Below, one piece after another: positions 1 through 43,808 of a stretch of DNA of 43,808 bases. The stretch is from an uncultured Thermodesulfobacteriota bacterium (GTDB lineage: Bacteria; Desulfobacterota; B13-G15; RBG-16-54-18). Under the pieces are notes generated by a model, which ran no database searches, was not told where the DNA came from, and saw nothing but the letters and a program-made list of their open reading frames with translations. Location of the stretch: NCBI GenBank assembly GCA_964459135.1, contig CAYWLI010000004.1, positions 2,436-46,243 on the forward strand, written 5' to 3'. Within the stretch, counting starts at the first letter, position 1. The number at the start of each line of letters is the position of its first letter. Both the position numbers and the translations under genes were made by a program.

Positions 1-903
1 CAGTCTGCAGCGACCCTTAATCTGTTGCGGGCCTTTACGAAAGGAGGATTGGCAGACCTGCACCAAGTGCATCAATGGAATCTCGAATTCGTTAAAGACA
101 GTCCCTTAGGGGAGAAGTACCTACATCTTGCAGATCGTATCGGGGAAGCACTTGCCTTTATGGAGGCGTGCGGCGTGACGTTACAAGATACGCCGAGCAT
201 ACGGGAAACAACCGTGTATACCTCTCATGAAGCATTGTTATTGAATTATGAGGAAGCCCTCACACGCCAAGATGATATAACGGAAGATTGGTATGATTGT
301 TCAGCCCATTTGGTGTGGGTCGGAGAAAGAACCCGTCAACTGGACAAGGCCCATATAGAGTTTGCCAGGGGCATTAAGAATCCTATCGGCGTTAAAGCAG
401 GGCCTTCTATCGATGCGGATGAATTATTGCGTTTGATTGACATAGTAAATCCCCATAATGAACCGGGTCGCTTGACTATTATTGTCCGCATGGGACCTGA
501 TCGTATTGCCAAAAAATTGCCGTCATTGATTCGGAGCGTTACCCGCGAGGGGCGCACAGTCGTGTGGAGTAGTGACCCCATGCATGCCAATACCATTACC
601 ACGTCTCATGGTCTTAAGACCCGTTCATTTGATAGCATATTAGCAGAGGTTCGAAGTTTTTTTGAGATCCATGATGCTGAAGGAACCTATGCCGGAGGTA
701 TCCATTGTGAGATGACAGGGCAAAACGTGACGGAGTGTGTTGGAGGCCCGCAAGGTATTACAGAAAAAGAATTAACTGAAAAGTATTTTACCCATTGTGA
801 TCCCCGCCTGAATGCAAATCAGGCATTGGAATTGGCGTTCTTGATCTCTGAATTTCTTAAAAAGGCCCGTGCCAGAAAAAACCAAAGTAAATCAGAACTA
901 TAA
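1..903 (+). CDS. Class II 3-deoxy-7-phosphoheptulonate (DAHP) synthase, C-terminal ~300 aa; the 5' end lies outside the window
   Basis: Frame 1 is open from base 1 ([16 protein letters not shown]...), so the TTG at 25 used by the ORF track is internal. The translation carries strings I recognise from class II DAHP synthases ([47 protein letters not shown]). Stop TAA at 901-903. Confidence 0.85.
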
Positions 904-930
904 GTAAGAAAAAAGGCGAGGGGGCTTGCC

Positions 931-1194
931 ATGAATATCGTGTGGGATCCGATATATCTTATCAATTTGTTCTTGTGTGTGATTATCCTGGTTTTCGGCC
1001 TGATAGGCTGGCGGCGATCGGGTAGGGCTTTATCGCTCTACATCGGTGTTGCGTTCGGTCTCTTTGGGCTCTCCCATCTGACCACAATCCTTGGTCTGAA
1101 GGCGACACTGGAGGTGCCGTTGATCGTGGTAAGAACACTGGCATACCTGATCGTCGTGTTCACGGTGTACAAGATGGCGTTTGGTTCTAAATAG
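931..1194 (+). CDS. Small hydrophobic protein (87 aa, about three TM helices), function unknown
   Basis: ATG 931 follows a purine-rich GGCGAGGGGG stretch. The sequence is dominated by L/I/V/F/G runs. No family recognised. Confidence 0.45.
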   Translation: MNIVWDPIYLINLFLCVIILVFGLIGWRRSGRALSLYIGVAFGLFGLSHLTTILGLKATLEVPLIVVRTLAYLIVVFTVYKMAFGSK

Positions 1195-1309
1195 GGAGCT
1201 GCAGTTGCCATATTATCCATTCTGTTAAGGAGTGACTGTCGGGGATATAGGGAGGCCGGAGCGTTTAACGCAGCCATGAGACCGTGTACGCCCCAATAAG
1301 GAGGCTGTC

Positions 1310-1996
1310 ATGCATGGCGAACAGGAGCATTCTCATACAACTCGCATAATCTGCACGCTGCTGCACCTTGTTTTTCTGGGAATAGCGGGTTGGATCTATT
1401 TTGCCGGAGGGACCGAGGTCATCTCGGGGTGGCTCGGCGGTGAGCCCGCGCCTGCGGGGAATCTGGCACGACACATAACCCTTTTCACTTTCGGTATTGT
1501 CCTCTTCCTCAGGATGAATCTCGCGTTCTTTTACTTGCTCAAGCGCAAGTTCGGCTGGGAAGAATTCGGCGGCGTGCTGTTCGCCCTGTTCATCTATCAA
1601 CTCGTGTTTGCCATGCTGGGGGCTCGAGCGAGCACGCCAATCAATGCGTTGGACATTGCGGCCATCGCTCTTTTTCTGGTCGGCTCCTATTTCAACACGG
1701 GAGGCGAGTGGCAGCGCAAGCGGTTCAAGGACAAGCAAAAAAACCAGGGTAAGTTGTACACACAGGGGTTGTTTAGCTACGCTCGGCATATTAACTATTT
1801 TGGGGATACACTCTGGGTAACAGCCTGGGCCGTCTTGACAAGGAATACCTGGTCCTTGATTATTCCTGTTGCGCTCGCAGCGGCGTTTGTGTTTGCCTTT
1901 ATACCTCCCTTGGAAAAACACCTCAAGGCACGATACGGCGCCCAGTTCGAATCGTGGGCCAAACATACTAAGGCATTTGTCCCTTTCATCTTCTAG
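1310..1996 (+). CDS. Polytopic membrane protein, DUF1295 / steroid-5-alpha-reductase-like (ICMT/PEMT-related) superfamily
   Basis: AAGGAGG lies 5 nt upstream of ATG 1310. The protein is hydrophobic throughout. The C-terminal GLFSYARHINYFGDTLW resembles the RHxNYxGE signature of this superfamily. Confidence 0.55.
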   Translation: MHGEQEHSHTTRIICTLLHLVFLGIAGWIYFAGGTEVISGWLGGEPAPAGNLARHITLFTFGIVLFLRMNLAFFYLLKRKFGWEEFGGVLFALFIYQLVFAMLGARASTPINALDIAAIALFLVGSYFNTGGEWQRKRFKDKQKNQGKLYTQGLFSYARHINYFGDTLWVTAWAVLTRNTWSLIIPVALAAAFVFAFIPPLEKHLKARYGAQFESWAKHTKAFVPFIF

Positions 1997-2051
1997 TTCA
2001 AGGGGCGATAAGAGGACGGTGTCATAAAATCATCGAGAGTTTTTGCTCACA

Positions 2052-2074
2052 CCTTCACAGAGAACGTGTGAAGG
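2052..2074 (+). terminator. Hairpin CCTTCACA-N7-TGTGAAGG downstream of the 1310..1996 gene; weak terminator candidate with no T-run
   Basis: Perfect 8-bp inverted repeat read directly from the sequence. There is no U-tract, so its function is uncertain. Confidence 0.3.
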
Positions 2075-2090
2075 AACTCAGTAAGTACAT

Positions 2091-2116
2091 AAAAAAGGGC
2101 GGGGTTGCCCCCGCCC
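2091..2116 (-). terminator. Rho-independent terminator of the outer-membrane protein gene (possibly bidirectional)
   Basis: GGGCGGGG-TTGC-CCCCGCCC is a perfect 8-bp GC stem (2097-2116). On the minus strand it is followed by TTTTTT (plus-strand AAAAAA, 2091-2096). It lies 26 nt past the stop at 2142. Confidence 0.75.
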
Positions 2117-2141
2117 TTGCCATAACTTATTGATAGAAAAA

Positions 2142-3680
2142 TTAGAGATCGAACAGGACCGAAACCCCGCCGCCGATGCACCACTCCCTTTTCAGCTCAT
2201 CTACATCCGTCGTAACCCCAATCCCCCCAAGGCTAAGGAGTTCTGTTCCATCGCCATCCATGTTGATCTCCTGGTAGCCGAAACCGACAAAGGGCTCTAA
2301 GGTGAAGTGTTGAAACTGCACCGAAGCACCCATTGAGGCCCCGATCCCCCAGCGCGAACCATCCAGGGATACGTCTTCGGTCCAGCGGTTAAATGGCAAT
2401 ATTCCAAAATTTGTACTCTCAAAATCCTCCCTGATCCAACCATAAAAGGGTTCCATTCCCATCCGTAGGGTAATAGCAGTGGAGATATCCCACTCGCCGA
2501 CAAGGGCCAGGCGCACGCGGTGCTCGATGCGGGCAGGATACTTGCTATAATCAGAAAGTAAAGGGGTCCCTGGTATTGTCATCCAGAAGTCGTCCATAGT
2601 GTCGTGGTAGTTGTAGTATATTCCCGCAGCGAGCCTCTGCCCTTTGCCAAGCTCCGTGTCAATACCACCTCCTACCTCAATCTCAAAGCTCTTCTCCGTA
2701 TTATCATAATCAATCGGAGCTCCGGTAAGAAGGCCAGCGAGTATTCCATCCCCGTCCCTGGTCTTTTCCTGATAGTCGATCCTCACGAGAAAGGGGATCG
2801 CAAGGTCATCAGCCAGGGCGTACCGCAGCCACAGATCACCCCCGACCCGCCACCCTTCCACATCACCATCGAGGTCGTAGAGATTAAGGAGGCCGACACG
2901 CTCTAACTGATTATCGCCATTAAAAATGAATCCACCTCGTACGGTGACGGCAGCCTCGACAGGGCCTATGGCAGCATCGAGCGAACCCTTAAAGAGTGCC
3001 TCCAGGTAATTGGAATCGTAGGGCATCATGAAGGCCAAGAGGTTCTTATTCCCACTAAACCAATTAGAGAATGACCCATCTATATTTGTAAGCCAACTTG
3101 GGGCTATAGACTGCTGCAGCAATTGTGATGCGTTCTCCTCCTGGTGATAGGAGAACTGAAACTCACCCCCGAGATTCAATCCACCTGTCGGCAGGCCATA
3201 CAATAACCTCAGCACGAACGCATCGAGATCGCTCGTGAGTTCATATGCATCGGTAGGTGGCGAAAAAGCTGACTGTACGTCTCCATCGTAATCACCCCGT
3301 TTGCCCTCGTAGTTAAAGAAGAGCCCCATCCTCCCCAGCCCCAACGGGAAGGCTGTTCCTATACGGGCAGCATGTGTCTGCTCATCTCCAGAGGTGTCAT
3401 AGCGGAAGAACCATATCAGAGGGCCACCACCAGACAGGAATACATCGACATCATAGTCCCAATCCATCACGTCCGTGTAAGTAAACCGGTAGTCCCCGTA
3501 GAACCTCTGCCCCTCTCCCTTGGCGATCTTGGCCGGGTGGATGAGAAAATCGGACTCATCCATTACCAAACCATACGGATTACCCATACCACCCATTCTC
3601 CCCTGGCCTGCTTGCGCAACCCCTGCCAGGGCAACAACCAGCAGGGGAAGAATAGACCAAACCAACATGCGCCGTTTCAT
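2142..3680 (-). CDS. Putative outer-membrane beta-barrel protein with a Sec signal peptide, family unknown
   Basis: I prefer the start at ATG 3680 (MKRRMLVWSILPLLVVALAGVAQA...) because AAGGAGG sits 5 nt upstream; the track start at 3698 lacks an SD. The N-terminus is a classic signal peptide. The body alternates hydrophobic and polar residues, is rich in G/D/Y, and has an aromatic-rich C-terminus, all typical of beta-barrels. Confidence 0.65.
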   Translation of the reverse strand: MKRRMLVWSILPLLVVALAGVAQAGQGRMGGMGNPYGLVMDESDFLIHPAKIAKGEGQRFYGDYRFTYTDVMDWDYDVDVFLSGGGPLIWFFRYDTSGDEQTHAARIGTAFPLGLGRMGLFFNYEGKRGDYDGDVQSAFSPPTDAYELTSDLDAFVLRLLYGLPTGGLNLGGEFQFSYHQEENASQLLQQSIAPSWLTNIDGSFSNWFSGNKNLLAFMMPYDSNYLEALFKGSLDAAIGPVEAAVTVRGGFIFNGDNQLERVGLLNLYDLDGDVEGWRVGGDLWLRYALADDLAIPFLVRIDYQEKTRDGDGILAGLLTGAPIDYDNTEKSFEIEVGGGIDTELGKGQRLAAGIYYNYHDTMDDFWMTIPGTPLLSDYSKYPARIEHRVRLALVGEWDISTAITLRMGMEPFYGWIREDFESTNFGILPFNRWTEDVSLDGSRWGIGASMGASVQFQHFTLEPFVGFGYQEINMDGDGTELLSLGGIGVTTDVDELKREWCIGGGVSVLFDL

Positions 3681-3740
3681 AATACCTCCTTTATCCATCT
3701 CATTTTTATTAAGGAAACATACCCCTTATGTGATACGTAC

Positions 3741-3767
3741 CTTATAAAGCGAAAAAGCCCTTGTCAA
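3741..3767 (-). promoter_or_regulatory. Sigma70-type promoter candidate for the outer-membrane protein gene (TTGACA-N15-TATAAG)
   Basis: Minus-strand reading: TTGACA (3767-3762), 15-nt spacer, TATAAG (3746-3741). It lies about 60 nt upstream of ATG 3680. The same geometry recurs at 14589-14615 and 14795-14821. Confidence 0.4.
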
Positions 3768-3783
3768 GGAATTTTTCACAAGG
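3747..3783 (-). terminator. Candidate intrinsic terminator after purC
   Basis: Minus strand: CCTTGT-N13-ACAAGG hairpin (3783-3759) followed by GGCTTTTTCG, 50 nt downstream of the purC stop. The stem is short and the loop is large. Confidence 0.4.
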
Positions 3784-3832
3784 CTCATTGTACTCCGCTC
3801 CGTACCTCCCTCTGTGCGATGAGATTTCACTC

Positions 3833-4714
3833 CTAACCGGTTAATCTGCGCAAGGCCTCTTCGTACCGTTCTCTGGTCTTGGCGACGATATCCGGTGGCA
3901 GCGGTGGGGGAGGGGGGCTCTTGTCCCAGTCGAGGGTGAGGAGGTAATCCCGCAGGAACTGCTTGTCAAAGGCGTGCTGCGGTCCCCCTGGCTGATATTC
4001 ATCAGCAGGCCAGAAGCGGGAGGAGTCGGGGGTGAGGAGCTCATCGATGAGGATGAGCTCGCCATCCAGCAGGCCGAATTCCAACTTCGTGTCGGCGATG
4101 ATGATACCCTTGGTCTCGGCCATACGGCGGGCACGCTCATAGATGGTGAGGGTGATCTCGCGCAGTTGCTCACTCAGCTCTTTCCCTATCCGCTTCACCG
4201 TCTCCTCAAAGGTGACGTTGATGTCGTGGTCCCCCACTTCCTCCTTAGTGGCGGGGGTGAAGATGGTCTCGGGGAGCTTCGCCGATTCAACCAACCCTGC
4301 GGGGAGCTTGATCCCGCATATCTTCCCGCTCTCCTTGTACTCCTGCCATCCTGAGCCAGAGAGATAGCCCCTGGCCACACATTCGATGGGGACGGGATCG
4401 GTCCGCTGCACGAGCATGCTTCTCCCCTCCAATTCCGCTGCATACTCCCCGCACGGCGGCGGGTAATCCTCTACGCGGGTGGAGATCAGGTGGTTGGGTA
4501 CCACTTCCTCTGTCGCCCGAAACCAGGCAGTGGAGATCTCGGTCAAGATCCGCCCTTTTCCCGGTATGGGGTCGGCCATGATCACGTCGAAGGCCGACAC
4601 CCGATCAGTGGCCACGATGAGGAGCTTGTCCGCCACTTCGTAGACATCCCTCACCTTCCCCCGCTTGAACAGTGTGAGATCGGGGAATTTGGTCTCATAG
4701 ATTGTCTTTTCCAT
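3833..4714 (-). CDS. purC: Phosphoribosylaminoimidazole-succinocarboxamide (SAICAR) synthase
   Basis: 293 aa. The N-terminus [26 protein letters not shown] and the later [10 protein letters not shown] and [14 protein letters not shown] are hallmark PurC strings. Confidence 0.95.
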
Positions 4715-4757
4715 TTACTCGTTACCTCCTATTGTGGGTACTCGTCATTCATACTTA

Positions 4758-6002
4758 TTATATTATGGGAACGAGCATACTGCCATTCATGAGAAAGAGG
4801 ATCTGGGCATGTGGACCTTGCTCAGCAATGGCTGCGTTCAAGGCCCCTTGTAGGTCGGAATACGGCCTGATGAAGGCCTTTTCCAGGATCGATGGGTCCA
4901 GGTCCGTCACCCCCCATATCCGGGCCTTCACGGCGAGATCGGCGATCTTGGCCGCCTTGTGGTCCCCGAGGTTATACGAGCCTTCAATGAGAGCGAACAC
5001 CTCCTCAGGGTCTGTGGCACGACACAAGAGCCGATAAAACCCTTCATTTCCGACTCCCATGGGACACTGGGAGACCAGGATCAAGATACCCCCCTCTTTG
5101 AGGGCCAGTTTGCCGTGTTCGATGGCCTTATGGGCTTGGAAGAGGTCAATGTCCATAGGCGCAGGGGCAACAGTCACTACTATGTCGGCCAGCTCGCTCA
5201 CCTCCACGGCGAAGACTTCGCGGGCCTTGTACACCGCTGCGGTGAAGGTCTCCTCCAGGGATCCGGTAAAGGCGGCGCAGATGCGGTGGGAGCGGTCCAG
5301 CACCACCTGGAGGGAGTAGATCTCCTTTCCCTCAAGGGATTCCATAGCTTCGGCCAGATCCTCGTGCACGGGGTTCCCCGCCAAGGCGAGGGGGGCAACC
5401 CCTGCTTCCAGGGCCAGGCGGTGATTATGCTCCATAGTTGCGTAGGCGGCTGCACCGGGGAAGAAGGATTTTCTCCCGCCGGTATAGCCGGCGAAATAGT
5501 GGGGCTCCACCGATGAGATGGCCACGATCTTATTGGCCTCGACCACTCTGCGGTTGAGGGCAAGGGGTGTCCCCCGGGAGGTTTTCCCAAGGGGGACCAT
5601 GTCAGTCTGTGCATGGGCGTCGTGCACAAAGATCGACTGGTGAAATCGCTCAAACCAGGGGCCGAAGATCTCCGTAAACTCCGCAGGGGCGGGGGGGCGG
5701 TGAGAACCGGTCGCCACGAGAAAATGCGGGGATTTGTCCTCTATCACGCCGGCTAAGTGATCGAGGATGCGCGCCGTGGGGGTGGGGCGGGTTGCGTCGT
5801 TGACCACAAAGAGGACCTTTGTACCGTCAAGCAAAAATTCCCTCAGGCTCTTAGCTGCGAGAGGATGAGCCAGGGCCTGCTCCAGGATCTCGGGCTCGGC
5901 TCGCTGTGGGACATCATGGGGGTAAACTATCCCCGCCAGGTTTTCCTCAGGGCAATCGATTGTTACCGAGCCCTGACCGTAAGGCACCTTGATCTCCATC
6001 AT
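4758..6002 (-). CDS. LarA-like (DUF2088, nickel-pincer-dependent 2-hydroxyacid racemase/epimerase family) protein
   Basis: 414 aa. The N-terminal beta-strand pattern (IKVPYGQGSVTIDCPEENL), ...VNDATRPTP... and VEPHYFAGYTGGRKSFFPG resemble the LarA N-terminal domain and the His/Lys cofactor-binding region. The start ATG overlaps the upstream stop (ATGA). Confidence 0.7.
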   Translation of the reverse strand: MMEIKVPYGQGSVTIDCPEENLAGIVYPHDVPQRAEPEILEQALAHPLAAKSLREFLLDGTKVLFVVNDATRPTPTARILDHLAGVIEDKSPHFLVATGSHRPPAPAEFTEIFGPWFERFHQSIFVHDAHAQTDMVPLGKTSRGTPLALNRRVVEANKIVAISSVEPHYFAGYTGGRKSFFPGAAAYATMEHNHRLALEAGVAPLALAGNPVHEDLAEAMESLEGKEIYSLQVVLDRSHRICAAFTGSLEETFTAAVYKAREVFAVEVSELADIVVTVAPAPMDIDLFQAHKAIEHGKLALKEGGILILVSQCPMGVGNEGFYRLLCRATDPEEVFALIEGSYNLGDHKAAKIADLAVKARIWGVTDLDPSILEKAFIRPYSDLQGALNAAIAEQGPHAQILFLMNGSMLVPII

Positions 6003-7711
6003 TTCACCTGCAGGGTGCGCATGCGGTTGATGGCAGCGCTCAACTCAAAGGGCCTCGGCATGGCGAGGTTACCCACCGTATAGGGGAGGAGACAATCGAG
6101 CCCCTTTTCCTGCACGGCCTGCATCACCATCTCCATCCCCTCTTTCAGTGACGGGGCACTTTCCAGATATCGCTCGGCATAGAAGTGGATCATGAGGCCG
6201 ATGGTCCTGGTCTGGCTCATATCCACCAGCTGCTCAAGATACGAAAGGTTAATGTTGGTGGTGCCGTAGAGGATGGTCCTGAGCCCCTTGGCATTTATCT
6301 TGACCTCTCGCTTGCCCCGGCTCGAGTCGAACCCCGCTTTGAGGGGGTGGCGCGGGGTGACCTCACCGAAGGTGTCGCCCCCCTCGTCGGTCCGGGAACT
6401 GGCGTGCTTGCGGGCGATCTCGGCGGCCTGTTCAGTGACGCAGTGGGGTTGATAGTTTTCCATCATGATGACGGTGTCTGCTACATCGAAATAATCGCCG
6501 GATCCCCCCATGACGAGGATCGTGGAGACCCCCTCATCGGCGCAGAGCTTTCGCACCTTGTCAACAAAGGGGGTGATGGGCTCCTGTGCCTTGGCCACCA
6601 ACTCCTGCATGCGCTCATCCCGCACCATGAAGTTGGTGGCTGAGGTATCCTCATCAATCAGCAGCACCTGGGCCCCTATTTCCAAGGCCTCCATGATGTT
6701 GGCTGCCTGCGAGGTGCTGCCACTGGCATTATCGGTGGAAAACCGTATGGTATCCTTGCCGAAGGGAAGGTTATTAATAAAAGGGCTGATGTTCACCTTT
6801 TCGATCTTGCGGCCGTCCTCCGCCCTGATCTTTACCGCCGCCTGATTGGACACTACGTATTCCCTCCCGTCGCCGGGGATGTGGTTGTACACCCCCCGCT
6901 CGATGGCGTTCAGCAGGGTGGACTTGCCGTGAAAACCGCCGCCTACAATGAGAGTTACCCCTTTGGGGATCCCCATCCCCTGGATTCGCCCCCGATGAGG
7001 GAGCTTCAGCTCGACCTCGAGCTCGCGGGGTCCCTTGAAGGGGACGGCTCCTGAGCTTTCTGAGTCTAGGGGCCTGTCATCTACTCCGCTGCGCCGGGGG
7101 AGCACTGAGCCGTCGGCCACAAAGGCCATCAGCCCCCGCTCCGTCAAGAGCCCCCGCATGGCATCCTGGTCCTCTGCCACATCGACGTGGCGCCGGATCT
7201 CTTCCGGATTAATGCTGCGGTACAAGAGGGATCCTTCCACGATCTTTGGTATCTCCTCGAAGAAGATCCCCAATGCCTCTTTACCCAGGATGGTCCGGCC
7301 TGCTGCGGGGAGCCCCACTACAAAGCGGGCCTCCAGGTTCTCCCCGTCAATAACCACGGCGTTGCGCTCCAGGATCTCCTGTCCCCCCCTGTCGATCTCC
7401 ACCACACCGCTCTTGCCTATGCCGCGATGCCCTTTTGTCCAGCGGCGGATGGCCCCATGAAATCTGCGGGCCAGGTAATCGCAGAAGGCGATCTGGCGGA
7501 CGGTATTATCCCAAAGGTCTTGAGGAAATTCGGTCCGGTCAATGGGGAGCCGCACCCGCACCCGGGAGGGGGCGGCAAAGGGGTCTCCTTGGACGTGATC
7601 GATGATGAGGGTATAGAGGCCGAATGCGTATGAACCCTTGATTGCTTTGTAGGCCTTATACCCTTTGCCGTCGATGCGGCTGATAGACCGCTTCAGATCT
7701 TCCTTTGTCAT
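5999..7711 (-). CDS. Predicted ATPase of the ABC class (ABC_ATPase family), function unknown
   Basis: 570 aa. The N-terminus IDGKGYKAYKAIKGSYAF and the Walker-A-like GGGFHGKSTLLNAIE, followed by LLIDEDTSATNFM (Walker B-like), match my memory of this family. Confidence 0.65.
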   Translation of the reverse strand: MTKEDLKRSISRIDGKGYKAYKAIKGSYAFGLYTLIIDHVQGDPFAAPSRVRVRLPIDRTEFPQDLWDNTVRQIAFCDYLARRFHGAIRRWTKGHRGIGKSGVVEIDRGGQEILERNAVVIDGENLEARFVVGLPAAGRTILGKEALGIFFEEIPKIVEGSLLYRSINPEEIRRHVDVAEDQDAMRGLLTERGLMAFVADGSVLPRRSGVDDRPLDSESSGAVPFKGPRELEVELKLPHRGRIQGMGIPKGVTLIVGGGFHGKSTLLNAIERGVYNHIPGDGREYVVSNQAAVKIRAEDGRKIEKVNISPFINNLPFGKDTIRFSTDNASGSTSQAANIMEALEIGAQVLLIDEDTSATNFMVRDERMQELVAKAQEPITPFVDKVRKLCADEGVSTILVMGGSGDYFDVADTVIMMENYQPHCVTEQAAEIARKHASSRTDEGGDTFGEVTPRHPLKAGFDSSRGKREVKINAKGLRTILYGTTNINLSYLEQLVDMSQTRTIGLMIHFYAERYLESAPSLKEGMEMVMQAVQEKGLDCLLPYTVGNLAMPRPFELSAAINRMRTLQVK

Positions 7712-7772
7712 CCTTATGCTCTTGTTTTACTGGTTGTTAATGACGGTGAGGCCCTCAGAATGGTGCACACCC

Positions 7773-9140
7773 TCAGAAGAGCTTATCCCATACCTCCCGC
7801 AGGTCCCTTACGGTGATCAGCTCCATCCCCTTGGGGGGCTTGATCCCCTGGGCGCTGCTGCGGGGGAGGATACAACTCTTGAAGCCCAGGCGGGCCGCCT
7901 CCCTCACCCGCTGCTCACCGAAGCTCACCCCCCGCACTTCCCCGGCCAGCCCCACCTCGCCAAAGACCACCATCCCCGCTGGGATGACCTTGTCCAGGTG
8001 GCTCGAGGCCACGGCGACCACCACGCCCAGATCGACGGCGGGCTCTTCGATCCTCAAGCCCCCGGCCACATTGGCGAAGATGTCCTGGTGAGAAAGATTG
8101 ATCCCCACCTTCTTCTCCATGACGGCCACCAGGAGGGAGAGCCGGTTGTAATCCACCCCCATGGCCATTCTCTTGGGGACGGCAAAGGCTGTGGGGGCGA
8201 CCAGGGCCTGGATCTCCACCAGGATGGGCCTGGTCCCCTCCATGCTCGCCATTACGGTGCTCCCCGAAGTCCCAGTGGGTCGCTCGGCAAGGAAGATCTC
8301 CGAGGGGTTGGTCACCTCCTGCAGCCCCTCTTCCTTCATCTCAAAGACCCCGATCTCGTTGGTGGAGCCGAAGCGGTTCTTCACGGCCCGCAGGATGCGG
8401 AAGGGGCTGTCCGCGCTACGCTCCATGTACAGGACGGTATCCACGATGTGCTCCAGAACCCGGGGGCCGGCAATAGCCCCGTCTTTGGTTACGTGCCCCA
8501 CCAGGAAGGTCGCTACCCCCAGCCCCTTGGCCAGATAGGTCAACCTCCCCGAGGTCTCCCGCACCTGGCTGATGCTCCCCGGGGCCGATCCGAGCTGGGA
8601 GGTGTAGATCGACTGGATAGAATCGATCACCAGTACCTGGGGTGAGAGCTCCTCCACCCCCTGGATGATCCGCTCGAGCGATGTCTCGGCAGCCACAAAG
8701 AGCCCGTCGCTCACCGCTCCCAGACGCTTGGCTCGCAGTTTGGTCTGCCTGAGGGACTCCTCAGCGGAGATGTAGAGGCATCGTTTGCCCTGGGCGGCGA
8801 GGGTATAGAGGCACTGGAACATGAGGGTGGACTTCCCGATTCCGGGATCCCCGCCCAGCAGGACGACCGAGCCTGCCACAATCCCGCCCCCCAGCACACG
8901 GTTGAACTCCTCCAGACGGGTGGGGAGTCGCGGCCCCTCTTCCTCCTCTGCCACGTCACCGATGGCACGGGGGGCCTCCTCTACCCCCCAGCGCTGCCGG
9001 GTGCCCTCGGGAGTGGCCTCCTCGCCGACGAGCTCCTCCACTAGGGTCCCCCACCCCTGGCAGTCGGGGCAGCGCCCCAACCACTTGGGGGCCTGATAGC
9101 CACATGACTGACAGATGAATATCGTCTTCGCCTTAGCCAT
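7773..9140 (-). CDS. radA: DNA repair protein RadA/Sms
   Basis: I prefer the start at ATG 9140 (MAKAKTIFICQSCGY..CPDC zinc finger). Also present are the Walker A GDPGIGKST, the RadA-specific KNRFG motif and a Lon-protease-like C-terminal domain. The 24-aa extension in the track has no support. Confidence 0.93.
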   Translation of the reverse strand: MAKAKTIFICQSCGYQAPKWLGRCPDCQGWGTLVEELVGEEATPEGTRQRWGVEEAPRAIGDVAEEEEGPRLPTRLEEFNRVLGGGIVAGSVVLLGGDPGIGKSTLMFQCLYTLAAQGKRCLYISAEESLRQTKLRAKRLGAVSDGLFVAAETSLERIIQGVEELSPQVLVIDSIQSIYTSQLGSAPGSISQVRETSGRLTYLAKGLGVATFLVGHVTKDGAIAGPRVLEHIVDTVLYMERSADSPFRILRAVKNRFGSTNEIGVFEMKEEGLQEVTNPSEIFLAERPTGTSGSTVMASMEGTRPILVEIQALVAPTAFAVPKRMAMGVDYNRLSLLVAVMEKKVGINLSHQDIFANVAGGLRIEEPAVDLGVVVAVASSHLDKVIPAGMVVFGEVGLAGEVRGVSFGEQRVREAARLGFKSCILPRSSAQGIKPPKGMELITVRDLREVWDKLF

Positions 9141-9145
9141 TGCTC

Positions 9146-9913
9146 TCAGTCTCTCGGGGTGAACTTCGCCAATGCATCCCCCAGACGCTGACGGGCCATC
9201 GGGGAATACCATTGTTCCAGAAAGAGCGTGATTTCTTCTTCCAGGTATGAACGGACCTGGGACTCAATGGCGCGTACCCAGAGGTGCTTGTTCGCTGCAA
9301 AGGCATCCCCCGGCATCTCACCTAAATCCCTGGCCTTCTGTACTGCTGCCGAAACCACCGTTGCAAGGGGATACACCCCGTCCACCATACCGATCTGGGA
9401 GGCCTCTTCAGGGGGGTAGAGTGTACCGGAGGAGATTGCCTCACGGGCCTGACGTTCTCCCACCCATTGCCGCAAGAGACAATGGGCCAGATAGGTGATA
9501 GGAACCCCCAGCTTGCTCTCGTTCACCCCTATCAATCTGCGTCCCTCAGCGATAAACCGGTAGTCGGTGCAGAGTGCCAGGATACACCCTCCTGCCGTTG
9601 CATGCCCGGTAATGGCGGTTATTGTCGGTTTGGGAAAGGTATAAAGGTCCAGACACAGGAGGTTGAACGCTCGGAAAAAGGCCCCAAACTCCTGTTGCGG
9701 TAAGGGATAGAGTTCAGGCAGGTCAAACCCAATAGAAAAGAATTTATCGTTGTTGCCGGTGAACACCAGGGCGCGGATTGCGGGGTCATTTTTAACCATT
9801 CGCAGGGCTTCACCCAGTTCATCCAAGACTTGCTGGTTGATGGCATTAATGATCCCCCCGTTTAACTGGATCAGGGCGACCCCATCCTGCTGTTCAAGCC
9901 CTATGACCTCCAT
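9146..9913 (-). CDS. Enoyl-CoA hydratase/isomerase (crotonase) family protein
   Basis: I prefer the start at ATG 9913 (MEVIGLEQQDGVALIQLNGG...) with GGAGAA upstream. Crotonase-fold strings are present (ALVFTGNNDKFFSIGFDL, ITGHATAGGCILALCTDYR). The upstream 87 aa in the track ORF are P/S/R-rich and non-homologous. Confidence 0.8.
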   Translation of the reverse strand: MEVIGLEQQDGVALIQLNGGIINAINQQVLDELGEALRMVKNDPAIRALVFTGNNDKFFSIGFDLPELYPLPQQEFGAFFRAFNLLCLDLYTFPKPTITAITGHATAGGCILALCTDYRFIAEGRRLIGVNESKLGVPITYLAHCLLRQWVGERQAREAISSGTLYPPEEASQIGMVDGVYPLATVVSAAVQKARDLGEMPGDAFAANKHLWVRAIESQVRSYLEEEITLFLEQWYSPMARQRLGDALAKFTPRD

Positions 9914-9944
9914 CCCGTTCTCCGTCCTCGGTATCAATTGGCCT

Positions 9945-9973
9945 ATTCCACCAGAGAAGCCGGGGTTTGTCAA
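9945..9973 (-). promoter_or_regulatory. Sigma70-type promoter candidate (TTGACA-N17-TGGAAT) for the crotonase-radA...purC gene string
   Basis: Minus strand: TTGACA (9973-9968), 17-nt spacer, TGGAAT (9950-9945), about 30 nt upstream of ATG 9913. Confidence 0.3.
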
Positions 9974-10009
9974 ATGTTCATCATGCCCTCCCCCTTGAGG
10001 AATCCGCTC

Positions 10010-10039
10010 TTGTGACCTCCTCTCTTTTGCTGGTAGAAT
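10010..10039 (+). promoter_or_regulatory. Sigma70-type promoter candidate (TTGTGA-N18-TAGAAT, with TG 1 nt upstream of the -10)
   Basis: Read directly from the sequence, 50 nt upstream of ATG 10090, in the divergent intergenic region. Confidence 0.35.
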
Positions 10040-10089
10040 GGGTGCACTATGCAAAGCACTAAAGGGCGGAGCACAGAAGGGGGGCGGAG

Positions 10090-10449
10090 ATGAAAAAGTA
10101 TGAATTCTTCCACGACTGGCTGGTTTCCTATCTTCAGGGGAGGCTGGCGAGGGATTACAAGGAGATCCAAGCAAACTATCGAGACGAGCAGCAGCACGAA
10201 TTCAACGGATACTATCCCGACCTCATCCTGGCCAATCAGGGTATGGTGCTCGCCATCATGGAGGTGGAAACGGAGGAAAGCATCACCCCGGAGCAGGCCG
10301 AGGGGTGGAAGGCGCTCGCTGGCCTGGGGGCCAAGCTCATTCTCATGGTGCCGAACCATACGAGACCCAAGGTGATGGATCTGGTATTGCAAAAAGGCTT
10401 AGCCGGCAAGGTGGGGGTGGGAAGCTATGAGATCACCATTAAGATGTGA
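10090..10449 (+). CDS. Hypothetical 119-aa soluble protein
   Basis: GGGGGCGGAG lies upstream of the ATG. No family recognised. YYPDLIL...LAIMEVETEE is loosely reminiscent of a PD-(D/E)xK core but has no clear Lys. Confidence 0.5.
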   Translation: MKKYEFFHDWLVSYLQGRLARDYKEIQANYRDEQQHEFNGYYPDLILANQGMVLAIMEVETEESITPEQAEGWKALAGLGAKLILMVPNHTRPKVMDLVLQKGLAGKVGVGSYEITIKM

Positions 10450-10536
10450 CGACCACCCAGGGAGCTCTTCTTTCTTTAGGGCCTTCCATCCGCACTCCAC
10501 ACCAGCTGTGTTCCCCTCATTGGATCGGACTCAAAC

Positions 10537-11835
10537 ATGAGATGCATCCTCGTTATCCTGGACGGCCTGGGGGATAGGGCCCACGCTGTCTTGAAAAATC
10601 GCACACCGCTCCAGGCGGCTCACACCCCGCACCTCGATCAGCTCGCAACTATGGGGATGAACGGCCTCTATCACCCCTGCCTGCAGGGCATCCCCGTATC
10701 CAGTGAAATCGCCCACTTTCTCATCTTCGGCTACGATATGGAGGAGTTTCCCGGGCGTGGGTATATCGAGGCAGTAGGGAGTAGCATTGAGATAGACGAC
10801 AAAGAGGTGGTCCTCCTCTGCCACGTGTGCAGTGTCATTGAAGAAGATAACAAGCTCATCCTGGTCAAGAAACGCCCAGCTATAACCGATTCAGAACTTG
10901 CCATTTTCTTGGAGGAGGTAGGCCCCTATACGGCTGATGATATCACTATACGATTTGTATCCACAAAGGGTGCTGACGGCTTCATAGTCATCTCAGGCGC
11001 GGCTTCCTCAGCTATTACTGACAGCAACCCCATCGCTGAAGGTCGCCCGCTGATCTCTGTACAACCCCTGGACGCCAGCCCTGAGGCGCACAAGACGGCC
11101 AGGGTACTGAATCGATATTTCCGATGGCTCTATCAGAGGCTTTCATCTCATCCCCTCAACGAAGACCGGAAGCAAAAACAGCTTCCCCCCATCAACATCC
11201 TGGCCACCCAGCGGGCCGGGAGGAAGCGACCTCTTGAGCCCTTTTTTGACAGATGGGGTCTCAGGGGCCTCTCCATTGCCGCTCATCCACTCTACTGGGG
11301 GCTCTGTCAGGAGATCGGGATGGAGAGTATAAAGGAAAAGGATAGCAGCGATCCAGAAAAGGATCTCAGGGAGCGGCTGCGGCAGGCCCATGAGGCTGAG
11401 GCATATGACTTCATCCACGTCCACACCAAGATGCCCGATGAGGCGGCCCATACCAAAGATCCCCTTCACAAAAAGGAGGTAATAGAGGCCCTGGATCGTG
11501 CCATGGCCTTTGCCGTCCAAACAATGGTGTCCGATCCCGAGACCTTGCTCGTGGTAACGGCGGACCATTCTACACCAAGCAGCGGGACGCTGATCCATTC
11601 CGGGGAGACCGTTCCCCTCGTCATGGTCGGGCGCAATCCGCGTCACGATACCGTGACAGCCTTTAATGAGGTCGACTGTGCCGGGGGTGGTTTAGGTGTC
11701 GTGAGGGGAAAAGAGATCATGTATCTTATCCTCAACTTTCTCGATCGTGCCAAGCTGAAGGGGCTCATGGATACCCCGGTGGATCAGCCCTATACCCCAG
11801 GACACTATCGACCCTTGACCCTCGATGGAGACTAG
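10537..11835 (+). CDS. Archaeal-type cofactor-independent phosphoglycerate mutase (ApgM) family metalloenzyme; some members have been proposed as alternative homoserine kinases
   Basis: 432 aa. The N-terminal ILVILDGLGDR...TPLQAAHTPHLDQLA and C-terminal VVTADHSTPS...HSGETVPLVM match the alkaline-phosphatase-superfamily ApgM pattern. Confidence 0.72.
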   Translation: MRCILVILDGLGDRAHAVLKNRTPLQAAHTPHLDQLATMGMNGLYHPCLQGIPVSSEIAHFLIFGYDMEEFPGRGYIEAVGSSIEIDDKEVVLLCHVCSVIEEDNKLILVKKRPAITDSELAIFLEEVGPYTADDITIRFVSTKGADGFIVISGAASSAITDSNPIAEGRPLISVQPLDASPEAHKTARVLNRYFRWLYQRLSSHPLNEDRKQKQLPPINILATQRAGRKRPLEPFFDRWGLRGLSIAAHPLYWGLCQEIGMESIKEKDSSDPEKDLRERLRQAHEAEAYDFIHVHTKMPDEAAHTKDPLHKKEVIEALDRAMAFAVQTMVSDPETLLVVTADHSTPSSGTLIHSGETVPLVMVGRNPRHDTVTAFNEVDCAGGGLGVVRGKEIMYLILNFLDRAKLKGLMDTPVDQPYTPGHYRPLTLDGD

Positions 11836-11844
11836 AGAGTAGCC

Positions 11845-12687
11845 GTGAACAAGGCAAAGCTTCGTTCTCTCCTGGGCAAAAAACCGGAACTCGTTATCTC
11901 CTTTCCGGACTGGCTCCTTCCCGCGGCAGTCATCGATGCGTTGAAAAAGGCGGAAGGCTTGGCCCTGGCAGAGATCGCGGGCAGGGATAGCGTTGCCGCG
12001 GTCCTGGCGGCTGTTGAGGAACACCCCATCAAAGGGGTGCTCCCTACCATCGCCTATACCGGAACTGAGTTCGGGGATTGGGATCGGGCTGTAGCAACAT
12101 CCCGTTTTGTGGCCGAATGTCTACGAGGGCACGGCATCACGGTCTTCGACCCGGTCTTCATCGGCTCCCCCCGATTCTGGTGGCTCCTCTGTGGGAGATA
12201 CATCTCTGCGCTCTTCAGCCGTTTCGGTTTTTACACCCCGTGTCTGGGATGTCACCTCTATCTGCACGCCCTGCGCATCCCCCTGGCCAGGCTCATTGGG
12301 GCCCCCTATATCATTGCCGGTGAGCGCGAACAACACGATGCCCGCATCAAAGTAAACCAGGTACCCTCTGCGCTGGATGCCTATACAACATTCGTGGGGA
12401 GATTTGAAGTTGGGCTCCTCTTGCCGCTGCGCAGCGTTCACTCCGGGGAAGAGATTGAGCGGATCGTCGGTCAGGAATGGAAAGAGGGAGGGGGGCAGCT
12501 TGAGTGCGTCCTGAGCACGAACTACCAGGATACGGATGGGTTTGTGGCCTATGACGAAGCTCTTATCCGGCGATTTTTTGAGGAGTTCGCCTTTCCCATA
12601 GCGGAAGGGGTGGTCCGCTCCTACCTCGAGGGAGAAAGTCCGGATTTTGAGACCCTTGCCAAGACTATTTCTCCACGGCTCTCGTAG
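11845..12687 (+). CDS. Hypothetical protein with a degenerate PP-loop-like segment (adenine-nucleotide alpha-hydrolase-like?)
   Basis: GTG start 9 nt after the ApgM-like stop. LAEIAGRDSVAAV resembles a degenerate SGGxDS PP-loop. There is a CLGCH motif at mid-protein. Family not recognised with confidence. Confidence 0.45.
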   Translation: MNKAKLRSLLGKKPELVISFPDWLLPAAVIDALKKAEGLALAEIAGRDSVAAVLAAVEEHPIKGVLPTIAYTGTEFGDWDRAVATSRFVAECLRGHGITVFDPVFIGSPRFWWLLCGRYISALFSRFGFYTPCLGCHLYLHALRIPLARLIGAPYIIAGEREQHDARIKVNQVPSALDAYTTFVGRFEVGLLLPLRSVHSGEEIERIVGQEWKEGGGQLECVLSTNYQDTDGFVAYDEALIRRFFEEFAFPIAEGVVRSYLEGESPDFETLAKTISPRLS

Positions 12688-12753
12688 CGTAAAAAAGCTT
12701 GCATCCCTGTATCTGAGAACCCTGCTGAATACAGCTAAGCCTTGCAACCCCTC

Positions 12754-12784
12754 GAAAAAAAACGCCAGGGTTTTTCCCTGACGT
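12754..12784 (-). terminator. Rho-independent terminator of the NSS transporter / MetS-like operon
   Basis: Minus strand: ACGTCAGGG-AAAAA-CCCTGGCGT (9-bp stem, one mismatch) followed by TTTTTTTT. Confidence 0.7.
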
Positions 12785-12810
12785 ACGGTTGGGAAACAGG
12801 GTGTTTATTA

Positions 12811-12837
12811 AGGAGGGCTTCTTGCCCCCCTTTTATT
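12811..12837 (+). terminator. Candidate intrinsic terminator for the plus-strand 10537..12687 genes
   Basis: AGGAGGGC-TTCTT-GCCCCCCT (one A/C mismatch) followed by TTTTATT. Confidence 0.4.
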
Positions 12838-12866
12838 ACCCGAACATATAGTGCACGGGAAATATC

Positions 12867-13007
12867 TTACCTTTTCCGCCTACCCGTGCCCTTCTGCTGT
12901 TTACCGGTCTTTGAAGTACCAGGCTTAATATGAACCAAGCTCCACACCAGGCCACCGTACAGCACCACACAGCCAAACGCCAACATAATCCATGCCCCTG
13001 TCGTCAT
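12867..13007 (-). CDS. MetS-like small subunit of an NSS transporter (46 aa, one TM helix plus a basic tail); absent from the ORF track
   Basis: Hand translation of the minus strand gives MTTGAWIMLAFGCVVLYGGLVWSLVHIKPGTSKTGKQQKGTGRRKR*. Its ATG (13007-13005) overlaps the TGA of the NSS transporter gene (ATGA). Its size, single TM helix and position match the small subunits found next to NSS transporters such as Corynebacterium MetPS. Confidence 0.55.
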   Translation of the reverse strand: MTTGAWIMLAFGCVVLYGGLVWSLVHIKPGTSKTGKQQKGTGRRKR

Positions 13008-14536
13008 CGCCGTTTACCCCCCTTTCCTCTTGCCTTTTGAGGCATCTTTGCTTGTGTTTTCCTTCTCCCCCTTGCTTTTTTCAGCATCAAGACAAAAGAG
13101 AGGATCACTATCGCAACGACTACAGCCCATCCCCCTGAGATACGAGCCCAGGTGGGATATCCACCATATGGCTTGGTAAATTCCTGGTAAAAGCTGAGGA
13201 CAATGGTGGCCCCCAATATGATGGGGGTGACGACCATGATCATGATGTCCCACCATACCCCCACCTTCACCTCGGAGACTGAGTTGATGAACTTCCTGAA
13301 GGACTTGGCGCCGAAGATATAGCCAATGACGATTACCTCTGCGAGCCCGATGGCAGCCAGACCGTAATTGTTTACCCAGCGGTCGACGATATCCAGCCAG
13401 TACAAGCCTGCCTGTGAGGAAAAGACCAGGAGGCCGATAATGAAGGCTATGAGACAGATCACAAACGTAACCCTCTGGCGATTGAAGCCCCACTTGTCCA
13501 TGACGGCTGTGACATCGGCCTCCACCAGGGAGAAGAGGGAGTCTACTGCCAGGGTCAAGAGCGTCAGGAAGAAGATGACCCCAAAGAAGGCGGCGGCGAC
13601 AGGCAGCTTGGAAATAGCCGTGGGTATGGTGACAAAGGCAAGCCCTGGACCGGCTCTGGCCACCTCAGAGATATCGACACCAGTGGTGTGCGCCAGGTAG
13701 CCGAGGGTGCTGAAAATGGCAAAACCGGCGAAGAAGCTCGTACCGCAGTTGGCAAAGCTGGTGATAAAGGCATTGTTGGTCACGTCGCTCCTCTTGGGCA
13801 GATAGCTGGCATAGACGATCATGATCCCCATGGCAAGGCTCAAGGAGAAGAATATCTGTCCATAGGCCGCCAGCCAGACGTGCGGATCGAGGAGCCTTGA
13901 GAAATCGGGGGTGAGGTAAAAATTGAGCCCCTCTGCCGCCCCCGGCAGGGTGATGCCTCTGATAACCAAAATGGCGATCAATATGATCGGGATAGGGACG
14001 GTCGCCATGACTACTTTGCCGACCCTACCGATACCCTTATGGATGATCCAGTAGACGACCACCCACGTGAGCAACAACCCAATCACTATCCCCATAACAG
14101 GGTTGCCAAGCTCCCCTGATCCCTTGGATAGCTGTAGCACGTTGGAATAGAAAAAATCCTTGGCATCTGCACCCCAGGCCAACGTAAAGGAGTGATAGAG
14201 GTAATTCCAGCACCATGCCATGATCACTGCGTAATAGGTGATGATCACGAAGGCGGCCAAGATGGACCACCAGCCGACCCACTCCAGCCCTTTCTTGATC
14301 CTCCCGAAGGCCACGGGTGGTCCAGCCTGCATCCTCACCCCCAGAGCGTACTCCAGCATCATCAGGGGGATGCCCGCGGTGAGGAGGGCCACAAAGTACG
14401 GGATGAGAAAGGCCCCACCCCCATTAGCGTAGGCGACGTATGGGAAACGCCAGATGTTTCCCAGGCCGACGGCAGACCCGATGGCCGCCAGCAAGAACTG
14501 TGGTCTCCCCCTCCAGTGCTCTCTCCGCTCAGCCAT
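13004..14536 (-). CDS. Sodium-dependent transporter, neurotransmitter:sodium symporter (NSS/SNF) family
   Basis: 510 aa. The N-terminal FLLAAIGSAVGLGNIWRFPY is the NSS hallmark, and about 12 hydrophobic segments are present. GGGAGGGG SD lies upstream. Confidence 0.92.
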   Translation of the reverse strand: MAERREHWRGRPQFLLAAIGSAVGLGNIWRFPYVAYANGGGAFLIPYFVALLTAGIPLMMLEYALGVRMQAGPPVAFGRIKKGLEWVGWWSILAAFVIITYYAVIMAWCWNYLYHSFTLAWGADAKDFFYSNVLQLSKGSGELGNPVMGIVIGLLLTWVVVYWIIHKGIGRVGKVVMATVPIPIILIAILVIRGITLPGAAEGLNFYLTPDFSRLLDPHVWLAAYGQIFFSLSLAMGIMIVYASYLPKRSDVTNNAFITSFANCGTSFFAGFAIFSTLGYLAHTTGVDISEVARAGPGLAFVTIPTAISKLPVAAAFFGVIFFLTLLTLAVDSLFSLVEADVTAVMDKWGFNRQRVTFVICLIAFIIGLLVFSSQAGLYWLDIVDRWVNNYGLAAIGLAEVIVIGYIFGAKSFRKFINSVSEVKVGVWWDIMIMVVTPIILGATIVLSFYQEFTKPYGGYPTWARISGGWAVVVAIVILSFVLMLKKARGRRKTQAKMPQKARGKGGKRR

Positions 14537-14588
14537 AAGTTCCCCTCCCTTCTGAAAAAGACGCTGAAAAAGATGGCATGCGTTACCT

Positions 14589-14615
14589 ATAATATGAGCA
14601 TTCCCCTCTTGTCAA
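14589..14615 (-). promoter_or_regulatory. Sigma70-type promoter candidate for the NSS transporter gene (TTGACA-N15-TATTAT)
   Basis: Minus strand: TTGACA (14615-14610), 15-nt spacer, TATTAT (14594-14589), about 50 nt upstream of ATG 14536. Confidence 0.4.
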
Positions 14616-14794
14616 CTATTAAGGAGATCATGATAAGCTCCCGAGACCACCGCATGACCTTCTCCTTTGCGAAAGAGAGATAAAGAGTGTATACACAAGG
14701 GGCTTTAAAAACCATTGAGGTAAGAGCTTGAGAGTCGGGACCGCTGTCATGGCCTTGGGGAAGCTACTATTTTCACAAAACTGCTACTTTCCCC

Positions 14795-14821
14795 TTGACA
14801 AATGTAGATCGATAGTATAAG
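14795..14821 (+). promoter_or_regulatory. Sigma70-type promoter candidate for the nuo operon (TTGACA-N15-TATAAG)
   Basis: TTGACA 14795-14800, 15-nt spacer, TATAAG 14816-14821, about 70 nt upstream of nuoA. Confidence 0.45.
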
Positions 14822-14888
14822 AGAACATGCGTTACGAACCACGCCTCAGGCGGGCTTCATCCTCAAATTTCAAGCGAAGAGGGGAGGA

Positions 14889-15248
14889 ATGATGCTCAAC
14901 ACATACATACCCGTCCTCTTTTTAATCGGACTTGCCGTTTTTTTTGCCGTTTTTGCGGTTGGAGTATCACGTTTCTTAGGTCCTCGCAGGGTTAATCCGG
15001 TCAAGGCCGCACCGTATGAATGCGGGATGATCACCCTCGGCCCTACGCATCAGGCCATCCCCATCAAGTACTATATTATCGCCATGCTCTTCCTCGTCTT
15101 CGACCTGGAGGTAGTCTTTCTCTACCCCTGGGCCGTGGTCTTCCGTAAACTCGGGATATTTGGTTTTATTGAGATGATGATCTTCGTCTTTATACTTTTA
15201 GTCGGTTTTATCTATGTCTGGAAAAAAGGAGCCCTCGAATGGGAATAG
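14889..15248 (+). CDS. nuoA: NADH-quinone oxidoreductase subunit A
   Basis: 119 aa with three hydrophobic segments, a PYECG motif, and first position in the nuo cluster. Purine-rich AGAGGGGAGG lies upstream; ATG 14892 is an equally possible start. Confidence 0.9.
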
Positions 15249-15754
15249 AGGTCAAGTTAGGTGACAATATCGTCACGGCCTCCCTCAGCAAGCTGGTCAA
15301 CTGGGCGCGCAAAAACTCCATCTGGCCGGTGACCTTCGGCCTGGCCTGCTGCGCCCTGGAGATGATAGTCACCAGTTCGGCGCATTATGACATCGCCCGG
15401 TTCGGCGCTGAGGTATTCAGACCTTCCCCCAGGCAGGCGGACCTCATGATCGTGTCGGGGACGGTCACCAAGAAGATGGCCCCCATGATCAAGAGGATCT
15501 ACGAGCAGATGCCCGAACCCAAATGGGTGATTGCCTATGGTGCCTGCGCCTGCTCCGGCGGGATTTTTCAGACCTACAATGTGGTGCAAGGGATAGACCA
15601 GTTTATTCCGGTGGATGTCTACGTGCCGGGGTGTCCCCCCAGGCCGGAGGCCCTCTTGACGGCCTTGATCAAACTACAAGAGAAGATTTCTCAGGAGAGC
15701 CTCCTGGACCGGAAGGATGAGATTCGCCCCCTGCGGGCTGAGGAGATTCGCTAG
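15239..15754 (+). CDS. nuoB: NADH-quinone oxidoreductase subunit B (N2 cluster subunit)
   Basis: The [17 protein letters not shown] and VPGCPP strings are the NuoB/PSST Cys motifs. The gene overlaps nuoA by 10 nt. Confidence 0.95.
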
Positions 15755-15769
15755 GAAGAAGATTCTATT

Positions 15770-17461
15770 ATGTGGGATACGAAGGTCGCCCCCCAGAAGC
15801 TGAAAAAACAATTCCCCGACGCGGTCATTGACACCCGTTCCTTTCGAGGGGAGGAGACCGTCGTAGTCAAGCATGACGCCATCCTCCCTATCTGCCAGTT
15901 CCTCGCCACAGATCCTGCGCTCTCCTTCGATTTTCTCACCGACATCTGCGGCGTCGATTATCCGGATCGTGAGAAGCGTTTTGAGGTAGTCTACCACCTT
16001 TATTCGATAAGACGGAAAACACGGCTGCGCCTCAAGACCGCAGTGGGCGAGGGGGAGGCCCTCTCCACGGTTGAGTCGGTCTGGAAGGCGGCCACGTGGT
16101 TTGAGCGTGAGGCCTACGATATGCTTGGCCTTACCTTTGAGGGGCACCATGACCTGCGTCGGATCTTGACCTGGGATGGGTACGAGGGGCATCCCCTGCG
16201 CAAGGACTTCCCGCTCAGGGGGGAGGATTTCGAGCACTACGAAGTACCGGCGGAGCCGTCCGATGCCTTCTCCACCATGCCTGAGGAGGTTGAGGGCGAG
16301 CGGTATATGACCCTCAACATGGGTCCCCAGCACCCGGCCACCCATGGGGTGTTGCGTCTGGTTCTGAAGCTTGATGGCGAGGTAATCGTCGACGCAGTCC
16401 CCTACATAGGGCACCTGCACCGGGGGGTGGAGAAGTTGGCCGAGGGGATGACCTATACCCAGGCCATTACCCTCACCGACCGTCTGGACTACACTGCCGG
16501 CATCTGCAATAACCTCTCCTATGTCCTGACTGTTGAAAAGCTCTTGGGTATCGAGGTCCCCAAGCGGGCCCAGTACATCCGGGTTATGATGGTCGAGCTC
16601 CAGCGCATCGCGGCGCACCTGTTGTGGCTCGGCACCCATGCCCTGGACATTGGGGCCATGACCGTCCTCTTTTATTGCTTGCGTGATCGGGAGACGATCA
16701 TCGACATCCTGGAACATTTCACCGGGGCCAGGTTGACCCCCAGCTTCCTACGCGTCGGGGGGCTGGCTGCTGATCTGCCCGAGGGTATCGAGCAGAAGAT
16801 TACGGCCTTTCTCGATGATTTTCCCCGGCTGATAAAAGAATATGAGACCCTCCTCACCAAGAACATCATCTGGTTGAAGCGGACCAAAGGGGTGGGGGTC
16901 ATCAGCCCTAAAGATGCCATCAATTGGGGTCTCACCGGTCCGGTCATCAGGGGATCGGGGGTTAAGTGGGACATCCGCAAGGCCATCCCCTATTCGAGCT
17001 ATGATGACTTTACATTTGAGATCCCCACCGGGGAGAACGGAGACGTCTACGACCGGTACCTCGTGCGGCTGGAGGAGATGCGGCAGTCCGCCCGGATTGT
17101 GCGTCAGGCCTTACAGAAACTTCCCAAGGGGAGGATACTCGCGCGTGATCCCCGGCTGACTCCACCGGCGAAGACGGAGGTGGGGCAGGAGATCCATGCC
17201 CTGATCCGCCACTTCAAGCTCTTTGCCGAGGGGGTATCGCCACCCCCCGGTGAGGTCTACTGCAGCATCGAGAATCCCAAGGGTGAACTGGGATGGTATC
17301 TGGTGAGCGATGGGAGCAACCGGCCCTATCGCTATCGGATCCACACCCCGAGCTTTGTAAACGTAGCGGCCCTGCCGGAGATGATTAAGGGGCACCTGGT
17401 GGCCGACGTGGTGGCTGTCATCGGAAGTATCGATATCGTCTTAGGGGAGATAGATAGGTAG
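15770..17461 (+). CDS. nuoCD: Fused NADH-quinone oxidoreductase subunits C and D
   Basis: 563 aa. The N-terminal third is NuoC-like (WFEREAYDMLGLTFEGHHDLRRIL). The rest is NuoD-like (MTLNMGPQHPATHGVLRL, HRGVEKL, C-terminal IDIVLGEIDR). Confidence 0.93.
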   Translation: MWDTKVAPQKLKKQFPDAVIDTRSFRGEETVVVKHDAILPICQFLATDPALSFDFLTDICGVDYPDREKRFEVVYHLYSIRRKTRLRLKTAVGEGEALSTVESVWKAATWFEREAYDMLGLTFEGHHDLRRILTWDGYEGHPLRKDFPLRGEDFEHYEVPAEPSDAFSTMPEEVEGERYMTLNMGPQHPATHGVLRLVLKLDGEVIVDAVPYIGHLHRGVEKLAEGMTYTQAITLTDRLDYTAGICNNLSYVLTVEKLLGIEVPKRAQYIRVMMVELQRIAAHLLWLGTHALDIGAMTVLFYCLRDRETIIDILEHFTGARLTPSFLRVGGLAADLPEGIEQKITAFLDDFPRLIKEYETLLTKNIIWLKRTKGVGVISPKDAINWGLTGPVIRGSGVKWDIRKAIPYSSYDDFTFEIPTGENGDVYDRYLVRLEEMRQSARIVRQALQKLPKGRILARDPRLTPPAKTEVGQEIHALIRHFKLFAEGVSPPPGEVYCSIENPKGELGWYLVSDGSNRPYRYRIHTPSFVNVAALPEMIKGHLVADVVAVIGSIDIVLGEIDR

Positions 17462-17473
17462 TAAATAAACTAC

Positions 17474-17492
17474 CTCGCAGCGCTGCTGCGAG
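17474..17492 (+). other. Perfect 8-bp GC-rich hairpin (CTCGCAGC-GCT-GCTGCGAG) 12 nt after the nuoCD stop
   Basis: Read directly from the sequence. It is followed by AUGUUUAG, which is only a 3-U tract, so it is not a classical terminator. It may be an RNA-stability or processing element or a partial attenuator. Confidence 0.5.
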
Positions 17493-17736
17493 ATGTTTAG
17501 GGGTCAAGGATGCAAGGGTTCAATCCCACCCAGCAATGTAAATTTAAGGAAGCGGGATGCCGCTGGCGGCAGGGTTCGAGTGAAAAGGATTCAAATGATC
17601 AGAGAATCACCGAGGGGATGTTTAGTGACCCTCTGGCCACTAGGACCCTCGACCCCTGGGACCCTATGCACAGCGACTCTTTTGGAGTTGAGCAGGAAAC
17701 TCCTAGATATTGTATGTTGAGGTAAGAGTGAAAGAC

Positions 17737-19686
17737 ATGATTTTCAGTTATTGGGGAGGAAAGCTGAGCGACAACCGGCGCAAGACGGGAAAGAAGGCCG
17801 CTAAGGCGGCACGGTTGAAACTGCCCCCCGAATTTAAACCCGGCGTTCCGATCAAGGCCTTTGTCGGGTGGGACGGTTTTGCCATCCGGGACAAGAGCGC
17901 CAGCGTGGTAGATATGTGCCGGGCCTATATGGAGGCGGTGCAAGCGGTTTCATGTGGCAAGTGCTTTCCCTGTCGGGTCGGCACGAAGGTGATCAGCGAA
18001 ATCCTCGAGCGGATCACCGAGGGTAAGGGGAGGATGAAGGATATAAACCAGATGGTTGTGCTCGGACGCTCCATCGTGGAGGGATCCAAGTGTCAGATCG
18101 GGCAGACCGGGCCCATTCCTTTGCTGGCGGCCTTAGAGCACTATCGCGGTGAATTCGAAGCAGTCATTAAAAACAAAAAAAAGGTCCCGCGCGGGGAGTA
18201 CCAGGTAAAGCTCACCGCCCCCTGTATAAATGCCTGTCCGGCACACTTGGACATCCCCACCTACATAGAACGAATCGCCGAGGGAAACTTCCTCGACTCC
18301 CTGCGGGTCATCAGGGAACGGACCTGTCTGCCGGGGATTCTCGGGCGGGTCTGCGTCCGCCCCTGTGAGTCCAATTGTCGCAGGCTCAATGTGGATGAGC
18401 CCCTCGACATCAGGCACCTCAAGCGGTTTGTGGCCGATTACGAGTTGGAAAAGAAAAGAACGCCAGTTCTTCCGACCTCTCAGTGCAAGAAAGACAAAAA
18501 AGTGGCAATCATCGGGGCTGGCCCGGCAGGGCTGTCCTGTGCCTACTACCTGGCCCTCAAAGGGTATGGGGTTACCGTCTTTGAGCGGATGGATGAGCCT
18601 GGGGGGATGGCCGCTGTGGGGATACCCGACTATAGGCTCCCGCGCACCATCCTGCGCCGGGAGGCTGACATCATCACCTCATTAGGGGTCGAGATCAGAT
18701 ATAACACCGAGGTGGGCAAAGACATCACCATCAGCGCACTGAAGCAGGATTATGACGCCATCTTCGTCGGCGTGGGGGCACAATTGTCCATGCCCATGCG
18801 GGTCGAGGGAGAGGATGTAGGATATAAAGGCTTCATCCCCGGGGTGCAGTACCTCTACAGCATCAATAAGGGGGAGGATCCCTATCCTCAGGGGCAACGG
18901 GTGGTTGTGGTCGGAGGCGGCAATGTTGCCATCGATTGCGTACGCTCTTCCTTCCGGATAGAAAAGAAAGACGTCAACCTCCTCTACCGGCGTACCCGCA
19001 AAGAGATGCCTGCCGATGAAGTGGAGATCCACGACGCCGAGGAAGAAGAGGTGCGGTTCGAATACCTCTGCGCCCCCACCAAGATCATCGAACAGAAAGG
19101 GAAGGTGGTGGGGGTGGAGTGCATCAAGATGGAGCTCGGGGAGCCTGACGAATCAGGCAGACGCAGGCCGGTCCCTGTCAAGGGATCGGAGTTCGTAGTT
19201 GATACCGATATCCTGATCCCGGCCATCGGGCAGCGGGTCGATCTCTCCTTTATAGAGGGACAAGACGCGATCGAGGCCACCAAATGGTCCACCGTATCCT
19301 CGGACGATGCAACCTTTCAGACATCTCAACCTGGTATCTTCTCCGCTGGTGACTGTGTGACTGGTCCCGATGTCCTGGTGCGGGCGGCGGGGAATGCCCG
19401 TTTGTCCGCGGAGATGATCGACCGCTACCTTACTGGTGAAAAGGTGGAAATGAGCGATGACGAACGATTAGAGCGCTTAATGGCCGAGATCGGGGTCTAC
19501 GATTCCGAGGAGACAATCGGGATCATCCCCGGGGGGAAGCGGGAGCAGTTGGGGATGCTTCCACCGGAGAGCCGAAAGTGGACCTTTGAGGAAGTAGAGA
19601 AGGGATTTCCCACCGATGCCGCCATGCGGGAGGCCGCTCGGTGTCTGCGGTGTTACCGCATCGGGATCCTGGCGATAGGGAAGTAA
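17737..19686 (+). CDS. GltD/SfrB-like NAD(P)H-dependent iron-sulfur flavoprotein with an N-terminal NuoF-type [4Fe-4S] (N3) domain, occupying the nuoE/nuoF position
   Basis: The ORF is open from TTG 17710, with an in-frame TAG at 17704-17706. GTG 17728 (GAGG 5 nt upstream) and ATG 17737 are the plausible starts. Motifs: SCGKCFPCRVGT...SKCQIGQTG (NuoF C-terminal cluster); CINACPAHLDIPTYI and GRVCVRPCESNCRR (GltD Fe-S region); KKVAIIGAGPAGLSCAYYL, VVVVGGGNVAIDC and FSAGDCVTG (two dinucleotide folds). Confidence 0.85.
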   Translation: MIFSYWGGKLSDNRRKTGKKAAKAARLKLPPEFKPGVPIKAFVGWDGFAIRDKSASVVDMCRAYMEAVQAVSCGKCFPCRVGTKVISEILERITEGKGRMKDINQMVVLGRSIVEGSKCQIGQTGPIPLLAALEHYRGEFEAVIKNKKKVPRGEYQVKLTAPCINACPAHLDIPTYIERIAEGNFLDSLRVIRERTCLPGILGRVCVRPCESNCRRLNVDEPLDIRHLKRFVADYELEKKRTPVLPTSQCKKDKKVAIIGAGPAGLSCAYYLALKGYGVTVFERMDEPGGMAAVGIPDYRLPRTILRREADIITSLGVEIRYNTEVGKDITISALKQDYDAIFVGVGAQLSMPMRVEGEDVGYKGFIPGVQYLYSINKGEDPYPQGQRVVVVGGGNVAIDCVRSSFRIEKKDVNLLYRRTRKEMPADEVEIHDAEEEEVRFEYLCAPTKIIEQKGKVVGVECIKMELGEPDESGRRRPVPVKGSEFVVDTDILIPAIGQRVDLSFIEGQDAIEATKWSTVSSDDATFQTSQPGIFSAGDCVTGPDVLVRAAGNARLSAEMIDRYLTGEKVEMSDDERLERLMAEIGVYDSEETIGIIPGGKREQLGMLPPESRKWTFEEVEKGFPTDAAMREAARCLRCYRIGILAIGK

Positions 19687-19687
19687 G

Positions 19688-22261
19688 ATGGGTGATGCGA
19701 CGGTCCAGATAACCATTGACGGCACAGAGCTCCAGGCGGAGGCCGACAAGACCATCCTGGAAGTGGCTCGGGCACACGGGATCTATATCCCTACCCTCTG
19801 TTATCATCCCCGGCTGCTTCCTATCGGGTCATGCCGTCTCTGCGTGGTGGAGATCGAGGGGGCGGACAGGCCCATGACTGCCTGCACCACCTTGGTGCAG
19901 GACGGGATTGTGGTCCGCACCCAGACGGAGCGGTTGAACCGCATCAGGCGTGACGCCCTCAAGCTTATCTTGACCTATCACCCCTTGGACTGCCCGCAGT
20001 GTGATGCCGCCGGCGCGTGTGAGTTGCAGAATCTCGTCTTTGCGTTCGGCATCGACCAGCAGGAGTATCGGGCAACGCGATCCACCCAGGGCATGAGGGA
20101 GTTTGCCACCCCCCTCATCAGACAGTGGGGAGATCGCTGCGTCATGTGCCTGCGGTGCATCAGGGCCGATCATGAGATCGTCCGAGCCCATGCCATCGAC
20201 CTCGTGGGTACGGGGAACGAGGCCCGGGTCGAGGTAATAAACCCCGATGCCTGTATCTCCTGCGGGGAGTGCCTGCGGGTCTGCCCGGTGGGGGCCCTGA
20301 CCGAACGGGTCAGCCGCATCAAGGCCCGCCCCTGGCAGTCTCAGAAGGTTCTTACCACCTGTCACTACTGTTCGCTGGGCTGCCAGTTGGAGCTCATTGT
20401 TTTCGAAAACAAGGTCATTGGGGTAACGACCCAAGAGGATGTAGGGGCCAACAGGGGTAACCTCTGCCAGCGAGGGATCTTTGGGTACGACTTCCTTCAC
20501 CACCCCGAGCGGATCACCGTCCCCATGATCAAGGAGGCCGGTCAGTGGAAGGAGGTCCCCTGGGATGAGGCCCTCTCCTATGTCGCGGCCATGGTCAATA
20601 AGGTCATCCTATCCAGTGGCCCTGAGGCCGTGGGGGGATTGATCTCCCCGCGCTGTACCAACGAAGAGGCTTACCTCTTTCAGCGGTTCATGCGGGAGGT
20701 GGTGGGGACGAACAATATCGATAGCACCGGTCGGCTCTGTCTGGAGCCGTACCGTCTGGCCATACAAGAAATAGTGGGGAGGGATTATCTCCCCTTCACC
20801 CTTGATGATATCGTCCACAGCGACTGCATCGTTGTGGCCGGCGGGGATCTGGATGCGAACAATCATATTATCGCGGCCAACCGGGTGCGGGAGGCCCTCT
20901 GGAAAACCGGGGCGCGCCTCATCGTCCTTCATCCCCGACGGGGGAGATTGGCCGAAGAGGCGGATTGCTGGTTCCCCCTGCGCCCGGGGGATGAGGGGAT
21001 TGTGGCCCTGGGATTGATCCATCTGCTCTTGAAGAAGAAAGAGAGCTGGGGACCGGCGGTTGATAAGATCTCGGGGTTCACAGAGCTCAAAGAAGCGGCT
21101 CAGAAGTTCACCCCCGCCTTCGTGGCGAAGGAGATCGGTGTCTCCCAAGACCTCCTCAAGGAGGCAGCGGATTACCTGGCCCAGGCGCACAGACCGGCCT
21201 TTGTTTGTTCCCCGCCGCTGGGGCAGGGGCCAGATGGGGTAGACCAGATCAAGGCGTTGGTCAATCTGGCGCTGCTGTGTGGTGCCTTTCCCGACGGCGG
21301 AGGGTTTCACTTTGTGGGACCTCAGAGCAACATGGTTGGTGCCGTTGAGATGGGGGGTGTACCGGGACTTCTTCCCGGATACCGCCCTGCCGAAGGAACG
21401 GGGCTTTCCGCCGTGGAGCAGTTTCAGGCGGCGGCCAAAGGAAAGCTCAAGGCCCTGTTTGTCGTGGGGGAGAACCCCCTCATCACCCTCCCCAGGGCCC
21501 TGGTGGAGGAGGGGCTCAAGGCCCTGGAATTGCTCGTGGTCCAGGATATGTTCCTTTCGGAGACAGCCGAGAAGGCCCATGTGTTCCTGCCGACCCTCTC
21601 TTTTGCGGAGTCGGACGGCACGATGACCAACTGCGAGGGGCGGGTCCAGCGGGTGCGCAGGGGCTTGGAGCCCCCTGACGACGTGCGGTGGACAGGTGAG
21701 ATCTTATCGGATGTGACCTCTTACATGGGAAAAGAGATGCCTGCCGTATCTCCGGTAGGGGTCTTTGATGAGATGGTACAGGCCAATCCTCTTTATAAAG
21801 GAATGATATTTGAGCCGTCTGATGCCCAATGGCGTGCAGGCGAGGGGGGGGAGCTCTTAGAAAAGGCTGCATTCAGGATCGTCAAGGCCGAACGGCAAAC
21901 AGATGAGAAGAATTATCCCTTTACCCTCTCCATAGAAGGCCTCTTCTCAAGCCATCTCATCGGCTCCGGCAATCAGAAGAGGGCCCAGGGGTTGGCGCAG
22001 GTTTCCCGTTCCTATCTAGAGATGAATGCCGCAGAGGCCAAGCAAATAGGCGTTGGTGACGGCGACCGCGTGCGGGTCCTCACCCCCTGGGGTGCGGTGG
22101 AGGTAGCGGTAAGGGGTTCAGAGGAGATGCGGAAGGGCGTCCTGTGCCTTTCGCTCTCCTTTTATGACGCGGATTACGCCCGACTGGTGGGTCCGCAGCT
22201 GGACCCCCGTTCCCTGGTGCCCTCTTACGGGTGGATACCTGCCAGGGTAGAAAAGGCGTAG
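19688..22261 (+). CDS. nuoG: NuoG-like / SfrA-like 857-aa subunit (2Fe-2S plus 4Fe-4S N-terminal domain fused to a molybdopterin-oxidoreductase-fold domain with a degenerate active site)
   Basis: IPTLCYHPRLLPIGSCRLCVVE (2Fe-2S), HPLDCPQCDAAGACELQ (His-Cys3 N5-type), CVMCLRCIRA, CISCGECLRVCPVGAL and CHYCSLGCQLE (cluster of the MopB domain). At the site where FdhA has CARL-U-HS, this protein has TGRL-C-LE and lacks GSGAMTNS. The ATG lies 1 nt after the upstream stop. Confidence 0.85.
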   Translation: MGDATVQITIDGTELQAEADKTILEVARAHGIYIPTLCYHPRLLPIGSCRLCVVEIEGADRPMTACTTLVQDGIVVRTQTERLNRIRRDALKLILTYHPLDCPQCDAAGACELQNLVFAFGIDQQEYRATRSTQGMREFATPLIRQWGDRCVMCLRCIRADHEIVRAHAIDLVGTGNEARVEVINPDACISCGECLRVCPVGALTERVSRIKARPWQSQKVLTTCHYCSLGCQLELIVFENKVIGVTTQEDVGANRGNLCQRGIFGYDFLHHPERITVPMIKEAGQWKEVPWDEALSYVAAMVNKVILSSGPEAVGGLISPRCTNEEAYLFQRFMREVVGTNNIDSTGRLCLEPYRLAIQEIVGRDYLPFTLDDIVHSDCIVVAGGDLDANNHIIAANRVREALWKTGARLIVLHPRRGRLAEEADCWFPLRPGDEGIVALGLIHLLLKKKESWGPAVDKISGFTELKEAAQKFTPAFVAKEIGVSQDLLKEAADYLAQAHRPAFVCSPPLGQGPDGVDQIKALVNLALLCGAFPDGGGFHFVGPQSNMVGAVEMGGVPGLLPGYRPAEGTGLSAVEQFQAAAKGKLKALFVVGENPLITLPRALVEEGLKALELLVVQDMFLSETAEKAHVFLPTLSFAESDGTMTNCEGRVQRVRRGLEPPDDVRWTGEILSDVTSYMGKEMPAVSPVGVFDEMVQANPLYKGMIFEPSDAQWRAGEGGELLEKAAFRIVKAERQTDEKNYPFTLSIEGLFSSHLIGSGNQKRAQGLAQVSRSYLEMNAAEAKQIGVGDGDRVRVLTPWGAVEVAVRGSEEMRKGVLCLSLSFYDADYARLVGPQLDPRSLVPSYGWIPARVEKA

Positions 22262-22265
22262 GGAA

Positions 22266-23282
22266 GTGCGGATGGAACTGATTTATTTCTTGATCGAGAA
22301 CATAGTAAAGGTAGTAATGGTCTTCGCCGTCCTGATGGGCGTGGTGGCCTACCTCACCCTGGCCGAGCGCAAGATCTTGGGGCGCATCCAGGTGCGCTAC
22401 GGGCCCAATCGGGTGGGCCCCTTCGGCCTGTTTCAGCCCATCGCCGATGGGATCAAGGCCTTCTTCAAGGAGGATGTGGTCCCGGCCCGGGCTGACCAGA
22501 CCCTCTTTGTCATCGCCCCCATGATCAGTATCACGGCGGCCATCTCACTCTTTGCCGTGATCCCCTTCGGCGAATACATTGACTTCTTGGGTAGGCGGAT
22601 ATCCTTCACCATTGCTAATCTGGACATCGGGTTGCTCTATGTCTTTGCCATCGCCTCGTTGGGGGAATACGGGGTCGTCCTCGGCGGCTGGTCCAGCTAT
22701 AACAAGTATGGCCTCATGGGTGCCCTGCGGGCGGCGGCCCAGATGATCAGCTACGAGATTGCCCTGGCCCTTTCAGTGATGGGGGTCTTGATGATCTCGG
22801 GGACCCTCAATCTGGTCGAGATCGTCCAGCAGCAGGCCGGATGGCACTGGAATGCCTTCTATCATTTTCAATTTTTCCCGTTTATTTTTTATATCGTCTG
22901 TGCCCTTGCCGAGATCAACCGGACGCCCTTCGATATGCCCGAGGCGGAGGCGGAGCTGGCCTGCGGCTTTAACATCGAGTACAGCAGCATGAAATTCGCC
23001 CTCTTTTTTATGGCGGAGTACGCCCATCTGGTGGCGGTCTGCGCCATCGCCACCACCCTGTTTCTCGGGGGGTGGGACGGTCCCTTCAACCTGCCGCCTG
23101 CCTTGTCGTGGATCTGGTTTGCAGCGAAGACCGGCATCCTCGTGTACTTTTTTATCTGGCAGAGAGGGACCTTCCCGCGGCTGCGGTATGACCAGATCAT
23201 GCGGTTCGGGTGGAAGTTCCTGCTGCCCTTGACCCTCGCCAATATATTTGGTACGGGGTTGTATATGGTCTTAACAGGATAA
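22266..23282 (+). CDS. nuoH: NADH-quinone oxidoreductase subunit H
   Basis: LAERKILGRIQVRYGPNRVGPFGLFQPIADGIK is the NuoH/ND1 signature. GTG 22266 or ATG 22272 is the start. Confidence 0.94.
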   Translation: MRMELIYFLIENIVKVVMVFAVLMGVVAYLTLAERKILGRIQVRYGPNRVGPFGLFQPIADGIKAFFKEDVVPARADQTLFVIAPMISITAAISLFAVIPFGEYIDFLGRRISFTIANLDIGLLYVFAIASLGEYGVVLGGWSSYNKYGLMGALRAAAQMISYEIALALSVMGVLMISGTLNLVEIVQQQAGWHWNAFYHFQFFPFIFYIVCALAEINRTPFDMPEAEAELACGFNIEYSSMKFALFFMAEYAHLVAVCAIATTLFLGGWDGPFNLPPALSWIWFAAKTGILVYFFIWQRGTFPRLRYDQIMRFGWKFLLPLTLANIFGTGLYMVLTG

Positions 23283-23289
23283 GAGAGTA

Positions 23290-23766
23290 ATGGTTATCTC
23301 ACTGTTAAAAGGAATATGGTGGTTCATAAAAGGAATAGGGCTGCTCGTGGCGAGTGTCTTTGCCCTGTTAAAGGGATTGAGGCTGACCTTCAGCAAGTTC
23401 TTTTCCCGTCCGGTGACCATCCGGTACCCCGAGCATAAGCGCGAGGTGGCCCCGCGCTGGCGGGGAATCCATTACTTTGAACGTGACGAAAAGGGTGATA
23501 CCTGCTGTGTGGCCTGTGGGCTCTGTGTTGCCATCTGCCCCTCTCAGTGCATCCGCTTGGTGGCGGTTGAGTTGGATGGGGGGGGGCGGTATCCAGAGCA
23601 ATATGAGATCAATACCGTCAGGTGTATCTACTGCGGTATGTGCGCTGAAGCCTGCCCGGTGAATGCCATCAAGCTGGGGAGGAACTACGAGTTTGTCGAT
23701 TACCGGCGGGAAGACCTTGTCTTGGACAAAGGGAGACTCCTAGCCAATGCACCGAAGGAGGGATAG
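23290..23766 (+). CDS. nuoI: NADH-quinone oxidoreductase subunit I (2x[4Fe-4S])
   Basis: Two CxxCxxCxxxCP motifs (CVACGLCVAICP, CIYCGMCAEACP). 158 aa. Confidence 0.94.
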   Translation: MVISLLKGIWWFIKGIGLLVASVFALLKGLRLTFSKFFSRPVTIRYPEHKREVAPRWRGIHYFERDEKGDTCCVACGLCVAICPSQCIRLVAVELDGGGRYPEQYEINTVRCIYCGMCAEACPVNAIKLGRNYEFVDYRREDLVLDKGRLLANAPKEG

Positions 23767-24294
23767 GTGATAGCGGGTAGCGTCTTTTATTGGATCGTTT
23801 TTATCGGGACCGCCCTGACCGCCATCTTTGCAGCGGTGATGGTGATTACCCGGCGCAGCCCCATCCACTCGGCCATGTTCTTGATCCTCAACTTTATCTG
23901 CATCGCCGTCCTCTACCTGCTGTTAAACTCCCAATTTATCGCCATTGTCCAGGTGATGATCTATGCCGGTGCCATCATGATGTTGGTGATCTTCGTTATC
24001 ATGCTGCTGAATGTGGAGGAAGAGGAACAGCAAAAAATGCACGCTTCACCCGCCAAGGTAATAGGGGTGGTATTGGTTCTTATTCTCTTTGCGCAACTCA
24101 TCTATGGGGTTGGTGTTCAGGTCTTGCCCGGGGAGTGGGGTGAGTTTACCCCTGAGCGCATGGCCCGGATAGGTGATATCAAGGCAATAGCAGGTCTCCT
24201 CTTTACAAAGTTCCTCTTCCCCTTTGAGATCGCCTCTATCCTCCTCTTGGTGGGGATCATCGGGGCGGTGATCTTGAGCAAAAAAGAGAGGTAA
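23767..24294 (+). CDS. nuoJ: NADH-quinone oxidoreductase subunit J
   Basis: 175-aa hydrophobic protein between nuoI and nuoK. The GTG start abuts the nuoI stop. Confidence 0.85.
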
Positions 24295-24299
24295 CTGAG

Positions 24300-24611
24300 A
24301 TGTTTTCCGGTGTGACACCCATATACTTTTTGTTTGTGAGCGCCGTGATCTTCGCCATCGGTGCGGTAGGGGTCTTGATCAGGAGGAACGCCATCGTCAT
24401 CTTCATGTGCATCGAGATGATGCTGAGCGCTGTTAACCTCACCCTCATCACCGCCTCCCACTATCTGCAATCCCTGGATGGTGTCCTGATGGTTTTCTTC
24501 GTGATGACGGTGGCGGCGGCTGAGGCGGCCGTCGGTCTGGCCATCTTCGTCCTCCTCTTTCGCGGGCGGGGGACCATTAAGGTGGATGGTATAAACCTCT
24601 TGAAGTGGTGA
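24300..24611 (+). CDS. nuoK: NADH-quinone oxidoreductase subunit K
   Basis: 103 aa with three TM segments, membrane-embedded Glu residues ([18 protein letters not shown]), and the expected position. Confidence 0.88.
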
Positions 24612-24627
24612 CGGGAGAACGTACGGT

Positions 24628-26598
24628 ATGATCGAATTAGTGTGGTTGATACCCCTCTTTCCGGCCATCGGGTTTCTCTTTAACGGCCTGATCGGGCGGT
24701 GGTTCAATCTCGATAAACGAATCGTCAGCTGGGTGGCATGTTTTGCCTTGGGGCTGTCTTTTCTCTTTTCCATCCTGATCTTCTTCGCCCTCCTTAAGCT
24801 CTCTCCCGAAGCGAGGGCTGTGGTGCCCGACAGGGTCCTCTTCGACTGGATCGTGTCCGGGGGGCTCAAGACGGTCGTTGGGTACAAGGTCGATCCCCTC
24901 TCCATCATCATGGCTTTGGTGGTCAGCGGCGTGAGCTTTTTCATTCACATCTATTCCGTCGGGTACATGCACGATGACCCGGGGTATACCCGATACTTTG
25001 CCTTCCTCAACCTCTTTGTCTTCATGATGCTCACCCTGGTCTTGGCCAACAATTTCCTCCTTATGTTTGTCGGATGGGAGGGTGTGGGGCTCTGTTCGTA
25101 TCTCCTCATCGGTTTTTGGTTCGACCGGGATGCCCCTGCCAATGCAGGTAAAAAGGCCTTTGTGGTCAATAGGGTGGGGGATTTCGGCTTCCTGTTGGCC
25201 ATGTTCTTGATCTTTGCCCACCTCGGCACCCTGGAGTTCAACGGAGTTTTTGACGGAGCCCATTCCCTCGATATCGTCACCGTAACGCTCATCACCCTCC
25301 TGCTCTTTGTGGGGGCCGCAGGTAAGTCGGCCCAGATCCCCCTCTATGTATGGCTCCCCGATGCCATGGAGGGCCCCACCCCTGTCAGCTCGCTGATTCA
25401 TGCCGCCACTATGGTTACCTCGGGGGTGTATATGATCGCCCGGTGCAACATCCTGTATACCATGGCCCCTGTCTCCATGGCTACTGTGGCCATTGTCGGT
25501 GCCGCTACGGCCATCTTTGCCGCCTCCATGGGGCTGTTGCAGTTCGATATCAAGCGGGTGCTGGCCTACTCCACCATCAGCCAACTCGGCTACATGTTCC
25601 TCGCGGTCGGCGTAGGGGCCTTCAGCGCGGGGATCTTCCACCTCATGGCCCACGCCTTCTTTAAGGGGCTCCTCTTTCTGGGGGCTGGGAGTGTGATGCA
25701 CGCTATGAGTGGGGAGTTGGACATGAGGAACATGGGGGGAATCTGGAAGAAAACCCCCATTACCTTCTGGACCTTCTTGATAGCCACCCTGGCCATTGCG
25801 GGGATCCCCGGGTTCGCGGGGTTTTTCAGCAAGGATGAGATTCTCTGGCAGGCCTTCAGCAGCTCCCACGGCCACGTGTATCTTTGGTTAGTAGGTGCCG
25901 TTGCTGCGGGGATGACCGCCTTCTATATGTTCCGGCTTGTCTTCGTCACCTTCTTGGGGGGGTGCCGGGCCACAGATGAGGTAAAAAAACACATTCATGA
26001 ATCTCCCTCCATCATGACTGTTCCCCTTATTGTCTTGGCCGTACTCTCGGTCATAGGCGGGTATGTGGGGATACCCCACGTCCTGGGGGGAAGGAACATC
26101 TTCCACGAGTTTCTCGCCCCGGTCTTGGGTGGACACCCTGAAGGGACGGCGCACGCTGCCTTTTCCTTAGTCAAATCCGCCTTTGCGAGCGGTGGTGCAG
26201 CAGAGGGGAGTGGCATCAACATGGAACTCCTTCTCATGGGTGTTTCCGTGGCCATTGCCATCATCGGGATCGGCATTGCCTTTTATCTCTATATCCTGAA
26301 GCCAGAGGTCCCCAAGCGCTTGGGCGAGCGGTTGAAGATCCTTTATACGATCGTTTTCAACAAGTACTATGTTGATGAGATTTATGAGGCCTGTTTTGTC
26401 AAGAGCACCAAGAAGCTCGGCACCTTCTTCTGGCGGGAGTTCGATGACGGGGTCATCGATCGGAGTGTAAATCTGGTGGGCGGGTTGATGCTCTGGCTGG
26501 GGCGGGTCCTGCGCAGGATCCAAACAGGCCGTGTGCAGGGTTACGCACTGGGCATCATCCTGGGTGCCGTGATAATCATCATTTTCTTGATCAGGTGA
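24628..26598 (+). CDS. nuoL: NADH-quinone oxidoreductase subunit L
   Basis: 656-aa antiporter-like subunit with [15 protein letters not shown] and [21 protein letters not shown] strings and a long C-terminal extension. Confidence 0.93.
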
Positions 26599-26608
26599 GG
26601 AGTTGTGC

Positions 26609-28204
<1,596 letters not shown>

Positions 28205-28211
28205 GAGGGAG

Positions 28212-29678
28212 ATGGAGTTCTTTCAGGTTCAGTTTTCAACGTCAGATCTGCTGATAATTGCCCCGGAGGTGGTGCTGACCGGCTTCGCCCTGTTGATCTT
28301 GCTCATCAGCGCCTTTGTTCGTGGGGAGCGGAGGGGTTTCCTCGGCTATACCGCCCTTGTGGGGGTGATCGGTGCCTTAGTCTCCCTCTATTGGGGTATC
28401 GGCAGGGAGGCGAGTGCCTTCAGCGGCATGGTGAACCTCGATCCTTTCTCCTTTTTCTTTAAGGTCATGATAGCGATCATCGCCCTGTTGACCATCTTGT
28501 CCTCCCTGGCATATGCCAAGCGGGAGGGGATAGATTTCGGCGAATACTACGTCTTGGTCTTATTCGCCACCGTGGGTATGATGTTGATGGTCTCAGGGGC
28601 CAATCTTCTCATTATTTTTCTGGGGCTCGAGGTAATGTCCATCTCCATCTATGTCTTGGCTGGCATCATGCGGGATGATGCGAAATCGGTTGAGGCGGCA
28701 TTTAAGTACTTTTTATTGGGTGCTTTCGCCTCGACCTTTCTCCTGTACGGCATCGCCCTGATCTATGCCTCCACCGGCACCCTCGATCTGGGTGGGATCG
28801 GTCGGGTCCTGGCAGAACGGACGTGGATCAGCGGCCTCCCTATTCTCATCACCGGGCTCGCCCTGCTCATCGTGGGGTTTGGATTCAAGATCGCCCTGGT
28901 CCCCTTTCATATGTGGACCCCTGACGTCTATGAGGGCGCCCCAACCTCCATCACCGCCTTTATGGCCACGGGGGTCAAGGCCGCAGGTTTCGCCGCCTTT
29001 GTACGGGTCTTCCTCTATGCCTTGCCATCACTGCAGCCCTACTGGACGGAGATCATGTGGATCTTGGCAGTGGCCACCATGACGGTGGGGAACATCATCG
29101 CACTCTCTCAAAGCAATATCAAGAGAATGCTCGCCTACTCCAGCATCGCCCATGCGGGCTATATCCTGGTCGCCTTTGTGGCCGGCAACGCACTGGGTCA
29201 ATCGAGCATCCTCTTTTATCTTCTGGCCTATGTCTTTATGAACATCGGGGCCTTTACCGTGGTGATCCTGCTGGGGAAGAAGGGGGAGGAGAATACCCTG
29301 ATCAGCGATTATGCGGGACTCGGGTTGCAGCACCCCCTCCTGGCGGTTGCTATGGCCATCTTCATGTTCTCCCTGGCAGGGGTGCCCCCGATGGCCGGTT
29401 TTATGGCTAAGTTCTATGTCTTCAGCGCAGCGGTGAAGGCCGGCTATTATTGGCTGGCAGTCATCGGTGTCTTGAACAGCGCTGTTGCCGCCTATTATTA
29501 CCTCAGGGTGCTGATATACATGTACTTCCGCGAACCGGAGAGGGAGCTGACTATTGGAGGCTTCTCACCCGCTGCTGTCCTGGCCATCATTATATCGGTA
29601 TGGGGGGTATTGCATATTGGTATCCTGCCCTCGGCATTTCTGGCCTTGGCCCAGCGGTCCATCCAGTTTTTGTTGTGA
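28212..29678 (+). CDS. nuoN: NADH-quinone oxidoreductase subunit N
   Basis: Antiporter-like subunit (VPFHMWTPDVYEGAPT). It is the last nuo gene. Confidence 0.92.
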   Translation: MEFFQVQFSTSDLLIIAPEVVLTGFALLILLISAFVRGERRGFLGYTALVGVIGALVSLYWGIGREASAFSGMVNLDPFSFFFKVMIAIIALLTILSSLAYAKREGIDFGEYYVLVLFATVGMMLMVSGANLLIIFLGLEVMSISIYVLAGIMRDDAKSVEAAFKYFLLGAFASTFLLYGIALIYASTGTLDLGGIGRVLAERTWISGLPILITGLALLIVGFGFKIALVPFHMWTPDVYEGAPTSITAFMATGVKAAGFAAFVRVFLYALPSLQPYWTEIMWILAVATMTVGNIIALSQSNIKRMLAYSSIAHAGYILVAFVAGNALGQSSILFYLLAYVFMNIGAFTVVILLGKKGEENTLISDYAGLGLQHPLLAVAMAIFMFSLAGVPPMAGFMAKFYVFSAAVKAGYYWLAVIGVLNSAVAAYYYLRVLIYMYFREPERELTIGGFSPAAVLAIIISVWGVLHIGILPSAFLALAQRSIQFLL

Positions 29679-29719
29679 GCGGGTATCCTGCAATTCTCTC
29701 TCTAACATAGATATAATGG

Positions 29720-29735
29720 AGGCAAAAGCGTTGCA
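29720..29735 (+). promoter_or_regulatory. Sigma54-type -24/-12 promoter candidate (AGGCAAA-N4-TTGCA); coordinates +/-1
   Basis: GG-N10-GC spacing is exact and the -12 element TTGCA is perfect. The -24 element is GGCA with weaker flanks. It lies about 60 nt upstream of the DRTGG gene. No enhancer-binding protein gene is in the window. Confidence 0.25.
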
Positions 29736-29786
29736 TAATTAATTTCCGCCTCATTGACAGGGTGGGAAAAGGTGGAGTAGTGTAGA

Positions 29787-29792
29787 TATAAT
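29787..29792 (+). promoter_or_regulatory. Consensus TATAAT box 5 nt upstream of ATG 29798 (leaderless-mRNA geometry); coordinates +/-1
   Basis: TAGATATAAT-ttgtt-ATG, with no Shine-Dalgarno sequence, although nearly every other gene in the window has GGAGG-type sites. The same 10-mer TAGATATAAT recurs about 75 nt upstream. No good -35 lies at 17 nt; TTGACA is 27 nt away. Confidence 0.3.
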
Positions 29793-29797
29793 TTGTT

Positions 29798-30154
29798 ATG
29801 CAACTTTGGGAAATTAAGGGCATATTAGAAGCTGAAGTGCTTTGGGAGCCTGTCGATCTCCAACTTGAGATCGAGACGGCGGAAGCCGCCGATCTGATGA
29901 GCGATGTCCTGACCCAAAGTATTGGCGGGGAGCTTTTAGTCACGGGTTTGATCAACTCCCATGTCATCCGGACAGCGGAGATGGTCGATATCAAGGCTAT
30001 CACCTTCATCCATGGCAAGAAGCCAGATGAGAAGACTATTGCACTGGCCAAGCAAAAGGGTATCCCTTTATTGACCACAAAACTCTTTCTGTTTGAGGCT
30101 TGCGCCAGGCTGGCCATGCGAGGACTGACCGGCAGTTCAGGGACCATCTGGTGA
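29798..30154 (+). CDS. DRTGG domain protein (copy 1)
   Basis: 118 aa. ADLMSDVL..GELLVTGL..HVIRTAEMVDIKAITFIHGKKPDEKTIALAKQKGIPLLTT matches my memory of the DRTGG domain. It is paralogous to 31954..32298. Confidence 0.7.
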   Translation: MQLWEIKGILEAEVLWEPVDLQLEIETAEAADLMSDVLTQSIGGELLVTGLINSHVIRTAEMVDIKAITFIHGKKPDEKTIALAKQKGIPLLTTKLFLFEACARLAMRGLTGSSGTIW

Positions 30155-30164
30155 GCACGCATCG

Positions 30165-30611
30165 ATGGCAGAGCGCGCACTCGAATGGGAGTATGAGATT
30201 GAGGGGAAGGACTTCAGGAATGCCGGGAAGGTCTCGAGCAAGGTCAAGGAGATCATGAAGGAGCTCGGCTTCGATCCGGATTTCGTGCGGGGGGTGGCCA
30301 TTGCCTCCTATGAGGCGGAGATGAATGTGGTCTGCCATGCGGAGAAAGGGACGCTGCAATTCGCCATCCTCCCCGAGGGGCTGAAGATTGTGGTAAAAGA
30401 TAGAGGCCCTGGCATACCCGATATCAATTTGGCCATGCAGGAGGGATACTCCACCGCATCTTTGGAGATCAGGGAAATGGGGTTTGGTGCGGGGATGGGG
30501 CTTCCTAATATGAAAAAGAACACCGATGAGTTGAACATCGTCTCCACGGTGGGGGAGGGGACGGTGGTGGAGATGCTCATCAGGTCCCCCCGCTTCAGAC
30601 AAGGATCATGA
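30165..30611 (+). CDS. RsbW/SpoIIAB-like GHKL ATPase (anti-sigma-factor-type Ser/Thr protein kinase)
   Basis: 148 aa. N-box-like EAEMNVVCHA, G1 DRGPGIPD and G2 GFGAGMGLPN are present. There is no His-phosphotransfer domain. Confidence 0.75.
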   Translation: MAERALEWEYEIEGKDFRNAGKVSSKVKEIMKELGFDPDFVRGVAIASYEAEMNVVCHAEKGTLQFAILPEGLKIVVKDRGPGIPDINLAMQEGYSTASLEIREMGFGAGMGLPNMKKNTDELNIVSTVGEGTVVEMLIRSPRFRQGS

Positions 30612-31957
30612 TGAAGCGATTGTATGGAATTATCTCCATCGATGAGGACAAATGCCAGGGGTGTGTCAACTGCATTATGTCCTGCCGCACCGAGGCCATC
30701 AGGATTTTTGAGGGAAAGGCCAGAATCATTACCAATCGATGCATCTATTGTGGCAAGTGCTTTCGCGATTGCCCTGAGCATGCCATAACCTCCCGGACCC
30801 ATGGCCTGGAAGACCTCAAGCAGTATAAGTATACCATCGTTATTCCCAGTTCCACCATCTATTCGCAGTTCCCCGGGGAGGATGCCCCCAACAGAATTCT
30901 CTGCGCGCTCAAGGCCCTCGGTTTTGACGATGTCTATGAGGAGGCGGTAGGGGCGGAGGAGGCAAGTATCGCCACCCAGGAGTACCTCAAGGAGTATCGA
31001 GGCCCGTATCCCCTCATCTCCTCCCTCTGCCCAGCTATCATCAGATTGATCCAGATCAGGTTCCCCAATTTTGTCGATCAGATCAACCCCATTGAACTCC
31101 CCGCTGAGATTGTGGCCAAAGGTATCAGGAAGCAAAAGGCCAAGGAACGGGGGGTGCAGGGAAAGGAGTTGGGGATCTTCTACTTGGTACCCTGCCCGGC
31201 CAAGATGGTGGCAGTGGCAAAGACGGAGACAAAGGAACGGTCATATATCGATGGAGTCATATCCATCTCCGACATATACGGAGAGTTGTTAACAGCCTTG
31301 AGGGAGGTGAGCGAAACGGAGGATCTACAGAAGGCCAGCGGTGCGGGGATCGGATGGGCGGTGAAGGGGGGGGAGATTAGGGAGCTGGAGCCACGACGGT
31401 GGCTGCGAGGTGACAAGGAGAGTATTGTGGTTGACGGGATCAAGAACGTCATCAATGTCCTTGACGAGATAGAGAACGGCAAGCTGCGCAACGTAGAGTT
31501 CGTCGAGGCCAGGGCCTGCCCCGAGGGGTGCGTTGGAGGGGCCTTGACAGTGGGTGACCGCTATGTGTCGAGGGGAAGGATTCGGAAGCTGATGCTCAGG
31601 AATAAGAAGGAATCGATTGTAAACCGGGAGGAGGTAGTAAAGCTTTTCAAGGAAGGATATTACTTCTTTAAGAAGGGGTTGAAGCCGAAACCCTTTGCCA
31701 GCCGCCTGGATCCCGATCCTCTCAAGGCCGTGGAAAAGATGAAGTTGCGGGATGAGATCCACGCCTCTCTCCCCGGTTTGGATTGTGGGGCCTGCGGTGT
31801 CCCCAACTGCCGTGCCTTGGCCGATGACGTCGTGCAGGGGAGGGCGGAGATAACCGACTGCATCTTCAAGTGGCGGGAAGGGGTCAAGGATCTAGCCCGA
31901 GAGGTCATGCAGTGGGCGGAGAAACGGCCTCATTCCCTGCCTAAGAGGGGGAAATGA
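30608..31957 (+). CDS. HydS-like [FeFe]-hydrogenase homolog of the putative sensory type (2x[4Fe-4S] N-domain, H-domain, C-terminal extra Fe-S domain)
   Basis: CQGCVNCIMSC and CIYCGKCFRDCP (ferredoxin-like). H-cluster motif counterparts are SSLCP (L1, canonical TSCCP), VPCPAKM (L2, canonical MPCxxK) and EARACPEGCVGG (L3, canonical ExMACxxGCxxGG). C-terminal LPGLDCGACGVPNCRALA...C. ATGA overlaps at both ends. Confidence 0.8.
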   Translation: MMKRLYGIISIDEDKCQGCVNCIMSCRTEAIRIFEGKARIITNRCIYCGKCFRDCPEHAITSRTHGLEDLKQYKYTIVIPSSTIYSQFPGEDAPNRILCALKALGFDDVYEEAVGAEEASIATQEYLKEYRGPYPLISSLCPAIIRLIQIRFPNFVDQINPIELPAEIVAKGIRKQKAKERGVQGKELGIFYLVPCPAKMVAVAKTETKERSYIDGVISISDIYGELLTALREVSETEDLQKASGAGIGWAVKGGEIRELEPRRWLRGDKESIVVDGIKNVINVLDEIENGKLRNVEFVEARACPEGCVGGALTVGDRYVSRGRIRKLMLRNKKESIVNREEVVKLFKEGYYFFKKGLKPKPFASRLDPDPLKAVEKMKLRDEIHASLPGLDCGACGVPNCRALADDVVQGRAEITDCIFKWREGVKDLAREVMQWAEKRPHSLPKRGK

Positions 31958-32298
31958 AACTTGTAAACGTTGTCGATGAACTTGCGCTCGCTGTCAAGAC
32001 AGCCCAAGGGGGGCTCGACAGGGAGGTACAAGGGGGATATGCGAGCGACCTGCTCAGCGATGTCATGGCCAACAGCCAGGAGGGGGATATCTGGGTGACC
32101 ATCCAGGGGCACCCGAACATCGTGGCGGTGGCTACCTTGCGGGACCTGGCAGGGGTCATCCTGGCCAACGGCAGACAGCCCGATGCGGAGACCCTCCAAC
32201 GGGCCGAGGAGGAGGGCATTCCCATTCTATGCACCCCCTTACCGACCTATGAGGTTGTGGGCAGGCTCTATAGCCTGGGCATTCATGGCCAAGGGTAA
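31954..32298 (+). CDS. DRTGG domain protein (copy 2)
   Basis: 114 aa. SDLLSDVM..GDIWVTIQGHPNIVAVATLRDLAGVILANGRQPDAETLQRAEEEGIPILCT aligns by eye with copy 1. Confidence 0.7.
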   Translation: MKLVNVVDELALAVKTAQGGLDREVQGGYASDLLSDVMANSQEGDIWVTIQGHPNIVAVATLRDLAGVILANGRQPDAETLQRAEEEGIPILCTPLPTYEVVGRLYSLGIHGQG

Positions 32299-33023
32299 TG
32301 GTGAGTGTCTATGCCTCAGATCTCCATGTCCACACCTGTCTTTCTCCGTGTGCGGACGAAGAGATGTCGCCGAGCAACATCGTGCACACGGCACGTGAGG
32401 CATCAGTGGACATCATCGCCGTTACCGATCACAATTCGGGCAAGAACGCCCGGGCGGTAAAGGAGGCGGCAGTTGAGCTTCCGCTCACCGTCATTGCAGG
32501 GATGGAGGTTCAGAGCAGAGAGGAGGTCCACCTCCTTTGTCTTTTTGGGAGCGTGGAGATCCTTGAAGAGTGGGATGCCTTTATCTATGAACACCTCCCC
32601 GATGTGCGCAACGACCCTGAGGTCTTCGGATATCAACCGATCGTTGATAAAGAGGGGTATGTTTTGCGCTTTGAGGAAAAATTATTGATCAACTCCCTCG
32701 ATCTCTCTCTGGAGGAGGTTATAAAGGGCGTTGCGGATAGAGATGGGATCTGTATTCCTGCCCATGTGGATCGGGAGGCCTTCAGTATTATCGGGCAACT
32801 GGGGTATATACCCCCGGATCTACCCGTAGCCGCCGTGGAGATCACAGGAGACCAGAGAGACATGGTGCCAGAAGGATATGAAGTGGTGACCGCCTCTGAC
32901 GCCCATTTCTTGCGTGCAATCGGGACCAAGAGAACTCTCTTTCTACTGGAGGCCCCTACGCTTGAGGAGATTCGCCGAGGTCTCAGGAGAGAGGGGGGAC
33001 GACGCATAACAGAGCTTTCATGA
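32298..33023 (+). CDS. PHP-family metal-dependent phosphoesterase
   Basis: 241 aa. DLHVHTCLSPCAD, IIAVTDHNS, GMEV and IPAHVD form the PHP His/Asp/Glu metal-ligand pattern. The start overlaps the upstream stop (TAATG). Confidence 0.78.
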   Translation: MVSVYASDLHVHTCLSPCADEEMSPSNIVHTAREASVDIIAVTDHNSGKNARAVKEAAVELPLTVIAGMEVQSREEVHLLCLFGSVEILEEWDAFIYEHLPDVRNDPEVFGYQPIVDKEGYVLRFEEKLLINSLDLSLEEVIKGVADRDGICIPAHVDREAFSIIGQLGYIPPDLPVAAVEITGDQRDMVPEGYEVVTASDAHFLRAIGTKRTLFLLEAPTLEEIRRGLRREGGRRITELS

Positions 33024-33029
33024 TTCCGT

Positions 33030-33578
33030 ATGCAAGACCTCTCGTTGCACATACTGGACATCGTGGAGAACGCCATTGCCTCCGAGGCTTCTCACGTGGC
33101 GATACGGATTACAGAGGACCCGGAGGCAAACCAGATGATCGTGGAGATTGAGGATGACGGGGAGGGGATTCCCCCCCATCTTTTAGAGAAGGTGGTTGAC
33201 CCCTTTTTTACCACCCGCACCACCCGCAAGGTCGGCCTTGGGTTGTCTCTGCTGAAACAAGCTGCCCAGGCGTGCGAAGGAGACCTCCAGGTCCAATCCC
33301 TCCAGGGGAAAGGGACCCTGGTGAGGGCGAGCTTCCGCTACAATCATATCGACCGCAAGCCCCTGGGGGACATGGCCAGTACGATAATAACACTCATTGT
33401 GGGAAACCCCCAGATGGACGTTCACTATGTCCACCGTAAAGGGGATAAGACCTTTTGTTTCGATACCGTTGATCTTAAACGGGAACTGGATGATGTCCCG
33501 ATAGATCATGCAAAGGTAGTCCAGTTTGTCAGGGAAGAGATCCTTAAGGGATTAGAGGAACTGGGGCACCTTTTTTAA
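33030..33578 (+). CDS. Stand-alone GHKL (histidine-kinase-like) ATPase domain protein
   Basis: 182 aa. N-box LHILDIVENAI, G1 EDDGEGIP and G2 RKVGLGLSLL are present. There is no DHp or receiver domain. Confidence 0.72.
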   Translation: MQDLSLHILDIVENAIASEASHVAIRITEDPEANQMIVEIEDDGEGIPPHLLEKVVDPFFTTRTTRKVGLGLSLLKQAAQACEGDLQVQSLQGKGTLVRASFRYNHIDRKPLGDMASTIITLIVGNPQMDVHYVHRKGDKTFCFDTVDLKRELDDVPIDHAKVVQFVREEILKGLEELGHLF

Positions 33579-33628
33579 GAGGGGTTGTGGTGAAAAGGAT
33601 TATGATGCCTTCGCCTCGTTGTTTTACC

Positions 33629-33657
33629 TTGACCTCGTCTTAAAAATGAGATAAATT
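33629..33657 (+). promoter_or_regulatory. Sigma70-type promoter candidate for the formate dehydrogenase operon (TTGACC-N17-TAAATT)
   Basis: Read directly from the sequence. It would give a leader of about 135 nt before ATG 33799. Confidence 0.4.
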
Positions 33658-33798
33658 TCACTTTCTTTGTAAGCAGTTATAGGCGAATAAAAAGGGGAGG
33701 AGAAGAGCGAGAGTTGTCTCTTGTTACGTTCTGAGTTATCCCTCACCATTTCTCCTCTCTGGTTGACAATTCGAATCATCATATGAAGGAGAAAGGCA

Positions 33799-34305
33799 AT
33801 GGCTGTTCGACAGGCACAGGTCTCGGATGAGCTGCTCGAAGAGTTTTCCCAGGAACAACTCCAGCAGGTAGATGCCATCATCGAGAAATATCGCGGAAAA
33901 CCCGGTTCTCTCATTCCCGTCTTGGAGGAGATCCAAGGGGTGTTGGGGTATCTCCCCAATGAGATCCAGCATCGTATTGCCGAGGGTCTCAACCTCCCCC
34001 AGAGCCAGGTCTTCGGCGTGGTGACCTTTTACTCATTTTTCACCATGGTCCCCCGCGGGAGGCACACCATCCGCGTCTGCATGGGAACCGCCTGTTACGT
34101 GCGGGGAGGGAAGAAGAATCTCGACCGCCTGGTGCAAGGTCTGGGCATCGATGCCGGTGACACCACACCGGATCGTCGGTTTTCCCTCGAGACCATCCGC
34201 TGTCTGGGGGCCTGCGGTCTCGCCCCGGTGATCGTGATAGATGAGGATACCTTTAAGCAGGTGAAGGTGCAAAAATTACATGCAATGCTGGAACGATATG
34301 ACTAG
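33799..34305 (+). CDS. NuoE/HndA/FdsG-like thioredoxin-fold [2Fe-2S] subunit
   Basis: 168 aa. SLIPVLEEIQ..GYLP, VCMGTACYVRG and CLGACGLAPV are typical of the NuoE family. AAGGAGAAAGG SD is present. Confidence 0.88.
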   Translation: MAVRQAQVSDELLEEFSQEQLQQVDAIIEKYRGKPGSLIPVLEEIQGVLGYLPNEIQHRIAEGLNLPQSQVFGVVTFYSFFTMVPRGRHTIRVCMGTACYVRGGKKNLDRLVQGLGIDAGDTTPDRRFSLETIRCLGACGLAPVIVIDEDTFKQVKVQKLHAMLERYD

Positions 34306-34335
34306 GCCGTCGCCTATTCATGCAAGGAGGGGGCA

Positions 34336-34710
34336 ATGCCGAAGATAAAGGTTGAGGATCTCAAGAGAATAAAGGAAGAAGTACAGAGGGCTACTTCTCT
34401 CAGAGAAGGGGGTAAGCGCGTGAAGGCAACCGTCCACATGGGGACCTGTGGGATCGCCTCAGGGGCCCGGAAGGTCCTCAATGCCCTGGTCAGCGCCATA
34501 GAGGAAGAGGGGGTCCAGGATATCATGGTGACCACCTCGGGTTGCATCGGGATCTGCAGCAAAGAGCCTCTGGTGACTGTGGAGGTATTGGGGGAAGAGC
34601 CCATTACCTACTCTGAGATGGACGAAAACAAGATGCGGCAGGTTTTTAAGAGGCACATCATCGATGGTGAGGTACAGAGGCAGTTCGCCCTGGCCAAAGG
34701 GCTGGAGTAG
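34336..34710 (+). CDS. Thioredoxin-like [2Fe-2S] ferredoxin (HndB-like)
   Basis: 124 aa. HMGTCGIASGA...SGCIGICSKEP Cys pattern. It lies between the NuoE-like and NuoF-like genes, as in hnd/hyd-type clusters. Confidence 0.75.
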   Translation: MPKIKVEDLKRIKEEVQRATSLREGGKRVKATVHMGTCGIASGARKVLNALVSAIEEEGVQDIMVTTSGCIGICSKEPLVTVEVLGEEPITYSEMDENKMRQVFKRHIIDGEVQRQFALAKGLE

Positions 34711-34740
34711 CTAGCATAGGAAAAGGGAGGAAGTAGTCGC

Positions 34741-37700
34741 ATGAAGATATTCCGCTCGCATATCTTGGTGTGTGGTGGCACAGGGTGTCACTCCTCAGGA
34801 AGCGCGGAGGTAATAAAGGCCTTTGCCTTTGAGGTGGAAAAACGGGGATTAAAGGATGAGGTCCAGATCGTGGAGACGGGGTGCAATGGCTTTTGCGCCC
34901 AAGGGCCCATTGTGGTGATCTACCCTGAGGGGATCATCTACATGCAGGTCTCCGCCGAGGATGCCGCCGAGGTCATCGGGGAACACATCCTCAAAGGGAG
35001 GCCGGTGGAGCGCCTCTTGTACCGCGAGCCCGTTACCGAAGAGATCATCCCTTACATGAACGATATTCCCTTCTTCGGTCTCCAAGAGTTACGAGTGCTG
35101 CGCAACCGGGGGCTGATCGATGCTGAGCGGATAGATGAGTATATCGCCCGGGACGGGTACCTTGGGGTATCCAAGGCCCTCCTGGAGATGACTCCTGAGG
35201 AGATTATCGAGGAGGTGAAAAAGTCAGGGCTCAGGGGCAGAGGGGGAGGGGGATTCCCCACGGGCATGAAATGGCAGTTCGCCTCCCAATCGCCGGGAGA
35301 GGTGAAGTATGTCTTGTGCAACGCCGATGAAGGGGACCCTGGGGCCTTTATGGATCGAAGTGTGCTGGAGGCAGATCCTCATGCCGTTTTGGAAGGGATG
35401 ATCATCGCGGCCAGGGCCATCGGGGCACATGAAGGGTACATCTACTGCCGTGCCGAGTATCCCCTGGCGGTCCATCGCCTGAATATCGCCATCAATCAGG
35501 CGCGGGACTACGGTCTGCTGGGCGATGATATCCTCGGTTCCGGGTTCGCATTTGATTTGGAGGTCTATCAAGGGGCTGGTGCCTTCGTGTGCGGCGAGGA
35601 GACGGCGCTGATGGCCTCTATTGAAGGGCGTCGCGGCATGCCACGCCCTCGCCCCCCCTTTCCGGCCCAGCAGGGTCTCTGGCAAAAACCCACGATCCTT
35701 AATAACGTGGAGACCTATGCCAATATCGCCCAGATCATCATCCAGGGAGGGGCTTGGTACGCCGGCATCGGGAGCGAGGGTAGCAAGGGGACAAAGGTCT
35801 TTGCCCTCACCGGAGATGTCAATAACATCGGGCTGGTGGAGGTCCCCATGGGGACGACCATTGGCACTATTATCTTCGATATCGGCGGTGGCATCCCGAA
35901 AGGGAAGCGTTTCAAGTCCGCCCAGCTCGGGGGACCTTCAGGGGGGTGCATCCCGGCACAGCACCTCAACACCCCCACCGATTACGAGGCCATCACCCAG
36001 ATCGGGGCCATCATGGGATCGGGGGGCCTTATTGTCATGGATGAAGATACCTGCATGGTGGATGTGGCCCGCTTTTTTATGGACTTTTGCCAGGATGAAT
36101 CCTGCGGCAAGTGCGTCCCCTGTCGGGTGGGGACGAAGAAGATGTTGGATATTCTTACTGATATTTGTGAAGGGAGGGGCAAGGAGGGGGACATCGAGCT
36201 GCTGGAGGAGATGGCGGCCATGATCAAAGACTCGGCCCTGTGCGGATTGGGGCAGACGGCACCCAATCCGGTCCTCTCCACCATCCGCTACTTCAGAGAT
36301 GAGTATGAGGCCCACATCAGGGACAAGCGGTGTCCCGCCTCGGTATGCTCGGCCCTCTTTAAATCCCCCTGTCAGAACACCTGTCCGGTAGGGATGGATG
36401 CCCCGGCCTACATCGCCCTCATCAGGGCGAACCGCCTGGCAGATGCCTATAAGGTGTTGCTGCGGACCAACCCCTTTCCGAGCGTCTGCGGGAGGGTGTG
36501 CGACCACCAGTGTCAGACCAAGTGTCGCCGCGGGCAGCTGGACGAGCCGATCGCCATCAAGTTCCTCAAGCGGTACATCACCGACCACGCCGCAAGACCC
36601 ACAATCGAGCCGGTGCCCGTGACCAGAAAGGAACGAATCGCGGTGGTGGGAGGGGGGCCTGCGGGTCTCACCGCGGCCAGAGATCTTGCACAACGGGGGT
36701 ACAGCGTGACGGTATTTGAAGAACTCCCCCACCTGGGCGGGATGCTGCGATACGGGATACCCGAATACCGGCTCCCCCGTGCAGTCCTGGAGCGGGAGAT
36801 CGACGATATCCGGACCCTCGGGGTCCAGTTCAGGACCAACACGAGGGTGGGGAAAGATATCCCATTTAAGGATCTGCGCAAGGAGTACGATGCGCTCTAC
36901 CTGGCTGTCGGCGCCCACCAGAGCCAACGCCTGCGGATTGCGGGTGAAGAGCTCAAGGGGGTCTACGGCGGGGTGGAGTTCCTGCGGCAGATAAATCTCG
37001 GCAACGGCGTCGAGGTGGGCAGCAGGGTGGCTGTTGTCGGGGGTGGAAACTCCGCCATCGATGCAGCCCGGTCGGCCCTGCGCAAGGGCGCCCAGGACGT
37101 CGTCATCCTCTATCGGAGACTGAGACAGGATATGCCCGCCCAGGCCGAGGAAGTGGCGGCGGCCGAAGAGGAGGGTGTCAAGATACATTTTCTCGTGAAC
37201 CCCTCCGAGGTCATCGGCGTCAAGGATAAGGTCGTAGGGGTGAGGTGTCAGCGCATGCGGTTGGGTGTATTCGATGCCAGTGGGAGGCGCCGCCCTGAGC
37301 CCATTGAGGGATCGGAATTTGTGCTCGATGTGGATATGCTTATCGCTGCCGTCGGGCAGGTCCCTGATTGCTCTTTCCTGCCCAAGGACATCCCCGTCAC
37401 GAAAGGGAATACCATTGAGGTCAACGGTGGGGGAGAGACGCAGACCCCTGTAGCAGGGGTTTTTGCCGGTGGTGATGCAGTCACCGGAGCGGCCACTGTT
37501 ATTAAGGCCATCGCTGCCGGCAAGGAGGCCGCTCGCCAAATCGATGCCTCCATTCGGGAGCAGAACGGGGAGGCGCCATACCGGGGGCCTGAGGAGGCGT
37601 GGATCGATATCCCCCAGACCATCGATGAGGAGGCTCAGGAGCAGCCTCAGACCCTGATGCCCGAAATAGAGGGGAATAAGCGAATAGGCTCCTTTGGGGA

Positions 37701-37776
37701 GGTGGAGTTGGGTTATCCCGAAGAGGAGGCCCTCAAAGAATCAATGCGGTGTCTTCGCTGTGACATGGAACTCTAA
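34741..37776 (+). CDS. NuoF/HydB-like FMN/NAD(H) subunit fused to a GltD-like FAD/NAD(P)H iron-sulfur module (1011 aa)
   Basis: N-terminal Trx-like 2Fe-2S (LVCGGTGCH...CNGFCAQGP). NuoF core ([42 protein letters not shown]...CGLGQTA). Then GltD-type [63 protein letters not shown] and FAGGDAVTG. Confidence 0.88.
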   Translation: [1011 protein letters not shown]

Positions 37777-37808
37777 CAGGTCATACAGTCTTTTCGAGGG
37801 AGGTTGAG

Positions 37809-40511
37809 ATGAGCAATACCGTAACAGTCACCATCGATGGGGTGGAGGCACAGGCCCAGAGAGGTGAGACCATATTGGAGCTCGCCACCAGGCTGGGCAT
37901 CCATATCCCCACCCTCTGCTATCACCCCCGGCTCCCCATAGCAGGGTCATGCAGGGTCTGTGTGGTCGAGGTTGAGGGGGCGCGGGCCCTGGTTGCCTCC
38001 TGCGCCTTCCCCATAGGGCAGGAGGGGATGGTGATCAAGACTGATACCGAGCGGGTTAAAGCGGCCCGGCGCATGGCAGTGGAGCTGTTGCTTGCCAGCG
38101 GCGACCACAACTGCCTGCTGTGTGAGTCCAACGGGCACTGTGAACTTCAGGACCTGGTCTACGAGCTCAAGATCGAGCGGCCCCGGTTTCCCGCCGAGTC
38201 CCCCGGTCATTCCCTGGATGATTCCAATCCCATGATCTTTCGGGATTTGAACAAATGCATCCTGTGCGGGCGATGTGTGCGGGCATGCAACGAGGTCCAG
38301 GTCAACCAGGTGATCGATTTCGGCTACCGGGGGGCGCGGACCAAGATCGTTACGGCGGAAGACCGGAATTACGCCGAGTCCAATTGCGTCTTTTGCGGTG
38401 AGTGCGTGCAGGTTTGCCCGGTCGGGGCGCTGGTGGAGAACAAGGCCCGATTTGCCGGCAGGCCCTGGGATATACAAAAGGTCCCCACCACCTGCACCTA
38501 CTGCGGGACCGGGTGCACCATCGACCTCAATATCGTCGACGGCAGGGTGGTCAAGATCACGGGCAACGAGGAGGGGATAGCGAACCAGGGGAGTCTCTGC
38601 GTCAAGGGGAGGTTCGGGTATGAATTTATCCATCATAAGGATCGCTTGACCACACCCCTGATCAAAGAAAACGGTCAGTTCCGGGAGGCCACCTGGAATG
38701 AAGCGTTGGACCTCACGGCGAAGAGGCTTGGTCAGATCAAGACCCAGCACGGGCCGGACGCCATCGGGGGCTTCAGCTCGGCTCGCTGTACTAATGAAGA
38801 AAACTACCTGATGCAGAAGTTTATGCGCGCGGTGATCGGCACCAACAATGTCGATCACTGCGCCCGGCTCTGACACTCCGTCACGGTGGCAGGTCTTGCC
38901 GCCGCATTCGGCAGTGGTGCCATGACCAACTCCCTGGCGGAGATTGCCAATAGTGAAGTAATGTTCCTCATCGGGACCAACACCACGGAGAATCACCCCG
39001 TGGTCGCCATCAAGATGAAGCAGGCGGTGACCAGGGGAGGGGCCAAGCTGATCGTGGCCGACCCACGGGAGATCGATATGACCCGCTTTGCAGACATCTG
39101 GCTGCGCCAGACCCCGGGGACCGATGTCGCCCTCATCAACGGCCTGATGCACGTGATCATCGAGGAGGGGCTCTACGACGAGGAATACGTGCGGAGCCGG
39201 ACCGAGGGTTTTGAGGAGATGCGGGAGGTGCTCAAGCGCTATACCCCCCAGTTCGTGCAGGGGATTACCGGGGTGCGGCAGGATGACCTGTGCAAAGCTG
39301 CCCGCCTCTATGCCGGGGCCAAACGGGGATCCATCTTTTACGCCATGGGGATCACCCAGCACATCACCGGCACCGATAACGTGAAGTCCCTGGCCAACCT
39401 GGCCATGCTCTGCGGCAATGTGGGGATTGAGTCAGGGGGTGTGAACCCCCTCAGGGGCCAGAGCAACGTACAGGGTGCCTGTGATCTCGGGGCCCTCCCC
39501 AACGTCTATACCGGCTATCAGCGGGTGACCGATGAGGCGACACGCGAGAAATTCGCGAAGGCCTGGGGCGTTAAGGGGCTCCCCGCTGAGGCAGGCCTTA
39601 CAGCGACGGAGATGATACCGGCCGCTGCCAGGGGCGATCTCAAGGCCCTGTATATTATGGGGGAAAACCCCATGGTGAGCGACCCCGATCTCAAACACGT
39701 GGAAGCGAGTCTCGCAAACCTCGCATTCCTCGTGGTCCAGGATATCTTTCTGACCGAGACGGCCCAGATGGCCGATGTGGTGCTGCCGGCCACCTCCTTT
39801 GCCGAGAAGGACGGGACCTTTACCAATACCGAGCGCAGGGTCCAGCAAGTGCGCAAGGGGGTAGAACCCCCTGGAGATGCGCGGACCGACTGGGAGATCA
39901 TTGCCGACCTCGCCACCAGCATGGGCTATGAAATGAAATATCGGTCTGCCGAGGAGATATTCCACGAGATCACCCAGCTTACTCCGAGCTATGCCGGTAT
40001 CAGCTATAAGCGATTGGCGAAAGAAGGGGGGCTCCAGTGGCCGTGTCCTACCCCCAAGCATCCCGGCACCCCCTATCTGCACAAGGACAAGTTCGTCAGG
40101 GGCAAGGGGCTTTTTCACGCCATCGAGTTCATCCCCCCGGCGGAGCTGCCGGATAAGGATTACCCCCTCATCCTCAGCACCGGGCGGGTCCTCTATCACT
40201 TTCATACCGGGAGCATGACGCGCCGGGATGAGGGCCTGAACTTCCGCTACCCCCAGGGGTATGTGGAGGTGAGCCCTGTCGATGCCATGGAGATGGGGGT
40301 GGAGGATGGAGAAAAAGTCCGAGTCGCCTCACGCAGGGGGAAGATCGAGATACCGGTGCAGGTGACCCCTCGGTCGCCCCAGGGGACGGTCTTCATCCCC
40401 TTTCACTTCTTCGAGGCGGCAGCCAATAGGCTCACCAATACTGCATTGGATCCCATCGGCAAGACCCCCGAGTTTAAGGTGTGCGCTGTGAAGGTGGAAA
40501 AGCTGGGATAA
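37809..40511 (+). CDS. fdhA: Selenocysteine-containing formate dehydrogenase catalytic subunit (NuoG-like Fe-S N-domain plus Mo/W-bisPGD domain); UGA 38871-38873 is read as Sec
   Basis: Track ORFs 37809..38873 and 38886..40511 are in the same frame. The joined sequence reads [30 protein letters not shown], the conserved FDH active-site block with Sec/Cys followed by His. A SECIS-like hairpin follows immediately. Confidence 0.9.
38885..38903 (+). promoter_or_regulatory. Bacterial SECIS-like stem-loop (GGUGGCA-GGUCU-UGCCGCC), 11 nt downstream of the UGA
   Basis: 7-bp stem with one G-U pair and a 5-nt apical loop. The string GCAGGUCU and its placement over the V-A-G-L codons match the E. coli fdhF SECIS as I remember it. 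Confidence 0.75.
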
Positions 40512-40519
40512 ATAGGACC

Positions 40520-41953
40520 TTATTTTTTGATAAACTGTAATACGTGTTCGGCAGTGAGTTCTGCCCGGTGGACGCAGTCGCTGATGCCGATTCCCTGATA
40601 GGCGCTGCCGGTGAGGAAGAGGCCGGGATAGTTCGAGAGCCCCTGTTCGATGCGGGCGAGTCGCTCCTCGTGTCCCAGGGTGTACTGGGGCATGGACTTT
40701 TTCCAGCGGTAGATCCTGGTGAGGATAGGCTCAACGGTGATCCCCAGGATCTCCTCGATATCCTCTCTCACCGCTGCCAGCAGCTTTGAGTCTGTCCACG
40801 CAACGATATCTTCATTCTTTGCGCCGCCCACAAAACAGCGCAGCAGGGCCTTCCCCTGCGGCGCCCGTCCGGGGAACTTGACGGAGCTAAAGGTCGCGGC
40901 CATGATCTTGTGCCCCTCCGGGCGGGGCACCACAAACCCGTAGCCGTCGAGGGGATGCTTGATATACGAGCGCTCATAGGCCAGGTTGATGGTGGCTGTG
41001 GAGCAGTAGGGGATGGTATTGAGCTGTCGGGCGATATCCTTGTCCATACCCTGCAGGAGCTTTGCCGTTTCAAAGGCCGGTGTTGCCATCACCACGGCGT
41101 CTGCCTCCAGGGCCCTCTTCTTGCCCTTTATGCTCAGGCGGTATGCAGGTTTTCCCGTTGATGTTTCCGCGGTCTGTTCAATGTTTACGACCTCCTGCCC
41201 CAGGGAGCAGATATCAGGGGGGAGGGTATTTTTGAGGGTCGAGATCATCCCCTCCATCCCCTCCCTCAGGGTGAGAAACATAGTATAGCGGGCGGGTGTG
41301 TTGGCGAATTGCTTCTTCCTCTGTCGCATCCCCCAGATAAGGCTGCGATGGTCCCACTCCAGGTCGATAAAGCGGGGGAAGGTGCTCTTAAGGCTCATGG
41401 TCTCCGGGTCTCCCGCGTGGATACCCGCTACTAAAGGCTCGGCGATCCGTTCCAGGGCCTCCCTTCCCAGGCGGCGGCGGACGAAGCCCGCCAGGCTTTC
41501 CTCCTCGTCTGATCTCTTCCGGGGGATGATGAGATCGAGGCCCATGCGCATCTTTCCGAAGACACTAAAGAGGGAGCTCGTAACGAAGGGCCACAGGCTG
41601 GTGGGGGCCAGGAGCATGAAACCCTCGGGGATCTCATGGAGTTCCCCTCCCCAGAGAATGAAGGTCCGGCGGAACTCCTGGTTGGTGCCGACCACCTCCC
41701 CCTCCAACCCCAATTCCCGGCAGAGTCTCAGGGCCCAGGGTTTTTCCGAGATGAAGCAATCAGGTCCGCCTTCCATGAGGAAGCCATCGGCCTCCTCGGT
41801 GAGGATGGAGCCGCCCATACGCTGCTCCTTTTCGAGGAGCGTTATTTCCAGGAGTTGCCCCGCCTGTTGGGCAAGCTTGTGGAGATAGTAGGCGGTGCTG
41901 AGACCGGCGATGCCGGCACCGATGATGGCGACCCGCTTCATTTTTCCTTTCAT
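40520..41953 (-). CDS. hemY: HemY-type protoporphyrinogen/coproporphyrinogen oxidase (FAD)
   Basis: I prefer the start at ATG 41953 (MKGKMKRVAIIGAGIAGLSTAYYL), which overlaps the hemH stop as ATGA. The track start 42022 adds 23 unsupported residues. FAD-fold N-terminus and HemY-like length. Confidence 0.82.
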   Translation of the reverse strand: MKGKMKRVAIIGAGIAGLSTAYYLHKLAQQAGQLLEITLLEKEQRMGGSILTEEADGFLMEGGPDCFISEKPWALRLCRELGLEGEVVGTNQEFRRTFILWGGELHEIPEGFMLLAPTSLWPFVTSSLFSVFGKMRMGLDLIIPRKRSDEEESLAGFVRRRLGREALERIAEPLVAGIHAGDPETMSLKSTFPRFIDLEWDHRSLIWGMRQRKKQFANTPARYTMFLTLREGMEGMISTLKNTLPPDICSLGQEVVNIEQTAETSTGKPAYRLSIKGKKRALEADAVVMATPAFETAKLLQGMDKDIARQLNTIPYCSTATINLAYERSYIKHPLDGYGFVVPRPEGHKIMAATFSSVKFPGRAPQGKALLRCFVGGAKNEDIVAWTDSKLLAAVREDIEEILGITVEPILTRIYRWKKSMPQYTLGHEERLARIEQGLSNYPGLFLTGSAYQGIGISDCVHRAELTAEHVLQFIKK

Positions 41954-42882
41954 TGTTTCGGCAGCGCCCCCTCCACAAGTTGGACAAGCACCTCGATCAG
42001 TTCCGGTGCGTCGTTCAGGCAAGGGGTCCTGATGATCTCGATACCCCGTTCATCCGCCCACGCCTTAAGGGTTATGTCCAGATCATACAGGGTCTCCAAA
42101 TGGTCAGTGATAAAGCCGATAGGGCATATCAGGGCCTTGTGAAAGCCATCCTTAATGAGGTCTTCCAGGATCGTCTCCGGATCAGGCCCTAACCAGTATT
42201 CCCTCTCCCCTGCTCGGCTCTGAAAGGCGAGGTGCCAGCGCAGGGGGCCGGTTGTTTCGATGATCCCCTTGATCGTTTCCTCCAATTGACGCTCGTACGG
42301 TGATGCTGAGGCCGCATCTTTCGGGAGGCTGTGGGCCGTGAAGATCACGGGTATCTTGTCTTTTCTCTCACCCATGCCCTCTATCGCTTCTGCAATCTTT
42401 GTGGCCCAGGCCGCGCAGAGGCCGGGATGGGCATGCCAGTCATAGGCTTCGATGAGATCCATTTTTCCTTCCGACTGGACCACGATCCGTTTTACCTCTG
42501 CATAATAGTCCTCAGAAGAGAAAGATGAGCGGTAGGGGGAGAGACTGATGAGGATCAGTCGGGAGATTCCCTCCTTGACTATCTCCTCCAGGGCCTCGGC
42601 GATGAGAGGGCGGCTGTAGCGCATCCCGCAATAGACTGACACAGGCCTTCCCTTCTTTTTTAACCCCCCTTCCAAGGCCCTGGCCTGGCGCAGGGTCATT
42701 TCGGGCAGGGGTGATCCCCCGCCGATGGCCTGATAGCGCCTCCGCAGCCCTTCGATGTGTTTAGGCGATGGTTCCCTCCCTAGGAGCTTCTTCAGGAAGG
42801 GCCCCACCTCGTCCAAAGATCGGGGGCCGCCAAAGGCCAGCAACAAAACAGCGGTGCGGGACAGGGCAGCCTCTTTGTGCAT
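41950..42882 (-). CDS. hemH: Ferrochelatase (protoporphyrin or coproporphyrin type not decidable)
   Basis: 310 aa. TAVLLLAFGGPRSLDEVGPFL, the IFTAHSLP region and the ITDHLETLYDLD region are ferrochelatase hallmarks. Confidence 0.88.
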   Translation of the reverse strand: MHKEAALSRTAVLLLAFGGPRSLDEVGPFLKKLLGREPSPKHIEGLRRRYQAIGGGSPLPEMTLRQARALEGGLKKKGRPVSVYCGMRYSRPLIAEALEEIVKEGISRLILISLSPYRSSFSSEDYYAEVKRIVVQSEGKMDLIEAYDWHAHPGLCAAWATKIAEAIEGMGERKDKIPVIFTAHSLPKDAASASPYERQLEETIKGIIETTGPLRWHLAFQSRAGEREYWLGPDPETILEDLIKDGFHKALICPIGFITDHLETLYDLDITLKAWADERGIEIIRTPCLNDAPELIEVLVQLVEGALPKQ

Positions 42883-43808
42883 CTATCTCTTGCTGAGGCG
42901 GTGCACCGCCTCCACCATGGTGATGACGTTCGCTTCGGGTGTCTTGGGCAAGACCCCATGCCCCAGGTTGAAGATGTGTCCAGGTCTGCCCTTGGCTTTT
43001 TCGAGGATCTCCCCAACCGCCCTCTCGATCCGCTCCTGTGGTCCGAACAGGGTGACCGGGTCCAGGTTCCCCTGGATCCCCACGTTATAGCCCAGCCTCT
43101 CCCAGGCCTCGCCAAGGTCGATACGCCAGTCGATCCCAATAACATCCCCTCCGACCTCTTGCATCAACTCGAGGATGCCCGATGTCCCGGTAGCGAAGTG
43201 GATGCGTGGGACATCTGGGGATAATTCCTGGAAGACTTTCTGGCTGTGGGGGAGGACGAACTCCCTGTAATCCTGGGGTGAGAGGGCCCCGGCCCAGCTG
43301 TCGAAGACCTGCACGGCTCCTGCCCCTGCGCGGACCTGGGCGTTAAGGTAAGAAATGATTACCTCGCTGAGCTTCTCCATGAGGAGATGCCAGCAGGAAG
43401 GATCCTGATACATCAGGGACTTGGTTTTTATAAAATTCTTCGTACCCCCACCCTCGAGGAGGTAGCTGGCCAGGGTGAAAGGGGCACCGGAAAAGCCGAT
43501 CAAGGGTATTCGCCCCTTGAGCTCTCGGCAGACAGCCTTGATGGCCTCCATGACGAAGGAAAGATCCTCTTCGGCCTCAATGCGCCTGAGCGCCTCCACC
43601 TCAGAGCGGCTGCGGGGGGAATTATGGATCACCGGGCCTTCCCCCTTTGAGAATTCCAGGTCGATCCCCATGGGTTCGAGGGGGAGGAGGATGTCGGCGA
43701 AGATAATGGCGGCATCGACCCCTAAGCGTTCTATGGGCATGAGGGTCACCTGCGTAGCCAAATCAGGCGTCTTGCACAGGGTAAGGAAATCATAACGCCG
43801 CCGCAGGG
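42883..43808 (-). CDS. hemE: Uroporphyrinogen decarboxylase; the 5' end lies outside the window
   Basis: The minus-strand frame stays open to the window edge (...LRRRYDFLTLCKTPDLATQVTLMPIERLGVDAAIIFADILLP...), so the TTG at 43761 is internal. UroD strings are present (DAAIIFADIL, FSGAPFTLASY, NLGHGVLP). Confidence 0.9.
   Translation of the reverse strand, partial: LRRRYDFLTLCKTPDLATQVTLMPIERLGVDAAIIFADILLPLEPMGIDLEFSKGEGPVIHNSPRSRSEVEALRRIEAEEDLSFVMEAIKAVCRELKGRIPLIGFSGAPFTLASYLLEGGGTKNFIKTKSLMYQDPSCWHLLMEKLSEVIISYLNAQVRAGAGAVQVFDSWAGALSPQDYREFVLPHSQKVFQELSPDVPRIHFATGTSGILELMQEVGGDVIGIDWRIDLGEAWERLGYNVGIQGNLDPVTLFGPQERIERAVGEILEKAKGRPGHIFNLGHGVLPKTPEANVITMVEAVHRLSKR

Follow-up and report, generated by a model that had tools for sequence, protein, structure and literature searches.

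A complex I operon of an uncultured Desulfobacterota bacterium with a GltD-type flavoprotein and an FdhA-like iron-sulfur subunit in the nuoE-F-G position

The DNA analysed here (the window) is a 43,808-nt stretch from an uncultured Thermodesulfobacteriota bacterium related to sulfate reducers, which on its plus strand carries a nuo operon with the gene order nuoA-B-CD-X-G-H-I-J-K-L-M-N; open reading frames, coordinates and Pfam matches agree on this order, as it had been given in an earlier note on this DNA. In the slot of nuoE/nuoF lies X, a 652-aa flavoprotein (17728-19686; Pfam, NCBIfam and start-site evidence), followed by G, an 857-aa NuoG/FdhA-like Fe-S subunit (19688-22261; Pfam and residue comparison). 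Upstream of the pair are nuoA (14889-15248; Oxidored_q4, E 2.7e-38), nuoB encoding the carrier of the N2 cluster (15239-15754; Oxidored_q6, with a CCALE motif and C...CP ligands), and a fused nuoCD (15770-17461; Complex1_30kDa and Complex1_49kDa). Downstream follow nuoH (22266-23282; NADHdh, E 3e-122), nuoI (23290-23766; two CxxCxxCxxxCP motifs), nuoJ (23767-24294; Oxidored_q3), nuoK (24300-24611; Oxidored_q2), nuoL (24628-26598; Proton_antipo_N, Proton_antipo_M and Proton_antipo_C), nuoM (26603-28204; Proton_antipo_M) and nuoN (28212-29678; Proton_antipo_M), all on the plus strand. The near-zero spacing noticed earlier is borne out, with 1 nt between X and G, 4 nt between G and nuoH, and 0-16 nt at the junctions after these. 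No RNA genes turned up when the window was scanned with Rfam and for tRNAs.

Pfam matches account for the complete set of eleven core subunits, encoded together: A, B, a fused CD, H, I, J, K, L, M and N. The residues of the quinone module are intact—CCxxE...C...CP in NuoB, the His and Tyr of NuoD within the motifs QHPATHG and RLDY, and the two CxxCxxCxxxCP motifs of NuoI—and the NiFe cysteines, which were looked for at the NuoCD C-terminus, are not there. The quinone module and the membrane arm are canonical. What the operon lacks, as the earlier note had maintained, is nuoE and nuoF: Pfam finds the NuoF FMN/NADH domain (PF01512) and NuoE (PF01257) in none of its genes, and tblastn of the FMN part of a paralog of X and of a NuoE-like protein against the window led only to a separate cluster at 33799-37776, which rules out any further, hidden NuoE or FMN domain in this DNA.

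Between nuoCD and X lies a plus-strand spacer of 266 nt (17462-17727) with a hairpin at 17472-17494, a detail absent from the earlier note. The insertion is common to loci L002 and L081/L082 and is missing in L001, L003, L004 and L022. Its open reading frames have no Pfam match, its RNA fold is unremarkable (z = -1.6) and it is not repeated within the window. A role as part of the system, either as a hidden small subunit or as an RNA, was rejected on the basis of the missing Pfam matches, the ordinary fold and its absence in close relatives.

The longest possible frame for X opens at a TTG (17710-19686, 658 aa; the 658-aa numbering is used for domain positions), and the in-frame TAG at 17704-17706 upstream of it, reported earlier, is present. 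The likely start is the GTG at 17728, which is preceded at a distance of 5 nt by a GAGG and yields a protein as long as most homologues (652 aa). X carries a NuoF C-terminal, N3-type [4Fe-4S] domain (17911-18162; PF10589 NADH_4Fe-4S, aa 68-151, E 8.7e-24, model positions 1-84 of 85), which had been recognised by eye; the strings quoted for it earlier, VVDMCRAYMEAVQAVSCGKCFPCRVGT and SKCQIGQTG, are both in X. The domain is followed by a GltD/DPD-type domain with two [4Fe-4S] clusters (18217-18456; PF14691 Fer4_20, aa 170-249, E 1.2e-23), by an FAD fold and an NAD(P)H fold (18496-19392; PF07992 Pyr_redox_2, aa 263-561, E 1.2e-26) with the motifs GAGPAG and GGGNVA...YRR, and by a C-terminal extension defined by family comparison, which is conserved and ends in RCLRCY (19393-19683), all on the plus strand. 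Complex1_51K, SLBB and 2Fe-2S_thioredx were not found in X by Pfam, and the FMN/NADH-site strings, together with SALCGLGQTA, are confined to the paralog at 34741. The expectation of the earlier note—NADH_4Fe-4S plus GltD-type Fer4 plus Pyr_redox_2 on hmmscan, with neither Complex1_51K nor SLBB, the remainder of the protein being a GltD-type module with Fe-S motifs and two dinucleotide folds—thus describes X well.

All Fe-S, FAD and GxGxxA...YRR motifs of X are conserved among its relatives, including the cysteines of the Fer4_20 domain; the N3-type CxxCxxC...C ligands are kept in all nuo-linked relatives, and the Cys pair of RCLRCY is invariant family-wide, full-length fusions and a Sulfurimonas protein included. 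Against the NCBIfam nuoF_fam model (TIGR01959), X scores 61.6 bits (cut-off 558.65) and matches model positions 308-410 of 410 only. Both GltD models (TIGR01317 and TIGR01318) stay under their cut-offs, and no GltB-like gene, the expected partner of a true GltD, was found. Foldseek places an AlphaFold2 monomer model of X (mean pLDDT 79, pTM 0.78) closest to the GltD-type, NADPH-binding modules of NfnABC, StnC, NfnI-L and GltD; no PDB chain with the architecture of X emerged from sequence and fold searches. GxGxxA has been taken as an indicator of NADP(H) in StnC (PMC7483475). Its motifs and homology, the basis of this assignment, suggest that X prefers NADP(H) over NADH.

The paralog (34741-37776) is a NuoF-GltD fusion (Complex1_51K, E 9e-48), to whose C-terminal 630 aa X aligns end to end at 39% identity. 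In the tree, the truncated, X-type family has fusions of this kind as its sister group; the fusions retain thioredoxin-like, FMN/NADH and SLBB parts, which X lacks, and, unlike X, are encoded as partners of active formate dehydrogenases or [FeFe]-hydrogenases. By alignment and domain content, X is best described as a truncated relative of such fusions.

G contains the Pfam domains Fer2_4, NADH-G_4Fe-4S_3, Fer4_Nqo3, Molybdop_Fe4S4, Molybdopterin and Molydop_binding, and keeps the NuoG-type N1b, N5, N4 and N7-like ligands plus ferredoxin motif 2. Its closest solved relative is FdsA (6tg9_A, aa 4-823, E 3e-123), while NuoG of Escherichia coli can be aligned over aa 8-404 only; over its full length, G is nearer to formate dehydrogenase alpha subunits than to any solved NuoG. 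It remains below the cut-offs of both the NuoG model TIGR01973 (379.7, cut-off 470) and the formate dehydrogenase alpha model TIGR01591 (417 bits, cut-off 666). The Sec/Cys-His site reads Cys-Leu in G and the catalytic Arg is Val; in nuo-linked relatives, the site is C-L, T-H, S-S or A-A, and the Arg is replaced by V, I, L or A. Given that the catalytic positions are variable or lost and the Fe-S ligands are kept, G is read as an electron-transfer subunit rather than a formate dehydrogenase. On residue comparison, it is not an ordinary NuoG but an FdhA-derived protein whose catalytic residues are gone. The window also encodes a genuine Sec-containing FdhA, 15 kb downstream, with U-H and Arg intact.

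The nuo-linked X-G arrangement is widespread and not unique. A synteny survey of the kind proposed earlier covered 18 close relatives whose flanks could be read (13 genome loci and five contigs reached via three homologues), and every one of them has X-G between nuoD and nuoH. The A-B-C/D-X-G-H synteny spans fused as well as separate NuoC/NuoD and X identities as low as 54%, and X identity tracks that of NuoCD, NuoH and the other subunits (r 0.96-0.99). In a rough neighbour-joining tree, nuo-linked X proteins form one clade. Their sister subfamily is found alongside 2-oxoacid:ferredoxin oxidoreductase genes, a clearly soluble setting, and is always paired with a 235-aa Fe-S protein resembling the N-terminus of NuoG, a pairing consistent with the N3 domain being an adaptor that docks onto NuoG-type partners. 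By way of a distant representative (P0326), the survey also reached Sulfurimonas xiamenensis (CP041166.1, locus L091), where the place of nuoF within a nuo operon is taken by an X homologue of 35% identity. In the full-text literature searched, nuoA-B-CD-[N3+GltD]-[FdhA-like]-H..N is undescribed for Desulfobacterota.

Several known systems share parts of this design. SfrAB, the NADPH oxidoreductase of Geobacter sulfurreducens (Kaufmann and Lovley 2001; Coppi et al. 2007), is described as soluble; its genes lie apart from nuo, and it is regarded as a putative NADPH dehydrogenase in its own right (PMC2825233). Like X-G, SfrAB combines a GltD-like beta subunit with FAD, NADPH and Fe-S sites and an FdhA/NuoG-like alpha subunit, and it is linked to the NADPH/NADP balance; it differs from X-G in its described solubility and its location off nuo, the likeness being one of described architecture. 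The SfrB/SfrA-like build that had been suggested for the pair holds in so far as X has the GltD-type 2x[4Fe-4S] domain with FAD and NADPH folds, and G is FdhA/NuoG-like and not a formate dehydrogenase. In Campylobacter jejuni and Helicobacter pylori, nuoE and nuoF are likewise replaced in situ with a NuoG-like subunit retained, and the electron donor is reported to be flavodoxin and not NADH (Weerakoon and Olson 2008); however, the replacement proteins there have no flavin or nicotinamide site, whereas X is a flavoprotein dehydrogenase. The F420H2 dehydrogenases Fpo/Fqo resemble the present case in joining an 11-subunit core to a non-homologous flavoprotein input for another hydride carrier, but FpoF is unrelated to GltD and a NuoG-like subunit is lacking. 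NfnABC/StnABC (PDB 9bov, 9n5u and 8oh5) match X aa 155-640 best in both sequence and fold, and they too have a GltD-type module for NADPH and FAD wired into NuoG-like/NuoF-like Fe-S chains; there, the module is inserted in the NuoG-like subunit, and the complexes are soluble, bifurcating, and contain a full FMN-containing NuoF-like subunit. FdsA of Rhodobacter capsulatus FdsABG (6tg9) has the same Fe-S motif set as G; in comparison with that enzyme, G is without the catalytic His and Arg, X is without the FMN domain of FdsB, and a FdsG/NuoE-type subunit is missing. The HydABC-type bifurcating (Bfu) family is defined by a BfuB with FMN and extra clusters and by a BfuC/NuoE-like subunit (PMC9304861), and the operon has, by Pfam, neither an FMN domain nor a NuoE-like gene.

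We consider it probable that X-G feeds electrons into a variant complex I as its input module and that this enzyme links NADP(H) to menaquinone, perhaps reversibly; with regard to its gene content, the operon points to a membrane proton pump tied to NADPH rather than NADH. In this 13-gene variant, the NuoE/NuoF/NuoG module would be swapped for a two-subunit SfrB/SfrA-type module. NADP(H) would bind to X at the GltD-type FAD site, and electrons would pass through the two GltD-type [4Fe-4S] clusters to the N3-type [4Fe-4S] cluster of X; the N3-cluster domain is the part with which NuoF-like proteins dock onto NuoG-like partners. From there, the path would lead via G (N1b-, N4- and N5-type clusters), the NuoI clusters and N2 of NuoB to menaquinone in NuoCD/NuoH, with proton translocation by NuoL, M, N, H, A, J and K. 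In the forward direction, the enzyme would act as an NADPH:menaquinone oxidoreductase building proton-motive force; in reverse, proton-motive force would drive the reduction of NADP+ by menaquinol. We infer that X-G is mounted on the core, and likewise the route of the electrons, the specificity for NADPH and the direction of the reaction.

Recruitment of X-G as an N-module is favoured over mere embedding in the operon on account of the invariable synteny, the monophyly of nuo-linked X, its co-divergence with the Nuo subunits and the occurrence in Sulfurimonas. If X-G were instead a soluble, SfrAB-like NADPH:acceptor oxidoreductase (acting on ferredoxin or another acceptor) which is merely co-transcribed, the 11-subunit core would be fed otherwise, e.g., by reduced ferredoxin. 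That is conceivable given that complexes of 11 subunits which lack an N-module are widespread (PMC3144371) and that such cores work elsewhere without NuoG, so that the core can do without X-G. Features that count against X-G as input module also speak for it: the likeness of G, in its C-terminal half and over its full length, to soluble formate dehydrogenase alpha more than to any solved NuoG; the described solubility and off-nuo location of SfrAB in Geobacter (PMC2825233); and the hairpin-bearing spacer ahead of X, along with the soluble sister subfamily. Yet X-G sits exactly in the nuoE-F-G slot at every readable locus and, independently or anciently, in Sulfurimonas; nuo-linked X is one lineage co-diverging with its Nuo partners; the X-G and G-nuoH junctions are nearly seamless; and close relatives do without the spacer. 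We therefore regard a soluble enzyme as unlikely.

The input module might also use its GltD-type FAD for bifurcation or confurcation as in NfnAB, coupling NADP(H), quinone and ferredoxin on complex I, for example by making NADPH and reduced ferredoxin from quinol and proton-motive force. The abstract of a preprint on Sulfurimonas denitrificans reportedly proposes that a comparable, non-canonical complex I of Campylobacteria reduces both ferredoxin and NAD(P)H, which would lend this some support, as do the nearest solved relatives of X, the NADPH-binding modules of bifurcating NfnABC, Stn and NfnI, and the clusters which G has in addition to the NuoG chain (ferredoxin motif 2 and the N7-like site). 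Bifurcating modules within nuo clusters have, moreover, been predicted as Nuo-Bfu (PMC9304861). However, neither an NfnA-like [2Fe-2S]/FAD subunit nor an FMN-containing BfuB is encoded, a second electron path is lacking, and the GltD modules of glutamate synthase and dihydropyrimidine dehydrogenase are non-bifurcating, making this quite doubtful. Slightly less probable still is the compound proposal of such an FAD on a proton-pumping complex I whose module was recruited, independently of NuoEFG, from a formate dehydrogenase-type soluble enzyme; NADP(H), ferredoxin, menaquinone and proton-motive force would all be coupled in a single enzyme, and reverse flow could, for example, deliver NADPH and reduced ferredoxin. 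That G is an active formate dehydrogenase, with the complex or the X-G pair oxidising formate, is hardly credible: X-type proteins carry the JGI label "formate dehydrogenase (NADP+) beta subunit", G does score on TIGR01591, and a Cys persists at the Sec/Cys position in the clade of the window, but that score does not reach the cut-off of the family, Leu and Val stand in place of the catalytic His and Arg, other nuo-linked clades have Thr, Ser or Ala in place of the Cys, and the FdhA downstream displays the intact site for contrast. This reading was rejected on the catalytic residues.

Complex I takes alternative inputs, such as FpoF for F420H2, ferredoxin for NDH-1 and flavodoxin for the Campylobacter enzyme. 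If X-G serves as its input module, an NADP(H)-linked, proton-coupled quinone oxidoreductase, in which a GltD-type FAD is connected via a retained N3 adaptor, would be added to these. This would alter the NADPH balance in relation to the quinone pool and proton-motive force in syntroph-like Desulfobacterota and, by extension, in chemoautotrophic Sulfurimonas, which needs reverse electron flow to NADPH. The origin of the canonical N-module has been proposed to be the grafting of a formate dehydrogenase-type diaphorase onto an 11-subunit core, and X-G would be a second, independent graft of this kind.

The idea is directly testable by virtue of the homologous operon in a cultured Sulfurimonas. 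There, as in the window, an N3-like plus GltD protein is encoded between nuoD and a NuoG-like gene within a complete nuo operon. Its N3 motif, unlike that of X, is degenerate (CGRCAPG), and it lies on another branch of the family tree than nuo-linked X; the operon adds a 73-aa PF16514 NuoX-like gene and has two NuoG-like genes without recognisable molybdopterin domains. The Sulfurimonas protein and X share an N-terminal FSxWxG and the C-terminal RCxRCY.

The reading frame in the nuoE/nuoF slot of the nuo operon (X; 17728-19686) encodes a protein in which the N3 domain of the NuoF C-terminus (NADH_4Fe-4S, aa 68-151, E 8.7e-24) is followed by Fer4_20 (aa 170-249) and Pyr_redox_2 (aa 263-561) in Pfam, residues being counted from the TTG at 17710. 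In the same search, Complex1_51K, SLBB and the thioredoxin-like [2Fe-2S] domain were all absent from X, as predicted for the first two in the earlier note, which had described a NuoF N3 domain joined to a GltD-type module without an FMN domain; all three are carried by the paralog, a full-length NuoF-GltD fusion at 34741-37776. Against the NCBIfam NuoF model, X scores 61.6 bits (cut-off 558), with a match confined to the last 100 model positions, and residues 377-1007 of the paralog align with X from end to end at 39% identity. By this alignment, X is a NuoF-GltD fusion minus the NuoE-like, FMN/NADH and SLBB parts.

The N3 ligands (CxxCxxC...C) and GltD cysteines of X, its GAGPAG motif for FAD, GGGNVA followed by YRR, and the C-terminal RCLRCY motif are kept in every nuo-linked relative. 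The AlphaFold2 model (mean pLDDT 79, pTM 0.78) is confident for the N3 helical bundle and for the GltD module but not for residues 1-28, and in the PDB it best matches NADPH-binding modules, those of NfnABC, StnC, NfnI-L, GltD and DPD. Sequence comparison with solved structures found no chain combining an N3 domain and a GltD module in this order. Automatic annotation names X-type proteins "formate dehydrogenase beta subunit" or "FAD-dependent oxidoreductase", which conceals the window's system in annotated genomes.

On the + strand of the window, strong Pfam matches at 14889-29678 identify nuoA, nuoB, fused nuoCD, X, the NuoG/FdhA-like Fe-S subunit G (19688-22261), and nuoH, I, J, K, L, M and N. 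The junctions measure 1 nt (X/G), 4 nt (G/nuoH) and 0-16 nt thereafter, the sole exception to this tight spacing being the 266 nt between nuoCD and X. The in-frame TAG that the earlier note had placed upstream of X is present at 17704-17706, and every peptide string quoted there was found in its place. The start of X is most likely the GTG at 17728, given a GAGG 5 nt upstream and a resulting length of 652 aa, which is that of most homologues. The spacer (17462-17727), in which a perfect hairpin (17472-17494) and repeats resembling GGTTCAA/GGATTCAA occur, is an insertion shared with locus L002 and loci L081/L082 of relatives; it is missing in L001, L003, L004 and L022, whose gap measures about 15 nt. 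The spacer has neither a family match nor a second copy elsewhere in the window.

The remaining subunits have the look of a functional complex I core that reduces quinone and translocates ions. NuoB carries CCALE and the distal C...CP, the NuoD part carries QHPATHG and RLDY and no NiFe cysteines, both CxxCxxCxxxCP motifs of NuoI are complete, and no membrane subunit is missing.

G has a NuoG-type N-terminus (Fer2_4, NADH-G_4Fe-4S_3, Fer4_Nqo3), followed by Molybdop_Fe4S4 and both molybdopterin domains. Its closest solved relative across the full length is FdsA of an NAD-dependent formate dehydrogenase (E 3e-123), and the alignment with NuoG of M. smegmatis or E. coli is confined to the N-terminal 400-440 residues. 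The catalytic Sec/Cys-His pair is Cys-Leu in G and the catalytic Arg is Val, which rules out an active formate dehydrogenase; other nuo-linked clades have T-H, S-S or A-A at the pair and I, L or A in place of the Arg. Because the catalytic residues are changed while the N1b, N5, N4, second-ferredoxin-motif and N7-like cysteines are kept across nuo-linked clades, G is, on residue evidence, an electron-transfer scaffold of formate dehydrogenase ancestry. In the first ferredoxin motif (aa 148-165; window 20129-20182), the fourth cysteine is Asp in the window's close clade (CVMCLRCIRAD) and Cys in FdhA and in more distant nuo-linked relatives; given this replacement, Asp may be a ligand of the second cluster in the ferredoxin-like domain, or that cluster may be of the [3Fe-4S] type.

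In the proposed path, NADP(H) would react at the GltD-type FAD of X, from where electrons would pass through the two [4Fe-4S] clusters and the N3-type cluster of X to N1b, N4 and N5 of G, and onwards via the NuoI clusters and N2 of NuoB to menaquinone, coupled to proton translocation and perhaps reversibly. The cofactor sites along this path are present and conserved; how X-G docks, in which order the clusters pass on electrons, which nucleotide is preferred and in which direction the enzyme runs in the cell we infer from the homologous complex I, FdsABG, glutamate synthase/DPD and Nfn-type enzymes.

The strongest evidence that X-G belongs to complex I comes from relatives in genomes and metagenomes. 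Sampling one genome per species yielded 14 loci with relatives of X (54-90% identity), all from uncultured Thermodesulfobacteriota, Syntrophobacterales or Syntrophaceae bins; in all 13 with readable flanks, nuo genes are followed by X, G and the genes from nuoH on, up to wherever the contig ends. JAFGNJ01, MGQF01 and CAZFIR01 are among the MAGs with this operon. Exact-sequence lookup of three more homologues added five contigs with identical order, among which both fused and separate NuoC and NuoD occur. Across the 13 loci, the identity of X to the window correlates with the values for NuoCD, for NuoH and for every other subunit (r 0.96-0.99); divergence is faster in G. In a rough neighbour-joining tree, all truncated proteins (620-685 aa) fall into a single clade, which has the full-length NuoF-GltD fusions as its sister group and within which the nuo-linked Desulfobacterota sequences are monophyletic. 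Slot conservation, co-divergence and monophyly fit a single ancient recruitment of X-G, after which the whole was passed on vertically as one unit.

Alternatively, X-G may be a soluble enzyme of the SfrAB kind that shares only a transcript with nuo. The formate dehydrogenase-like C-terminal half of G is in line with this, as are the separate location of sfrAB in Geobacter (PMC2825233) and the soluble context of a sister subfamily of X (47% identity) in Smithellaceae and Syntrophales; however, the conserved slot of X-G in nuo operons and its co-divergence with the Nuo subunits argue against it. X-G on complex I may also be a bifurcating version with ferredoxin, but no second electron path is encoded.

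In all four context lookups, the sister subfamily gene follows four 2-oxoacid:ferredoxin oxidoreductase genes and precedes the gene of a 235-aa protein resembling the NuoG N-terminus, with a NuoG-type [2Fe-2S] and a ferredoxin domain (Fer2_4+Fer4). These six genes (POR gamma, delta, alpha, beta, N3+GltD of ~640 aa, 235-aa protein), conserved on Smithellaceae/Syntrophales contigs (L086-L090), have the appearance of a 2-oxoacid oxidoreductase with a direct connection to NADP(H). The N3+GltD type is thus habitually paired with a NuoG-N-terminal-like Fe-S protein, as expected if the retained N3 domain is a docking adaptor.

A more distant branch occurs in cultured Sulfurimonas. In S. xiamenensis (CP041166.1, 6832-22034; L091), nuoA-B-C-D are followed by genes for a 73-aa PF16514 NuoX-like protein, a 677-aa N3+GltD protein and two tandem NuoG-like proteins, and by nuoH onward. 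The 677-aa protein is 35% identical to X over the full length and has the N-terminal FSxWxG and C-terminal RCxRCY in common with it; its N3 motif is degenerate. Judging from the Desulfobacterota and Sulfurimonas operons, the nuoF slot is held by the same kind of flavoprotein in two phyla.

Further homologues were encountered in other settings. In other Thermodesulfobacteriota bins, GltD-only homologues without an N3 domain (L057, L060, L068, L071, L072) closely precede nuoB-, nuoD-, nuoH- and nuoI-like genes, reminiscent of gltD-containing mbx-like operons (PMC4758237). Full-length NuoF-GltD fusions of ~1030-1070 aa have [FeFe]-hydrogenase-like genes as partners in L016 and L017; in L048 the partner is an FdhA-like gene without the catalytic Cys.

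The literature search found no paper on the Desulfobacterota operon. Known analogues are Campylobacter complex I, in which NuoE/F is replaced, Fpo with FpoF input, predicted Nuo-Bfu clusters (PMC9304861) and the gltD-related genes of mbx-like operons (PMC4758237). The Sulfurimonas operon is present in public genomes of cultured strains. A preprint reportedly proposes a non-canonical Campylobacterial complex I reducing ferredoxin and NAD(P)H. In view of these precedents, the window system is a complex I with an alternative input module and not categorically new.

About 4 kb downstream of nuoN lies a second redox cluster (33799-40511) with a NuoE-like gene (33799-34305), a gene for a 124-aa weak thioredoxin-like [2Fe-2S] protein (34336-34710), the paralog, a 1011-aa NuoE-C/NuoF/GltD fusion, and FdhA, which has an in-frame TGA at 38871-38873 (context L-U-H-S) and a GC-rich hairpin ~13 nt past it. 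This FdhA, 38% identical to G, has retained both U-H and the Arg; the cluster probably encodes a formate dehydrogenase that contains selenocysteine and is linked to NAD(P)H or ferredoxin. The nuo and formate dehydrogenase clusters flank a run of regulator-like genes (29798-33578) for two DRTGG-domain proteins, two HATPases, one PHP-domain protein and an [FeFe]-hydrogenase-like protein of 449 aa that has an additional Fe-S domain at its C-terminus, a content that resembles a sensory-hydrogenase signalling set.
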